Shown here: positions 1 to 41,486 of the stretch, in pieces
How the letters are laid out: each line of letters starts with the position of its first letter
Position numbering within the stretch: the first letter of the stretch is position 1
NCBI GenBank assembly: GCA_964442515.1
Contig: CAYUAC010000002.1
Span: 1-41,486, forward strand
Length of the DNA stretch: 41,486 bases
DNA from: an uncultured Campylobacterales bacterium
GTDB taxonomy: Bacteria; Campylobacterota; Campylobacteria; Campylobacterales; Sulfurovaceae
Direction of reading: 5' to 3'
The notes under the pieces: generated by a model
The model's database searches: none
What the model was told of the DNA's origin: nothing
Seen by the model: the letters and a program-made list of their open reading frames with translations, nothing else
Translations under genes and position numbers: made by a program

Positions 1-111
1 ATCCCATCCAAGCCCCTCGCTGAGGGCATAAAAAAGCAGATACAGCAGCGGTAAAGCGATAACAGCCCCGAAAAAGGGGGCTATATACGCTTTGAGGTTT
101 TTTATCTCCAT
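1..111 (-). CDS. Iron(III) ABC transporter permease, N-terminal fragment (gene continues past the left edge)
   Basis: Minus-strand ATG at 111-109 overlaps the stop of the upstream binding-protein gene (CAATGGAGATAA). It translates to MEIKNLKAYIAPFFGAVIALPLLYLLFYALSEGLGWD, a hydrophobic TM-like N-terminus. Operon position downstream of an FbpA-like gene. Confidence 0.5.
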   Translation of the reverse strand, partial: MEIKNLKAYIAPFFGAVIALPLLYLLFYALSEGLGWD

Positions 112-1121
112 TGGGCTTTTTGGAAAACCTCGACCGCGGCTTTTTGGTTTTGGCCGATTTTACTCAGGGCGATATCATCTTCTTTGAACTCCCCCCAGCT
201 TTGGACCAGCTTGCTTGGACTGACGGCCGGATTGACCGGGTACTCGGAGTTGGCATCGGCAAATGCGCGCTGGGCTTTTTTACTGATCAAAAATTCCAGC
301 AGTTTGATGGCGTTTTCTTTGTTTTTGGCCGATTGCGTCACACCCGCCCCGCTGATATTGATGTGGGCTCCCCTGCTTTCTTGATTGGGAAAAAAGACGC
401 CGATTTGTTGCGCGACTTCCCGGTCCATGGGATCAGAAGAGTTGACAAACCTGCCAAGGTAGTAAGTATTGGCAATAGCGATATCACTCACGCCGCTGGC
501 GGCTGCGCGCATCTGGTCCCTGTCGTTGCCTTTTGGCACGCGGGCCATATTCTCAACCACCCCTTTGGCCCATTCCAATCCTTTTTCCTTGCCGTTGTGA
601 GCGATGATGGAAGCCATGAGCGACTTGTTGTACGCATTGGACGAACTTCTTACGGTGATAGAATAGGGAAAATCCTCTTTGGCTATGGCTTCGTAGGTGG
701 AAAGCTTGTCCACGTCGACGTTTTCTTTGTTATAGATAATCACCCGCGCACGCTTGGTCAAGCCAAACCACTGGTTGTCCGGACCGCGCAGATTGGCCGG
801 GATGACGGAGGTGAGTTTTTCTGACTCTATGCTTTGCAGCAGTCCGCTTTTTTTGGCTTGATACAAATTACCGATATCGGCGGTAACAAACATATCCGCC
901 GGTGAGCGCTTTCCTTCTATTTTGAGCTTGGCCAAGAGTTCGTCGGCCTTGGCGTGGACGACGTTGACCTTGATGCCCGTTTGCTGTTCAAACTCTTTAT
1001 AGAGTTGTTTATCACTGTCGTAGTGTCTGTGGGAATAGAGGTTGACTTCATTTGCCAACAACGTACTTGAAAACGCAAGCGCCGAAACGGCCAGAAGACC
1101 TTTTGTCAAAAATGATCGCAT
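102..1121 (-). CDS. Fe(3+) ABC transporter periplasmic substrate-binding protein (FbpA/AfuA family)
   Basis: 339-aa ORF with signal peptide MRSFLTKGLLAVSALAFSSTLLA and AAGGA RBS. Family-typical segments: NLYSHRHYDSD, VTADIGNLYQA, WFGLTKRARVIIYN, IANTYYLGR. Confidence 0.9.
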   Translation of the reverse strand: MRSFLTKGLLAVSALAFSSTLLANEVNLYSHRHYDSDKQLYKEFEQQTGIKVNVVHAKADELLAKLKIEGKRSPADMFVTADIGNLYQAKKSGLLQSIESEKLTSVIPANLRGPDNQWFGLTKRARVIIYNKENVDVDKLSTYEAIAKEDFPYSITVRSSSNAYNKSLMASIIAHNGKEKGLEWAKGVVENMARVPKGNDRDQMRAAASGVSDIAIANTYYLGRFVNSSDPMDREVAQQIGVFFPNQESRGAHINISGAGVTQSAKNKENAIKLLEFLISKKAQRAFADANSEYPVNPAVSPSKLVQSWGEFKEDDIALSKIGQNQKAAVEVFQKAQWR

Positions 1122-1159
1122 ATTTTTCCTTTTTTGATAATATATCTCAGTATTTTACT

Positions 1160-1178
1160 GTAAATGATAACCATTGTC
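1160..1178 (-). promoter_or_regulatory. Putative Fur box in the promoter of the Fe3+ binding-protein gene
   Basis: GTAAATGATAACCATTGTC matches the 19-bp GATAATGATAATCATTATC consensus at 15 of 19 positions (hand alignment). It lies about 40-55 nt upstream of the ATG at 1121. A second GATAAT hexamer sits at 1136-1141. Confidence 0.5.
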
Positions 1179-1186
1179 AATACTAT

Positions 1187-2374
1187 TTATTCATCTTCCA
1201 GCAAATGTTCGTACCGTTTATCCGTTAACAGCTTCAAAAACGCTACCAGTGCCTGTACTTTTCTTTCACTCATGGGCCTGGCGCTTTGTAAAAGCTTTAA
1301 ATCCTCTTGCCCCACCTTTACTTCGGGTTTGGCCCAGGGCTGTCCCGTTTCGGGATTGATCGCCGTTTCTTCATTGACATACTGATCATAAAACAAGATA
1401 ACCGTTTCCAAATCCTCAAACACCCCGTTGTGCATATACGGAGCCGTAACGGCCACGTTTCGCAGGGTGGGGACTTTCATTTTCCCGGCGTAACTGGAAG
1501 CATTTGAAAGATTTTTTACCGCCGGATTGTTCATAAGCCCCATATCCTTAAACGCCTGGGGGTGTATTGTCTTTGACAGCAGACTTTTATTGCGCGGGGT
1601 TCCGATATTGTGGTACCGGTAATTGGTAAATGTTTCTTTGGCGGCGTCTTCAGTTTTGAGCAGATGGCAGGAAGCGCAGTTGGTATTGTTGTTGGAAAAA
1701 AACAGACTCCGGCCGAGGTCTTCAAGGGGCGTCAATTCGTACGTGCCTTGTAAAAACCTGTCGTATTTACTGTCAAAAGGGGCAAACTCTTTGGTTTTTT
1801 CAAAAGCCGCAATCGCGCTTGCTGCGGCTTCATAGACTTTATCGGGATTTTCAAAGATTGTTTTGGAATACAGCTTGGCAAATTGCCGGCGGTAGTTTTG
1901 GTCTTGGTAGAAGCGCTTGGAAATAGCCTTTTTGGAAACCATATTCATCTCCGCGGGATTAAGCGGCGGGCCTTTGGCCTGCTCTTGCAAATCTTTTGCT
2001 CTGCCGTCCCAAAACTGTCCGCCCACAAAGGCTTGTTCTCTGCTGTCATAATGAAAAGGCGGGCTAAATTGCGCATAGGTGGCAGTAGGGGTATTTCTGT
2101 CACCAAAACTCTGGCCGTCATCGCCCAGGCTTACCGCGCCGTTTGGCGCTATTTGACGGTTGTCGGCAAAGGCATGGCCGGGGTTGTGGCAGGTAGCGCA
2201 GGATTGGGTTTTGTTTTTTGAAAGGATAGGATCAAAAAAAAGTTGCCTGCCAAGGTCTGCTTCAAGCTGTGAAAAAACTTCGGGATCGCTTTTTTGCAAC
2301 GGTTTACTGCATCCGGCAAGCAAGAATAAAACCGCAAGGCTCCATAGTATTTGATACGTTAGCGTTTGAACCAT
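1187..2374 (-). CDS. Di-haem cytochrome c peroxidase / MauG family lipoprotein
   Basis: Two CXXCH motifs (CATCH, CASCH) and PTLRNVAVTAPYMHNG. Start chosen at the internal ATG 2374 (MVQTLTYQILWSLAVLFLLAGCSK, lipobox), which has an AAGGAG RBS. The 44 upstream codons of the tracked ORF overlap the preceding gene. Confidence 0.85.
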   Translation of the reverse strand: MVQTLTYQILWSLAVLFLLAGCSKPLQKSDPEVFSQLEADLGRQLFFDPILSKNKTQSCATCHNPGHAFADNRQIAPNGAVSLGDDGQSFGDRNTPTATYAQFSPPFHYDSREQAFVGGQFWDGRAKDLQEQAKGPPLNPAEMNMVSKKAISKRFYQDQNYRRQFAKLYSKTIFENPDKVYEAAASAIAAFEKTKEFAPFDSKYDRFLQGTYELTPLEDLGRSLFFSNNNTNCASCHLLKTEDAAKETFTNYRYHNIGTPRNKSLLSKTIHPQAFKDMGLMNNPAVKNLSNASSYAGKMKVPTLRNVAVTAPYMHNGVFEDLETVILFYDQYVNEETAINPETGQPWAKPEVKVGQEDLKLLQSARPMSERKVQALVAFLKLLTDKRYEHLLEDE

Positions 2375-3273
2375 AATAAACTCCTTATCTTTACAAAAGG
2401 TTGAAAAAGCAGATGCGCCACCGTCGCAAACTCTTGTCTGCCAAGTCCCAATCGAATCTTTGGGGCATCCTTTGACCGCATCAGCGAACCAAACATCCAA
2501 TCCCACACCGCCAGGTAGCCGCCGTAGTTTTTATTGCTGTAGTCGGTGCTGTGATGGATCTGGTGCTGGTAGGGGGAGATGCAGATTTTTTCCACAATCT
2601 TTGGGTATTTGAGTTTGACGTGGGAATGGCGCAGGTTTGAACCCATCAGCGAAAATACAAACAAAAACAGGTTCACCCCGATGATTTCAATCACGGCGAT
2701 ATATGCCCCGAAAAAATAGATAAACACCCCCGTTACCGCACCGATGGAAAGCGCGTAGCGAAAAGCAAACAGCAGGTTTTCTACCGGGTGGATGCGGTAA
2801 AAAGTAATCGGCGTCAACACTTTCGCGCTGTGGTGGACCTTGTGAAACTCCCATAAAAAAGGCACGGTGTGCAGCAGTCTGTGCAGCCAGTAGCGGGTAA
2901 AATCACTGACGACAAAAATGGCCGCGGTATACAAAACAAGTACGGCGGTATAAGAAAGCGCCCTGACTTGATACAGGCCAAAATGATCAAGCAAAACGCC
3001 GTGGACATACAGGCTGACTTCGTGCGCCCCAAAAACCAAAGGCAGGATCAGGACGGTTTTGATAAAAAAAGAAACGATAAAGTATTTATAATCCAAAAGC
3101 GCGCTGGTGTGCAGCCACAGCTTTTTGCTCAGTACCACCCGTCTTTGCCTTTTATGCACAAAAAGATAGATCGCGGCAATTACTGCCGAAGAGAGCAGAT
3201 AGAGCCAGTAAAGCCGTTTGCCCGGTTCAAAATACAGCAGCAGCTGCTGCGTAAAATCAATCTCCGTCAGCAT
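2359..3273 (-). CDS. Fatty acid hydroxylase / sterol desaturase superfamily membrane protein
   Basis: Multi-TM protein with histidine boxes HRLLH, HKVHHS and HQIHHS. Its start overlaps the upstream imelysin stop and its stop overlaps the ccp start. Confidence 0.8.
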   Translation of the reverse strand: MLTEIDFTQQLLLYFEPGKRLYWLYLLSSAVIAAIYLFVHKRQRRVVLSKKLWLHTSALLDYKYFIVSFFIKTVLILPLVFGAHEVSLYVHGVLLDHFGLYQVRALSYTAVLVLYTAAIFVVSDFTRYWLHRLLHTVPFLWEFHKVHHSAKVLTPITFYRIHPVENLLFAFRYALSIGAVTGVFIYFFGAYIAVIEIIGVNLFLFVFSLMGSNLRHSHVKLKYPKIVEKICISPYQHQIHHSTDYSNKNYGGYLAVWDWMFGSLMRSKDAPKIRLGLGRQEFATVAHLLFQPFVKIRSLLWFKR

Positions 3274-4216
3274 CGAGTACCTTGGAAGTAACCTTGAGTT
3301 CGGCTATCAGCGTCACGTAATACGCCGTATGCAGTTTTTGGGCCAGATCATACAACCTGCGGGCATTGCCAAAATCATCCCCCTCGATCAGATGCAGGTT
3401 GTTTCGTATACGCCGCAGATATTGCAGCGTTTGTGCAAGTTCTTTATCCGCGCCGTAGCTTGTAAGCAGCGATCCGTAGTTTTTATGCGGGCCGGGACCC
3501 AGCACCCTGAGGTGGGTATCAACAATGGCCGCAATCGCCTGTTTGGACGTTTGGCTTCGATAATACTCGGCCCGGCCGTTATCGGGATCGTTTTCGTATT
3601 TGCGGCTCAGTCCCGCCGGATCGCCGATACGCCACTCTTTGAGTTTATAAGAACTTTGGCTGAGGGTATTGAGCACCATCGCGTTGGCACGTTTTTCATC
3701 CGAGACAAAGCGCCTGCTGTTTTGCTCATATCCTTGCACAATATCGCGCAGATACCCCTGAATGCTTTGGATGATAACAGTTGCGATGGCATTGACTCTT
3801 GCTTTAGAAGGATCATGCGCAAACAGAATATACTCCAGCGCATTGATCGATTTATAGGAGTGCTTGAAAAGGGCCGTTTGCACATCACCGTCACTGCGGA
3901 CTACGCGCTTGAGCTGTTGTGCGATATCTTCGTTGCCGTGGTGGAAAATATCGATATAGCGGGGCGTATCAAGATAGCTGCCGTCAAGTTCTCCCAGAAT
4001 ATAAAAGGTTTGGACGCTTTTCCACCGTGTCACCAGGGCGGTAAAATCATGACGCATCTGCCCGGGATCGTTGTGCGCTATTGTTTTTTCAAGCTTTTTG
4101 GCAGCCCCAACGGCTTCTTTTGCGTCTGCAAGCAAAATATTGGAATACAGAGACTGCAAATGCTCATTTGCATACACCACGTGAATAAAAACTGCAATAA
4201 TAATAAAAAACCTCAT
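3257..4216 (-). CDS. Imelysin-like (peptidase M75-like) periplasmic protein
   Basis: 319 aa with signal peptide MRFFIIIAVFIHVVYA and AAGGAG RBS. Placed in the classic imelysin/DUF1111/imelysin arrangement. The family call rests on context plus general helical imelysin-like composition. Confidence 0.65.
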   Translation of the reverse strand: MRFFIIIAVFIHVVYANEHLQSLYSNILLADAKEAVGAAKKLEKTIAHNDPGQMRHDFTALVTRWKSVQTFYILGELDGSYLDTPRYIDIFHHGNEDIAQQLKRVVRSDGDVQTALFKHSYKSINALEYILFAHDPSKARVNAIATVIIQSIQGYLRDIVQGYEQNSRRFVSDEKRANAMVLNTLSQSSYKLKEWRIGDPAGLSRKYENDPDNGRAEYYRSQTSKQAIAAIVDTHLRVLGPGPHKNYGSLLTSYGADKELAQTLQYLRRIRNNLHLIEGDDFGNARRLYDLAQKLHTAYYVTLIAELKVTSKVLDADGD

Positions 4217-4217
4217 C

Positions 4218-5615
4218 TTATAACTCCTTGATAAATTCGATCAACTCGTCGCGCTGCTTTGTGCTTAAGCGCATAAAACGCTTTTTAACCTGCTTTGCTT
4301 CGCCGCCGTGCCACAGGATCGCTTCTTCTATCGTGCGGGCCCGCCCGTCATGGAGCAGATTGAGTTCTTGACCCACGGCGCGGCTATACTGCCCTATCCC
4401 CCACAAAGGCTGAGTGCGAAACTCGCTTGGCAGCGCGTCAAATTCGCTCCTTCCGTCGCTGAGACCTTTGCCCATATCATGAAGCAAAAAATCGCTGTAG
4501 GGGGCTATGGACAAGCCGTTTTCCAAAGTAAATTCGCTGACGTGGCATTTGGCGCAGCCTACTGTCTCAAACAGTTTTTGCCCCCTTTTTTGCGTAATCT
4601 TGGCATGGGGGACTTTGAGATTTTGCAGATAAAACGTGATCGCATCCAACCGTTTTGGAGGCAGGTCAAAGCCGCTGCCGGCTCGCTTACTGTCGCCTTT
4701 TGGCGCCTTTAGGCATTCGTTTTGCTCTTGTGTACAATTTTCTGATGCAAACAGCGGCGAGGTCAAACTCATATCATTATGCGCAGCCGAAGCGACCTGG
4801 TCTTTTACAAACGCGCGGCTTGCTTTCCATGTGTATCTGCCAAGTTCGTACTGCTGCGTCATCGGACTGAAAACCCGGTTGGCTTTGCCCGAAATCCCGT
4901 CATCGTCGCTGTCGTTTCTATCTTCATTGGCCAGTATCTGTGCATCGCTGAGCATTTCAATAAGCCCAAGTCCCACCAGAGCCTGGGGCATACGGTTTGC
5001 TATATTGGTATCGGGATGCAGCGGGCCGTACTGCAGGGAGGTAAGCTGCTTTGCAATACCCTGTTTTGGTTTGCGCAGCAGGGTTTCATCCCCGGCCGGG
5101 TAGCGCACGCTTACCGTTTCATACTCAATTTTCGGTTTTGCCTCATACGCAACATTCGTCGTGGAATTGATACTGATCTGTTCGCCGTAGGTGGGTTCTG
5201 GCAGAAATCCTTTTTTTGCCAGTATTTTTTCATAATCTTTGATGCTTTCTTTGGGCACCGAAAGCTTTGACACGTACCCTCTGTTTATAGTGCCGTTTTC
5301 ATTATAAACAAAAGATACGGCATTATTTGGGTGGCAGCTTGTGCAGGTATTAGCGCTAAAAAGCGGACCGAGCCCGTCTCTGGCGGTGGTTGCGCTGGGG
5401 GCTTGGACCCAGGGAACGCTGAAAAAGCTTTTGCCCAGGATAAAACGGTCCAGGTCTGCATTACTCAAGCCTTCCACGGGATGGGTCAACATCGATTTCG
5501 TATCATCGGCGGTGAAGTATTTGCCACGCAGCGCATTATCTCCCTGCAGCGATGCGGTAAAAACCGCAGCGCTGAAAAGCAGGCTATATCCGAGTTTCTT
5601 GGGCATCGGTAACAT
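4218..5615 (-). CDS. DUF1111-family di-haem oxidoreductase (putative peroxidase)
   Basis: Two CXXCH motifs (CTSCH, CAKCH), C-terminal WHGGEA segment, and signal-like N-terminus MLPMPKKLGYSLLFSAAVFTASL. The start is ambiguous (TTG 5651, ATG 5615 or ATG 5606); all three overlap the upstream gene. Confidence 0.8.
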   Translation of the reverse strand: MLPMPKKLGYSLLFSAAVFTASLQGDNALRGKYFTADDTKSMLTHPVEGLSNADLDRFILGKSFFSVPWVQAPSATTARDGLGPLFSANTCTSCHPNNAVSFVYNENGTINRGYVSKLSVPKESIKDYEKILAKKGFLPEPTYGEQISINSTTNVAYEAKPKIEYETVSVRYPAGDETLLRKPKQGIAKQLTSLQYGPLHPDTNIANRMPQALVGLGLIEMLSDAQILANEDRNDSDDDGISGKANRVFSPMTQQYELGRYTWKASRAFVKDQVASAAHNDMSLTSPLFASENCTQEQNECLKAPKGDSKRAGSGFDLPPKRLDAITFYLQNLKVPHAKITQKRGQKLFETVGCAKCHVSEFTLENGLSIAPYSDFLLHDMGKGLSDGRSEFDALPSEFRTQPLWGIGQYSRAVGQELNLLHDGRARTIEEAILWHGGEAKQVKKRFMRLSTKQRDELIEFIKEL

Positions 5616-6933
5616 CTTGTTTGTTGAGTTCAATCCCGTTTGCCTTGGCAACGGGCACCATCATATCCCCCAGTTTTCTCATCTTGTTTTTGAGTGAAAC
5701 GATCTCTTTTGCCTGCGGATCGTTTGGTCTGATCTGATAGTCAAAGTGTCTGCTTGCCTCGGCGATAGCGTCGATCTTTTGGATTTTGTTTTCTATCTCG
5801 CCCATAAGCGCAAGAATCTGCTTCTTTGTCCGCATATCCACGGTGTCGATAGGCGCTTTGCCGTAATGCTTTGCCTTATACGTACCCATCAGGACGTTTT
5901 TAAACCCCTGGTAATTGGTCGCGATATCTCTGTGGGTATTGTCTGAAAAGCAGGAGTGTTCATCCTCTTCGCTGGGCGTCAGCACGGCAACGGCTATACG
6001 CTCATTGGCCAGTTCGGATTTCATAAAAACGCCCATCCCCGAAAACACCTGCGCCAAAGCCTGCTTTGTGTCTATGGCGTTGTCGCCTTTGCCAAGAAAC
6101 GCCTGGCGGTACAAGCCGTTTTGGCCCGAAACCTCTTTTTCCCACGCTCCCTTAACCAGCTCTAAATCCTGCACGATCTTATCGGTGGCGGCTTTGAGAT
6201 ACGCCAGTCTTCTTTTAGCGTGTTTATCATCTATAAAATCACTCAACGGCCGATCTCCGGCTTGCAGCGCTCCGTGTGTGATACTGTCTACGACAAAGTT
6301 GGCATAATCCTGATCCTGTCCCCACAGCAGAAATTCAACGGCGTGGTATCCCGAAGCGACATTGGCTTCTCCGCCGTTTTCATTGAGTGCGGTAATGGCT
6401 TTAACGGTAATTTCGCTTACGTCAACACTGCTGCTGCCCTCGCCTCCGGGGGTGAAAACGCCTGCGCTGTCAATGATGTTGCCGCGGGTTTTTTCCCCGT
6501 CCGCATCGATCGTATAATCGATCATATTCTCATCCAGCGGCCATGCGTTGATCTGGCCTTCGGGAGCGCCGTATGTTTGGGCTACCCAGCCTTCTTCGGC
6601 GTCAATGGGACCGTTTGAGAGACGAAAGATTTCACTCTTGCCATATGATTCCCTGGAAAGCAGCCATGCGGCTTTGGCTTCTTCCAGGTGCTGTTGTGTC
6701 GGATCGGCGGCGAAAGCGTTCACCGCTTTTTGCAAATCTTTTGCATCGGCCAATGCGTCGGCGTAATTGTGCAGCGCAATATCGGCGTAGGTTTGCACAA
6801 TCGAATCTGATTTTGCGACCTGTTTTTGTGATTTGGTATTGTTTGATGCAGCCGTGTTGGCGCACCCGCTCAGTATCAGTGCCGCGCTTGCCGCGACTGC
6901 TGAAAACAGAAGTTTTGTATGTGACAGTCTCAT
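5584..6933 (-). CDS. Imelysin family lipoprotein (IrpA-like)
   Basis: Start taken at ATG 6933 (MRLSHTKLLFSAVAASAALILSGCAN, lipobox) with AAAGGA upstream. Imelysin-type segments HAVEFLLWGQD and CFSDNTH. First gene of the operon. Confidence 0.75.
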   Translation of the reverse strand: MRLSHTKLLFSAVAASAALILSGCANTAASNNTKSQKQVAKSDSIVQTYADIALHNYADALADAKDLQKAVNAFAADPTQQHLEEAKAAWLLSRESYGKSEIFRLSNGPIDAEEGWVAQTYGAPEGQINAWPLDENMIDYTIDADGEKTRGNIIDSAGVFTPGGEGSSSVDVSEITVKAITALNENGGEANVASGYHAVEFLLWGQDQDYANFVVDSITHGALQAGDRPLSDFIDDKHAKRRLAYLKAATDKIVQDLELVKGAWEKEVSGQNGLYRQAFLGKGDNAIDTKQALAQVFSGMGVFMKSELANERIAVAVLTPSEEDEHSCFSDNTHRDIATNYQGFKNVLMGTYKAKHYGKAPIDTVDMRTKKQILALMGEIENKIQKIDAIAEASRHFDYQIRPNDPQAKEIVSLKNKMRKLGDMMVPVAKANGIELNKQDVTDAQETRI

Positions 6934-6950
6934 GTAAATCCTTTTCATTT

Positions 6951-6965
6951 TAATAATCAAAATCA
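6951..6965 (-). promoter_or_regulatory. Possible Fur-type AT-rich operator upstream of the imelysin operon
   Basis: TAATAATCAAAATCA matches the Helicobacter-type TAATAATNATTATTA box at 12 of 15 positions (hand count). A further GATAAT (reverse complement of ATTATC) lies at 7011-7016. This is a weak call in an AT-rich leader. Confidence 0.25.
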
Positions 6966-7038
6966 AATAATAACCAAACAAAACTTACAGTTTTATTAAT
7001 TGTGAGAAAGATTATCAGTATATTTTGTAAAAGGTGGA

Positions 7039-7533
7039 TTATATTCTGAAGCGGTACTCTTTTAACAGCGAGTATGCAATCCCGCCCAAAGCGATCACAT
7101 CAAAGGCTACGGTATACCACGCTCCGTGAATCAGCGCGTACGTCAGCCAGCAAAGGACCGAGACCAGTAAAATCAGTTTCATTTTCAGATTGTCATGCAA
7201 AATTGTTGCAATAGGCGTCATAATGCCTGCAAGCACCAGCAGCCAGCCCGAGGGTTCCTGCAGCTTGTACAGCAGATAAACCGTAAACAGCGGCAAAAAC
7301 AGTTTTAACCCCTTTTCTCCCTGTTTGAGCCCAAGCGCGCCTATAAAAAACAAAGAAGCGATCACTATCGTCTGCATCGCCCCGTGCAAGCCGCCGCTGA
7401 CATAGAGATCGGGGATTACGCACGCCGTCCCAAGACCGATAAACACTTTTGATTTGACTACATCATGCGAAGACATCCCCACGCCGCTGAAGATAATGGC
7501 AAAAACGCCCGCGATCGAAGCAAAAAGTTCCAT
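7039..7533 (-). CDS. YgjV-family inner membrane protein
   Basis: 164 aa, about five hydrophobic helices, size and pattern typical of YgjV-like proteins. No enzymatic motif. Confidence 0.55.
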   Translation of the reverse strand: MELFASIAGVFAIIFSGVGMSSHDVVKSKVFIGLGTACVIPDLYVSGGLHGAMQTIVIASLFFIGALGLKQGEKGLKLFLPLFTVYLLYKLQEPSGWLLVLAGIMTPIATILHDNLKMKLILLVSVLCWLTYALIHGAWYTVAFDVIALGGIAYSLLKEYRFRI

Positions 7534-7588
7534 AATGACCTTTGTGGAAATAAGTGCAATTGTAGCAAAAAATGAACTGAGCTGTTTG

Positions 7589-7837
7589 CTATTTGTAATG
7601 ATTGGTAATTGCTATAATTTCAATCGTGTCTTTATCAATATAGATAAAAATTGCTCGATACTTTTTATCAAGTCGAAATGAATAAATCAACCTATCTTTT
7701 GGCTCTAGTAATTCGGTATTTAAAGAGGGGTAAAACGGGTCATTTTCAAAAAGCTTCTTTGCTTTTTGATATTTTTTTGTTAAATTATGCTTTTGGAGAT
7801 AACTTTGCAAATCATCTCTTATGGCTTTAATTTTCAT
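7589..7837 (-). CDS. Type II toxin, RelE/ParE superfamily
   Basis: 82 aa. The C-terminal pattern LEPKDRLIYSFRLDKKYRAIFIYIDKDTIEIIAITNHY is typical of RelE/ParE-fold toxins. It overlaps the upstream small gene by 11 nt and is AT-rich relative to its neighbours. Confidence 0.7.
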   Translation of the reverse strand: MKIKAIRDDLQSYLQKHNLTKKYQKAKKLFENDPFYPSLNTELLEPKDRLIYSFRLDKKYRAIFIYIDKDTIEIIAITNHYK

Positions 7838-8066
7838 TATAAACCGAACTCTTTTTCAATCCATCTTCTAAATCTTTTAAGAAATCGGCCGAATATCCTT
7901 CTTTTTGAAAATCACTTATAATATTATCAACATTGTCTTTTTGAAATTTTTTAAAATAAAGCTCTTTTTCTACAATTTTCTTTTTAACTTCCTCTATTTC
8001 ATTTAAATTCATTTGAGAAATTAAATTTAAAATATTAGGCATTGATATATCGATTGCTAATTGCAT
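7827..8066 (-). CDS. Putative cognate antitoxin (small acidic helical protein)
   Basis: Start placed at ATG 8066 (MQLAIDISMPNILNLISQMNLNEIEE...) with an AGGAG RBS 8 nt upstream. It is 79 aa, sits upstream of the toxin and overlaps it. No confident family assignment. Confidence 0.55.
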   Translation of the reverse strand: MQLAIDISMPNILNLISQMNLNEIEEVKKKIVEKELYFKKFQKDNVDNIISDFQKEGYSADFLKDLEDGLKKSSVYNEN

Positions 8067-8187
8067 AATACACTCCTGTATTTCATTTAAGATAAACACT
8101 ATTTTATCAAAATGCTATATATCTTGTCTATAATCTATGTATTACAACCGCCTTGAACCGCATACTCTCTCCCCGCCCTCTTCTTGG

Positions 8188-8340
8188 TTAATTTTTCATA
8201 AAAAGATATATGCCCACAAAAAAACCGGCAGCACCGGCGATATAATACGTCATAACCCTGTCGGTATCCAAACCTGTCACAGCCTCTGTGAAACGAAACC
8301 GGATAAAGCCCTCACCATTTCTGTCTCTTTTGGAAATCAC
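8188..8340 (-). CDS. Possible 50-aa membrane-anchored peptide translationally coupled to the CDF gene
   Basis: The GTG at 8340-8338 overlaps the CDF stop (ATGTGA). The frame stays open to TAA 8190-8188 and ends in a TM-like stretch, TYYIAGAAGFFVGIYLFMKN. It is below the ORF-track length cutoff. Confidence 0.2.
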   Translation of the reverse strand: MISKRDRNGEGFIRFRFTEAVTGLDTDRVMTYYIAGAAGFFVGIYLFMKN

Positions 8341-9269
8341 ATATGCGAAGCGCAGTGGGCCTTGATCTGACTGTACTTTTGGGTCTCTGGCTGCAGTAAG
8401 ATATGCGTAATGCCAAAGCGTTCTTTGAACGTTTGCCGTATGCTTTCCAAAATATTTTCAACCTCTTCCAAGCTGTAGGTTTCATCCAAAACGATATGGG
8501 CTGAAAAAAACTTTTCTTCCGATGAGGGCGCGGTAAAGTGCAGATCGTGAAACTCTTTGACCGCATCAAAGCTATCAAGCACCTTTTCAAAACGTTTAAG
8601 ATCGGTAGGATTGGCATCAAGCAGGGCAAAAAAGCTCTCTTTGAGTATCGAAAAACTGCTTTTGATGATATATGCCCCGAAGATAAACGTGATGATGGGA
8701 TCAATCAGATAGTTTTGAAAATAATAGGTCGCCGCCCCGCCAAGCAGTACGCCAAGTGAGATCACCGCATCTCCCAGCATATGCAAAAACGCCGCTTTCA
8801 TATTCAAATCCTCACCGTGATCGTGGCAGCAATCCTCATCATACATCGACCCGTGCGCGTGCAGACCGTGGTAATTTCGAAGCAGGTACGCGCTTACGGC
8901 GTTGATCACAAGCGCTGCGGCGGCTACGACTATGACGCTGCCCGCTTCAATAGCCACGGGATTAAAAAAGCGCATCAGGGCTTCATACAAAACATACACC
9001 ATCGTAATAATCAAAAACAGCGAATTGATAAACGCTGCCATCATTTCGGCTTTGACATATCCGAAAGTCATCCTTGCCGTTGCCGCTTTCATCGCGTAAT
9101 ACGAAGCGATCAAGGCGACAAAAAGGGCCAGCACGTCGCCGAGGTTGTGCAGCGCGTCGGTGATGAGCGCCAGCGAATTGCTGACAGTACCAAAAACCAA
9201 CTCCAACGCTACGATCAGCAGGTTGATCGCGGCGACGATCACAATCGTTTTCATCTTTGTTTTTTGCAT
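8337..9269 (-). CDS. Cation diffusion facilitator (CzcD/ZitB-like) metal efflux transporter
   Basis: Six TM helices. Motifs: ALITDALHNLGD, HMLGDAVISLGV, a His/Asp-rich loop HAHGSMYDEDCCHDHGED, and a C-terminal cytoplasmic domain. AAGGA RBS. Confidence 0.9.
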   Translation of the reverse strand: MQKTKMKTIVIVAAINLLIVALELVFGTVSNSLALITDALHNLGDVLALFVALIASYYAMKAATARMTFGYVKAEMMAAFINSLFLIITMVYVLYEALMRFFNPVAIEAGSVIVVAAAALVINAVSAYLLRNYHGLHAHGSMYDEDCCHDHGEDLNMKAAFLHMLGDAVISLGVLLGGAATYYFQNYLIDPIITFIFGAYIIKSSFSILKESFFALLDANPTDLKRFEKVLDSFDAVKEFHDLHFTAPSSEEKFFSAHIVLDETYSLEEVENILESIRQTFKERFGITHILLQPETQKYSQIKAHCASHM

Positions 9270-9346
9270 ACGGTTCCTTTATAGTGTTACGTACTTATTA
9301 CATTAGGGATTTTTGCGGTACAATATACCAAAAAAGGCTTTATCAG

Positions 9347-10789
9347 ATGACAACATCCAAGTACCGCGTTGTCTTTATCATCACCCTGCTGCTTTTATCA
9401 CTCTCTATTGCGCTTTCGTTCTTAAACTATTCGGTATCGATGCAAAACGCAAAATCCCAGCTTAAAAACCAGTCGCTGCCCCTGTCTCTGGATAATATTT
9501 ACACCGTTATCCAAAAACACATCATCGAACCAAGCCTCATCTCTTCCATGATGGCAAACGACACCTTTTTGCATGACTGGCTGCACCACGAAAAAAGCAG
9601 AAGCGTCAACGAAGTCCGGCAATATCTGGGCGCCATCCAGCAGCGGTACGGGATGTTTAATACCTTTTTAGTCTCCGATATCACAAAAAATTATTACACG
9701 CATGAAGGCTTTGTCGAAAAGGTCAGCGCCAAACGCCCGAGAAATCAGTGGTATTACGATTTCAAACTTTCAGCCCCGACCCACGAGATCAATCTTGACC
9801 ACAATGAAAATTTTTCCAATGAACTGATCATGTTTATCAATCATAAAATCTTTGATCACGACCGCACTTATCTGGGCACCACCGGCGTTGCCATGAATCT
9901 GTCCTATATTGACGGTATTTTACGAGATTTTCGCACCAACCACAACTTTGTCGTTACATTTTTTGATAAAGAGGGCAAAGTCGTCCTGGCTGAACGCAAT
10001 GAAGATTTCACCGCCCACATCGACGATTTTGCGGTTTTGTCACAGTATAAAGATGAGATTCTTTCGCCAAAAAGCAGTATGATCGAGTACAAACAATACG
10101 GTTCCAGCCGCCTCCTGACAACCAAGTATATCCCCGAACTGAATCTTTTTTTAAGCGTTGAAGCCAAACTCTCGGATTTCACCAAAGATGTCAAAAAAGT
10201 CCTCATCTTAAATGTAGCCGTTTCAATCATGATTACGCTCATTGTCGCTTTTATCATCTATTATCTCATCAAAAACTACAGCAGAAAGCTTGAGTTTTAC
10301 TCCTCCCACGACCCGCTGACAAAGCTGCCCAACAGGCGCGACTTCGAACAAAAGTTCAAACACCATATCGCCCTGGCAAAACGCGACGCAAAACCCCATT
10401 CGATCCTGTTTTTAGATATCGATGATTTTAAAGCCATCAACGACAGTTTCGGCCACGCCACAGGCGACAGGGTTATCTGCCAGATAGCGCGCATCCTGGA
10501 AAACACGCTTCGCAAAACCGACCTGGTCGCACGGTGGGGCGGGGAGGAGTTTATCGCCGCACTCATTGACTGCGACAGCCAGATGGCGGTGCAAAACGCC
10601 CAGAAAATCCTGCAAACGATCAAACAGGATGCAATACTCGTCCAGATCACGGGCCGCCAGATTACTGCCAGCATCGGGGTAAGCACCCTGCGCGAAAGCG
10701 ATACGCTTGATTCAATCATTTCACGGGCCGATGACGCGATGTATGCAGCCAAAAACTCGGGCAAGAACAAAGTCACCTGTTATAAATGA
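9347..10789 (+). CDS. Diguanylate cyclase with N-terminal periplasmic (Cache-like) sensor domain
   Basis: Start at ATG 9347 (MTTSKYRVVFIITLLLLSLSIALS). TM, about 270-aa periplasmic region, TM, then a GGDEF domain (DIDDFKAINDSFGH, RWGGEEF). Confidence 0.9.
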   Translation: MTTSKYRVVFIITLLLLSLSIALSFLNYSVSMQNAKSQLKNQSLPLSLDNIYTVIQKHIIEPSLISSMMANDTFLHDWLHHEKSRSVNEVRQYLGAIQQRYGMFNTFLVSDITKNYYTHEGFVEKVSAKRPRNQWYYDFKLSAPTHEINLDHNENFSNELIMFINHKIFDHDRTYLGTTGVAMNLSYIDGILRDFRTNHNFVVTFFDKEGKVVLAERNEDFTAHIDDFAVLSQYKDEILSPKSSMIEYKQYGSSRLLTTKYIPELNLFLSVEAKLSDFTKDVKKVLILNVAVSIMITLIVAFIIYYLIKNYSRKLEFYSSHDPLTKLPNRRDFEQKFKHHIALAKRDAKPHSILFLDIDDFKAINDSFGHATGDRVICQIARILENTLRKTDLVARWGGEEFIAALIDCDSQMAVQNAQKILQTIKQDAILVQITGRQITASIGVSTLRESDTLDSIISRADDAMYAAKNSGKNKVTCYK

Positions 10790-10854
10790 CCGGATTTTTT
10801 TCCTGACAAAAATTTTGCTATCATAGTGGTATAGCAGCTTAAAAGGAGGCTGAT

Positions 10855-11073
10855 ATGGATATCCAAAGCAAAAGCTATGTTTTTGAATCCCCCTATCACT
10901 CCCGTATTCAGGTAGGCAGGGAAGACCCCAGCGCGTCAAAAGAGGAACAGGCAGATACGTTTACAAAGGATGCAAACCAACCCCTGCAAGAGGCCCAAAG
11001 TTTTCAAAACGCCCAGGAAAAGCCGGTGGAACCCAGGGTTACAACCGACGCTTTGCTGGATACCTACGCCTAA
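10855..11073 (+). CDS. Small hydrophilic protein of unknown function (72 aa)
   Basis: Strong AAGGAGG RBS 6 nt upstream of the ATG. Its stop at 11071-11073 lies 1 nt before the next start. Low-complexity, acidic/Gln-rich sequence. Confidence 0.5.
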   Translation: MDIQSKSYVFESPYHSRIQVGREDPSASKEEQADTFTKDANQPLQEAQSFQNAQEKPVEPRVTTDALLDTYA

Positions 11074-11074
11074 G

Positions 11075-11632
11075 ATGGGGCTGCGCTTTGAATACAGGCA
11101 CTTTGACGCAGACAGGGAGATACTGCATGTCTGGCAAAACGCTTTGCCCCGCGTATCGCACAAACATAGCAGCGAAACCTACACTCTTTTTCAAAACCGC
11201 AGCGATCTTAATATCAAAATCAGAAACCGGCGTATAGATATCAAAGAACTCCTCACGTGTAAAGAGGGGTTTCAACAGTGGCGTCCGCTGCCGCCTTTGC
11301 AAACCAGACTGCGTCTGGAAACGCTGGCTGCGGTACATGGCTTAGACTGCGATATATCCGATATACAAAGCTACCTCTATGCCTGCAAAAAACATCCAAG
11401 GGTTTCTGTCATTGATGTTGTAAAAGAGCGGACGATCTTTTATGAAAAAGGGGTTACTTTTGAATACGCGCAGGGAGTCACAGGGCAGCGCCCCTTTGCC
11501 TCCATCGCGATCGAATCAGAAGATACAGACGCGCTCAAACAAGCCTGCAGCCGTTTCAGTCTCTGCAAACACCAAAATCAGAGTTACCCTACTTTTTTGC
11601 TTTCTGACCGAGTGATTCAACCCAGCGTTTGA
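11075..11632 (+). CDS. CYTH-like (triphosphate tunnel) domain protein
   Basis: Start at ATG 11075 (MGLRFEYRHF). Alternating charged residues in predicted strands: FEYRHF, LNIKIRNRRIDIKEL, VVKERTIFYEKGVTFEYAQGV, FASIAIESED. This resembles the CYTH pattern ExExK ... KxR ... ExE. No HMM was run. Confidence 0.45.
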   Translation: MGLRFEYRHFDADREILHVWQNALPRVSHKHSSETYTLFQNRSDLNIKIRNRRIDIKELLTCKEGFQQWRPLPPLQTRLRLETLAAVHGLDCDISDIQSYLYACKKHPRVSVIDVVKERTIFYEKGVTFEYAQGVTGQRPFASIAIESEDTDALKQACSRFSLCKHQNQSYPTFLLSDRVIQPSV

Positions 11633-12026
11633 GCACCTGTTTTTCCGCTTTGTCCAGTTTGCTTTCAGGATGCATCCACGTGTAGCTTTGCTTTGGCATA
11701 AACCCGATCTTGACCACGTGATACATCCGGTCAATCCGCTCCTGCTGCAAGGAGCTATCCATCTTTTTCCATGTGGAAAAATTCAGTGCTTTTCTGCCCT
11801 CGTTGACGTGGCTTGCCAGCACCCAGGAAACAGGCGCGACCTTGGCATACCACGGAAACTTCGTATGATTGCTGTGGCAGTCATAACACGCCTTTTGCAA
11901 AATCGGCCTGACCTCTTTTGGCACCTGCATACTGACAGCGGCATCATAGGAGGGATTGGTGAGATTCATGGGAATAAACTGCGCCCCTATCAGCAGCGCC
12001 ACGGCGGCAAAAAACAGTTTTTTCAC
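11589..12026 (-). CDS. Haem-binding domain-containing protein (Haem_bd family)
   Basis: Signal peptide, then CYDCHSNHTKFPWYAKVAPVSWVLASHVNEGRKALNFSTW, the hallmark of this family. Confidence 0.8.
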   Translation of the reverse strand: MKKLFFAAVALLIGAQFIPMNLTNPSYDAAVSMQVPKEVRPILQKACYDCHSNHTKFPWYAKVAPVSWVLASHVNEGRKALNFSTWKKMDSSLQQERIDRMYHVVKIGFMPKQSYTWMHPESKLDKAEKQVLKRWVESLGQKAKK

Positions 12027-12051
12027 GCATATGATCCTTTTTTATCTGCGA

Positions 12052-12192
12052 TTATAACACAAAAAGTGCTGTCACATATCCGCCTGCCACAAGCCATACA
12101 AACATCACCAAAGCGGTTCCAACGGGCTTACATCCCGCCTGTTTGAATTTTTCGATGCCTGTTTGCATCCCCAAAGCAGCCATCGCCGTTGT
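12052..12192 (-). pseudogene. C-terminal remnant of a YeiH/UPF0324-family membrane protein
   Basis: TTAMAALGMQTGIEKFKQAGCKPVGTALVMFVWLVAGGYVTALFVL matches only the last ~46 residues of the ~350-aa YeiH family as I know it. The upstream part of the tracked ORF is AT-rich nonsense with no family resemblance. Confidence 0.5.
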
Positions 12193-12387
12193 CAGTAAAT
12201 TTGTAAAATAAATTATTTTTACTATAATAATTGATATTTTTAATAAGGAAAAAGCAAAAGCACGCTTTTTCGCACTTTTGAAAGCTTTGTACAATCGGCT
12301 TTAACTGCAGACACCGTGAAGTCATAACATCATAATCGGCTATTTTCAGCGCTTTTGTTATAATGGCGCACCAAAGGATATAAACAG

Positions 12388-12894
12388 ATGCAAAATTTCA
12401 ACCGACTCGACAAAGAAGACAAGATCAAGCTCAGTTCTCTGCTCAATGAAAAAGTTGATCAAATCGGGGGCAAAAACTTTTTTTTAAACCTGATTGAAGA
12501 AGCCAGGGACAGAGAGGTCCATCCCCTTGAAGCCAACTCCTGCCGTTTTTCGTTTCAAAACGGAACCGTCACGTGGAATAAAGTCCTGTTTAAAGACAAA
12601 GTGGCGCTGCTGGCCCGACACAGTGCCAAAACAGCGCTTTGGGAAGATTTTCTACCAAACCGCAGCGATGCAAAGGCACATAAAAAAATCCTCAACCTCA
12701 TCCGAACGCTGGCTCCTGTGGAGTTCATCGTCAAACCAAAGCGTTTTGAAGACGGCAGCGGCTTTGCCATGCAAGCCTTTGCGACGACACCGGAGGGAAC
12801 GACCTATCTTGATCCCGTCTTTGAAGCGATCTTTTTCACCCCCGCAGACGAAGTCAAAAAACTCATCGAGTTTAAGGACAAGACGGTCAATTAA
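12388..12894 (+). CDS. Hypothetical protein (168 aa)
   Basis: Extended -10 TGTTATAAT at 12356-12364 and a clean ORF with host-like composition. No recognisable motif. Confidence 0.55.
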   Translation: MQNFNRLDKEDKIKLSSLLNEKVDQIGGKNFFLNLIEEARDREVHPLEANSCRFSFQNGTVTWNKVLFKDKVALLARHSAKTALWEDFLPNRSDAKAHKKILNLIRTLAPVEFIVKPKRFEDGSGFAMQAFATTPEGTTYLDPVFEAIFFTPADEVKKLIEFKDKTVN

Positions 12895-13456
12895 GCAGCC
12901 ATTCGCTGCTTTGCGCACTCTCTTTTGAGAAAACATCCCCAAGCACAGAACGCTTGACCAAACTGATCTCATAAGCGGATTTCACTCTTTTTTCCGGCGC
13001 GATCACGCCGCACCTGTCACAGAGCTTTGCAGCGATCTTTCCGCTGTAATCCAAAATGAACAGATTGCTTTGTCCGCTGTAGGAGGAGATAAAATAAAAC
13101 ACCCCCTCACCCGTGCCGTAGCGGATGATTTCATACGCGCCCGCCGCGTGGCGCTGCAAAACCTCAATCTTTTGCATCTTTTCGTTAAGGAGATTCCTGT
13201 ACAGGCTTGCCGGGCGTCCGTTGTACGAACAGTTGCGCTCAAGCTTGATATATTCCCCCCAAAGCGCTTTGTCTTGAAACGTAAACGCCCGCGCTACGCA
13301 CGGCGCGCCTACCCTGCCGCGCTGCTGCCACGTTACGGCGATATCCGCGCCGCCGGGGTCCAGCCGAAACTGATCGGACTCCACGCTGTAATGCAGCGTC
13401 GCGCAGCCGCTTATAAAAAACACTGCGAAAAAAAAGAAAGAAAGCCGTCGTATCAT
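12887..13456 (-). CDS. Hypothetical lipoprotein
   Basis: Start preferred at ATG 13456 (MIRRLSFFFFAVFFISGCAT, lipobox) with AAAGGA upstream. Overlaps the convergent gene by 8 nt. Confidence 0.6.
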   Translation of the reverse strand: MIRRLSFFFFAVFFISGCATLHYSVESDQFRLDPGGADIAVTWQQRGRVGAPCVARAFTFQDKALWGEYIKLERNCSYNGRPASLYRNLLNEKMQKIEVLQRHAAGAYEIIRYGTGEGVFYFISSYSGQSNLFILDYSGKIAAKLCDRCGVIAPEKRVKSAYEISLVKRSVLGDVFSKESAQSSEWLLN

Positions 13457-13515
13457 TTTGATCCTTTGCATACTCATGCTATACTGTGATTATACTATCT
13501 TTTCAAGGAGACGCC

Positions 13516-13887
13516 ATGTTTCATTCAGTCCATGTCGGTATCGTACGAAGCAGTGAAAACCTGTTTGTGGAACTTTCGATCAAAGGCAAGCTCACCCACG
13601 CCGATTACGAACATTTTGTACCCATGATCAAAGAAGCTATGGAGTCGCTGCCAAACAAAAAGATGCGGATGATCGTGGATATGCGGGGATTTGAGGGGTT
13701 TGAACTGCGCGCGGCGTGGGATGATTTCAAATTCGGCCTTGAATTTCGCAACGATTTTGAAAAACTCGCGGTTGTGGGCAACAAAAACTGGGAAAAATAC
13801 GCCACAAAGCTGGGAAGCTGGCTGCTTGGCGGCGAAGTCAGATACTTCACCGACGCCGACAAAGCGATGCAGTGGGTTGACAGCTGA
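13516..13887 (+). CDS. STAS/SEC14-like (SpoIIAA-like, DUF3478-type) domain protein
   Basis: Start at ATG 13516 with AAGGAG RBS. Typical family pattern: KLTHADYE, MRMIVDMRGFEGFELRAAWDDFKFG, FEKLAVVGNKNWEKY, VRYFTDADKAMQWV. Confidence 0.8.
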   Translation: MFHSVHVGIVRSSENLFVELSIKGKLTHADYEHFVPMIKEAMESLPNKKMRMIVDMRGFEGFELRAAWDDFKFGLEFRNDFEKLAVVGNKNWEKYATKLGSWLLGGEVRYFTDADKAMQWVDS

Positions 13888-13966
13888 TATGAAATAACAA
13901 AAACGCACTATCAAACAAACCCGCGGTGCGTTATAATAAATTATTACTTGCGAAAAGGAGCGGATA

Positions 13967-14221
13967 ATGCTGAAAAATCTGATGTATACCTCAATGGGCG
14001 CGGCCCTTCTTGCCAAAGAGCGCGTGTACCGGGAACTGGAAGACTGCCGGGACAAAAACCGGGAATCAAAAGAAAAAGCACGCCGGTTGTATGAACAGAT
14101 GGAACAAAAGGGTAAAGAACACGAAGCCGAGTTTAAAGACGAACTCAAATCCATGATCAAAGAGGTCATCGATGAAATGGGTCTTGCGACCAAAAAAGAT
14201 TTGCAAGATTTGAAAAAGTAG
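13967..14221 (+). CDS. Phasin-like small coiled-coil protein
   Basis: 84 aa, AAGGAG RBS, charged helical sequence ending GLATKKDLQDLKK as in phasin-family/granule-associated-like proteins. Immediately precedes the ABC1 kinase gene. Confidence 0.5.
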   Translation: MLKNLMYTSMGAALLAKERVYRELEDCRDKNRESKEKARRLYEQMEQKGKEHEAEFKDELKSMIKEVIDEMGLATKKDLQDLKK

Positions 14222-14224
14222 CCT

Positions 14225-15757
14225 TTGAAACTGCGCCATTACAACTCCGCGCGGATCTATTTCGTATTCCGCTTTTTGGTAACGGTGTTTTTACTGATCA
14301 AGAACAAACGCTCGCTGCTTTTGATACGGCCGCTGTCTCCAGACGCTTTTTGCAACACGATCACAAATCTCGGCGTGAGTTTTATCAAACTCAGCCAGGT
14401 GCTTGCCACAAGAAGCGATTTTTTTCCGCCAAGGTATCTGCACGAACTGCAAAAAGTCCATGACGCCGTGGCGCCGATGAAGAAAAAAGATTTTGACGCC
14501 GCACTGCACCAGGCTTTTGGCCCCGTACTGCCTTTTGATTATTTTGACCCAAACCCCATCGCCAGCGCTTCTATCGGCCAGGTCCACCAAGCCCGCATTG
14601 CCGATAAGAAACTTGCTGTCAAACTGAAAAGAAAAGGGATAAAAGAAAAGATCACTGCAGATATGCGAATTCTTCGTACGATGCTGCGCTTTTTCACCCC
14701 GCTTTTCAGCCATAAGACCAAAAACTCCATTGAAAGCGTGATCAGCGAATACTCCAAGATGCTTTTTGAAGAGGTCAGCTTTATTCAGGAAAAAAACAAT
14801 TTAGAAAAATTTTCACAAAAATACGCCCACTGCGGCGTTATTTTTCCCACCCCGCATCCGCCTTTATGCAATGACGATGTACTGGTGATGGATTTTTTGG
14901 AGGGCTTTAGCTTCGATGACAAACAAAACATCCAAAAAGCTGCTGTTGATATCGACGGCATTATTAAAAAACTGGTCAATTTCTACGTTGAACAGATGCT
15001 GCTTGAGGGGTATTTTCACGCCGATCCGCATCCGGGCAACCTCCTGATTACGCCGCAGGGGGAACTGGTACTGCTGGATTTTGGAATGGTGAAAAACATC
15101 GGCAACAAAACCCGTCTGGCCCTGGTCGAACTCATCAAAGCCGCCAACGAACAGGATTTTGAAACCTATATCAGCGCCTGCAAACGTCTGGGCGTTGTCA
15201 GTTACGATGCCGATGAAAGCGAAATGGTCGCTTTTACGCAAAAAATGTTTTCCATCTTTGAAAACGACCACCTGGACGCAAAAAGTATGCAGACACTTGC
15301 CACGGAGGTACTGCAAAGTACCAGGGATATGCCCTTCAAGCTTCCCCAGGACGCCATCTACGTCCTCAGAGTCAGTGCCATCATCGAAGGTCTGGGAACC
15401 ACGTATAAGGAAAATTTCAACGGTATCAAAGATATCCTGCCCATCCTCAAAGATAACCTTACCACCGCCCTTGGCGGCGAAAAACTCACCGCTATGTTCA
15501 AACACGAAATCCACTCCCTGCCCCTTACGATCAGGCACCTGCGCACCATCATAAACAAAGCCGCCCAGGACAGTATCAGCGTCAATATCGACGCCAACCA
15601 GCTGCAGGCGGTCCAAAGCCGCCTTAAAGACAGCGTCAAATCCTACGCCGTGTCGTTTGCCTTGATGCTTTCAGCTTTTTTCGTGCTGCAGTTTGACCGT
15701 GAACAGATCGCGGCGGTTCTTTTTGTTCTGGGATTTGTAAAACTGCTGTTTTTTTAG
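14225..15757 (+). CDS. ABC1/UbiB-family atypical protein kinase
   Basis: TTG start 3 nt after the preceding stop. Motifs FIKLSQVLATRSDFFP, ASASIGQVHQA, AVKLKRKGI, HADPHPGNLL, LLDFGMV. C-terminal TM helices. Confidence 0.85.
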   Translation: MKLRHYNSARIYFVFRFLVTVFLLIKNKRSLLLIRPLSPDAFCNTITNLGVSFIKLSQVLATRSDFFPPRYLHELQKVHDAVAPMKKKDFDAALHQAFGPVLPFDYFDPNPIASASIGQVHQARIADKKLAVKLKRKGIKEKITADMRILRTMLRFFTPLFSHKTKNSIESVISEYSKMLFEEVSFIQEKNNLEKFSQKYAHCGVIFPTPHPPLCNDDVLVMDFLEGFSFDDKQNIQKAAVDIDGIIKKLVNFYVEQMLLEGYFHADPHPGNLLITPQGELVLLDFGMVKNIGNKTRLALVELIKAANEQDFETYISACKRLGVVSYDADESEMVAFTQKMFSIFENDHLDAKSMQTLATEVLQSTRDMPFKLPQDAIYVLRVSAIIEGLGTTYKENFNGIKDILPILKDNLTTALGGEKLTAMFKHEIHSLPLTIRHLRTIINKAAQDSISVNIDANQLQAVQSRLKDSVKSYAVSFALMLSAFFVLQFDREQIAAVLFVLGFVKLLFF

Positions 15758-15792
15758 AAAAAATATAGCTACACTTCGATATACTTTGGGAT

Positions 15793-16461
15793 ATGAAAAA
15801 CCTGATCAATACGCTCCGGCTCAAACGGCTGCAGCAGTTAAAAAACTTAGGATATAATTATACAGATTTAATCCAGCCACACAGCGACCAAAGCATAGAC
15901 CATGAACTGCCCGGCCGCATGACGGAGCTGGAACAAACCGTAGCGCAGTGTCATCTGTGCCAGCTTAGCAAAACCCGAACGCACACTGTTTTTGGCGAAG
16001 GAAACACCGACGCCGATCTTGTTTTTGTGGGCGAAGCCCCGGGCCAGACAGAAGACAATACCGGCAGACCCTTTGTCGGCAGAGCCGGACAGCTGCTTAG
16101 TAAGATGATTGAAAATGTACTGGGTTTGCAAAGGCAGCAGGTTTATATCGCCAATATTTTAAAATGCCGGCCGCCGGGCAACGCGACGCCCACGCATGAA
16201 CAGATTTTTGAATGCAAACCGTATCTGGACAAACAGTTGGAACTGATACGGCCAAAACTGGTCGTGGCGCTGGGCGCGACTGCTTTCAACGCCCTTACCG
16301 GCCAGAAAACAGCCCTTGGCAAGGCAAGAGGAGAGATAGTGAACATGCCCCGTTTTCAGCTTATTGCGTCATACCACCCAAGCTATCTTTTGCGCAATCC
16401 GTCGATGAAAAAAGAAAGTTATAAAGATTTATTAAAAATAAAGAGCCTTCTATGCGAATAA
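15793..16461 (+). CDS. Family 4 uracil-DNA glycosylase
   Basis: CHLC...; GEGNTDADLVFVGEAPG; PFVGRAG; ILKCRPPGN; HPSYLLRN. Confidence 0.9.
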   Translation: MKNLINTLRLKRLQQLKNLGYNYTDLIQPHSDQSIDHELPGRMTELEQTVAQCHLCQLSKTRTHTVFGEGNTDADLVFVGEAPGQTEDNTGRPFVGRAGQLLSKMIENVLGLQRQQVYIANILKCRPPGNATPTHEQIFECKPYLDKQLELIRPKLVVALGATAFNALTGQKTALGKARGEIVNMPRFQLIASYHPSYLLRNPSMKKESYKDLLKIKSLLCE

Positions 16462-17573
16462 TACTCATTGCCCTGCTTGCAATCTCCCTGCAGGCAAAAA
16501 GTTTTTTGATCTCCAATATCCCCCTGCCCGTAACCTCGGTAATGCAAACAGGCATCACCGATTACGATCCGGATACCGCCCAAAAGCTGTATGAAAACGG
16601 CAGAATCTTTTCACTGCTTGCCTATGATAAAATTGACAGGAATATGCAGCAGACACTGAATATGCACAAACAGGCGCTTAATGTCCGAACGCTTTCAAAG
16701 TCGCTTGCTTACAAGCTGGCTTTTTTCATGGCCGAAGAAAAGATCGGCAGATACGCCACCAGTACGGTCAACAGCGCCTTGGCCACCTTGCTTAGCAATA
16801 ACAAATCCTACACCGTCGATATTTTTGACGCCGCCAAATTTGACAACGCTCTGTCAAAAGTCGAAGCCAAGCGCTACAATCTCGTTATCGCGCCGTTGAT
16901 GGAAGATGCCGCCAAAGCCCTGTGTGACAGGTCGCTTGCCAACAGGTACTACATCCCCACCCAAAACAGCGGGGAGTTCACCTGCGACAATGACCGGGTT
17001 TATTTTGGCGGAATCGATTACAAAGCCCAGGTGGAATCGTTTCAAGAGCTTATAAAAGAACCCGTAACCATTGTCTCCAACAGTTCCAATATCACGTCTC
17101 AAATCGATGCGCACGTCAAAGAAAACTTTGAAATCCGCAAGCACCTGCGCCTCAAACAGGTCAGAAACCTCAAAAGCGTATTGACCCGAAACAAAGACCG
17201 GCTGCACGAAAAAGTAATCTTTTTGAATCTGCCGCCTGTTTCGGCAACGCTGTTTTTAACCCAGCTTCGCCTGTATGAGATCGAACCCAAGCGCATCGTC
17301 TCCACCCAGATTCTGTATACGCCCCATATTTTGAAAATGACCCAGCCAAAAGAGCGTGAAAACCTGGTTATTGCCAACTCGATCGAACAGATGGACAAAC
17401 ATCTCACCGGATATGCCAAACTGCTGCAAAACAACCTGCGTTACGAGTGGATCGATTTTACCACCGCATACGGTTTGCAAAAGTTTTTAAACAAGCAGCA
17501 GACAAGACAGTTTACCTACGGGATAGAACACGTCAAAGCGCAAAAAAGAAATTTCAAAACCATAAAGGAGTAA
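16452..17573 (+). CDS. Hypothetical periplasmic protein (type-I periplasmic-binding-fold-like)
   Basis: Signal peptide MRIILIALLAISLQA. 373 aa. Overlaps the UDG gene by 10 nt. No catalytic motif recognised. Confidence 0.6.
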   Translation: MRIILIALLAISLQAKSFLISNIPLPVTSVMQTGITDYDPDTAQKLYENGRIFSLLAYDKIDRNMQQTLNMHKQALNVRTLSKSLAYKLAFFMAEEKIGRYATSTVNSALATLLSNNKSYTVDIFDAAKFDNALSKVEAKRYNLVIAPLMEDAAKALCDRSLANRYYIPTQNSGEFTCDNDRVYFGGIDYKAQVESFQELIKEPVTIVSNSSNITSQIDAHVKENFEIRKHLRLKQVRNLKSVLTRNKDRLHEKVIFLNLPPVSATLFLTQLRLYEIEPKRIVSTQILYTPHILKMTQPKERENLVIANSIEQMDKHLTGYAKLLQNNLRYEWIDFTTAYGLQKFLNKQQTRQFTYGIEHVKAQKRNFKTIKE

Positions 17574-17575
17574 TT

Positions 17576-18349
17576 TTGAGTAGTTCCATTTTTACAAATA
17601 TCTCCTCTCTGCCGCCGCTGAGCGAAACCGCCCAAAAGCTGCGCGCTATCAGAAGCAGCGAAGATTTTGATCCCGCAGAGATTTCAGCGTACATGGAAAA
17701 AGACCCCATGCTGCTGGCAGAAGTACTCAAAACCCTCAACTCGGCCGCCTATACCTTCAAAGCCGACATCAAATCGATCAGGCAGGCCATTATGCTGCTT
17801 GGGTTTAAACCGCTGAAAAACCTGGTAACCCAGATTACGATCAGAAAAGCCCTTGACGCGGACTTGGAACCCTACGGTATCACGACCAAGGAGTTTTCCA
17901 GATCTTCGGTACTGCAGGCAACTATCGTTAAAAAATGGCACCCCAAGGTTGAAAACGCCGACCTGCTGGAACTGGCCGCGATGCTGCAGGATGTGGGAAT
18001 GCTGCTTATTGCCAACGAACTGCTGAAAAACAACGAATCCAGCCAGTTTCTGGCCGATCTGGATATCAACTACGACACCGAACGTACAGAACGAAGCTAT
18101 GTTGATACCACCGCCGCTGAGCTCAGTGCCGAAATACTCAAACACTGGAATTTTGATGCCAGTCTCATTGCGTTGATTGAGGGCAGCGTCAATCCGAGCA
18201 CCCCGCAGGACTGGATTTTAAAGATTTCAAGAATCGCGGCTTCGCCAAGGTTCTGCCTGACCCAGCGCAGCATCAACAAAGCGATCAAACTGGCCGAGAA
18301 AAACGATCTGGACCCCCACCTGCTGGAAACAACCCTGAAGGAGCTGTAA
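17576..18349 (+). CDS. HDOD domain-containing signalling protein
   Basis: TTG start at 17576 preceded by AAGGAG at 17565-17570; the tracked ORF upstream of this overlaps the previous gene. Typical HDOD segments: DPMLLAEVLKTLNSAAY, SIRQAIMLLGFKPLKNLV, MLQDVGMLLI. Confidence 0.8.
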   Translation: MSSSIFTNISSLPPLSETAQKLRAIRSSEDFDPAEISAYMEKDPMLLAEVLKTLNSAAYTFKADIKSIRQAIMLLGFKPLKNLVTQITIRKALDADLEPYGITTKEFSRSSVLQATIVKKWHPKVENADLLELAAMLQDVGMLLIANELLKNNESSQFLADLDINYDTERTERSYVDTTAAELSAEILKHWNFDASLIALIEGSVNPSTPQDWILKISRIAASPRFCLTQRSINKAIKLAEKNDLDPHLLETTLKEL

Positions 18350-20983
18350 GTGCAGACTGTAACCATCATCGATACCTTTGGCTTTTTGTTTCGAAGTTAT
18401 TTCGCCCTGCCCCCGCTTTCAAACAAAGACGGCTTTCCCACCGGTCTGCTGACAGGGTTTGCCAATTTTATCTCCAATATCTACAGCGAGCATTTGACCG
18501 ATTATCTGGTCTTTGCGCTTGACAGCGAGGGGAAGAGTTTTCGAAACGATATCGATGAAAATTACAAAGCCCACCGTCCCGATGTCCCCCAGGACCTGCT
18601 CAAACAGCTTCCCGTGGCGATTTCGTGGATTGACAAGATCGGTTTTGCCTCAAAAGCCGTGCCGGGATTCGAAGCCGATGACATCGTCGCGACGCTGGCC
18701 AAGAAAGCCAAAAAGGCGGGCTACAAAGTCCGCATCGTAAGCCACGACAAAGACCTTTATCAGCTCATTTCAGACAATATCCACATGTATGATCCCATCA
18801 AGAAAAAAGAGATCGGCCCCGACGAATGCATGGAAAAATACGGCATCAGGCCCGACCAGTTTGTTGATTATCAGGCGATGGTCGGCGACAGCGCCGATAA
18901 CGTACCCGGTATCAAAGGCATCGGCGCCAAAACGGCGCAAAAACTCTTGACGCAGTTTGGTTCGCTTGAAAATATTTACAAAAACATCGATATCGCCGGT
19001 ACGCCCCGGATCAAAAAGCTTTTGCACGAGGGCAAAGACGCCGCTTTTATCTCAAAACAGCTGGTAACGCTCAGAGACGACGTTGATGTAGACTTTGACA
19101 GCAAAACCTTCGACCTGGTGGAAAAACCGCTTGTCAAGATCAAAGACGAGTTGGAAAGATATGAACTCCGGCGGGTTCTTGGCAAGGTCGGTTCGCACTC
19201 AAAAACCAATGCGCACCACAACAGTTACGAATTTGAAGCCCTGCTGCTTGATACCAGTGCCAAGCTTGAGGCCGTGATCGACAAGCTTGGCAGCAACGAT
19301 ATCGTCGCTTTTGATACCGAAACGGATTCTTTAAACGCTACGCAGGCAAACCTGGTGGGTTTTAGTTTCTGTACGCAAAAAAGCAAAGCCTATTACGTTC
19401 CCATAGCCCACAAAGGGCTTGACGTAGGCAACCAGCTTGATCTGCAGGACGCACTGAAAGGAATCAAAAAACTTTTTGGCTGCAAAATCGTGGGGCAAAA
19501 CATCAAATACGACCTCAAGGTTTTGCATAAATACGGCCAGAACCTGCCCGCCCCCTTTTGCGATACGATGATTTTATCCTGGCTGCACAATCCCGGACTC
19601 AAACACGGCCTGGATATTCAGGCCAAACGCTTTTTTGACTACACGATGAAACCGTTTAAAGAACTGGTTGCAAAGGGGCAGACTTTTGCCGATGTCGCTC
19701 TTGGCAAAGCGTGCTTTTACGCGGCCGAAGACGCGTGGATGACATATCTGCTGTATGATAAATACAAAAACATTCTCGATGACAAATTCTTTACCATCGC
19801 CGGAACAATCGAAATCCCTTTTATCCGGGTGCTGCTTGCCATGGAACTGGAAGGGATCGCCGTAGACAGGCAAAAGCTGCACCATCTGGGAGAAGTAACC
19901 CAAAAACGGCTGCAGGAATTGACCACAACCATCTATGAACTAAGCGGCACGGAATTTAATATCAACTCCACGCAACAGTTGGCGTCGGTGCTGTTTGAAC
20001 GGCTGGGACTGCAAGGAGGCAAAAAAACCAAAACCGGTTTCAGTACTAATGAGAAGGTTTTGCAAACGCTTATCGACAAACACCCCGTCATCGAAAAGAT
20101 TTTACAATACCGGGAAGTACAAAAAATCTCTTCCACCTACGTCAAACCCTTGGAACGCTACCTCGTTGACGGCCGGATTTATACCAACTTCATGCATACT
20201 GGCACCGCTACGGGCAGGCTGAGTTCCAATAACCCCAACCTGCAAAACATCCCAACCAGAAGCGATCTTGGCAAGAAGGTGCGTGATTGCTTCGTAGCCA
20301 AAGAGGGTTACAGCCTGGTCAGTATCGACTACTCCCAGATCGAACTGCGCCTGCTGGCGCATTTCAGCCGGGACAAAGCGTTGATAGAGGCGTTTAACAA
20401 TGACGAAGATATCCACCTGGCAACGGCCAGGAAGCTTTTCGGCGACCGGGCGAAAGAAAAAAGGAACTTCGCCAAAAGCGTCAATTTCGGCCTTCTTTAC
20501 GGGATGGGCAGCCGCAAGCTGGGCGAAGAACTGGGTATCCCCGCAAAAGAAGCCAAGCAGATCATACAAGATTATTTTGCCTCCTTTGCCAGCGTCAAAA
20601 CGTATCTGAACTCTATCGAGCAAAAGGCGCAAGAAGACGGATACGTTACCACGATCGCGGGCCGCAGGCGCTACTTTGATTTTGCAAGTGCCAACGCGAT
20701 GATGCAAAACGCGTATTTACGAGAAGCGGTCAATACCGTTTTTCAGGGAAGCGCGGCGGATTTGATCAAAAAAGGGATGAACAAAATCTTTGACAACTTC
20801 CATGACAACCCGGATGTACGAATGCTGCTGCAAATCCACGATGAACTGATCTTTGAGATTAAAAGCGGCAAAGAAGAAGAGTACGGCAAACGGCTGCAAA
20901 CGATCCTGCAGGAGGTATACAGTCTCAAGGTTCCTTTAAAAACCTCTTTGGATATCGCAAAAAGCTGGGGAGAGTTGAAATGA
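18350..20983 (+). CDS. polA: DNA polymerase I
   Basis: 877 aa, GTG start directly after the preceding stop. 5'-nuclease N-terminus, 3'-5' exo motif AFDTETDSL, polymerase motifs DYSQIELRLLAH, KSVNFGLLYG and LQIHDELIFE. Confidence 0.97.
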   Translation: MQTVTIIDTFGFLFRSYFALPPLSNKDGFPTGLLTGFANFISNIYSEHLTDYLVFALDSEGKSFRNDIDENYKAHRPDVPQDLLKQLPVAISWIDKIGFASKAVPGFEADDIVATLAKKAKKAGYKVRIVSHDKDLYQLISDNIHMYDPIKKKEIGPDECMEKYGIRPDQFVDYQAMVGDSADNVPGIKGIGAKTAQKLLTQFGSLENIYKNIDIAGTPRIKKLLHEGKDAAFISKQLVTLRDDVDVDFDSKTFDLVEKPLVKIKDELERYELRRVLGKVGSHSKTNAHHNSYEFEALLLDTSAKLEAVIDKLGSNDIVAFDTETDSLNATQANLVGFSFCTQKSKAYYVPIAHKGLDVGNQLDLQDALKGIKKLFGCKIVGQNIKYDLKVLHKYGQNLPAPFCDTMILSWLHNPGLKHGLDIQAKRFFDYTMKPFKELVAKGQTFADVALGKACFYAAEDAWMTYLLYDKYKNILDDKFFTIAGTIEIPFIRVLLAMELEGIAVDRQKLHHLGEVTQKRLQELTTTIYELSGTEFNINSTQQLASVLFERLGLQGGKKTKTGFSTNEKVLQTLIDKHPVIEKILQYREVQKISSTYVKPLERYLVDGRIYTNFMHTGTATGRLSSNNPNLQNIPTRSDLGKKVRDCFVAKEGYSLVSIDYSQIELRLLAHFSRDKALIEAFNNDEDIHLATARKLFGDRAKEKRNFAKSVNFGLLYGMGSRKLGEELGIPAKEAKQIIQDYFASFASVKTYLNSIEQKAQEDGYVTTIAGRRRYFDFASANAMMQNAYLREAVNTVFQGSAADLIKKGMNKIFDNFHDNPDVRMLLQIHDELIFEIKSGKEEEYGKRLQTILQEVYSLKVPLKTSLDIAKSWGELK

Positions 20984-21591
20984 TCAAAGCAGCTGTTTTC
21001 CTTGGCGCTTTATTGCTACTTGGCGGCTGCGATATCGACCGCCAAAAAGCAGCCCTGATGGAACAAAAGCAGGAATCTGCGCAACAGGAGCAGCCTCTGA
21101 AACAGCCCGATCAGACTGAAACCAATCAAACCAGGCTGCTGCAGTTAAGACAAGAAGGCGAGATTGCGCTGGAAAAACTCAAAGCCCAAAACGAACAAAA
21201 GCTTGAAGCCATGCGTCTGCAGATGCAAGAAAAAGAACTTTCGGTGCACGAAAGGCTGGCCAAAAGCGAGCACAACCTCACAGCAGCCACCCATGAACAA
21301 GACGTGGGCATGTATCAAACCGCTATTGCCGTATTTGGGGCGGTGGCACTGATTTTTGCCCTTATCTGGTATTTTATATCCAAAGCAAAAAGAAAATCGG
21401 AACAAAAACTGCAGGAAGAGAAAATGCGGCACGAATCGCATATGAAACAGCAGGAGTTTTACCAGCAGCGCATCAATAAGCTTTTAGATATCGCCGCGTC
21501 CAAAGACAGCGACGAGACGGTCAGAAAAGATGCTATGAAGATGCTCAAAAACGACAGCAGTTTTAAAACGATCGAGTTTAAAGATGACTAA
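20980..21591 (+). CDS. Hypothetical lipoprotein/membrane protein with Gln/Glu-rich coiled coil
   Basis: Lipobox LLLGGCD, one internal TM (TAIAVFGAVALIFALIWYFI), ATGA overlap with the polA stop and an 8-nt overlap with nth. Confidence 0.6.
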   Translation: MIKAAVFLGALLLLGGCDIDRQKAALMEQKQESAQQEQPLKQPDQTETNQTRLLQLRQEGEIALEKLKAQNEQKLEAMRLQMQEKELSVHERLAKSEHNLTAATHEQDVGMYQTAIAVFGAVALIFALIWYFISKAKRKSEQKLQEEKMRHESHMKQQEFYQQRINKLLDIAASKDSDETVRKDAMKMLKNDSSFKTIEFKDD

Positions 21592-22213
21592 ACGAAGTGC
21601 TGAAATTAAAGAGCTGTTTTTAACCCACTATCCAAGCAGCGTGACCGAACTGCATTATGACAACCTCTACCAGCTGGTCGTGGCGGTCATGCTTTCAGCC
21701 CAGTGTACGGACAAACGCGTTAATATCCTCACGCCGGCCCTTTTTGAAAAATACCCCGACACCGAGACCCTGGCAAGTGCTGATATTGAAGAGATCAAAG
21801 CGCTGATTCAAAGCTGCTCGTTTTTTAACAATAAAGCCAAAAACCTGCTTGGTTTTGCCAAAAAAATACAAAATGAATTTAACGGTCAAATCCCAAAGAC
21901 GCAAAAAGAACTGGTCAGCCTGCCGGGTGTGGGCCAAAAAACGGCCAACGTCGTGCTGATCGAATACTTTGAACACAACCTTATGGCCGTTGACACCCAT
22001 GTATTTCGTGTTTCGCACCGTCTGGGACTGAGTTACGCCAAAACGGCGGCAAACACCGAAAAAGACCTGGTCAAGCGCTTTGAAAGCGACCTGAGCCGCC
22101 TGCATCAGGCGATGGTGCTCTTTGGCCGCTATATCTGCACGGCAAAAAACCCAAAATGCGATCAATGCTTTTTAACGCAGTATTGCAAAAGCAAAAAAAG
22201 TTATAAGGTCTAA
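21584..22213 (+). CDS. nth: Endonuclease III
   Basis: HhH-GPD motif LPGVGQKTANVVL, catalytic region AVDTHVFRV, FeS cluster loop CTAKNPKCDQCFLTQYC. Confidence 0.95.
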   Translation: MTKRSAEIKELFLTHYPSSVTELHYDNLYQLVVAVMLSAQCTDKRVNILTPALFEKYPDTETLASADIEEIKALIQSCSFFNNKAKNLLGFAKKIQNEFNGQIPKTQKELVSLPGVGQKTANVVLIEYFEHNLMAVDTHVFRVSHRLGLSYAKTAANTEKDLVKRFESDLSRLHQAMVLFGRYICTAKNPKCDQCFLTQYCKSKKSYKV

Positions 22214-22301
22214 GCACCGGGACTTTCTATTTTAATTGTATAAAACGTATTTATTGCCCCAACCGCTTTGTCATTGCTCATAAAAAGATCACATCCGTTT
22301 C

Positions 22302-22553
22302 TTAATGCGTCTTTTTCATCGATTTATAATCTTTGTCACCGATTTTACCGTCAAGGATGCCAATAAAATTTCCCGTTCTTGCCGTCGCTTTTTCCTCTAC
22401 CGTATCTAAAATAGACGGATCTTTCGCTATCGCCCGGAAGTAGTGATTTACCGCACCGGTAAAATTTTGATGCCGCTTTTTAAGCACTTCTGCCGCTTTT
22501 TCCACCGCATCTTGATCCAGAAGAAAGTTTTTCCTTACTTTTAATATTTTCAT
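22302..22553 (-). CDS. Orphan small protein, ribbon-helix-helix-like (antitoxin/repressor-like)
   Basis: 83 aa. The N-terminus KNFLLDQDAVEKAAEVLKKRHQNFTGAVNHYFRAIAK fits a strand-helix-helix RHH pattern. AT-rich flanks. No partner gene of convincing size. Confidence 0.4.
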   Translation of the reverse strand: MKILKVRKNFLLDQDAVEKAAEVLKKRHQNFTGAVNHYFRAIAKDPSILDTVEEKATARTGNFIGILDGKIGDKDYKSMKKTH

Positions 22554-22575
22554 GTTTAAAACCTTTATGTATTAT

Positions 22576-22585
22576 CTACATATGT
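22576..22585. promoter_or_regulatory. Perfect 10-bp palindrome TACATATGTA upstream of the RHH-like gene (candidate operator)
   Basis: Lies 22 nt upstream of the ATG at 22553 and is embedded in near-repeats ATGTATTAT / ATGTATAAT. Confidence 0.3.
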
Positions 22586-22712
22586 ATAATAATAGCACGT
22601 TGATTTTGCTGTGTCAATCAGGAACTGTTGTATATAAACTAATCTTCATCAAAGAAAAGATAAAATAGCACAATAAACGTAAACAGTTTTATCTTACGAA
22701 ATCGGGATATTT

Positions 22713-23960
22713 ATGCTTTTAAAAAATAAAAACATTTTCCTTGGCGTCACCGGCAGCATTGCCGCGTATAAAGCCTGCGATCTGGTGCGGCTGCTTGTAA
22801 AACAGGGGGCGCAGGTCCGCGTTGTTATGACGCCCGCAGCGCAGCGTTTTGTCAGCCCGCTTACGTTCGAAGCCCTCACGCGCTGCAAGGTTCTCACCCA
22901 AGACAGCGAAGACTGGGCGAGTGATCTCAATCATATCGATTGCGCCAAATGGGCCGATCTTATGATCGTAGCCCCCGCTACGGCCAATACGATCAACAAG
23001 CTTTCAAAAGGCATCGCCGATAATTTACTCACCCAAACCTATCTGGCGACCAAAGCAAAAACCATCGTCGCGCCGGCAGCCAATACTAATATGATCGAAG
23101 ATGCCAATACCGTTGCCAGTTTGAAGATGCTCAAAGTCAATGAAACCGCCATTATCGAACCGCAGAACAAAGCCTTAGCCTGCAACGACATCGGCAAAGG
23201 CGCGCTGGCTGATCCCGAAGATATCGCCGATGCCGCGATTCGCGCGCTTTTAAGCGATGAATACTACAAAGACAGAAAAGTCATCGTCACCAGCGGCGGC
23301 AGCCGTGAAAAAATCGATGACGTCCGCTTTGTGGGCAACTTTTCAAGCGGAAAGATGGGTGCTGCGCTGGCAAAAGCGCTGTATTACCGGGGTGCGGACG
23401 TGTTTTATCTTTCCTTTACCGAAAATGAGGTGCCCAAAGGGGTCCATACCCTTTTTGTTCAAGATACAAAAGAAATGCATGAATACCTCATTGACGCCAT
23501 CCGCGTAGCGAAAAAAGGCAAACTCAGCGACGTGACCATGCAAAGCGGACCGCGCACGCTGATCCAAAAGCGTCCCCTGCTTTTCATGGCCGCAGCCGTA
23601 GCGGATTTCACGCCTGCGTACCCCCAAAAGGGCAAGCTCAAAAAAGACAGTCTTGGCACAAACTGGCAGTTAGAACTCACCCGGACAGAAGATATTTTGT
23701 CAAATATAGATAAAGAGGGAATCAATGTCATCGGTTTCAAAGCCGAAATGGACCCGCACACCGCAAAGCAAAACGCGCAGCGGATACTGGAAGAAAAAAA
23801 CCTTGAAGCGGTGTGTCTGAATATCCTGCAAAGCAGCAGGGATTTTGGCAGCAGCGATAACGCGGTTGATTTTATCACCAAAGACAAAAACAAACAGCTT
23901 GGCAAAACCGACAAACTCACGCTGGCTTTTGCCATACTCAGGGAAGCCCAAGCTTTATGA
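22713..23960 (+). CDS. coaBC: Bifunctional phosphopantothenoylcysteine decarboxylase / phosphopantothenate-cysteine ligase
   Basis: GVTGSIAAYKA flavoprotein N-domain; VAPATANTINK; C-domain GNFSSGKMG; MAAAVADF. Confidence 0.95.
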   Translation: MLLKNKNIFLGVTGSIAAYKACDLVRLLVKQGAQVRVVMTPAAQRFVSPLTFEALTRCKVLTQDSEDWASDLNHIDCAKWADLMIVAPATANTINKLSKGIADNLLTQTYLATKAKTIVAPAANTNMIEDANTVASLKMLKVNETAIIEPQNKALACNDIGKGALADPEDIADAAIRALLSDEYYKDRKVIVTSGGSREKIDDVRFVGNFSSGKMGAALAKALYYRGADVFYLSFTENEVPKGVHTLFVQDTKEMHEYLIDAIRVAKKGKLSDVTMQSGPRTLIQKRPLLFMAAAVADFTPAYPQKGKLKKDSLGTNWQLELTRTEDILSNIDKEGINVIGFKAEMDPHTAKQNAQRILEEKNLEAVCLNILQSSRDFGSSDNAVDFITKDKNKQLGKTDKLTLAFAILREAQAL

Positions 23961-24691
23961 TTCCCTTTATTCAAAAGCTTACCGCCCTGGATACGCTGCA
24001 GCCCAAGTTTGACAAAAACCGTATCCAGATCAATACTTCGCTGGCCTTTGAAATCAAGGTGATCAAAAAGCTGTTTGCCAACCGCTATATGCTTGAAGTG
24101 GGAAAGCAGCAGGTTGAGACCAAAAGCTTCATGAACTTGGAACCTGGTGCCAAATACTGGGCCACTATGCGCGAATCCAAAGGCGTCGTTCAGCTGCAGC
24201 ACCTGCTGAAAAAACCCGAATACCTGCAGGAAAAGCCGCCGCTGGTTCTGAAAAACTTTGATTTTTCAATGATGCAGCGCCCGGACATCTACAAACAGAC
24301 GCTGGTACAGTCGCTTGGCAATACCCAAAGCGAAAAAGAGTTCAAATTCATTACCGATATGCTCCTGGGGCTGCACAACAATATCATCACCGTCCCTTTT
24401 GAGTATAATAACAGGTACGCCCTGTTTCAATACAAGAATAAAAACAAAATGAGCATCAACAAAAATTCTTTAGAATTTTTTGCCGAATTTGTCAACCTGG
24501 GACCGATTTCGGGCACGGTAAGTACGGCTGCGCAGTTCAGGCAGCTTGATATGATCTTGCATTTTGCAAACAGCGCGGCACATTTGCAAGAGCAGACAAA
24601 AAATTTGAACTTTGACGTGGTCAATATCAGCACCGGCAAACCAAAGCCGCTGTATAATCTGAACAATTCACTGCTGGATGTAAAAGGATAA
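23957..24691 (+). CDS. Hypothetical protein; C-terminal part faintly FliK (hook-length control) C-domain-like
   Basis: 244 aa with ATGA overlap with coaBC. The C-terminal LEFFAEFVNLGPISGTVSTAAQFRQLDMILHFANSAAHLQEQTKNLNFDVVNIS resembles the FliK C-domain pattern. Weak. Confidence 0.5.
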   Translation: MIPFIQKLTALDTLQPKFDKNRIQINTSLAFEIKVIKKLFANRYMLEVGKQQVETKSFMNLEPGAKYWATMRESKGVVQLQHLLKKPEYLQEKPPLVLKNFDFSMMQRPDIYKQTLVQSLGNTQSEKEFKFITDMLLGLHNNIITVPFEYNNRYALFQYKNKNKMSINKNSLEFFAEFVNLGPISGTVSTAAQFRQLDMILHFANSAAHLQEQTKNLNFDVVNISTGKPKPLYNLNNSLLDVKG

Positions 24692-24693
24692 GC

Positions 24694-25350
24694 GTGGGCA
24701 AAACGGTAGCTATCATTATGGACGGCAACGGCAGATGGGCCGCCAAGCGCGGCTTGAAACGCACCAAGGGACATGAAGCCGGTATCAACAGTGTCCGCGA
24801 TATCATCACTCACTGTGCCCGCAGAGGTGATATTGAGGATATCATTTTGTATGCCTTCAGCACCGAAAACTGGAAACGCCCCGGACACGAAGTGCGGTTT
24901 TTGATGCAGATGCTGCAAAAATACCTGCAAAAAGAGGCCCAGACCTATATCAAAAACAATATCCGCTTTGAAACGATAGGCGATCTGAGTGTTTTCTCCC
25001 CCTCCCTGCGTGAACAGATCCAAACCTTAAAAGCCCAAACACAAAACGCCACGGCGCTGACGCAGTATCTGGCGCTGAATTACGGCAGCCGGGACGAACT
25101 GCAGCGGGCCTGTCAAAAAGCAGCCGCGGCAAAAAGCGGGGATATTCAAGCCTGTCTTGACTACCCCCGCGACCTTGATATCATTATCCGCACCGGCGGC
25201 CAGCTGCGGCTGTCAAACTTTTTGCTCTACCAGGGGGCGTATGCCGAACTGTTTTTTTCACACACCCTCTGGCCCGATTTTACCGCCGGGGAGTTTGACG
25301 ATATACTGGATTCCTTTGCTGCACGCGACCGGCGCTTTGGAGGGTTGTAG
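24694..25350 (+). CDS. uppS: Undecaprenyl diphosphate synthase
   Basis: GTG start. Motifs IIMDGNGRWA, LYAFSTENWKRP, IIRTGGQLRLSNFLLYQGAYAELFF. Confidence 0.95.
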   Translation: MGKTVAIIMDGNGRWAAKRGLKRTKGHEAGINSVRDIITHCARRGDIEDIILYAFSTENWKRPGHEVRFLMQMLQKYLQKEAQTYIKNNIRFETIGDLSVFSPSLREQIQTLKAQTQNATALTQYLALNYGSRDELQRACQKAAAAKSGDIQACLDYPRDLDIIIRTGGQLRLSNFLLYQGAYAELFFSHTLWPDFTAGEFDDILDSFAARDRRFGGL

Positions 25351-25351
25351 T

Positions 25352-26074
25352 ATGGAACTGTTTTTTGTTTCCCTGACCGGGCTTATTTTCGGATCATTTT
25401 TAAACGTTTTGATTTACAGGGTTCCCAAAAATGAAAACATCGCCTACCCGGCTTCGCACTGTCCGCAATGCGCGCACCCCCTGCGTTGGTACCACAATAT
25501 TCCGCTGTTTTCTTGGCTGGGGCTTCGGGGGCGGTGCGGCTTTTGCGACAAACCTATTCCCGCTTCCTATCCGCTGGTCGAAGCCCTTACAGCGGGTCTT
25601 TTTGCCGTGGTGTTTTTAAAAACTGGATTCAGCCTGGAGTTTGCGGGTGCAACGCTGGCTTTTTCCATGCTGCTGGCTTTATCGGTTATTGATTTTAAAT
25701 ACTTCGCCGTTCCCGACAGCCTCAATCTCGCAGCGATCGTGTTTGCCCTGCTTGGCAGCGATATTATCGGCTCCTTTCAGGACGCCCTGCTGCTGGCGGG
25801 GGGATTTGCGCTGCTTCGCTTTGCTCTTAGCTACCTGATCAAAAAAGAGGCGATGGGTGAAGGCGATATTATGATCGCTGCGACCATGGGCGCACTGCTG
25901 GGGCTGCCGAATGTTTTATTTGCGATCTTTGTCTCGGCCCTGCTGGCATTAATCCCTTCGCTTATAGCAAAAGAGGGACGGGTTCCTTTTGTTCCGTTTC
26001 TGGCTCTGGCGACACTGATCGTGTATCTGTTTGACGAGTATTTCACTCTCTTGGCAAAGGCCCTGTATGCTTAA
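25352..26074 (+). CDS. Prepilin peptidase (A24 family)
   Basis: Start at ATG 25352 (MELFFVSL...). The tracked upstream extension lies in an alternative frame inside uppS. Zn-finger-like CPQC...CGFC; catalytic GEGDIMI; multiple TM helices. Confidence 0.85.
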   Translation: MELFFVSLTGLIFGSFLNVLIYRVPKNENIAYPASHCPQCAHPLRWYHNIPLFSWLGLRGRCGFCDKPIPASYPLVEALTAGLFAVVFLKTGFSLEFAGATLAFSMLLALSVIDFKYFAVPDSLNLAAIVFALLGSDIIGSFQDALLLAGGFALLRFALSYLIKKEAMGEGDIMIAATMGALLGLPNVLFAIFVSALLALIPSLIAKEGRVPFVPFLALATLIVYLFDEYFTLLAKALYA

Positions 26075-27080
26075 AGCGTATTTGTCAAAAAGTTTCTCAA
26101 GCAGTTTTATCACCGTCTTTTTGCCCCTGTTTGCCATCGCGTCGCTAATTTTGCTCATTTCCACCGCGTCGCTGACATCCTATATCGAAGTCAACCTGGT
26201 CCAGATGGGTAAAATATATCTCTACTCGCTTCCCGAAATCCTGTTTTACACCATGCCCCTGTCTTTTGTCATCGGCCTTGGCGTGACGCTGAATCGGCTT
26301 TCAAACGATTATGAACTCATCATTCTCTTTGCCAGCGGGGCCAATCCCTTTTATATCTTCCGCCGTTTTTTCCTGATTGCGGTGATGCTGAGTCTTTTTC
26401 TGCTGACGCTTTCAATCTATATCATGCCTCAGGCCCAGCAGCTGTTTGACGCTTATAAACAGGACAAAAGCGCCAATGCCAAACTCAACATCAAACCCAG
26501 CGAACTGGGCCAGAAGTTTGGCAACTTCTTTGTCTACGTAGCCGATGAGGATGAAAAAGGACTGTTTCAACACGTGGTTGTATTTCAAACGGACAAAGAT
26601 CAGGACCAACTCTTTATCTCGCAAAAGGGGGATTTGCAAAAAAGGGGGATCGATACCACCTTTGAACTCATCGACGGCATCGGTTACACCTATAACCACA
26701 ACCAGATCAACAAGATCAATTACAAGGATTTAACGCTGTTTCAATCCTCAATCGTCAGCAGGGTCAACCAGGAATCGATCTACGCATACTGGCAGCAGAT
26801 CGATTCAGACAGCGACCGGCGCGAGGATTTGAAAATGTTTATCCTGATCTCGCTTATGCCCGTGCTCACCTTTTTTGCCGTAGCGGCTTTCAGCGTCATC
26901 CACCCCCGCTATCAAAAAAATATACTTTTTCTTTCTTTAAGCGTGATCATTGTCGGGTATTTTATCCTTATCAATTTCCTTTCAAAATACGCCGAATCCG
27001 GCCTTATAGCCGGAGCGTGCGCTTTGGTGGCAGGGTTGGGTTATGCTGTATTTCATCAGCGGGTACTGCGCCATTATTAA
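26067..27080 (+). CDS. LptF/LptG (YjgP/YjgQ) family LPS export permease
   Basis: Start at ATG 26067 (MLKAYLSKSFSSSFITVFLPLFAIASLILLI), overlapping the peptidase stop by 8 nt. Three N-terminal TMs, a periplasmic beta-jellyroll-sized insert, then C-terminal TMs. Confidence 0.8.
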   Translation: MLKAYLSKSFSSSFITVFLPLFAIASLILLISTASLTSYIEVNLVQMGKIYLYSLPEILFYTMPLSFVIGLGVTLNRLSNDYELIILFASGANPFYIFRRFFLIAVMLSLFLLTLSIYIMPQAQQLFDAYKQDKSANAKLNIKPSELGQKFGNFFVYVADEDEKGLFQHVVVFQTDKDQDQLFISQKGDLQKRGIDTTFELIDGIGYTYNHNQINKINYKDLTLFQSSIVSRVNQESIYAYWQQIDSDSDRREDLKMFILISLMPVLTFFAVAAFSVIHPRYQKNILFLSLSVIIVGYFILINFLSKYAESGLIAGACALVAGLGYAVFHQRVLRHY

Positions 27081-27089
27081 GGAGGCCGT

Positions 27090-27815
27090 ATGCGGGTAAA
27101 AGCAGTGATCGCTTATGACGGATCGCTCTTTTTGGGTTCGCAGCGCCAGAAAAAAACAAAACAAACCGTCATAGGCTGCATAGAAGAAGTTTTGCACACG
27201 CTGCATATAAAAACAAAATTAGATGCTGCCGGCAGAACGGACAAGGGGGTACACGCCAGGGGACAGGTGCTTTCTTTTAAGCTGCCCTCCCACTGGAAAA
27301 ACCTGCAAAAGCTGCACCATATTGTAAATATCAACCTCAAGCCAAAAGGGATTGAACTGCTGCGTTTGCAGGAAGTACCGCACGATTTTCACGCCAGGTT
27401 CAGCGCCAAAAGCCGGTCGTATCTTTATCTCATCAAAGAAGATGCCAACGTGTTTGAACGAAGGTTTATGGCCGATTACACAAACTTTGATCCCGTCCTT
27501 TTGCAGCAGGCGCTGCGCCGGTTTGAAGGCAGACACGACTTCAGCGGCTTTTGCAAAAGCGGCGGCGGGGTCAAAACAACGATACGCACGATTTCAAGCG
27601 CGAGGGTGTTACGGTATAAGGGGATATATATCTGTTATTTCAAGGCTGACGGATTCCTGCGTTCACAGGTACGCCTGATGATGCAGGCGGCTTTGATGAC
27701 GGCGTCATCACGTATGCAGCTGCAGCAGCTGCGTTTGCAGCTTGAGGGAGGCAAAAAGTTTTGCACCAAGCCCGCACAGCCCCAGGGACTGTACTTAAGC
27801 AAGATTTTTTACTAG
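27090..27815 (+). CDS. truA: tRNA pseudouridine(38-40) synthase
   Basis: AYDGSLFLGSQRQ; catalytic GRTDKGVHA; RSYLY; HDFSGF; DGFLRSQVR. Confidence 0.93.
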   Translation: MRVKAVIAYDGSLFLGSQRQKKTKQTVIGCIEEVLHTLHIKTKLDAAGRTDKGVHARGQVLSFKLPSHWKNLQKLHHIVNINLKPKGIELLRLQEVPHDFHARFSAKSRSYLYLIKEDANVFERRFMADYTNFDPVLLQQALRRFEGRHDFSGFCKSGGGVKTTIRTISSARVLRYKGIYICYFKADGFLRSQVRLMMQAALMTASSRMQLQQLRLQLEGGKKFCTKPAQPQGLYLSKIFY

Positions 27816-29239
27816 CGTCTTCTTGGTTTGTTGTTTCTGCGGCCCGATCGTCTGCCGCCGCCTTTTTTGCCGCGCTTATTCTTTTCTTTGCGCTCGATAT
27901 CTTTTAAGATCACTTCAAGGCGTTCGGGAGAGATACCGATACGTTCGGGACCTTTAAACTGTTTGGTATCAAGCAGCATCGATAACAGCTTCATCGTCAG
28001 CTGGGTGGAATCAACCTCATCCTTGATGAGTTCATACGTCTGCTTTGCCTCATCTTTAATGGGCTGTTCCTTAATCTTTTTGGCAAATTTCTGACTGTGC
28101 TTTTCCCCCGCTTCTTTGGCGCTTGGGATAAACGACTGTCGCAAATCCGACTTGATCTTTTTCTTTATTGAGCCGAGCTCTTTATACTCAAGCGGGGTTA
28201 CAAGCGTAATCGCCAAGCCCTTCTGGCCCGCCCTGCCCGTTCGGCCGATACGGTGCACGTAGCTTTCGGGATCAAAGGGGATGTGGTAATTAAAAACGTG
28301 GGTGACGTTACTGATATCAAGCCCTCTTGCGGCCACGTCGGTGGCAACTAAGATATCACTTTGGTTTTTCTTAAAGGCTCCGATCTGTTTATCACGCTGG
28401 CGCTGTTCCATATCCCCGTGCAGTCCCACGGCTTTGTGTCCCTGCGCACTCAGCATTTCACTGACCCTGTCAACCTCTTTTTTCATGCGGCAGAAGATGA
28501 TTGATTTGGGCGGATTGAGCGAATCAAGCAGTCTGATGATAGCGTCATCTCTTTCATGTTCTTCGATGACGTAATATTCCTGCTTAATATCTACGTTGGT
28601 GGCTTGTTCCTGGGCGACCCTGGCCATTTTGGGTTCCACCAGGATGGTATTGGCAAGTTCTACGATCGCTTTTGGCATGGTCGCTGAAAACAGCAGGGTC
28701 TGTCTGTTTTGGGGCAGGTAGTTGATAATCTCTTTGACATCTTCCAAAAAGCCCATATTCAGCATCTCATCGGCTTCATCAAGCACGACAAAACGGGGGT
28801 TGAACTCTTTGAACTGTTCTTTGCTGAGCATATCCAAAAGCCGACCCGGAGTGGCCACGACCACGTTTGCCGAACCGTTAACCCGCTTTCGCTGCAGGTT
28901 GTATGACTGGCCGCCGTAAACGGTGGCGGTTTTGATACCCTTTGGCGCGCCTAAGCGAAACATTTCGTCACTGATCTGGTTAGCCAGTTCTCTTGTGGGC
29001 GTAATAATAAGGCATTCAACGCCAAAACCCTTGTTTTCCATCATATCCATAATAGGCAGACCAAACGCCGCCGTTTTACCCGTACCCGTATGGGCCTGTG
29101 CGATGATATCCTCACCCGCCTGTACCAGCGGTATAGCCATAGCCTGTATCGGGCTTGCGACTTTAAAACCCGCTCTCTTGATTCCGGTGCTGATCTCTTT
29201 ACCAAAACCGAATGAATCAAATGTTACTTTTTGTTCCAT
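27812..29239 (-). CDS. DEAD-box ATP-dependent RNA helicase with basic C-terminal tail
   Basis: Q-motif region; AQAHTGTGKTAAF; VLDEADEM; SAT; HRIGRTGRAG; Arg/Lys-rich tail KKGGGRRSGRRNNKPRRR. Confidence 0.95.
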   Translation of the reverse strand: MEQKVTFDSFGFGKEISTGIKRAGFKVASPIQAMAIPLVQAGEDIIAQAHTGTGKTAAFGLPIMDMMENKGFGVECLIITPTRELANQISDEMFRLGAPKGIKTATVYGGQSYNLQRKRVNGSANVVVATPGRLLDMLSKEQFKEFNPRFVVLDEADEMLNMGFLEDVKEIINYLPQNRQTLLFSATMPKAIVELANTILVEPKMARVAQEQATNVDIKQEYYVIEEHERDDAIIRLLDSLNPPKSIIFCRMKKEVDRVSEMLSAQGHKAVGLHGDMEQRQRDKQIGAFKKNQSDILVATDVAARGLDISNVTHVFNYHIPFDPESYVHRIGRTGRAGQKGLAITLVTPLEYKELGSIKKKIKSDLRQSFIPSAKEAGEKHSQKFAKKIKEQPIKDEAKQTYELIKDEVDSTQLTMKLLSMLLDTKQFKGPERIGISPERLEVILKDIERKEKNKRGKKGGGRRSGRRNNKPRRR

Positions 29240-29478
29240 ATATATTCTTCTTTTTTCCTGAGATTTGACTACAAATGCAGATTATGATGACTGATCATTC
29301 TTGATTTGAGTCCTCTCTTATGCGAAAGTGGTTCACGTCTGGAAGAAATTTCTATCAAGCAAGTGCCTTGTAGTCTTAAGCTGTGATTATATCATAATTT
29401 TGGTACAATACAAGCACGACAAGCGGGTTTGGATGGAAAGAACCGCGCTTAACTTTTCAAAAAACAGGGGATTATTGT

Positions 29479-30645
29479 ATGTTATCAAAACGGATTCAAA
29501 CGCTTTCGGAATCACTGACGATCGCTATCTCTTCGCTGGCAAGAGATTTGAAAGCCCAGGGCAAAGACGTGCTCAGTTTCAGCGCCGGCGAGCCCGATTT
29601 CGATACGCCGCAAAGAATCAAAGACGCGGCAAAAACGGCTATCGACGAAGGGTTTACCAAATACACCGCCGTCGCGGGTATTCCCGAACTGCTTGAAGCC
29701 ATCAGCGGAAAGCTCAAACGTGACAACGGCTTGGAATACGGAACTGACGAGATCATTGTCAACAACGGCGCCAAGCACACGCTTTTTAATATTTTTCAGG
29801 CCCTGATCGATGAAGGCGATGAAGTCATCATCCCCTCTCCTTACTGGGTTACCTACCCCGAACTGGTCAAATACAGCGGCGGCACGGTCAAAGAGGTGAC
29901 CACCGATGACAGCAGCGCTTTTAAAATGACGCCGCAGCAGCTCAAAGACGCGATTACGGACAAAACAAAGATTTTGATTCTTACCACGCCTTCCAATCCG
30001 ACCGGTTCGGTGTATACCAGAGCCCAGCTGGAAGCGCTGGCAGAAGTGCTCAAAGGCACCGATATTACCGTAGTCAGTGACGAAATGTATGAAAAGCTGG
30101 TTTTTGGCAGGGAGTTTACCGCCGTTGCCAGCATCAGTGATGATATGTTAAAGCGTACCATTACCGTAAACGGTCTGAGCAAATCGGTCGCGATGACGGG
30201 ATGGCGCTTTGGCTATATGGCGTGCAAGGATAAAGAATTGATCAAAGCGATCAATAAACTCCAAAGCCAGTCTACGTCCAATATCAACTCCATCACCCAA
30301 AAAGCTGCCATCCCCGCCCTGGACGGCAGCGTCGATGATGCGATCGAGCATATGCGGGCCACGTTTGAACAGCGCTGTGAAACGGCCGTGGAGATGTTTA
30401 ACGCTATTGAAGGCTTAAGCGTGGTCAAGCCCGAAGGCGCGTTTTATCTTTTTGTCAACTGTAAAGAGATAGAACCCGATTCGATGAAGTTTTGCAAAGC
30501 GATGCTTGAAGACGCGGGAATCGCCACGGTTCCCGGTCTTGGCTTTGGCGCGGACGGTTACTTCCGCTTCAGCTACGCGATGGATCTTGATACGATCAAA
30601 GCCGGTATCAAGCGTATTGAAGCCTTTGTCAAACAATACCAATGA
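29479..30645 (+). CDS. Pyridoxal-phosphate-dependent aspartate aminotransferase (class I)
   Basis: LSFSAGEPDFDTP; PSPYWVTYPE; NPTGSVY; PLP-lysine motif SKSVAMTGWRFGY. Confidence 0.93.
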   Translation: MLSKRIQTLSESLTIAISSLARDLKAQGKDVLSFSAGEPDFDTPQRIKDAAKTAIDEGFTKYTAVAGIPELLEAISGKLKRDNGLEYGTDEIIVNNGAKHTLFNIFQALIDEGDEVIIPSPYWVTYPELVKYSGGTVKEVTTDDSSAFKMTPQQLKDAITDKTKILILTTPSNPTGSVYTRAQLEALAEVLKGTDITVVSDEMYEKLVFGREFTAVASISDDMLKRTITVNGLSKSVAMTGWRFGYMACKDKELIKAINKLQSQSTSNINSITQKAAIPALDGSVDDAIEHMRATFEQRCETAVEMFNAIEGLSVVKPEGAFYLFVNCKEIEPDSMKFCKAMLEDAGIATVPGLGFGADGYFRFSYAMDLDTIKAGIKRIEAFVKQYQ

Positions 30646-31055
30646 AAATCTTCGCCGCGGTCCTGCTTGCTTTAATCTTTACCTTCTTATTCCTGGTAGG
30701 GCTTAAGATCAACTATCTGGACCGCTACGGTGTTGAAATCTATTTTAACGCCTTTTTTTCCAGCAACCAGCCCTACGGATTTCTGTTTTTTTTCCTCTTC
30801 TGCCTTGCGGCGATGTATCTGCCCAAAAAGGGCGCGGGCGCGGGCGTATTATGCACGTTTGCCGTTGCTCTTAGCACGTTTTTTGCCGGTGACACCATCG
30901 GGATAAAACTCTACAGCCAGAAGGCGGCTTACACTATCGGAGAGTATACCACCCCGGATTTACAACTGTTATATTCTTACCGGGGAGTGGATTATGTGCT
31001 TTTTGCTGAAGATAAAAGCGTCAAAACCCTCAGTTCTGATTTGAGAACACGATAA
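30642..31055 (+). CDS. Hypothetical membrane protein
   Basis: ATGA overlap with the aminotransferase stop. Three hydrophobic helices. No motif recognised. Confidence 0.5.
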   Translation: MKIFAAVLLALIFTFLFLVGLKINYLDRYGVEIYFNAFFSSNQPYGFLFFFLFCLAAMYLPKKGAGAGVLCTFAVALSTFFAGDTIGIKLYSQKAAYTIGEYTTPDLQLLYSYRGVDYVLFAEDKSVKTLSSDLRTR

Positions 31056-31102
31056 TTGTGTTACAATAACAGACTTTAATATATGCCGTACAAGGGGCCG
31101 GG

Positions 31103-33661
31103 ATGAAGATCAAAACACTCAAAAACTATTTTCGCATCTCTATGATAACGATCACGTTTGCTATTTTCATACTCTTTTACGCTTTCTCCTCCTATCTGCA
31201 TACCGCGCTTACGATCAAAGAAAACAAACAGTTGGCAAACGCCGTCAGCGAACAGGTATTTGGATCGATGTATCAAGTCATGCGTCAGGGGTGGTCCAGG
31301 GGAGATTTGGAAGAGTTTATCAACTCCACGAAGAATTCTTTTGAAAAGACCTCTTATGATGTGGATATTTACCGGGGCGAAATCGTAGAAGAGTTGTATG
31401 GCACCATTGAACAGGATGCCTTCAGCAAAAACGTCAAAGGCGTTTTTGATACGGGAATGCGTTATGAAAGTTCTGATGACGCTTCGCTGAAGCTGATCAC
31501 GCCGATGAAAGCCGGCCAGGAGTGCCTTCAGTGCCATACCAACGCCAAGGTTGGGGATGTGCTGGGCGTTGTTTCAATCGATTATGATTTTTCCCAGACG
31601 ATCAAGGATACCCAGTTTAACTACCTGCTGTTTTCTCTGATTATTCTGCCGTTGATGTTTTTGATCACCTACCTGCTTTCAAAACATCTGCTAAGAAAGA
31701 TCGATGATTCTATCGGGATGTTTAACAAAAAGATTAAAAATATCAATTCGGTCAAGGATTTTAAAAACTTAGACACCTCCAACGTCAAGCAAAGCTTCAG
31801 CGAATTTGAAACAATGATGACTGAAGTCACCAGCTTAAGCCAAAAACTCAAAAATATCGCGGTGGATAAAGACATCCTGGAATTTGAAGTCAAACTGCTT
31901 GACAAGCTCATCATCACTTCCGAAGTGGTCAAGGATTGGAAGGAATATATCAAAGAACTGCTGGGTGAGATCAACCATGTATTGCCCGTATACTGCCTGA
32001 TTACGATCTTTAAAACCGAAGATGAAGTCTACGAAGTGGAAATCTTCTGGCTTGGCGAACCCGAAGCCCACATCAAAAAGTATCTGGAAGATCTGGCCCA
32101 GACCATGATCACAGAACACCACCACGTCACCACCACCGCCTCGGTCAACCATACCGTGGTCAATAAAAACAGCTGCCTCAACTCCATAGCCACCCACGAG
32201 ATTGAGCACGAAGCCAAATCGCTGCTGCTGGATGCGCCAAAGATCGGCGGCATCGTGGGGCTTGGCATCCAGGCCGATACCTCCAAAGACAGCGTGTACC
32301 ACATCGTCATCGATTCGATTCTGACCACGCTTTTAAACCTGGTCGGCTCGGTCAAGGCGATCCATAAATACACCGAAAACCTGGAGTTTTACGCCACCCG
32401 CGATCCGCTGACGGGGCTGTTTTCCCAGCGCGTTTTCAGAGACCTGTTGGATTATGAAATCAAAAGAGCCCACAGCCACGGTTACGAATTTGGCCTGCTG
32501 GTGATCGATTGCGATAACTTCAAACCCGTCAACGACACCTACGGCCACAGTTTCGGGGATGTTTTTTTAACCGAATTTGCCAACCTGCTGGAAGCCAATA
32601 AACGCGATGAGGATATTCTTTCACGTTACGGGGGCGACGAATTTACTATCGTGCTGCCCGAATCGGGACTGGAAGAGTCTTACCGGGTCGCCCAGCGTAT
32701 CCTGCGCGCGATCGAAGAGTTCAACCTCACAGCACCTGATGGCACCCAGGTCAATGTCACCGTTTCCATCGGTATCGCGATCTATCCCACCCACGCCCAG
32801 GATGCAACCGAACTGTTCAATATCGCCGATGCGATGATGTATAGGGCCAAAAATGAGGGCAAGGACGCGGTGCGAACGCCCAGTGAAGTGGAACTGGATG
32901 AGATCCACCAGGAAAGCAAGGACAAATCGATGCTGGTCCTTGATGCGGTCAAAAACGGCAATATTATTCCCCATTTCCAACCCATTATGAACGCGGCCAA
33001 CAACCGCATCGAGATCAATGAAGTATTGATGCGCATCGATCTGGACGGCCAGACTGTGACCGCCGGGCAGTTTATCCAGACGGCTGAAAGCCTTGGGATC
33101 GTACACCAGATGGATTATGTAGTCATTGAAAAAGCCTTTGCAAAACTGGTAGAGACCGGCTATGAGGGTGTATTGTTTATCAACCTCTCACCCAAGGCGC
33201 TGATCATCAGCGAATTCATGGAAAAGATCAATGCCTTAACCCACAAGTACAATATCCCAAAAAGCCGTATCGTTTTTGAAATCACCGAACGCGAAACGGT
33301 CAAAAGCTTTGCGGTTCTGGAAAAATTTGTCTTTAATCTCAAGCTGGAAGGTTTCCGCTTTGCCATCGATGATTTCGGTTCGGGCTTTTCCTCATTTCAC
33401 TATATCAAGAAGTTTCCGATCGATTTTGTCAAGATTGACGGGGATTTTATCGTCAATATCCACAAGGATGAAAAAGATTACGCTTTTGTCAAAAGCATCA
33501 TCTCCCTTGCCCATGAACTCGGGATTAAAACGATCGCCGAATTTGTCGAGGATGACGCGGTGCTGCAGTTTTTAAAAGAGGTCGATATCGATTACGTCCA
33601 GGGCTTTCATATCGCCAAACCCTCGGATCTGCTGGAGACAAGAACGTTTAAAGATTCCTGA
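31103..33661 (+). CDS. GGDEF-EAL signalling protein with N-terminal CXXCH-containing (DUF3365/Tll0287-like) periplasmic sensor
   Basis: N-terminal TM; sensor segment AGQECLQCHTNAKVGDVLGVVSIDY; second TM; GGDEF domain (RYGGDEF); EAL domain (FEITERE, DDFGSG, QGFHIAKP). Confidence 0.93.
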   Translation: MKIKTLKNYFRISMITITFAIFILFYAFSSYLHTALTIKENKQLANAVSEQVFGSMYQVMRQGWSRGDLEEFINSTKNSFEKTSYDVDIYRGEIVEELYGTIEQDAFSKNVKGVFDTGMRYESSDDASLKLITPMKAGQECLQCHTNAKVGDVLGVVSIDYDFSQTIKDTQFNYLLFSLIILPLMFLITYLLSKHLLRKIDDSIGMFNKKIKNINSVKDFKNLDTSNVKQSFSEFETMMTEVTSLSQKLKNIAVDKDILEFEVKLLDKLIITSEVVKDWKEYIKELLGEINHVLPVYCLITIFKTEDEVYEVEIFWLGEPEAHIKKYLEDLAQTMITEHHHVTTTASVNHTVVNKNSCLNSIATHEIEHEAKSLLLDAPKIGGIVGLGIQADTSKDSVYHIVIDSILTTLLNLVGSVKAIHKYTENLEFYATRDPLTGLFSQRVFRDLLDYEIKRAHSHGYEFGLLVIDCDNFKPVNDTYGHSFGDVFLTEFANLLEANKRDEDILSRYGGDEFTIVLPESGLEESYRVAQRILRAIEEFNLTAPDGTQVNVTVSIGIAIYPTHAQDATELFNIADAMMYRAKNEGKDAVRTPSEVELDEIHQESKDKSMLVLDAVKNGNIIPHFQPIMNAANNRIEINEVLMRIDLDGQTVTAGQFIQTAESLGIVHQMDYVVIEKAFAKLVETGYEGVLFINLSPKALIISEFMEKINALTHKYNIPKSRIVFEITERETVKSFAVLEKFVFNLKLEGFRFAIDDFGSGFSSFHYIKKFPIDFVKIDGDFIVNIHKDEKDYAFVKSIISLAHELGIKTIAEFVEDDAVLQFLKEVDIDYVQGFHIAKPSDLLETRTFKDS

Positions 33662-34583
33662 TTGCGCCGATAACGTCTTTTGCCTGAACTGCCTGCATAC
33701 ACTCGTGCGTCTTTAGCGGACACACGCGCTTCATGCAGGGTGCGCATTGGAGATCTTTGCTCACCACGGCGCTTTTGGGATTGTGCCACTGAGAGGTTTC
33801 ACTGTACTTGGTCGGACCAAAGATCGCCGCTGTTGGTACCTGATACGCCGCGGCTACGTGCATGGGGCCGCTGTCGTTGGTGACAAACAGGTCAAGACCC
33901 CCGATATATTCGATCAGTTCCCGCACGCTTGTTTTGCCCGCCAGATTGATCACATCCGTTACCCCCAAATCTTTGAGCGCTTTTTGGATATCACCGGCGG
34001 GTTCGATCTCGCCGGGGCCTCCGAAGATAACAACCGTGTATTCTTCACTCAAATCCGCCGCCACCGCCGCGAAACGCCCCGGATACCAGCGCTTGGCGCT
34101 GCCGTAGGTGGCACCGGGGTTGATGCCAAGCGTTTTTTTAGCAAGCGTTTTTGGCTTCTGGTACAAACGCAGGGGACCTGGCCGGTGGGCCGTATTGAAA
34201 AGCTTGTTGACAAAATCGTTGTAATGCATAACCAGATGCTGGGTTTTGCTAGTCGTTCGTGTATACGCGGCTTTCCTGTCCGCACGTAACGCAAAGAGTA
34301 AAAACTTCGCGCTCATCGTCCGCCGAAAGCTGATTGCCAGATCAAAGTGACCCAGTTTTTTTGCACTTTTATACAAAGCGCACAGCCGGCACCTGCTTTT
34401 CTTGCTCTCATCAACGACCACTTCAGAAACGTTTGGATGCTTGCCCAGAGCCTGTGTTGCCACAAAGGAGCCAAACAGTACAATCTGCGCGTCCGGACAG
34501 GTTTTGACAATATTTTCAATGGCGGGCGTAGCCATCACCGCATCGCCCAGCCATGTGGGGATTTCGATAAAGATCTTATTCAA
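33648..34583 (-). CDS. waaF: ADP-heptose-LPS heptosyltransferase (GT9), likely heptosyltransferase II
   Basis: PTWLGDAVMATPA; KRWYPGRFA; NDSGPMHVAAA; C-terminal CxxC...C. The choice of symbol within GT9 is inference. Confidence 0.75.
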   Translation of the reverse strand: MNKIFIEIPTWLGDAVMATPAIENIVKTCPDAQIVLFGSFVATQALGKHPNVSEVVVDESKKSRCRLCALYKSAKKLGHFDLAISFRRTMSAKFLLFALRADRKAAYTRTTSKTQHLVMHYNDFVNKLFNTAHRPGPLRLYQKPKTLAKKTLGINPGATYGSAKRWYPGRFAAVAADLSEEYTVVIFGGPGEIEPAGDIQKALKDLGVTDVINLAGKTSVRELIEYIGGLDLFVTNDSGPMHVAAAYQVPTAAIFGPTKYSETSQWHNPKSAVVSKDLQCAPCMKRVCPLKTHECMQAVQAKDVIGAIRNL

Positions 34584-36297
34584 GCAGCGTACCTTTTAGC
34601 CTCTGGTACTCTTTGCATGATTTTAGCAGCTGGCTGTCGCTGCCGCTGCACTCAACTTTGCCGTCTTTGAACACGTAGATTCTATCGGCGTGTTCGATCG
34701 TGGAAAGCCGGTGGGCAATCATCAGCGTGATACGGTCTTTTTGCAGCCGTTTCATCGCTTTGGCGATGGCGCGTTCGCTCTTGTTATCAAGCGCGCTGGT
34801 GGCTTCGTCAAAGATAAGCAGCTGCGGGTCTTTGTAAAACGCACGCGCTATGGCGATACGCTGACGCTGACCGCCGGAGAGATTGGCGCCAAACTCGTCA
34901 AGCACGGTATGAATTCCCTCGCTCATGGCGCTGACAAAATCATACGCCTCGGCGTTTTTCAGCGCGCTAATCACCCTGGTTTCATCAACGTGCTGGCCGT
35001 AGGCGACGTTTTTTGCCACGGTATCGTTAAATACATACACTCTTTGAGTCACCATCGATGTGGCGTTTCGCAGACTTTTGATATCAAGTTCTTTAATATC
35101 GACCCCGTCAAAACTCAAATCTCCCTGACAATCATAAAAGCGCACCAGCAGATTCACCAGCGAACTTTTTCCCCCGCCGCTGTCGCCCACAAAAGCGACC
35201 ACTTCACCCTTTCTGGCTTCAAAATTGATGCCTTTAAGAGCCTGGATATCGCCGTAGGACAGGCGCAGATCGCGGCCTACAATCTTGTTTATCTGCCCTA
35301 CTTTACTGCCGCCGGTAATGATCCTGGCCTTTAGTTCAAGCAAGAAATCCATCCGCTCAACCGCCGCTAAAACGCCGTGCAGCGAATTGTACTGTTTGGT
35401 TACCCGCTTAAGGGGCGTATAAATCATAAACATCGCGGCCATAAAAGAGAAGAAACTGCCCACCGTAATCTCTTCGTCAATAACCTGCTGCCCGCCGATG
35501 ATAATCACCGCCGCTGCACCCAGGGCGCCCACCGTTTCCATCACCGGAGAAACCAGTTCGTTGGCTTTGACCTTTTTCATGGAGTAGTTGAAATATTTTT
35601 GGTTATCGTATTCATATTTTTGCAGTTCAAAATTTTCGTTGGTATTGACCTTGATGATTTCGATATTATTAAAAATCTCACCCAAGATCGACGTGGTATC
35701 AGCAATCTTTTCCTGGGCCAGTTTGGTAACTTTTTTCATCTTTTTATTGAGCAGTTTTACCGGGAAGATGGCTGCTGGCAGTACCACCAGGGCAAAAAAC
35801 GCCAGCTGGGGACTTTGGACAATAAGGACTACGATCAGTCCGGCAATCGTCAGCATTTCTCGCAGCATCATCGGCAGTACCGAAGAAACGGCGGCTTTGA
35901 CCTGTTCGATATCACCCACCATACGGCTGATCAGTTCGCCTTTTCTGAATTTATTGAAAAAATCCAGTTCCAGTCCAAGCAGGTTGTGCAGCGTCAGATT
36001 GCGCAGGCGCCGGACGATATCATTGCCGATGTAAGCCATGAAATAAGCCTGCATATACACCCCAAGTCCCTTGGCGAAATAGGTCGCTACCACCAAAAAG
36101 GGAATGAGGTATAAAAGCTCTTCGTTTTTTTCGATAAAAATCTCATCCAGGACGGGTTTGATCACGTAAGCCGTGGCGGCCGTACCGGCTGCTGCAAGCC
36201 CCATGCCGATAAAAGCCAAAACAAATTTGAGCTTGTACTCTTTCATATACGGCCAGAACCTGGCCAGTATCAACTGCATAACTTTAAACATTATCAC
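34576..36297 (-). CDS. ABC transporter permease/ATPase fusion, MsbA-like lipid exporter
   Basis: Six-TM domain followed by an NBD: Walker A GDSGGGKSS, signature LSGGQRQRIAIARA, Walker B LLIFDEATSALD. 8-nt overlap with waaF supports an LPS role. Confidence 0.88.
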   Translation of the reverse strand: MIMFKVMQLILARFWPYMKEYKLKFVLAFIGMGLAAAGTAATAYVIKPVLDEIFIEKNEELLYLIPFLVVATYFAKGLGVYMQAYFMAYIGNDIVRRLRNLTLHNLLGLELDFFNKFRKGELISRMVGDIEQVKAAVSSVLPMMLREMLTIAGLIVVLIVQSPQLAFFALVVLPAAIFPVKLLNKKMKKVTKLAQEKIADTTSILGEIFNNIEIIKVNTNENFELQKYEYDNQKYFNYSMKKVKANELVSPVMETVGALGAAAVIIIGGQQVIDEEITVGSFFSFMAAMFMIYTPLKRVTKQYNSLHGVLAAVERMDFLLELKARIITGGSKVGQINKIVGRDLRLSYGDIQALKGINFEARKGEVVAFVGDSGGGKSSLVNLLVRFYDCQGDLSFDGVDIKELDIKSLRNATSMVTQRVYVFNDTVAKNVAYGQHVDETRVISALKNAEAYDFVSAMSEGIHTVLDEFGANLSGGQRQRIAIARAFYKDPQLLIFDEATSALDNKSERAIAKAMKRLQKDRITLMIAHRLSTIEHADRIYVFKDGKVECSGSDSQLLKSCKEYQRLKGTLLE

Positions 36298-36433
36298 CCT
36301 GTTTTTTCTCTGATTTTATCCAAAGTTGGATTAAACCCGGGTTTGTGCAAAGACGGGGCGCTGCAATACTTAAGCTGGATATTATAATACTTTGGATACT
36401 ATTTCGTAAAATTACAGAAACAAAGGTCAAGCT

Positions 36434-36625
36434 ATGGCAAAAAGATGTATGATTAGCGGCAAAGGTCCAAACGTAGCAAACCACGTCAGCCACGCCAATA
36501 ACAAAATGAAAAAACGACAAATGCCTAATCTCAGAAGTGTAAAAATCACACTTGAAGACGGCACTACAAAGCGAATCAAAGTTGCTGCTTCCGAGCTTAG
36601 AACGATGAAGAAGCAAAACTCGTAA
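36434..36625 (+). CDS. rpmB: 50S ribosomal protein L28
   Basis: [60 protein letters not shown] is near-colinear with Helicobacter/Campylobacter L28. Confidence 0.97.
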
Positions 36626-36626
36626 A

Positions 36627-36644
36627 TTCCTCCTTCTGGAGGAA
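36627..36644 (+). terminator. Perfect 7-bp hairpin TTCCTCC-TTCT-GGAGGAA after rpmB that pairs the downstream SD
   Basis: Begins 2 nt after the rpmB stop. Its 3' arm GGAGGAA is the only SD for the TTG start at 36650. The downstream tail is only partly T-rich (CCCTCTTGAATTTTATTTC). Confidence 0.4.
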
Positions 36645-36649
36645 CCCTC

Positions 36650-37780
36650 TTGAATTTTATTTCTAAACTCAAAAACCTTCTGCACTGGGAAGCCCAGCCA
36701 AAACCCCATATCAACTTAAATGCGCAGATATACAGTCTGCTGCAACCGTTTCGACTGCCTTTTATCCTCATTGTCCTGGTGATGATGCTTGGTACGGTAG
36801 GCTACATGGTTATTGACGATTTTCCTTTAATGGACGCCATCTATCAAACCGGTATCACCTTTACCACCGTGGGCTTTGGCGAGATCGCGCCTATCAGTGA
36901 TCAGGGGCGTGTCTTTACGGTCACGCTTATTATCATCGGTTTTTTGATCTTTACGATCTCCATCGGTATCGTCGCCGAAGCACTCAAAAGCGGCGAACTG
37001 CAAAAACTTATAAAGGAGCGCAAAATGCTCTATAAAATCGCCCGGCTCAAAAGACATTTTGTTATCTGCTACCAAAACGAATTCACCATCCAGGTAGCCG
37101 ACCAGCTCAAACAGGCCCACGTCCCCTTTGTTATCATCGATCCAGGCGACGATATAGAACATGTCGCCAAGAAACAGGGCTATACCTACTACCTGCAAGC
37201 CCATCCCCACACCAACGAAGCGATGCTCAAATCCTTTCTTTCCAGTGCCAAGGGGTTGATTACGCTGGCTGACAATATCGCCGACAATATCGCCACGATC
37301 ACTTCGGCCAGGCTGTATGAACAGGAAATCGTCAAAAAAACGCCGTTTCAGATTATTTCAAAAGCCAACAATTCCGGCGACCATGAAAAGCTTAAGAAAC
37401 TGGGAGCGGACAATACCGTCATCCCCACAAAACTGATGGCCCAGAGAGTGGGTTCTATGGCCCTGCGTCCGGATATGGTCAATATTATGGAGCGCTTCAT
37501 GTATTCCGGCGACAGCGCGCTGGATATGGAAGAGGTGGAAGTACCAAAACGAAGCTGGCTGGTCCTTAAAAAGATAAAAGATACGCACTTTCGTGATTTT
37601 ACCAACGTCTCCATCGTCGGTATCCGCAGAAAAGACGGCGTGTTCAAATCGATGCCAAGTTCCAAAGAACTCATTACCGGCCAGTGCAAACTCTTACTGA
37701 TCGGCAAAGCCGAGGGCATCAGCCTGACAAAACAGTTGATCAATAAAAACAAAAAACCAAAGGAACTCAGCTATGTTTAA
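36650..37780 (+). CDS. Potassium channel protein with RCK/TrkA domains
   Basis: TTG start. Two TMs flanking the selectivity filter TTVGFGE, then TrkA-N-like (HFVICYQNEFT) and TrkA-C-like regions. Confidence 0.85.
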   Translation: MNFISKLKNLLHWEAQPKPHINLNAQIYSLLQPFRLPFILIVLVMMLGTVGYMVIDDFPLMDAIYQTGITFTTVGFGEIAPISDQGRVFTVTLIIIGFLIFTISIGIVAEALKSGELQKLIKERKMLYKIARLKRHFVICYQNEFTIQVADQLKQAHVPFVIIDPGDDIEHVAKKQGYTYYLQAHPHTNEAMLKSFLSSAKGLITLADNIADNIATITSARLYEQEIVKKTPFQIISKANNSGDHEKLKKLGADNTVIPTKLMAQRVGSMALRPDMVNIMERFMYSGDSALDMEEVEVPKRSWLVLKKIKDTHFRDFTNVSIVGIRRKDGVFKSMPSSKELITGQCKLLLIGKAEGISLTKQLINKNKKPKELSYV

Positions 37781-38954
37781 CGCAATCCCCGTCAAAGGCG
37801 GTTTTAACTGTCTGGATGATTTTTACAGCGGCGGAATCCACGCCGGGTTCAAACCCAACGAAGAACTTGACCTTGGCTTTATCAGAAGCGACAAACCCTG
37901 TTCGCTGTCGTATCTTTTTACCAAAAACCGTTTTAAAGCCGCGCCTTTGAAACATGTTTTGCAAAACGGTTTCAAACAGTGCGATTTTATCCTGCTGAAT
38001 TCAAAAAATGCCAATGCCCTTACCGGGGAGCAGGGCTTAAAAGATGTCGATACGCTGCTTGAACATGTCCGACAAACCCACAAAGCCACAAGCCCGATCA
38101 TGAGTTCAACCGGTGTCATCGGGGTATGCTTAGATACCGACAAACTCAAAAACGGCATCAATAATCTCGATATCAATGAAAAAAACAGCCACGCCGCGGC
38201 AAAAGCGATCATGACCACCGACAGCGGACCCAAAGAGTGCGCCTATGAAGTCGAACTTGATGACGGCAGCAGCTTCAAGGTTGCGGGAATCGCCAAGGGA
38301 GCTGGGATGATCGATCCGAGTATGGCGACGATGCTCTGTTTTATCGCCACAGACGCCGATATTCCCGATGAGCATATGCACACGGCGTTAAAAGAAGCCA
38401 ACGAAATCTCGTTTAACGCAATCAGCGTGGACGGAGACCGCTCGACCAATGATTCGGTGTTTTTGATGAGTTCAAAAAGCGGAGCGTATGAACAAAAAGC
38501 GTTTCAATTTGCCCTGGACCGGGTCATGCAGGAACTGGCGCTAAAGATCGTCGGGGACGGAGAAGGGGCCACAAAACTGGCGGCATTTCACGTCAAAGGC
38601 GCAAAAGACGACTACGAGGCAAAACTGGCGGCAAAGAAACTGAGCAATTCGCTGCTGGTAAAAACCGCGCTTTTTGGCCAAGACCCAAACTGGGGCCGGA
38701 TCGCTTCTACCATCGGGGCAAGCGAAGTTACGTGCAGCGAAGAAAGTTTACGGATTTTCTTTGATGACCTGCTCATTTACGACAAGGGCAGCGTATATTT
38801 TGATCAGGAAAATGAAAACAAAGCCGCCGAAATCATGGGCCAAAGCAGCTTTAAAATCACCTGCGATCTGGGCGCCGGCGAGGGAGAGTATACCGCATAC
38901 GGATGCGACCTTGGCTATGAATACGTAAAAATCAACGCCGATTACAGAACGTAA
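37773..38954 (+). CDS. argJ: Bifunctional glutamate N-acetyltransferase / amino-acid acetyltransferase
   Basis: KGAGMIDPSMATMLCFIATDA (autoprocessing site), SVDGDRSTNDS, GQDPNWGRI, C-terminal INADYRT. Confidence 0.95.
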   Translation: MFNAIPVKGGFNCLDDFYSGGIHAGFKPNEELDLGFIRSDKPCSLSYLFTKNRFKAAPLKHVLQNGFKQCDFILLNSKNANALTGEQGLKDVDTLLEHVRQTHKATSPIMSSTGVIGVCLDTDKLKNGINNLDINEKNSHAAAKAIMTTDSGPKECAYEVELDDGSSFKVAGIAKGAGMIDPSMATMLCFIATDADIPDEHMHTALKEANEISFNAISVDGDRSTNDSVFLMSSKSGAYEQKAFQFALDRVMQELALKIVGDGEGATKLAAFHVKGAKDDYEAKLAAKKLSNSLLVKTALFGQDPNWGRIASTIGASEVTCSEESLRIFFDDLLIYDKGSVYFDQENENKAAEIMGQSSFKITCDLGAGEGEYTAYGCDLGYEYVKINADYRT

Positions 38955-38961
38955 GCTGTCA

Positions 38962-38989
38962 TTTACAATAACAAATGTTATTCTATAAA
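38962..38989 (+). promoter_or_regulatory. Sigma70-like promoter for the TnsE-like gene
   Basis: TTTACA (38962-38967), 16-nt spacer, TATAAA (38984-38989). AAAGGAG RBS 7 nt before the TTG at 39017. Confidence 0.3.
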
Positions 38990-39016
38990 GAAAAATGTTA
39001 CTAAAGGAGTGAAGAT

Positions 39017-40696
39017 TTGGCTAAAAATGACAATCAAATTCTCAACTTCTTTAATCAGCACAAAAATGAACCTTTTGAGTTTATAATTGTTACTGATATA
39101 AATCTCAAACTCCACCCAAACTACTACAAAGCAATTTTTAAAAACATTAAAACAGGTGCTTTTCACGCAACAGAAATAACTCCTGAAATGATGCGGTATA
39201 AATATAAAGTCGGTCATATATACACTAACGGTAAACATGTCGGACAAAACCCCTCTTTGCTAAAAGCTGAATTTAGAGTTAATAAAAACACTGATATTGA
39301 AGTAGACCGCCTATCTCATCATATCAACCAAGATGAAGTAAAGAATATCATTGATTACGAAGATGTATATAAATACTTATTGCGGCAATATGTACATGTA
39401 GAAAAACAAGATGAATTTACTTTGATAATCCCTTGCTATACAATTGCAAACAGGTTTTATTTTTTGTCTTCATCAATGAAACATGCAATTATGAGCACAA
39501 CACTTGAAGAACTATACTACAAAGGGAGTTTTCATCATGATATTAATAAAAAAGGTGAAACTATTGTAAAGCTTCACATTAAAAAGAAAGCAGGGAAAAA
39601 AGACCTGCCGTTTATATGCCGTTTTGCAGGCAGTACTTTTGCACAAAATAGGCTCAAATACCTCAATGAACAAAAATCATTGAGTGAGAATAGAGAATAC
39701 CAACCGATAAAAGCACAGTTTCCAGTTAGAAACTCTTTTGATATATATGCCTCATATATTTATGTAGGTGATGATGAAAGAGGCGAGCCAAAGTATTTGG
39801 TACTCAATATTCACTCAGACAACTCGCCGCTTGGTTTTAGTAAAATTTATTATAAGCAATATAGTGCAAAACAAGATCCAAAAGAGATAGAACCAGGTCA
39901 TTATGACATCCCTCCCAGACCAAAAAATAAATTTAAGAAAAAAAAGCCTAAACGAACAAATACGATTTATACAGGAATACCTTCTAGTGAATACCTAAGA
40001 TATACGCTTCATACTCGTGAAGAGGAATATTACAAAAATCATGTATCTATATATGGATCAACTATTCACGGGGAAGGCGAAAGTAACTCAGAATTAAAAG
40101 TCGAAAGTTCTGAAAACAAAGTTGGAGGTAGCTTTGAACCTCCTTCAAGCAATGGAGATGAAAACTTAGGCGAAGTTATAACTTCAAATGATGTAGACGG
40201 AAAAGACAAAGAAAAGAAGATTTTTAACCTAAACAACTTTAACCAGTTCTATGAAGCACTGTTAAGCTATGCCTATGTAGATGGCTCTGAGCTTTTTGGA
40301 CCCTTTGAACTGAATAAAATAAGAAATGACAAACGAAAGTCTGTCAAATCAAAATCTATCTTGTTTGGAAATGAAAATGATCCAAGGCGATTTCTTTTTG
40401 GAATACTGTCTTATAACAAAAAAATGATCTATATAGTTGAAATAGAACAGGATTTAACCTGGGGACCATCTACATGGATATTTTTTACAGATGAGAATAC
40501 TCAACAATATTCTGAAGATGATATGAAAAAAATCATAGAACATTACATTCAAAAAAATTTGAAGTATACAAAGCTTACTGATTACGTAAAAAATAACTAT
40601 TCACTTTCTTTTGCTCAAAAAGAACATAGAAATGGTGATATTGATGATGATAGTGTTGAAAGATGGTGTGAGAGTGTTTTGAGGAAAGTTACATAA
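39017..40696 (+). CDS. TnsE-like protein (Tn7 transposition target-selector family), orphan arrangement
   Basis: 559 aa. Compared with Tn7 TnsE recalled from memory, it matches in three regions. First, LIIPCYTIANRFYFLSSSMKHAIMSTTLEELY versus YHIPQLELARSLFLINSYFCRSCLSSTALQQEF. Second, a charged low-complexity linker, then NFNQFYEALLS versus FANRFAAFDELLS and PRRFLFGILSYNKKMIYIVEIEQD versus PRVIKAVGVQRNGSEFVLLEVDASD. Third, the C-terminal SVERWCESVLRKV versus MEGWAERVVREQF. The size is similar (559 versus ~538 aa). Not verified by search. Confidence 0.45.
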   Translation: MAKNDNQILNFFNQHKNEPFEFIIVTDINLKLHPNYYKAIFKNIKTGAFHATEITPEMMRYKYKVGHIYTNGKHVGQNPSLLKAEFRVNKNTDIEVDRLSHHINQDEVKNIIDYEDVYKYLLRQYVHVEKQDEFTLIIPCYTIANRFYFLSSSMKHAIMSTTLEELYYKGSFHHDINKKGETIVKLHIKKKAGKKDLPFICRFAGSTFAQNRLKYLNEQKSLSENREYQPIKAQFPVRNSFDIYASYIYVGDDERGEPKYLVLNIHSDNSPLGFSKIYYKQYSAKQDPKEIEPGHYDIPPRPKNKFKKKKPKRTNTIYTGIPSSEYLRYTLHTREEEYYKNHVSIYGSTIHGEGESNSELKVESSENKVGGSFEPPSSNGDENLGEVITSNDVDGKDKEKKIFNLNNFNQFYEALLSYAYVDGSELFGPFELNKIRNDKRKSVKSKSILFGNENDPRRFLFGILSYNKKMIYIVEIEQDLTWGPSTWIFFTDENTQQYSEDDMKKIIEHYIQKNLKYTKLTDYVKNNYSLSFAQKEHRNGDIDDDSVERWCESVLRKVT

Positions 40697-40737
40697 TATT
40701 CTAAAGAATTTTAATATTATCTACTTTAATGATATAT

Positions 40738-41486
40738 TTATTCAGCGAACCATTCACGCATCTTATCATACTCTAATGAATATTTATTAATTCTGAAAAT
40801 TCCAATACTTGACTGGCTAGAATAATGAGATGTAAAAGGATAGCGGAAATGAATTGATATTCCTGCGTTTGTAAAAAACGTATTTTCACACATATAAAAG
40901 ATTAAGCTACCAAGAGCTTGAGCTTTAGTGGCCAGAGATGCAATATATATATTTCTTATATTAGAATGTATTTTTAAATATGCATGTATATAGTTTGAAA
41001 TGACTTTTGCAGTTTCAAAAGGATTATTAGCTGGAGCAGTTAAAGGTTCAAGAGTATGATCAATTTTTAGTGATGTTTGAGCTTTTTCAATATTGATTAA
41101 ATTTTCTTGATACATAATTGGCTGTAGGGCAGGATAGCCAATCAAAACAGTTGTTTCATTTACTTGAATATCTTGAAGCACACTTTTTACTAATCGTGAA
41201 TCATATCCAGCATTGACTATGAATAAATCATCTGAAGAAGGTTCAAAGTACTCTTGATCAATCATCATAATGTTTCTATTAATTAAAATATCCTTCTGAG
41301 CAAATTCTGTATTAGATGATTCTTTATATGCTTTCGGTTCAGAATAAATGATATCAATATTGGTAAATTTTAAATGTTTTAGATAAGGCAATAAAAATAT
41401 CATATATGGTTTTATGAAGCCAGAAATATCAATACATATAGACATTTCTGGAGTTAATTTTGCATACTTTAAGAATTCAAGTATAT
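40738..41486 (-). CDS. Hypothetical alpha/beta (Rossmann/CARF-like) protein, possibly 5'-truncated by the window edge
   Basis: The tracked ATG is at 41445, but the same frame stays open to 41486 (ILEFLKYAKLTPE before the Met). Alternating strand/helix pattern: ICIDISGF..., IDIIYSEP, LFIVNAGYD, TVLIGYPA, NIYIASLATKAQALG. This is reminiscent of Csa3/CARF-type ligand-binding folds. AT-rich. Confidence 0.55.
   Translation of the reverse strand, partial: ILEFLKYAKLTPEMSICIDISGFIKPYMIFLLPYLKHLKFTNIDIIYSEPKAYKESSNTEFAQKDILINRNIMMIDQEYFEPSSDDLFIVNAGYDSRLVKSVLQDIQVNETTVLIGYPALQPIMYQENLINIEKAQTSLKIDHTLEPLTAPANNPFETAKVISNYIHAYLKIHSNIRNIYIASLATKAQALGSLIFYMCENTFFTNAGISIHFRYPFTSHYSSQSSIGIFRINKYSLEYDKMREWFAE

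What the first reader, a model, noticed from the sequence alone, without database searches (positions are those of the whole stretch)
38955..41486. AT-rich island begins exactly at the argJ stop codon and runs off the window
Everything up to 38954 is mid-GC core genome with tight operons. From 38955 onward both strands become strongly AT-rich: hand counts of single 60-nt lines give 31/60 G+C inside argJ and 17/60 inside the island. The two ORFs here have no relation to the neighbouring metabolism. Insertion within a few bases of the 3' end of a conserved housekeeping gene is the signature of site-specific homing elements such as Tn7-like transposons and integrative islands. It is also where defence or accessory cargo usually sits. 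This is the only place in the window where an undescribed system could plausibly reside, and it is truncated.
Basis: partly seen in the sequence, partly recalled or inferred. Interest (0 to 1): 0.75.

Follow-up and report, generated by a model that had tools for sequence, protein, structure and literature searches.

The report
Tn7-like transposon docked behind argJ
The AT-rich stretch after argJ is the left end of a Tn7-like jumping gene that inserts 1-2 bases after the argJ stop codon in sulfur-oxidising Campylobacterota, and it carries a TnsE gene plus variable, probably anti-phage, cargo; it is a new member of a known kind, not a new kind of system.

Summary
G+C drops from 0.476 (1-38956) to 0.304 (38957-41486). 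No other 2.5-kb stretch of the window falls below 0.406.

The boundary is a transposon terminus. A 26-bp end, TGTCATTTACAATAACAAATGTTATT, starts at 38957, two bases after the argJ stop codon. The same end lies 1-2 nt after the argJ stop in 21 junctions from Sulfurimonadaceae and related genomes. Four relatives have both ends and a 5-bp target duplication that overlaps the stop codon.

Complete relatives read: argJ | left end, tnsE, variable cargo, then tniQ, tnsC, tnsB and tnsA on the opposite strand, right end.

The 559-aa ORF (39017-40696) is a remote TnsE. Its predicted C-terminal domain matches only TnsE structures, and 14 of 35 family members hit Pfam TnsE_C.

The truncated minus-strand ORF (40738 to the window end) is a CARF/SAVED-like sensor. 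In seven loci elsewhere, five of them independent, it is the last gene of a PRTase, ORC/Cdc6-like ATPase, CARF cassette, usually with a methyltransferase. That cassette often rides on Tn7-like elements.

A TnsE gene at the left end, on the opposite strand, is already described for Tn6022-like transposons. The argJ site and this lineage appear undescribed in the held literature. The window is a whole contig, so the transposase genes and right end are unseen.

The parts
38895..38954 (+). 3' end of argJ, the presumptive attachment site recognised by the element's TniQ/TnsD-type target selector
   Evidence: ArgJ Pfam hit at E 2e-128. The last ~60 nt are conserved at codon positions 1 and 2 across 20 loci, and the element always abuts them. 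The flank beyond the right end is not conserved. That TniQ binds here is inference by analogy with TnsD binding the 3' end of glmS.
38952..38956 (.). TAAGC, the presumptive left copy of the 5-bp target-site duplication; it includes the argJ stop codon
   Evidence: Four relatives with both ends carry 5-bp duplications in this register: L013 GTAAG, L014 TAAAA, S. lithotrophica TTAGT, L001/L026 ATAAT. The right copy lies outside the window, so the duplication is not verifiable here.
38957..38982 (+). Terminal inverted repeat of the left end, TGTCATTTACAATAACAAATGTTATT; it contains the first TnsB-site-like motif, ACAATAACAAATGTTAT, at 38965-38981
   Evidence: The same terminus is present in 21 argJ junctions. 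Homology to elements at a different insertion site (L009, L010) starts exactly at the TGT. Inverted copies occur at right ends in L013, L014, L025 and L026.
38984..39001 (+). Second direct copy of the TnsB-site-like motif (...AAAGAAAAATGTTAC), about 21 bp inside the first; it overlaps the tnsE promoter/RBS region
   Evidence: A two-copy arrangement is conserved at the left end in L001, L013, L014 and L023. Binding by TnsB is inferred, not shown.
39017..40696 (+). tnsE: remote homologue of the Tn7 target selector TnsE, 559 aa, TTG start with an AAGGAG RBS at 39004-39009; full length
   Evidence: Pfam TnsE_C at E 1.7e-3 for this protein, and 14 of 35 family members hit it (best 5.9e-7). AlphaFold model pLDDT 73; the top 7 Foldseek PDB hits are all TnsE C-terminal domains (5d17, 5d16, 9d5l; probability 1.0, TM 0.56-0.66). 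NCBI names a 36%-identical homologue 'Tn7-like element transposition protein TnsE'. Its divergence tracks that of TnsC and TniQ across elements.
40738..41486 (-). First cargo gene: CARF/SAVED-like sensor protein ('CARF6' family); C-terminal ~249 of ~335 aa, with the 5' end beyond the contig
   Evidence: PADLOC PDLC01914 'CARF6--CARF_CARF_CARF' at E 4e-63, covering profile positions 96-310 of 311. Homologues are 310-350 aa. The model of the 74%-identical P0198 has pLDDT 90 and matches CARF domains of Cam1, Csm6, Can2 and Card1 (probability 1.0) and, over its whole length, SAVED domains. It always follows an ORC-CDC6-like ATPase and a PRTase-CE gene.

Best explanation
Positions 38957-41486 are the left-end segment of a Tn7-like (heteromeric-transposase) transposon. 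Its lineage homes to the 3' end of argJ in Sulfurimonadaceae and related Campylobacterota.

Proposed mechanism:
1. The element's TniQ/TnsD-type protein recognises the conserved last codons of argJ.
2. It recruits TnsC and the TnsA/TnsB transposase.
3. The element is inserted 1-2 nt after the stop codon, with the tnsE-bearing end next to argJ. A 5-bp duplication containing the stop codon is made, so argJ stays intact.
4. The first gene inside the end is a remote TnsE. By analogy with Tn7 and Tn6022 it provides a second, sequence-independent pathway into replicating or conjugating DNA.
5. Between tnsE and the oppositely oriented tniQ-tnsC-tnsB-tnsA block lies exchangeable cargo.

In this window the cargo begins with a CARF/SAVED-like sensor. 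Elsewhere that gene ends a cassette of PRTase, ORC/Cdc6-like ATPase and CARF, with or without a methyltransferase. The cassette is presumably an anti-phage module.

The low G+C (0.30 against 0.48) means the element arrived recently from a low-G+C relative.

Shown: the composition step; the terminus and its position; the TnsE and CARF identities; and, in relatives, the element architecture, target duplications and site specificity.

Inferred: that this copy still has its transposase genes and right end; which protein reads argJ; the TnsE pathway; and the cargo's function.
For: - Composition: G+C and GC3 step at 38957.
- Position: the 26-bp terminus starts 1 nt (19 cases) or 2 nt (the window and L014) after the argJ stop in 21 junctions.
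- True terminus: homology to elements inserted elsewhere (L009, L010, in dprA) begins exactly at TGTCATTT.
- Both ends plus 5-bp duplications: two internally deleted mini-elements (L013 GTAAG, L014 TAAAA) and two full elements (S. lithotrophica CP043617, 14.2 kb, TTAGT; CANMJR010000023, 16.8 kb, ATAAT).
- Core genes in complete relatives: TnsA (PF08722/PF08721), TnsB (Mu-transpos_C), TniB/TnsC, TniQ.
- TnsE identity.
- Horizontal spread: TnsE is 65-68% identical between the window and Sulfurimonas loci, while argJ is 53-56%. The nearest relative, L021, is 84.7% identical in DNA inside the element against 73.6% in the flank. The element stays at 0.31-0.34 G+C in hosts of 0.46-0.52 (L004, L015).
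- Target selector: TniQ diverges more between attachment-site classes (37-40%) than TnsC does (48-54%).
- Cargo: it differs in every locus.
- Precedent: a TnsE gene at the left end on the opposite strand, with TnsE-dependent transposition shown, in Tn6022 (PMC10293859, PMC11014353).
Against: - The window contains no transposase gene, no right end and no second copy of the target duplication. This particular copy could therefore be a decayed remnant, as about half of the related loci are.
- Only one or two clear TnsB-site-like repeats are visible per end, fewer than the 3 + 4 of Tn7.
- No empty argJ site was recovered for direct comparison.
- The tnsE-side ('left') end is next to the target gene, the opposite of prototypic Tn7 at glmS. 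Direct recognition of argJ is therefore less secure by analogy.
- No plasmid-borne copy was found that would support a TnsE pathway.
Confidence: 0.9

Rival explanations
1. It is a Tn7-like element, but this copy is an immobile fossil: a left end, tnsE and some cargo whose transposase genes and/or right end have been lost, now serving only as a fixed accessory island.
For: In 10 of the 20 genome loci only N-terminal tnsE fragments of 71-175 aa remain. Termini are mutated in L011 (TAT) and L017 (TTT). L013 and L014 are internally deleted mini-elements. The window's contig stops 2.5 kb into the element, so nothing beyond that is known.
Against: Here tnsE is full length and aligns over 100% of its homologues. 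The terminal TGT and both site-like repeats are intact. In L001, L003, L005, L009, L023 and L024, full-length tnsE is accompanied by tniQ and tnsC, and by tnsB and tnsA where the locus reaches that far. Contig breaks inside such elements are common (L021 and L022 break at the same place).
Confidence: 0.25
2. The ORF after argJ is an ordinary, vertically inherited neighbour of argJ in this bacterial group, and its AT-richness reflects the gene's own constraints rather than mobility.
For: The same gene follows argJ at the same spacing in 19 genome loci and in L021-L023. That is what conserved synteny would look like.
Against: It is bounded by an inverted-repeat terminus with 5-bp duplications. 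It also occurs at other sites (dprA, mnmG) with the same tns partners. It is more conserved than argJ and holds 0.31-0.34 G+C whatever the host composition. It has the TnsE C-terminal fold.
Confidence: 0.03
3. It is an integrative island or prophage remnant moved by a tyrosine or serine recombinase that uses the argJ 3' end as attB.
For: Insertion at the 3' end of a conserved gene and an AT-rich variable cargo also fit integrase-borne islands. One homologue of the CARF cassette sits next to a tyrosine integrase in Aliarcobacter butzleri.
Against: No integrase is present in any of the argJ-linked loci. Instead there are tnsA, tnsB, tnsC and tniQ. The ends are TGT...ACA inverted repeats with a 5-bp duplication whose sequence differs between hosts. 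That is not a direct repeat of an att core.
Confidence: 0.02
4. The junction at 38955 is an assembly or binning chimera joining a mid-GC genome to unrelated AT-rich DNA.
For: The contig ends inside the AT-rich part. One related contig (L006) is binned in a 'Gracilibacteria' MAG, which shows that such low-GC pieces confuse binning.
Against: The same argJ | TGTCATTT junction occurs in two independent JGI samples of a close relative (L021, L022), in a closed genome (CP043617), and in 17 other assemblies.
Confidence: 0.02

Closest known systems
Tn6022-family Tn7-like transposons (AbaR backbone, Acinetobacter; comM-targeting)
   Same: Both carry tnsA, tnsB, tnsC and tniQ at one end, and a remote TnsE homologue at the far (left) end on the opposite strand, with cargo in between. 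Both have TGT/ACA termini and 5-bp duplications, and both form tandem or nested copies at the attachment site. Sources: PMC10293859 and PMC11014353; here.
   Different: No TnsF (inactivated tyrosine recombinase) gene is operonic with tniQ in L023; the neighbouring gene is convergent and has no Pfam hit. The target is the intergenic base or two after the argJ stop, which leaves the gene intact, rather than the interior of comM. The host phylum is Campylobacterota. tblastn of TnsE against 72,556 plasmids found no match, so the relation to Tn6022 TnsE is at best remote. Direct comparison with Tn6022 proteins was not run.
Prototypic Tn7 (tnsABCDE; attTn7 downstream of glmS)
   Same: Both have a heteromeric TnsA+TnsB transposase, a TnsC ATPase, a TniQ-domain site selector and TnsE. 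Both home just downstream of a conserved housekeeping gene without disrupting it, make a 5-bp duplication and have TGT termini.
   Different: tnsE is not in the tns operon; it is inverted at the other end. TniQ is short (374-379 aa, against 508 aa for TnsD) and lacks a TnsD C-terminal Pfam hit. Insertion is 1-2 nt after the stop codon rather than about 25 bp downstream. The tnsA-distal end faces the target gene, whereas Tn7 puts its right end next to glmS (own knowledge). Fewer end repeats are recognisable.
Tn5053/Tn402 family (tniA, tniB, tniQ, tniR)
   Same: TniB (313 aa) and TniQ (about 375 aa) have sizes and Pfam families like TniB and TniQ of this family. The terminal inverted repeats are short, about 25 bp.
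   Different: TnsA is present, which implies cut-and-paste rather than replicative transposition. There is no resolvase or res site. The target is a chromosomal gene end, not a plasmid res site.
CARF/SAVED sensors of type III CRISPR and CBASS (Csm6, Can2, Card1, Cam1, Cap4/Cap5)
   Same: The cargo protein has the CARF fold, and over its whole length a SAVED-like double-CARF fold. PADLOC places it in 'CARF6'.
   Different: It has no fused effector domain. No cas10 or CD-NTase cyclase lies nearby in any of the loci examined. Instead it is fixed in an operon with a PRTase-CE and an ORC/Cdc6-like ATPase, with or without a methyltransferase.

Membership tests
Tn7-like transposon | Terminal inverted repeats beginning 5'-TGT, with subterminal repeated TnsB-binding sites | tested here: met
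   Window 38957-38982 starts with TGT and is repeated in inverted form at right ends of relatives. A second direct copy lies at 38984-39001. Only 1-2 sites per end are recognisable by eye, and binding was not tested.
Tn7-like transposon | 5-bp target-site duplication | tested here: met
   Met in four relatives: GTAAG, TAAAA, TTAGT, ATAAT. The window itself cannot be tested because its right end is missing; only the presumptive left copy, TAAGC at 38952-38956, is visible.
Tn7-like transposon | TnsB-type DDE transposase, TnsC/TniB AAA+ regulator and a TniQ-domain target selector encoded in the element | tested here: inconclusive
   None of these genes lies in the window, because the contig ends 2.5 kb into the element. 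They are present in complete relatives with the same terminus and the same tnsE: L023/L025, L026, L003, L005.
Tn7-like transposon | TnsA endonuclease (heteromeric cut-and-paste transposase) | tested here: inconclusive
   Not in the window. A 215-aa TnsA (PF08722, with or without PF08721) is present in the S. lithotrophica element and in 77 homologues.
Tn7-like transposon | Site- and orientation-specific insertion next to a conserved gene | tested here: met
   21 of 21 argJ junctions have the same end, in the same orientation, 1-2 nt after the stop codon. Their duplication sequences differ, which indicates independent events.
TnsE (Tn7 target selector) | TnsE C-terminal DNA-binding domain (PF18623 fold) | tested here: met
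   Foldseek's top 7 PDB hits are all TnsE C-terminal domains (probability 1.0, TM 0.56-0.66). Pfam TnsE_C hits 14 of 35 family members. The window protein itself scores 18.7 bits, below the 26.7-bit cut-off.
TnsE (Tn7 target selector) | N-terminal region with OB/PriB-like folds and a beta-clamp-binding motif; directs insertion into replicating or conjugating DNA | not tested
   The model shows a beta-rich N-terminal half, but no separate fold search was run. No clamp motif was searched for. Function needs a mating-out assay.
Tn6022-like subfamily | Remote tnsE near the left end, on the strand opposite to tnsABC-tniQ | tested here: met
   Seen in L023, L001/L026, L003, L005, L009, L024 and L030. 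The window shows the left-end tnsE part.
Tn6022-like subfamily | TnsF (inactivated tyrosine recombinase) co-operonic with tniQ; comM target | tested here: not met
   No Phage_integrase-like gene follows tniQ in L023, L026, L024 or L030. The target is argJ (or dprA, or mnmG), not comM.
CARF superfamily (CARF6 group) | Rossmann-like CARF fold; match to curated CARF6 profiles | tested here: met
   PADLOC PDLC01914 at E 4e-63. The model of the 74%-identical homologue matches CARF domains at probability 1.0. Ligand binding was not tested.
Type III CRISPR ancillary module | Linkage to cas10/type III genes or a CRISPR array | tested here: not met
   None of the seven loci that carry homologues shows cas genes. 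There is no CRISPR-like repeat in 38900-41486.

The most novel reading that the evidence does not exclude
The cargo that begins at 40738 is a conserved, experimentally uncharacterised nucleotide-sensing defence cassette: a CARF/SAVED-like sensor, an ORC/Cdc6-like AAA+ ATPase and a PRTase-CE phosphoribosyltransferase, usually with an N6/N4 DNA methyltransferase. It has no cyclase or cas10. It is repeatedly carried by Tn7-like transposons of very different lineages, from canonical Tn7 in Acinetobacter to the argJ-, dprA- and mnmG-homing elements of Campylobacterota. In that case the window would hold the edge of an undescribed immune system. Its signal might be made or consumed by the PRTase and read by the stand-alone CARF protein.
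Probability: 0.4. Interest if true: 0.6.

Novelty: new member of a known kind. Interest (0 to 1): 0.4.

Why it matters
- It adds a new safe-harbour site, the base or two after the argJ stop codon, and a new host group (sulfur-oxidising Campylobacterota) to the catalogue of Tn7-like homing elements. These elements are the raw material for programmable DNA-insertion tools.
- The left-end, opposite-strand tnsE architecture known from Acinetobacter Tn6022 turns out to be much more widespread. Sister lineages have retargeted to dprA and mnmG while TniQ diverged faster than TnsC.
- For genome annotation, the recurrent 'argJ then hypothetical protein' pair in these genomes is a transposon junction, not conserved synteny. 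Low-G+C cargo of this kind breaks assemblies and can mislead binning.
- The argJ locus is a defence-gene hotspot where new systems, including the CARF/ORC/PRTase cassette, can be collected.

Tried and rejected
- Extending the contig. Exact-protein look-ups of the window's TnsE and ArgJ found nothing. The homologue table shows that the window is the whole 41486-base contig. The closest relative (87% TnsE; L021, L022) also breaks just after tnsE.
- Empty-site search. The single metagenome scan, seeded with ArgJ, returned one distant locus at 39% identity and no empty site.
- Sequence-only annotation of the 559-aa ORF. NCBIfam and PADLOC gave nothing. A profile search of PDB sequences gave nothing at E <= 1. 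Only Pfam across the family and the fold search resolved it.
- Plasmid copies of TnsE. There was no tblastn match in PLSDB.
- Literature. No held paper combines Tn7-like with argJ, or Sulfurimonas with Tn7 in any relevant way. No paper was found for the CARF6/PRTase-CE/ORC-CDC6-like cassette. The CARF census paper (PMC7498327) is not held.
- Other features in 38500-41486. No tRNA in the window, no Rfam family and no meaningful internal repeats.
- Tn5053-like identity. I first read the 313-aa TniB and ~376-aa TniQ as Tn5053-like, meaning no TnsA and replicative transposition. I rejected this once TnsA was found.
- The right-flank gene as the real target. I considered this because Tn7 normally puts its tnsA end next to the target. 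I rejected it because right flanks differ between genomes while argJ is constant.
Full report
**1. The observation**

The compositional step is real and sharp. G+C is 0.476 for 1-38956 and 0.304 for 38957-41486. Among 729 other 2530-nt windows of the contig the minimum is 0.406 (mean 0.475, SD 0.020) (profiles). Third-position G+C falls from 0.57-0.59 (K+ channel gene, argJ) to 0.26 and 0.18 in the two island ORFs.

argJ (37773-38954; Pfam ArgJ E 2e-128) ends with TAA at 38952-38954. The island holds two ORFs:
- a 559-aa ORF at 39017-40696 on the + strand, with a TTG start preceded by AAGGAG;
- a minus-strand ORF from 40738 that stays open to the last base of the window.

The window is an entire 41486-base contig, so it cannot be extended from its own assembly. 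Exact-protein look-ups failed.

**2. The boundary is a transposon terminus**

A scan of one genome per species returned 20 loci with relatives of the 559-aa protein. All come from Sulfurimonas, Sulfuricurvum or other Campylobacterales. In 17 of them the homologue, or an N-terminal fragment of it, sits right after argJ.

Aligning the junctions shows that similarity outside the coding regions starts at a fixed motif, TGTCATTTACAAGAACAAAAGTTAC. In two Sulfuricurvum loci the gene lies at a different chromosomal site, and there the similarity begins exactly at that TGT.

Over 21 argJ junctions, including the window, two contigs of a close relative and the closed genome of S. lithotrophica, the motif starts 1 nt after the stop codon in 19 cases. 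It starts 2 nt after in the window and in L014. In the window it occupies 38957-38982. A second copy of its inner half follows about 21 bp further in (38984-39001), just upstream of the ORF's ribosome-binding site.

**3. Both ends and target duplications in relatives**

Inverted copies of the same 26 bp occur downstream in L013 and L014. They delimit 0.9-kb and 1.2-kb internally deleted mini-elements flanked by 5-bp direct repeats, GTAAG and TAAAA.

Look-ups through TnsA homologues supplied the right ends of two full elements:
- In S. lithotrophica CP043617 the element spans 1718695-1732883 (14.2 kb) and is flanked by TTAGT.
- In CANMJR010000023 it spans 16.8 kb and is flanked by ATAAT.

The duplication always contains the stop codon, so argJ is left intact. 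The duplicated pentamers differ between hosts, so these are independent insertions rather than one inherited event. In S. lithotrophica a second left-end-like terminus lies directly beyond the right-hand duplication. That indicates a newer copy inserted between argJ and an older, decayed one. L014 has two left ends 79 bp apart.

**4. Architecture**

Complete copies read: argJ | left IR, tnsE, cargo, then tniQ (374-379 aa; PF06527), tniB/tnsC (313 aa; PF05621), tnsB (about 620 aa; Mu-transpos_C) and tnsA (215 aa; PF08722/PF08721), all on the opposite strand. Two or three further small genes follow, then the right IR.

Cargo differs in every locus. Examples are a DndB/TGT/radical-SAM cluster, a RES-domain gene, and a methyltransferase + PRTase-CE + ORC-CDC6-like set.

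About half of the loci retain only 71-175 N-terminal codons of the first gene. Two loci have mutated termini: TAT in L011 and TTT in L017. Decay at this site is therefore common.

**5. The 559-aa protein is a remote TnsE**

- By itself it scores below the Pfam threshold for TnsE_C (E 1.7e-3), but 14 of 35 diverse family members hit that model (best 5.9e-7).
- An AlphaFold model built on the family alignment (pLDDT 73) returns the three TnsE C-terminal-domain entries (5d17, 5d16, 9d5l) as its top seven matches. These are the only PDB matches at probability 1.0; their TM-scores are 0.56-0.66. The next hits are noise.
- NCBI names a 36%-identical homologue TnsE.
- Its pairwise divergence between elements parallels that of TnsC and TniQ, so it co-evolves with the transposition genes and is a component of the element, not cargo.

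Across attachment-site classes TniQ is the most diverged core protein (37-40% identity, against 48-54% for TnsC). That pattern is expected if TniQ reads the target.

**6. Horizontal origin**

TnsE of the window is 65-68% identical to the Sulfurimonas copies, while ArgJ is only 53-56% identical. Against the closest relative (L021), DNA identity is 84.7% inside the element and 73.6% in the flanking K+ channel gene. The element keeps 0.31-0.34 G+C in hosts whose core genes are 0.46-0.52 (L004, L015, the window). Recurrent presence after argJ is therefore homing, not synteny.

**7. How it most likely works**

By analogy with Tn7 and with the experimentally reconstituted Tn6022 (PMC11014353), the steps would be:
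1. TniQ binds the conserved 3' codons of argJ.
2. TnsC bridges to TnsA/TnsB bound at the ends.
3. The element inserts in one orientation just past the stop codon.
4. TnsE offers an alternative route into replicating or conjugating DNA.

These steps are inferred; nothing in the window tests them.

The tnsA-distal end faces the target gene, unlike Tn7 at glmS (own knowledge). I considered that the gene on the other side might be the true target. Right flanks vary between genomes while argJ is constant, so I rejected that.

**8. The cargo gene**

The truncated minus-strand ORF matches PADLOC's CARF6 profile (E 4e-63, profile positions 96-310 of 311). Homologues are 310-350 aa, so about 90 N-terminal residues lie beyond the contig.

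A high-confidence model of the 74%-identical homologue (pLDDT 90) matches CARF domains of Cam1, Csm6, Can2 and Card1. Over its full length it matches SAVED domains. It is thus a stand-alone nucleotide-sensor-like protein.

In every context examined it is the last gene of an operon, preceded by an ORC-CDC6-like ATPase (PF24389) and a PRTase-CE (PF24390), usually with a DNA methyltransferase upstream. Those contexts are:
- L029, the nearest homologue;
- L030, another Tn7-like element, behind mnmG, whose first gene is a 23%-identical TnsE relative;
- L024, where the 301-aa gene in this position matches the window's CARF protein only weakly (25% identity, pairwise E 3e-4);
- an integrase-linked island in Aliarcobacter butzleri;
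- canonical tnsC-tnsD-tnsE Tn7 elements in Acinetobacter.

No cas10 or cyclase is nearby in any of them. I found no paper on this cassette in the held library. The CARF census that presumably defined 'CARF6' is not held, so I cannot say how much is already described. The prediction for this genome is that an ORC-CDC6-like gene follows immediately beyond 41486.

**9. Comparison with what is known**

Faure et al. [quoted passage not shown] Peters and colleagues (PMC11014353) showed TnsE-dependent transposition for Tn6022. So the architecture is known.

This lineage differs in four ways:
- it lacks TnsF;
- it leaves its target gene intact;
- it uses argJ;
- it lives in Campylobacterota.

Neither argJ as a Tn7-like attachment site nor Tn7-like elements in Sulfurimonas turned up in the library. 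I did not place the proteins in the published trees, so 'Tn6022-like' is an architectural statement, not a demonstrated clade membership.

**10. Verdict**

It is the left end of an argJ-homing Tn7-like transposon. That makes it a new member of a known kind, with an intact tnsE and the edge of a possibly uncharacterised CARF-containing cargo cassette. The main uncertainty is whether this copy is complete, because the contig ends inside the cargo.

Noticed in passing
L024 9676-12444; L010 9727-9978 and 16943-17719; L009 13020-13793: Sister elements in Sulfuricurvum and Sulfurimonas sp. SWIR-19 are inserted inside the competence gene dprA, at about codon 90 or about codon 59. They leave a 5' fragment, yet a full-length dprA lies inside or after the element. 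That copy is only 63% or 46% identical to the fragment. It is possibly a transposon-borne replacement of the gene the element interrupts. Its G+C (0.40-0.41) is nearer to the host than to the cargo, so which copy is foreign is unresolved.
   Followed up: partly
L030 2991-3075 and 19801-19920: A distant relative (TnsE 23% identical) sits directly behind mnmG/gidA. Its end repeats (AAGTTTGATAATG, three copies) overlap the called mnmG stop codon, so the element may supply the last codons of mnmG. Inverted copies lie about 17 kb away. It carries the full methyltransferase/PRTase-CE/ORC-CDC6-like/CARF cassette and a GmrSD gene.
   Followed up: partly
L033, L034, L035 (Acinetobacter) 1-8960; L032 (Aliarcobacter butzleri) 5727-11622: In Acinetobacter the same CARF cassette follows directly after tnsC-tnsD-tnsE of canonical Tn7 elements. 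In A. butzleri it lies between two tyrosine-integrase genes and lacks the methyltransferase. The cassette therefore moves between unrelated mobile elements. In L034 its ORC-CDC6-like gene is split in two.
   Followed up: partly
L025 7270-7300 (S. lithotrophica CP043617); L014 9863 and 9942: There are tandem or nested copies at the attachment site. In S. lithotrophica an older left-end terminus abuts the right-hand duplication of the intact element and is followed by SOD and DUF2231 genes. In L014 there are two left ends 79 bp apart, the second starting about 20 nt into the first copy's tnsE. This suggests weak or lapsed target immunity.
   Followed up: partly
L006 (JAQVFO010000014, labelled Candidatus Gracilibacteria MAG): This 12-kb contig starts with the last ~100 nt of a Sulfurimonadaceae-type argJ and the same transposon end and tnsE, followed by cargo at 0.22-0.28 G+C. 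It is probably mis-binned because of the cargo's composition.
   Followed up: no
L026 14293-20172 (= L001 cargo): The cargo of the CANMJR010000023 element is a cluster of three DndB-like genes, a TGT (tRNA-guanine transglycosylase-like) gene and a radical-SAM gene. It is reminiscent of 7-deazaguanine DNA-modification (dpd-type) systems. I did not analyse it further.
   Followed up: no
L025 7325-9889; L026 7543-9224: Two or three small cargo genes lie between the right inverted repeat and tnsA: a RES-domain protein in one element and a DUF5677 protein in the other. Cargo is therefore carried on both sides of the tns block, and tnsA is 2-2.7 kb from the right terminus.
   Followed up: no
window 7001-8000 and 31001-32000: There are two smaller G+C dips elsewhere in the window (0.382 and 0.418, against about 0.475). 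They are much weaker than the island. No copy of the transposon terminus lies in them.
   Followed up: no

Follow-up and report, generated by a model that had tools for sequence, protein, structure and literature searches.

A probable TnsE-type target selector at the argJ-abutting end of a Tn7-like transposon in Campylobacterota

The stretch of DNA analysed here, which we call the window, comprises 41,486 nucleotides from an uncultured Campylobacterales bacterium. Towards its 3' end lie argJ, a short intergenic interval, an open reading frame of 559 codons and part of a defence gene, with the following features:

37773-38954, forward strand: argJ, a host gene and the conserved flank of the attachment site (open reading frame; Pfam ArgJ in homologous loci).
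38957-38982, forward strand: left (tnsA-distal) terminus, 5'-TGTCATTTACAATAAC-AAATGTTATT, the TGT... end plus the first TnsB-type repeat (signature, GC drop).
38971-39002, forward strand: two direct 12-mers, putative TnsB-binding sites, ACAAATGTTATT at 38971 and AAAAATGTTACT at 38991, 20 nt apart.
39004-39010, forward strand: tnsE ribosome-binding site AAAGGAG, read from the sequence, 6 nt 5' of the start.
39017-40696, forward strand: tnsE-family gene, full length, 559 aa, with a TTG start (open reading frame confirmed).
39083-39094, forward strand: third copy of the 12-mer, ATAATTGTTACT, within the tnsE coding region at codons 23-26 (repeat search).
40738-41486, reverse strand: CARF-family defence gene (PADLOC CARF6), transposon cargo, convergent with tnsE and cut by the window end.

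The interval between the end of argJ and the start of tnsE measures 62 bp and contains no terminator; relatives of this tnsE have GGAGG at the place of its ribosome-binding site. The CARF6 gene matches positions 96-310 of the PADLOC profile (E=4.3e-63), and its reading frame is open up to the last base of the window, which falls about 0.8 kb past tnsE. No other tns genes were detected in the window, even at E<=1e-3, and an exact look-up of the TnsE protein in public assemblies returned no contig besides the source contig.

A Tn7-type terminus (5'-TGTCATTT..., followed by the repeated 12-mers) starts 2 nt past the argJ stop codon; the start of tnsE, which reads inward, lies 60 bp inside this end. 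The window and each related locus have a single copy of the terminus signature, TGTC-N12-AAWWGTTAYT, in every case at the argJ junction; in one relative, L031, it is also found 5' of tnsA, pointing inward. GC content is 0.489 at 38001-39000 and then falls to 0.323 and 0.302, a break that coincides with the terminus. Additionally, the direct 12-mers keep their position in 20 loci, and four of the eight loose matches to them in the whole window cluster at 38967-39094. Insertion in the argJ-junction loci is 1-2 nt past the argJ stop codon. An inverted-repeat search in the relative L003 was uninformative in such AT-rich DNA, and that locus, whose right end looks rearranged, gave no clear 5-bp target duplication. 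The initial annotation had seen argJ as standing where tnsABCD should be; instead, the element has inserted at the argJ stop codon, and its tnsA-distal, or left, end has tnsE as the first gene.

The same annotation had noted a resemblance to TnsE over the whole architecture of the protein, including a charged linker, and this was borne out. Three parts can be delimited:

39017-39871, forward strand: N-terminal domain, aa 1-285, homologous to the TnsE N-terminal domain (domain-only hhalign; domain-only model with pLDDT 90.2).
39872-40213, forward strand: lysine-rich, disordered linker, aa 286-399, interrupted by a short structured strand at aa 344-350 (AlphaFold model).
40214-40693, forward strand: C-terminal domain, TnsE_C fold (PF18623), aa 400-559 (Foldseek, Pfam, hmmsearch, hhalign).

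Judged by profile comparison, the 559-aa protein is a true TnsE homologue along its whole length. A family profile aligned by hhalign with a profile of 33 canonical TnsEs gave a probability of 99.0% and E=4.3e-18 over 493 colinear columns. Each domain was significant by itself (N-terminal, 95.9% probability, E=6.3e-9, 223 columns; C-terminal, E=7.8e-16), and mismatched-domain controls gave E=0.26-0.45. The alignments given in the initial annotation were also reproduced, pairing IIPCYTIANRFYFL with IPQLELARSLFL, IYIVEIEQD with FVLLEVDAS and VERWCESVLR with MEGWAERVVR. This likeness is distant, as identity to Tn7 TnsE is about 11-15%, and significance was reached only with a more diverse family profile and a profile of canonical TnsEs. 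The window protein alone found nothing in the PDB by phmmer, nor did the first family profile, built from 34 close sequences; BLASTP and hhalign against one Tn7 TnsE were not significant. The window protein alone is likewise sub-threshold for Pfam TnsE_C (18.7 bits against a cutoff of 26.7), while PF18623 is matched by 14 of 34 family members, the best at E=9.8e-8. A 538-aa protein (P0261) suspected to be a canonical TnsE turned out not to be one.

Structural comparison points the same way. An hmmsearch of the PDB with the diverse family profile reached the TnsE C-terminal domain structure 5D17 at E=2.2e-5, and the best seven Foldseek matches, the only significant ones in the PDB, were all TnsE C-terminal domains (5D17/5D16/9D5L; probability 1.0, TM 0.57-0.68), with the first non-TnsE match at a probability of 0.12 or less. 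In Tn7 TnsE, the domain with this fold is a dsDNA-binding domain. The N-terminal domain model had no significant match in a fold search of the PDB; the published reading of the TnsE N-terminal domain is PriB/OB-like. In the AlphaFold model pLDDT is below 50 at aa 292-336 and 350-401, a predicted disorder at about aa 285-400 that agrees with the charged linker and has its parallel in DR1/DR2 of E. coli TnsE (PMC12153342). The model has the layout of TnsE, namely two domains with disordered linker(s) and a total of about 530-560 aa.

Compared with TnsE of E. coli Tn7 (PDB 5D16/5D17) and Thiopseudomonas (9D5L), the window protein is the same two-domain protein, with colinear full-length homology: an N-terminal domain with a P-x-x-x-hydrophobic-A...aromatic block at the position of the clamp motif, disordered linker(s) and a C-terminal domain of TnsE_C fold. 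The block in question is the best-conserved part of the family:

39422-39484, forward strand: conserved block LIIPCYTIANRFYFLSSSMKH, aa 136-156 (hhalign register).

Parks et al. 2009 reportedly described the role of the TnsE beta-clamp motif. In the hhalign alignment the block is positionally homologous to that motif, PQLELARSLFL, aa 121-131. P139, the sole residue invariant among all 87 family members, pairs with P121 (invariant in both families), A144 with A126, and Y-Y-F with L-F-L. PQLELARxLFL (aa 121-131 of Tn7 TnsE) is the beta-clamp-binding motif (PMC4678854). A difference from Tn7 is that Q122, E124 and R127, which are invariant in the 33 canonical TnsEs, are replaced in the window family.

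A survey of gene neighbourhoods, called for by the initial annotation, places this gene in a wider context. The junction of argJ, transposon end and tnsE is common to about 20 related Sulfurimonadaceae loci, including trkA-argJ, and relatives with long enough contigs have tniQ-tnsC-tnsB-tnsA 6-10 kb from tnsE, at the opposite end and on the opposite strand, with defence genes between. At the argJ site, L003, L005, L007, L009, L013 and L028 combine tnsE with a convergent tniQ-tnsC-tnsB(-tnsA); L004 and L030 have tnsE and tniQ-tnsC-tnsB(-tnsA) at a second site, where insertion is within dprA at about codon 57 or 91. Altogether tnsA/B/C and tniQ/tnsD accompany tnsE in 8 of the 12 relatives with at least 10 kb of downstream sequence. 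From locus to locus the cargo adjoining tnsE varies; tnsE itself is constant, as is its place at the end. The 'orphan' status first ascribed to tnsE is therefore most likely an artefact: the gene looks orphaned because the window stops before the other transposition genes, and relatives with the same junction have them. In other searches, a TnsA scan of metagenomes yielded two loci, tblastn of TnsE against PLSDB found no family member on any plasmid, and in a tblastn search of plasmids with TnsB, Tn402-type TniA dominated the matches and no Tn6022 copy was reached. A 576-aa open reading frame in L031 is not a TnsE.

By its composition and by comparison with the relative L001, the element appears to have been acquired horizontally and site-specifically, as TnsE is 87% identical between the window and L001 whereas ArgJ is only 61% and TrkA 74% identical, and GC content is about 0.31 in the element against about 0.48 in the genome.

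Elements at the argJ site do decay, since in at least eight related loci all that remains of tnsE beside argJ is an N-terminal stub (aa 1-71 to 1-175), followed by ordinary chromosomal genes. The window copy could be a relic in which the left end, tnsE and part of the cargo persist, with tnsABC-tniQ lost and a tnsE that is non-functional or acts only in trans. L008, L010, L014 and L029, whose full-length tnsE has neither tns genes nor a right-end signature inside 10 kb, also lean this way, but Tn7-like elements are commonly 14-29 kb (PMC8649781), which makes an absence over 10 kb weak evidence for decay. Further, the window has an intact tnsE, with 87% identity to its nearest relative, whereas decayed copies elsewhere carry truncated genes, and the GC content of the element is far under that of the host, which suggests a recent arrival. 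We regard decay of the window copy as unlikely.

The position of tnsE differs from that in canonical Tn7, as the initial annotation rightly noted. In R721 Tn7, tnsE closes a contiguous tnsABCDE operon beside the right end; in the window and its relatives the gene is solitary and located at the opposite end. Homing by TnsD/TniQ to attTn7 offers a likeness, in that insertion is just past the stop codon of a housekeeping gene, which is left intact, but Tn7 inserts about 25 bp past the glmS stop codon and these elements 1-2 nt past that of argJ. Tn7 puts its tnsA-proximal right end beside glmS. The orientation here is the reverse, and the conserved gene has the tnsA-distal end beside it.

Placement of tnsE apart from the other tns genes, at the far end of the element, is already known from Tn6022 transposons. 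In Tn6022-type elements TnsE is remote, being encoded close to the left end, far from the core genes and on the other strand (PMC10293859). As in the Tn6022 family (the Acinetobacter AbaR backbone), where TnsE is Orf4 at the tnsA-distal end, tnsE is the first gene inside the left end, 60 bp in here and about 80 bp from the comM junction in the Tn6022-type locus. In both, the tnsE strand is opposite to that of tnsA-tnsB-tnsC-tniQ with cargo between (the core operon being seen in the relatives), and the left end faces the 5', or upstream, part of the target gene, comM in Tn6022 and dprA or argJ here. Among the relatives' core proteins, TnsC is short and TniB-like and TniQ has about 370 aa, as in Tn6022, and by BLASTP with those of L003, rather than with a window copy, they are closer to Tn6022 (TnsB 34%/4e-71, TnsC 32%/2e-44, TniQ 2.5e-13, TnsA 9e-10) than to Tn7, where matches are much weaker or absent (TnsB 3e-24, TnsC 4e-7). 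There are also differences. Tn6022 has TnsF beside tniQ, whereas cargo or tnsE adjoins tniQ here, and tblastn with a partial Tn6022 TnsF found nothing in any locus at E<=1; insertion is into comM there and at the argJ stop codon or dprA here; and the window-type elements have Campylobacterota hosts. Finally, the window TnsE can be aligned to canonical Tn7 TnsE and not to the N-terminal domain of a partial Tn6022 TnsE (368 aa, from the paper supplement), which gave no colinear alignment with the family.

This last difference is what one might expect of a canonical Tn7 whose tnsABCDE operon had been split by an inversion or insertion. However, the arrangement is kept across genera and two attachment sites, a TnsD-type protein is lacking, and the core consists of short TniB/TniQ-type proteins with the Tn6022 affinity just described, so that a rearranged Tn7 is extremely improbable and already effectively refuted. 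Recruitment of a TnsE-fold protein, carried at the edge of the element, to a role outside transposition, such as DNA-structure sensing for the defence cargo, would account for the lost canonical clamp residues, for a convergent CARF gene next door and for the most distant family members being annotated only as hypothetical proteins. We consider it very unlikely, as neighbouring cargo differs by locus and tnsE stays fixed at its end, tnsE is found with tnsABC-tniQ wherever the contig permits, both of its domains are homologous to TnsE, and the equivalently placed TnsE of Tn6022 functions in transposition: TnsABC with the Tn6022-type TnsE supports experimental transposition into the F plasmid (PMC11014353). 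The initial annotation had offered a decayed element, an unusual architecture and recruitment as explanations; the architecture is indeed unusual, and already published for Tn6022, recruitment gains no support, and decay keeps a low probability for the window copy.

The open reading frame thus probably encodes a target selector of TnsE type, belonging to a Tn7-like transposon from the Tn6022 branch that has inserted 2 nt past the argJ stop codon. Within the window itself lie the left terminus at 38957, the inward-reading tnsE and, as the next gene, the CARF6 defence cargo. The remainder would lie beyond the window and, going by about ten relatives, would comprise more cargo and tniQ-tnsC-tnsB-tnsA reading inward from the other end. 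By homology with Tn7 and Tn6022, TniQ would home site-specifically to the chromosomal attachment site and TnsE would provide a second targeting pathway. Its C-terminal domain may bind duplex DNA and its N-terminal domain may sense 3'-recessed or replicating DNA, possibly via the sliding clamp; TnsE would then recruit TnsC and TnsAB, and the element would jump into mobile DNA undergoing replication, for example conjugative plasmids.

How tnsE is expressed invites speculation. It had been credited with its own promoter, but promoter-like sites are not above chance (13 found against 14.4 expected in shuffled sequence). With the terminal repeats placed between the end of the element and the start of tnsE, and with argJ and tnsE not separated by a terminator, expression may come from argJ read-through, modulated by TnsB binding. 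A broader and doubtful version of this idea is that throughout the branch, in argJ and dprA elements of Campylobacterota and comM elements of Tn6022 alike, tnsE is deliberately placed first at the end adjoining the target gene's upstream part, and in the orientation of that gene, with no intervening terminator and with the TnsB-binding repeats overlying its own 5' region, such that read-through expression is gated by TnsB occupancy. If true, this would be a built-in switch coupling the plasmid-hopping pathway to host physiology, through argJ or the competence genes dprA and comM.

Several implications follow for annotation and for the reach of TnsE. The window can be annotated as a mobile element from 38957 onward, with its remainder past the contig end, and the end sequences given here can serve in delimiting defence-carrying islands. 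Two attachment sites are added, the argJ stop codon and dprA, of which we found no mention in surveys of such elements. Most family members fall under the Pfam threshold and are annotated as hypothetical proteins, which lends support to a suspicion, already published, that tnsE is more widespread than recognised. Recognisable TnsE-type targeting would extend to a Campylobacterota clade of Tn7-like elements, in Sulfurimonas, Sulfuricurvum and Arcobacter, and via distant relatives would reach Desulfobulbia and Deferribacteres.

GC content, mostly 0.44-0.53 across the window and 0.489 at 38001-39000, falls to 0.323 and 0.302 in its last two kilobases, a change that coincides exactly with the position of the tnsE-family open reading frame, whose existence we confirmed. 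Two genes occupy this region:

39017-40696, plus strand: tnsE-family gene, 559 aa, TTG start
40738-41486, minus strand: CARF-domain gene (PADLOC CARF6, E=4e-63), convergent with tnsE, 41 bp past its stop codon

The window's final base lies inside the open CARF6 frame, so the window end cuts this gene; about 95 N-terminal residues lie beyond. It has no Pfam match and CRISPR-Cas genes are not visible in the remaining window sequence; its product probably senses cyclic oligonucleotides, as a stand-alone or cargo-borne protein.

As a single sequence, the 559-aa protein scores 18.7 bits (E=0.0017) against Pfam TnsE_C (PF18623), under the 26.7-bit cutoff, and finds no match in the PDB by sequence. 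Family-level comparisons are decisive for its identity. The family, proteins of ~550 aa from Sulfurimonas, Sulfuricurvum, Arcobacter and related MAGs, matches PF18623 in 14 of 34 members (best E=9.8e-8), and one relative with 36% identity carries the NCBI name 'Tn7-like element transposition protein TnsE'. An exhaustive profile search returned 232 representative clusters, mostly full-length and all labelled hypothetical, reaching Desulfobulbia and Deferribacteres. A diverse 87-member profile matches crystal structures of the TnsE C-terminal domain (E=2e-5) and the E. coli Tn7 TnsE of plasmid R721 (E=8e-6). Aligned by hhalign to a profile built from 33 canonical TnsEs, the family spans 493 colinear columns (family 18-552, TnsE 11-537) with a probability of 99.0% and E=4.3e-18, bearing out the initial annotation's claim of likeness over the whole architecture; each domain is significant alone (N-terminal E=6.3e-9, C-terminal E=7.8e-16), with two mismatched-domain pairs as controls giving E=0.26 and 0.45.

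In the AlphaFold model, aa 1-285 and 400-559 each form a confident domain, and they are separated by a disordered, lysine-rich region with one short strand. Fold comparison links the C-terminal domain to TnsE structures only: the best seven Foldseek matches in the PDB are all TnsE C-terminal domains (5D17, 5D16, 9D5L; probability 1.0, TM 0.57-0.68), and the eighth has probability <=0.12. For the N-terminal domain modelled alone (pLDDT 90), a PDB fold search gave no significant match to a solved structure; to our knowledge, no structure of a TnsE N-terminal domain exists for comparison. The predicted layout mirrors that published for E. coli TnsE, an N-terminal domain with an internal disordered loop, a linker and a C-terminal domain (PMC12153342).

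Within the N-terminal domain, hhalign sets LIIPCYTIANRFYFLSSSMK on HIPQLELARSLFLINSYFCRS, Tn7 TnsE residues 118-138 including PQLELARSLFL (121-131), reproducing the initial annotation's alignments. The exact clamp-motif residues in Tn7 TnsE were reportedly given by Parks et al. 2009. Nowhere is the family better conserved than in this block, whose P139 is the sole residue invariant across 87/87 members. P139 pairs with P121, A144 with A126 and an aromatic triplet with L-F-L, whereas three residues that all 33 canonical TnsEs share, Q122, E124 and R127, are replaced. A conserved N-terminal motif of TnsE mediates processivity factor binding (PMC4678854); given the aligned and lost positions, the block is homologous in position, and clamp binding is putative.

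The gene lies at a transposon terminus. Starting 2 nt past the argJ stop, the sequence reads TGTCATTTACAATAAC-AAATGTTATT-CTATAAAGAA-AAATGTTACT-AAAGGAG-...-TTG: a TGT... terminus, two direct 12-mers 20 nt apart, the tnsE ribosome-binding site (AAAGGAG, 6 nt 5' of the TTG) and the start codon. argJ ends at 38954, 62 bp 5' of tnsE, and a third 12-mer copy lies within tnsE at 39083. The window has a single copy of the signature TGTC-N12-AAWWGTTAYT, as does each related locus, always at the argJ/tnsE junction; in the related locus L031 it is found 5' of tnsA, pointing inward, which identifies it as a terminal inverted repeat. The junction of argJ stop codon, 1-2 nt and terminus is identical in twenty loci. 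The end adjoining the conserved host gene is the tnsA-distal one, the reverse of Tn7 at glmS, where the opposite end adjoins the conserved gene.

The tnsA-proximal ends of L003 (Sulfurimonas lithotrophica; 21414-21662) and L031 (9832-10001) have a common inner repeat, AATTAATGTTATTWAATTTACAT, just 5' of tnsA. Their outer parts differ and no 5-bp target duplication is readable for L003, so the L003 right end may be rearranged. In another locus, L020, 80 bp comprising the left terminus and the first 20 nt of tnsE are duplicated exactly in tandem (9863-10021), which could be real or an assembly artefact.

A sigma-70-like match, ATTACA-17-TACAAT (38941-38969), spans the insertion junction, with its -35 in argJ and -10 in the terminus; alone it has no statistical meaning, and TACAAT reads TACAAG in most relatives. 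As no terminator-like site was found between argJ and tnsE on the plus strand and the terminal repeats overlie the tnsE 5' region, tnsE transcription may, speculatively, come from read-through of the host gene, with TnsB modulating it.

Compared with its nearest relative, L001, the window's TnsE is 87% identical, against 61% for ArgJ and 74% for TrkA, which together with the GC contrast indicates horizontal and site-specific acquisition rather than vertical inheritance. Host GC (~0.48, window 1-39000) is unusually high for Sulfurimonadaceae, whose members here are AT-rich, and host ArgJ is 52-61% identical to that of related loci, pointing to a host of divergent lineage, into which the element came by horizontal transfer.

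The initial annotation had called this tnsE apparently orphan. Indeed, homologues of tnsA, tnsB, tnsC and tniQ/tnsD are absent across the 41.5-kb window (E<=1e-3; queries drawn from three Tn7-like element types). Relatives at the same argJ junction do hold them: L003 reads L28-trkA-argJ, then tnsE and four cargo genes facing a convergent tniQ-tnsC-tnsB-tnsA, a layout recurring in L005, L007, L009, L013 and L028, and core genes lie within 10 kb in 8 of the 12 loci with a full tnsE and >=10 kb downstream. Defence genes make up the cargo in the relatives (type II methyltransferases, an LmuB-like ATPase, a restriction-enzyme-like protein and a PRTase), in keeping with the window's CARF6 and with what is published on Tn7-like cargo (PMC8649781). 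The window breaks off 0.8 kb 3' of tnsE, as do the two closest contigs, and an exact look-up in public assemblies has the protein on no other contig. Orphan status is therefore not supported, and most likely reflects where the window ends.

The window copy may also be incomplete or decayed, since elements at this site do decay: in at least eight loci an N-terminal tnsE stub stands alone beside argJ, followed by ordinary or unrelated chromosomal genes. The stubs are scars left repeatedly by decayed elements at one hotspot:

L016, L018, L020-L025: tnsE from ~10001 to 10200..10525 in each; left end and first 71-175 codons kept

Truncation by the window end remains our preferred reading.

Elements of a sister branch insert inside the competence gene dprA, at codon ~57 (L029, L030) or ~91 (L004):

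L004: 9676-12444
L029: 9775-12518
L030 (Arcobacter): 3479-3673 and 19858-20478

In L004 and L029, a full-length, diverged dprA directly follows tnsE, with 63% and 51% identity, respectively, to the disrupted host fragment; it seems to be a replacement for the host gene, borne as cargo in a putative tnsE-dprA operon. L030 has no replacement copy. Its element (3652-19858) has ~6.3 kb of cargo between terminus and tnsE (DUF4365, Endonuclease_1, a metallophosphatase), which places tnsE away from the extreme left end; tnsE converges directly on tniQ, and the stretch from tnsA to the dprA 3' fragment holds an S8 peptidase and an AAA ATPase.

The position of tnsE, described initially as non-canonical, does differ from Tn7, in which tnsE closes the tnsABCDE operon (as in R721), but the same arrangement is already published for Tn6022-type elements (Faure et al., PMC10293859). 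In a Tn6022-type locus from that supplement, tnsE starts ~80 bp from the comM junction, co-oriented with the comM 5' part, the geometry of the window's tnsE and argJ. By sequence, the Campylobacterota elements have core proteins nearer the Tn6022 type than Tn7:

L003 TnsB: 34% identity, E=4e-71 to Tn6022-type; E=3e-24 to Tn7
L003 TnsC: 32% identity, E=2e-44 to Tn6022-type; E=4e-7 to Tn7
L003 TniQ: E=2.5e-13 to Tn6022-type; not significant to Tn7

They differ from Tn6022 in lacking TnsF (queried with a partial Tn6022 TnsF), in their attachment sites, argJ and dprA, and in a TnsE that aligns with canonical TnsE and not with the partial Tn6022 TnsE N-terminus. In an incomplete literature collection, we found no paper tying Tn7-like elements to these Campylobacterota hosts or to insertion at argJ or dprA; the large surveys give accession numbers for their loci.

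The gene is homologous to TnsE in both domains, sits at a transposon end and co-occurs with tnsABC-tniQ in relatives. By analogy with Tn7 and Tn6022, TniQ would home the element to its chromosomal site and TnsE would offer an alternative pathway into replicating mobile DNA. Its C-terminal domain would bind duplex DNA, while the N-terminal domain would confer specificity for 3'-recessed ends and possibly contact the clamp, with TnsC and TnsAB recruited next. The tnsE observation is thus confirmed, and the layout is real and previously described for a neighbouring group; what it adds is modest: a broader range for tnsE, attachment sites that are new, and element ends now defined.

Follow-up and report, generated by a model that had tools for sequence, protein, structure and literature searches.

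At the right-hand end of the window, which is the whole stretch of DNA analysed here and constitutes one entire contig (positions 1-41486, 41,486 nucleotides) of an uncultured Campylobacterales bacterium, lies a gene whose reading frame is still open where the letters stop. It converges on a neighbour of transposition type, and a first-pass annotation, made from the letters alone, had taken its product for a CARF-like, nucleotide-sensing protein in an acquired island. The locus raises the question of which protein is encoded here, what has carried it to this place and with which partners it would act. The answer favoured with moderate confidence, when its parts are taken jointly, is a truncated gene of the CARF6 family, belonging to a four-gene cassette borne by a Tn7-like transposon, whose product would sense a ligand and act via an ATPase in a defence role.

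Extent of the gene at the contig edge

The open reading frame track places the gene at 40738..41445 on the minus strand, which gives 235 amino acids from an ATG start. Read on in the same frame, it runs without a stop to the end of the window (40738..41484, minus strand, 5' open), that is, over 747 nt or 248 codons and the stop codon at 40738-40740, and the translation begins ILEFLKYAKLTPE-MSICIDISGF. The open frame that had been pointed out earlier is, therefore, real. The doubt that had been cast on the ATG (41443..41445, minus strand) was also justified. The 15 nt preceding it (AAATTAACTCCAGAA) are devoid of a Shine-Dalgarno-like purine run, and the codon, fragment residue 14, is aligned to MSLCIDISGF of P0001, the closest relative. 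As the fragment aligns to residues 94-339 of this 339-residue protein with an identity of 74%, around 93 N-terminal residues (about 280 nt of the 5' part) are missing, and the ATG is an internal Met. Of the around 340 residues of this CARF-type sensor protein, the fragment covers the C-terminal 248, its last three quarters. The annotation had expected a larger protein with an N-terminal domain outside the window. The missing part does exist, but it makes up the greater part of the sensor's own first Rossmann-like lobe and is not a separate effector domain.

What leaves the frame open at the edge is the end of the assembly and no biological feature. When the bacterium's own assembly was searched for the N-terminal piece with a full-length relative, a single match was obtained at E<=10, the other contigs being empty. 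In the public run X1, which contains 0.74 of the sampled words, no contig extends past the window end, where the depth is 1.7-3.9. The Logan contigs of this run over the CARF6 gene are only 166-684 nt long with a depth of 1.7-5.6, which accounts for the break at this gene. Thus, what had appeared as an odd open frame is clarified as a cargo gene truncated by assembly.

Family membership and fold

In PADLOC-DB v2.0.0, the CARF6 model PDLC01914 matches the fragment at E 1.5e-63 (fragment 11-239 against profile positions 92-310 of 311), and seven further CARF6 models match it as well. These clade models, PDLC01910-01923, are labelled 'CARF6--CARF_CARF_CARF' and are presumably derived from the 2020 CARF classification. 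The full-length protein of a related locus, L003, matches the CARF6 profile at 2.2e-89 over positions 3-310. The gene is a further member of this already catalogued family; it resembles the clade in profile membership, in length (the profile has 311 positions) and in its stand-alone architecture, and differs only by the contig-end truncation and the Tn7-like carrier. Of 288 candidates, 74 proteins of 136-434 aa are homologous at E<=0.001, the best at 2.6e-115, which is far beyond chance; full-length relatives have 308-352 aa. The family is modest in size, as 231 of 1.84 billion representative clusters match at E<=1e-30, and is distributed over more than a dozen phyla. When metagenome contigs were scanned with the fragment, 48 pattern matches and no relatives were obtained; with the alignment A3, there were nine loci at 45-53% identity, P0001 still being the closest. 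No Pfam family was matched by the fragment, and no PDB sequence by the family profile at E<=10. NCBIfam gave only pantothenate-kinase matches to the fragment, at chance level (E 0.023). It had also been proposed to look for fusions to effector domains. None was found at 595-2000 aa in what was a weak search, and the best 150 of 1,589 profile matches hold a single fusion, of NACHT with CARF6 (P0328).

The fold was studied on an AF2 model of P0001 (pLDDT 90.3, pTM 0.92). Secondary structure delimits a middle Rossmann-like segment (41254..41439, minus strand; fragment residues 16-77, model 109-170), in which the invariant CID..G (fragment residues 17-22) and Y.EP (47-50) are placed at strand ends. 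It is followed by the C-terminal CARF domain proper (40828..41253, minus strand; fragment 78-219, model 171-312), made of strand-helix repeats and then strands 5 and 6. The strands of this lobe are seen in the model at 180-184, 203-209, 241-243 and 271-276, then at 303-311 and 324-331, so the six-stranded Rossmann-like core with a strand 5/6 hairpin by which CARF domains are recognized is found here. The lobe superimposes on known CARF domains with Z up to 12.4 and an rmsd of 2.3-2.9 over 108-126 residues. In VIA-align, the best match is to Can1 (6sce; Z 12.6, rmsd 3.6, 219 aligned, model 31-315), followed by TtCsm6 (8jbc; Z 12.4, rmsd 2.5, 120 aligned, model 171-312), Card1 (6wxw, Z 11.2), Can2 (8bao, Z 10.9/10.8/10.5), Cam1 (Z 10.0) and Csa3 (6wxq, Z 9.8). 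The SAVED domain of Cap5 is matched at Z 9.4 over model 29-311, and CARF or SAVED proteins make up 20 of the 26 top matches. The tandem-Rossmann proteins KaiC, UspE and NKCC1 (C-terminal domains), which take the top Foldseek ranks, were discarded as two-lobe look-alikes, with a TM of around 0.2 and an rmsd of around 20, and preference was given to the CARF and SAVED matches and to the VIA-align order.

The ligand-site motif that had first suggested a CARF domain has stood up equally well. The segment NIYIASLATKAQALG is found at fragment residues 178-192, and Thr186-Lys187 of LATKAQALG (codons ACT AAA, 40924..40929, minus strand) correspond to T279-K280 in the model, directly after strand 271-276. 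The pair is invariant in the alignments A1 (13 sequences) and A2 (36 sequences) and conserved to at least 90% in A5. By the definition of CARF, a conserved basic residue sits right after strand 4 (PMC4012209). Strand 1 of the C-lobe ends with N (N91 in the window), followed by A-G-Y-D-S, where a polar residue, mostly S/T, is typical of CARF, so that the residue here is polar without being S or T; the G is invariant, and the N is so in the close clade only. In the model, the conserved residues occupy the ends of strands and the starts of helices, on the expected Rossmannoid ligand face. As modelled, the protein consists of Rossmann-like lobes. The last of them is a canonical CARF domain; in its entirety, the protein overlays two-lobed sensors such as Can1 and SAVED. 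The best profile and VIA-align matches are to CARF6 or CARF families, including proteins that sense cOA, and not to an unrelated housekeeping fold.

With the CARF proteins of type III CRISPR systems (Can1, Csm6, Card1, Can2, Cam1, Csa3), the CARF6 protein shares the fold (Z 9.8-12.6) and the basic residue that follows strand 4; the two lobes in one chain are shared with Can1. Unlike in those proteins, no nuclease, HEPN, HTH or membrane effector is fused to it. It is not linked to Cas10 or CRISPR, it has no sequence relative in the PDB, and its partner is an ORC/Cdc6-like ATPase. The SAVED domains of CBASS effectors (Cap4, Cap5, Cap14, CalpL) likewise consist of two CARF-like lobes fused in a single chain. 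They align over model 29-312 with Z 6.7-9.4 and an rmsd of 4.2-5.3 (Foldseek probability 0.96-0.99); for Cap5, Cap4 and Cap14, both lobes superimpose with Z 8.4-9.4 and an rmsd of 4.3-5.3. However, these scores are below those of the single-lobe CARF matches, and CARF6 lacks the CD-NTase linkage and the fused effector.

A Tn7-like element downstream of argJ

The host gene argJ (37773..38954, plus strand; PF01960, E 2.3e-128) lies directly upstream of an insertion, and the GC content falls after it from around 0.46-0.52 to around 0.30. A Tn7-like transposon end (38957..39016, plus strand) starts with the terminal TGTCATTTAC, only 2 nt past the argJ stop codon. It contains AAATGTTAY twice in direct orientation (38973-38981 and 38993-39001, a spacing of 20 nt), and the two copies are candidate TnsB sites. 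The five bases abutting it, TAAGC (38952..38956, plus strand), overlap the argJ stop codon and occupy the place where a 5-bp target-site duplication is expected; by analogy, the second copy would be at the unseen far end. Contigs of the sister runs X2 and X3 match the window up to 38956 and 38955, respectively, and then diverge, and a contig of X1 bridges 38667-39035 with 0 differences. In a related locus, L076, the same terminus is found inverted at both ends of a mini-element of around 410 bp, with the 5-bp CAGGG on both sides. The element ends of L003, L084 and L085 have another repeat (TTTGATAAT) and could not be aligned to that of the window.

Beginning at this end and reading inward is a gene for a 559-aa protein (39017..40696, plus strand), with a TTG start and AAAGGAG 7 nt upstream. 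Its Pfam match to TnsE_C is below the cut-off (E 0.0017). Among its 125 homologues, one is named TnsE by NCBI, and several carry PF18623. When its model was run in Foldseek, the seven best PDB matches were all to the TnsE C-terminal domain (probability 1.00; E 1.3e-3 to 5.3e-3; TM on target 0.53-0.70), and the probability drops to 0.10 with the match that follows. Homologues were detected by blastp and jackhmmer in L003, L083, L084 and L085. The protein is a true TnsE homologue. TnsE is the target selector of the Tn7 family. The transposition-type neighbour in an acquired island, as it had been described, is real in so far as a TnsE homologue and a Tn7-family end are present; as to the pairing with the sensor, TnsE belongs to the carrier and is not a functional partner.

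A spacer of 41 nt (40697..40737), in which no terminator-like hairpin was predicted, separates the two genes at their convergent stop codons. Three terminator-like sites were found, all inside the TnsE-like gene, and a promoter scan gave 13 candidates against a shuffle mean of 14.4. The repeats found from 38800 to 41486 are short, AT-rich and of no evident meaning.

In L003, L084 and L085, the Tn7 genes TnsA, TnsB, TnsC (TniB) and TniQ/TnsD flank the cassette, and they do so partly in L080 and L086. In the nearest relatives, the cassette lies between TnsE and TniQ-TnsC-TnsB-TnsA. Two relatives carry TnsE-like genes without tnsABC. In the bacterium's own assembly, which is broken at the element, TnsA was not found, and the TniB search gave only an unspecific match. 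A Tn7-like transposon that has inserted directly behind argJ carries the window gene as cargo. As far as the available text of PMC8649781 (Benler et al. 2021) describes Tn7-like transposons with defence cargo, the features in common are TnsA, TnsB, TniB/TnsC, TniQ, a TnsE homologue, TGT termini, the 5-bp duplication and cargo of defence type; in contrast to those described there, TnsE here is opposite the tnsABC-tniQ end, reads inward and starts around 50-60 nt from the terminus. Compared with complete elements of this kind, the window shows one assembled end only.

The four-gene cassette in relatives

In its relatives, the CARF6 gene is the last of an operon in which it is preceded by genes for an amino-DNA-methyltransferase, a PRTase-CE phosphoribosyltransferase and an ORC/Cdc6-like AAA+ ATPase, in this order, with gaps that are typically -4 to +15 nt. 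All four families are present in 57 of the 74 related loci and in 57 of the 60 where the upstream DNA suffices; 14 of the 17 incomplete loci are limited by their contigs. The exceptions with ample upstream DNA are L036 and L065, which have neither methylase nor PRTase, and L060, which has no partner at all. The partner domains in L003 are well recognized (N6_N4_Mtase 3e-17, PRTase-CE 9e-54, ORC-CDC6-like 8e-81), and the Walker A/B motifs, the DD..GSG loop of the PRTase and the DPFxGxGT and SPPY motifs of the methyltransferase are kept in at least 85% of 54-63 sequences. The L003 ATPase also matches the PADLOC model 'CARF6--CARF_STK_AAA' at 5.9e-8, and the cassette PRTase matches both the PADLOC retron models 'PRTase_III-A' (6.7e-36) and Pfam PRTase-CE. 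No nuclease is present in the cassette. In the bacterium's own assembly, which is 97.8% complete, searches with PF24389 and PF24390 found no partner genes; going by the relatives, its functional partners (ATPase, PRTase and methylase) would lie beyond the contig edge. Experimental work or a description of the cassette was not found in the literature, and the 2020 CARF classification might describe the operon. The CARF6 family, thus arranged, represents a stand-alone CARF sensor wired to an ATPase, a PRTase and a DNA methylase and not to Cas10 or CBASS.

Known systems share parts of this set. According to the portions of the sources at hand, BREX also combines a DNA methyltransferase with an ATPase of the ORC/Cdc6 clade (BrxC) and no restriction nuclease. 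In contrast to BREX, the cassette is devoid of PglZ, BrxA, BrxB and BrxL and has a PRTase and a CARF protein, and its ATPase is of around 680 aa as against the 1200-1300 aa given there for BrxC. In the same partial sense, a PRTase is common to the cassette and to retrons of type III-A (e.g., Retron-Eco11) and ShosTA. Unlike these, the cassette has no reverse transcriptase, ncRNA or DprA-like antitoxin, and its PRTase is partnered by the ATPase, the CARF protein and the methylase.

Predicted ATPase-CARF6 complex and a possible mechanism

The complex was modelled for the L003 pair, at 48% identity, with alignments made in this analysis. The ESMFold2 complex of the ATPase (residues 1-665) with CARF6 scored 0.76, a mark that is reached by 116 of 157 solved complexes as against 2 of 215 mismatched pairs; the best of three controls scored 0.00. 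The runs share at least 90% of the contacts, and the pLDDT of the partners is at least 79. The predicted interface comprises 97-110 contacts, and much of the surface turned to the ATPase is in the middle segment of CARF6 (L003 residues 116-123 and 153-169; the offset to the fragment is around 86). Predicted contacts include residues 183-191 and the N-terminal NPF segment of the ATPase and residues 158-164 of CARF6, in L003 numbering. The prediction supports binding between the ATPase and CARF6.

A mechanism may be proposed on this basis. The CARF6 protein would be the ligand-sensing subunit of the cassette. It would bind a small molecule of nucleotide type on the conserved face formed by strand ends (CID..G, Y.EP, GYD, PANNPF, TK) and dock onto the ORC/Cdc6-like ATPase at the N-terminal/ATPase region of the latter. 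This ATPase would gate the PRTase, the only candidate effector, while the methylase would mark self DNA. The ligand would not be a product of Cas10 or a CD-NTase; it would more likely come from the cassette's PRTase, the invader or the pyrimidine deoxynucleotide pool.

No classical cyclic-oligonucleotide synthase is linked to the cassette. Among the gene clusters of the 65 neighbourhoods of +/-10 kb, none that recurs is an oligonucleotide cyclase. SMODS and Csm1 above the cut-off are absent in three of five carrier genomes, and in the remaining ones, these genes are megabases away from the cassette. The ATPase-CARF6 interface, the lack of a linked cyclase and the connection with the dTMP pathway described below all bear on CARF sensing without a cyclic-oligonucleotide synthase. 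In a bolder version, which we regard as unlikely, the cassette is a form of CARF-gated immunity independent of cyclases: the two-lobed CARF6, while bound to the ATPase, would sense a mononucleotide-type signal and license the PRTase to poison nucleotide metabolism, with the methylase sparing self, and the signal may be a product of the PRTase or a pyrimidine deoxynucleotide, such as a metabolite of the dUMP/dUTP/dTMP pathway perturbed by infection. If true, no CARF sensor before CARF6 would have been shown to act outside signalling by cyclic oligonucleotides, and the welding of thyA, thyX or dut to the operon in many phyla would be explained as well.

Defence or nucleotide metabolism

The most likely role of the cassette is defence against, or exclusion of, foreign DNA, with transposons and plasmids moving it between hosts. 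Its distribution is patchy and mobile: it is found on eight plasmids, five of them conjugative, as Tn7-like cargo, and in only one of 200 family relatives, with a marginal E of 7.7e-4. GmrSD, SIR2, AbiEii-like AAA and DUF4365 genes are among its neighbours. The cargo of Tn7-like transposons is rich in defence systems, according to the part of PMC8649781 at hand, and 50,697 phage records contain no homologue, a neutral result.

Another part of the neighbourhood, however, is as compatible with a role in nucleotide metabolism or DNA modification as it is with defence. A thyA, thyX or dut gene is operon-tight with the cassette in 21 of 65 loci, covering at least eight phyla. ThyA (PF00303, 1e-128), the non-homologous ThyX (PF02511) or dUTPase (PF00692) is encoded directly beside it, often in the same orientation and either overlapping or separated by 2-9 nt, and the adjacent dut is the genome's only copy in three of five genomes tested. 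On these grounds, a non-immune module tied to thymidylate may be considered, in which CARF6 would sense the dUMP/dTMP/dUTP pool and regulate via the ATPase, the PRTase would make or salvage an unusual pyrimidine nucleotide, and the methylase would modify DNA. The lack of a nuclease is in line with it, as is the gene of the PRA-isomerase family (PF00697, 5e-27) that follows CARF6 in L084. Nevertheless, such a module is given a low probability: the mobile distribution and the defence-gene neighbours speak against it, the thy/dut link is missing in the window's own clade, and relatives of the PRTase-CE family are defence effectors, PRTase-like proteins acting as such in retron III-A and ShosTA defence in the portions of the sources at hand.

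Defence through ligand sensing has also to be weighed against a CARF6 that senses nothing. As a degenerate CARF, it would be a ligand-free adaptor that scaffolds the ATPase, and the ATPase or the methylase would sense DNA, as in BREX-like systems. The want of a linked cyclase and the large predicted interface agree with this, and BrxC, which belongs to the ORC/Cdc6 clade, is itself proposed as a scaffold in the accessible part of PMC12839542. The invariant residues on the ligand face, including the Lys that defines CARF, would however be needless for a mere scaffold, and the adaptor is held to be quite improbable. A dead remnant without present function, in which a truncated cargo gene is left in a decayed transposon, would agree with the partner genes and TnsA missing from a nearly complete assembly, the relatives with TnsE-like genes lacking tnsABC and the mini-element of L076, but it is very improbable, since the shallow contigs already explain the break, low-GC cargo contigs would easily be lost from a 48%-GC bin, and the 248 codons of the gene are uninterrupted, with every family-invariant residue kept.

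A CARF6 gene cut by the contig edge

In the ORF list, the gene at the right end of the window runs on the minus strand from an ATG at 41445 (40738..41445, 235 aa). Read open to the edge, the same frame (40738..41484, -) encodes 248 residues beginning ILEFLKYAKLTPE-MSICIDISGF, and no stop is encountered up to the last base. The window is a complete contig (G000:C2:1-41486) of an assembly of 203 contigs that is 97.8% complete, and the frame is open at 41484 because the assembly ends there. The ATG at 41445 lacks a purine-rich ribosome-binding motif 5' of the codon, and its methionine pairs with an internal methionine of P0001, the closest relative (339 aa; 74% identical, E 2.6e-115). The match spans P0001 residues 94-339, and therefore about 93 residues are missing from the fragment; relatives are uniform in length, at 308-352 aa. 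The first-pass annotation, which had proposed that the frame stays open at the edge and that the real protein may be larger, is borne out by these absent residues and the internal methionine.

The missing N-terminal part was not found elsewhere in the fragment's own genome, where full-length P0001 matches this single place even at E<=10. Public run X1 contains 0.74 of the island's sampled words; its contigs over the CARF6 gene are 166-684 nt long at a depth of 1.7-5.6, and none crosses the edge.

CARF fold and conserved residues

Searches of the fragment against Pfam and NCBIfam gave nothing informative. In PADLOC-DB there were eight matches, every one a 'CARF6' model, the best being PDLC01914 (E 1.5e-63, profile positions 92-310 of 311). 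P0001 was modelled with AlphaFold2 from 36 aligned relatives (pLDDT 90.3, pTM 0.92), and the model was compared with 48,161 PDB representatives in a structure search independent of Foldseek. Cyclic-oligoadenylate sensors came at the top of the list: Can1 (6sce; Z 12.6, rmsd 3.6, 219 aligned, model 31-315), T. thermophilus Csm6 (8jbc; Z 12.4, rmsd 2.5, 120 aligned, model 171-312), Card1 (Z 11.2), three Can2 entries (Z 10.5-10.9), Cam1 (Z 10.0) and Csa3 (Z 9.8). The SAVED domains of Cap5, Cap4 and Cap14 matched at Z 8.4-9.4 over about 29-312 of the model. These matches indicate that the final ~140 residues, as modelled, form a canonical CARF domain, and that the whole chain is similar to two-lobed, single-chain sensors.

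Both the fold and the basic residue of the CARF definition are present in the CARF6 protein. Residues T279-K280, which come after strand 271-276 of the P0001 model, correspond to T186-K187 of the fragment (codons 40929-40924, -), a pair that does not vary in either of two alignments. The remaining invariants (CID..G, Y.EP, GYD, P and PANNPF) all lie at strand ends or helix starts, and the window copy retains every family-invariant residue. An earlier reading of the protein as CARF-like with a ligand-site segment holds, since T186-K187 fall in the very segment then marked and CARF folds top the search. The fragment is very probably a true CARF6 member, and this identity is regarded as secure.

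Family size and spread

Profile searching across 1.84 billion representatives gave 1,589 proteins at E<=0.001; of these, 679 reach <=1e-10 and 231 reach <=1e-30. In the source annotations the homologues are hypothetical, one UniRef entry being called 'CRISPR-associated protein'. The gene is scarce in the host's family, with one marginal match (E 7.7e-4) among 200 sampled genomes besides the window's own. Homologues are carried on 8 plasmids, 5 of them conjugative, and none was found among 50,697 phage records. P0328 (787 aa) is a NACHT NTPase fused to the CARF6 middle and C-lobes. Another homologue, P0297 (344 aa), joins an N-terminal methylase fragment (UPF0020, 56-102) to the C-terminal 230 residues of CARF6, as if the cassette interior had been deleted.

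The four-gene cassette and the predicted ATPase contact

Neighbourhoods were analysed by ORF clustering and profile searches at 74 loci, of which species-representative genomes supplied 65 and metagenomes 9. A cassette of four families, namely a DNA methyltransferase (~459 aa), a PRTase-CE (~330 aa), an ORC/Cdc6-like ATPase (~680 aa) and CARF6 (~320 aa), is found whole in 57 of the 74 loci. The exact same-strand order is kept at 49 loci of the genome set and, with split ORFs, at more, and most intergenic distances fall between -4 and +15 nt. Insufficient upstream DNA accompanies 14 of the 17 incomplete cassettes; at the other three (L036, L060, L065) the space is sufficient, yet the partners are absent. 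The nearest complete relative of the window copy is locus L003, whose methylase matches N6_N4_Mtase (3e-17) and PADLOC MTase_II (7e-52), its PRTase PRTase-CE PF24390 (9e-54) and its ATPase ORC-CDC6-like PF24389 (8e-81). At least 85% of sequences keep the catalytic signatures, namely Walker A/B in the ATPase, the DD..GSG loop in the PRTase, and DPFxGxGT and SPPY in the methylase. None of the three partner genes was found in the window's assembly.

At many loci the ATPase and CARF6 genes share 1-4 nt, and a PADLOC model of a CARF6-kinase-AAA fusion is matched by the L003 ATPase at 5.9e-8. Complex prediction for the L003 pair scored 0.76 (runs 0.73, 0.76 and 0.77), the best of 3 controls reaching 0.00; this mark is attained by 116 of 157 solved complexes vs 2 of 215 mismatched pairs, a rough yardstick here, as own alignments were used. 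The runs share at least 90% of contacts, with a partner pLDDT of at least 79. CARF6 has no PDB relative by sequence, so on that side the prediction is unlikely to echo a complex already solved. The ATPase contributes to the predicted interface an N-terminal NPF segment, conserved specifically in its family, and the stretch 176-193, in which D183 is conserved. The CARF6 face consists of residues 116-123, 153-169 and 182-196 (L003 numbering), most of which lie in the portion kept in the window. Gene overlap, fusions and complex prediction all point the same way, and support a putative binding of the ATPase to CARF6.

A Tn7-like island as the vehicle

Immediately past argJ (PF01960, 2.3e-128), the GC content drops from ~0.46-0.52 to ~0.30. 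A 369-nt contig spans the junction (38667-39035) with zero differences, and in two sister runs the contigs track the argJ end to 38956 or 38955 and then continue into unrelated sequence; the island is therefore real. Upstream of argJ, at 36650-37780, a TrkA-N/TrkA-C-gated ion channel (Ion_trans_2) lies in ordinary host context of normal GC.

The transposon end begins at 38957 with TGTCATTTAC. The stretch leading from this terminus to the start codon of the TnsE-like gene contains AAATGTTAY twice as a direct repeat (38973-38981 and 38993-39001), at a spacing of 20 nt; both copies are candidate TnsB-binding sites. The related elements at L003, L084 and L085 have another repeat, TTTGATAAT, in their place. 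At L076, from a relative of the same family, the window terminus bounds a ~410-bp element on either side, in inverted orientation. This miniature derivative of the window's transposon family (L076:1284-1691) has inverted TGTCATTTACAAGAA termini, is flanked by a 5-bp direct repeat, CAGGG, and in one arm runs collinear with the window as far as codon ~45 of the TnsE-like gene, all of that gene that it retains. The inverted termini and 5-bp duplication are the Tn7-family signature.

The TnsE-like ORF next to CARF6 (39017-40696, 559 aa) matches Pfam TnsE_C under the cut-off. It has 125 homologues, chiefly in Sulfurimonas, Sulfuricurvum and Arcobacter, one of them named TnsE by NCBI. With its model (pLDDT 73.7), the seven top Foldseek matches are all TnsE C-terminal domains (probability 1.00, TM on target 0.53-0.70), the eighth having a probability of only 0.10. 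The first-pass pairing of a sensor with a transposition-type protein in an acquired island stands as regards the TnsE homologue and the Tn7-family end; TnsE is, however, the vehicle, and the real partners probably lie off the contig.

At L003, host mnmG is followed by TnsE-like, a small EEP-family ORF, methylase, PRTase, ATPase and CARF6, and then, on the opposite strand, by TniQ (4e-22), TniB/TnsC (2e-51), TnsB (Mu-transpos_C, rve) and TnsA (4e-10), with GmrSD beyond. L084 and L085 are arranged likewise, and at L083 TnsE is convergent with CARF6, same as in the window. By gene order, the closest relatives carry the cassette as transposon cargo. Of the 74 loci, 6 have Tn7 core genes or TnsE-like genes of this kind, the link being limited to the low-GC clade.

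Two loci of the same family (L079:9392-12151 and L078:9469-12001) carry a TnsE-like gene immediately upstream of dprA, with no tnsABC nearby. At L079 the TnsE-like gene stands between a 115-aa 5' fragment of dprA and a complete dprA downstream, as if insertion had duplicated the start of dprA. Further on lie ShlB and a giant TPS haemagglutinin-repeat gene with a PT-VENN domain.

Possible function of the cassette

No experimental paper on the four-gene cassette was found in the literature searched. The CARF6 (PADLOC), PF24389 and PF24390 (Pfam) families are already catalogued, and the window gene is a new, edge-cut member of a known, experimentally uncharacterised family. Its interest lies in a cyclase-less CARF sensor with predicted docking on an ORC/Cdc6-like ATPase. 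Neighbourhood clustering gave no recurrent cyclase gene cluster near the cassette. A search limited to SMODS and Csm1-type Cas10 found neither above cut-off in 3 of 5 large carrier genomes; the other two have SMODS or Csm1-type genes megabases from the cassette.

A role in defence is likely. PRTases act as effectors in two described defence systems, retron III-A and ShosTA, and defence cargo is common on Tn7-like elements, as PMC8649781 describes. In the mechanism envisaged, CARF6 would sense a ligand and signal via the ATPase to the PRTase, a reasoned scheme to which we give roughly even chances. The less likely alternative is a non-immune, metabolic role. It draws chiefly on ThyA, the unrelated (non-homologous) ThyX or dUTPase directly adjoining the cassette at 21 of the 65 loci, in at least 8 phyla (for example, within L003-L067, L034:4451-5245, L005:4465-5409 and L033:10682-11128). 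These neighbours are frequently co-directional with the cassette at gaps of 2-9 nt, the adjacent dUTPase is the sole one in 3 of 5 genomes tested, and they point to pyrimidine deoxynucleotide metabolism; the link is, however, missing in the window's own clade.

Defence-type genes also adjoin the cassette or its transposon: a GmrSD type IV restriction enzyme (L003:15491-17236), an AAA_15/AbiEii-like ATPase (L086:2665-4023), DUF4365 (L036:10654-11613) and a SIR2-family protein (L090, plasmid NZ_CP140809.1, 8342-9913). Inside the transposon, between CARF6 and TniQ or TnsE, L084 has a PRA-isomerase-family gene (L084:10767-11432; PF00697, 5e-27), a further predicted phosphoribosyl-metabolite enzyme beside the PRTase cassette. 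ORFs of its size and place are present at L085:8285-8962 and L083:764-1429, the L084 copy alone having been scanned.
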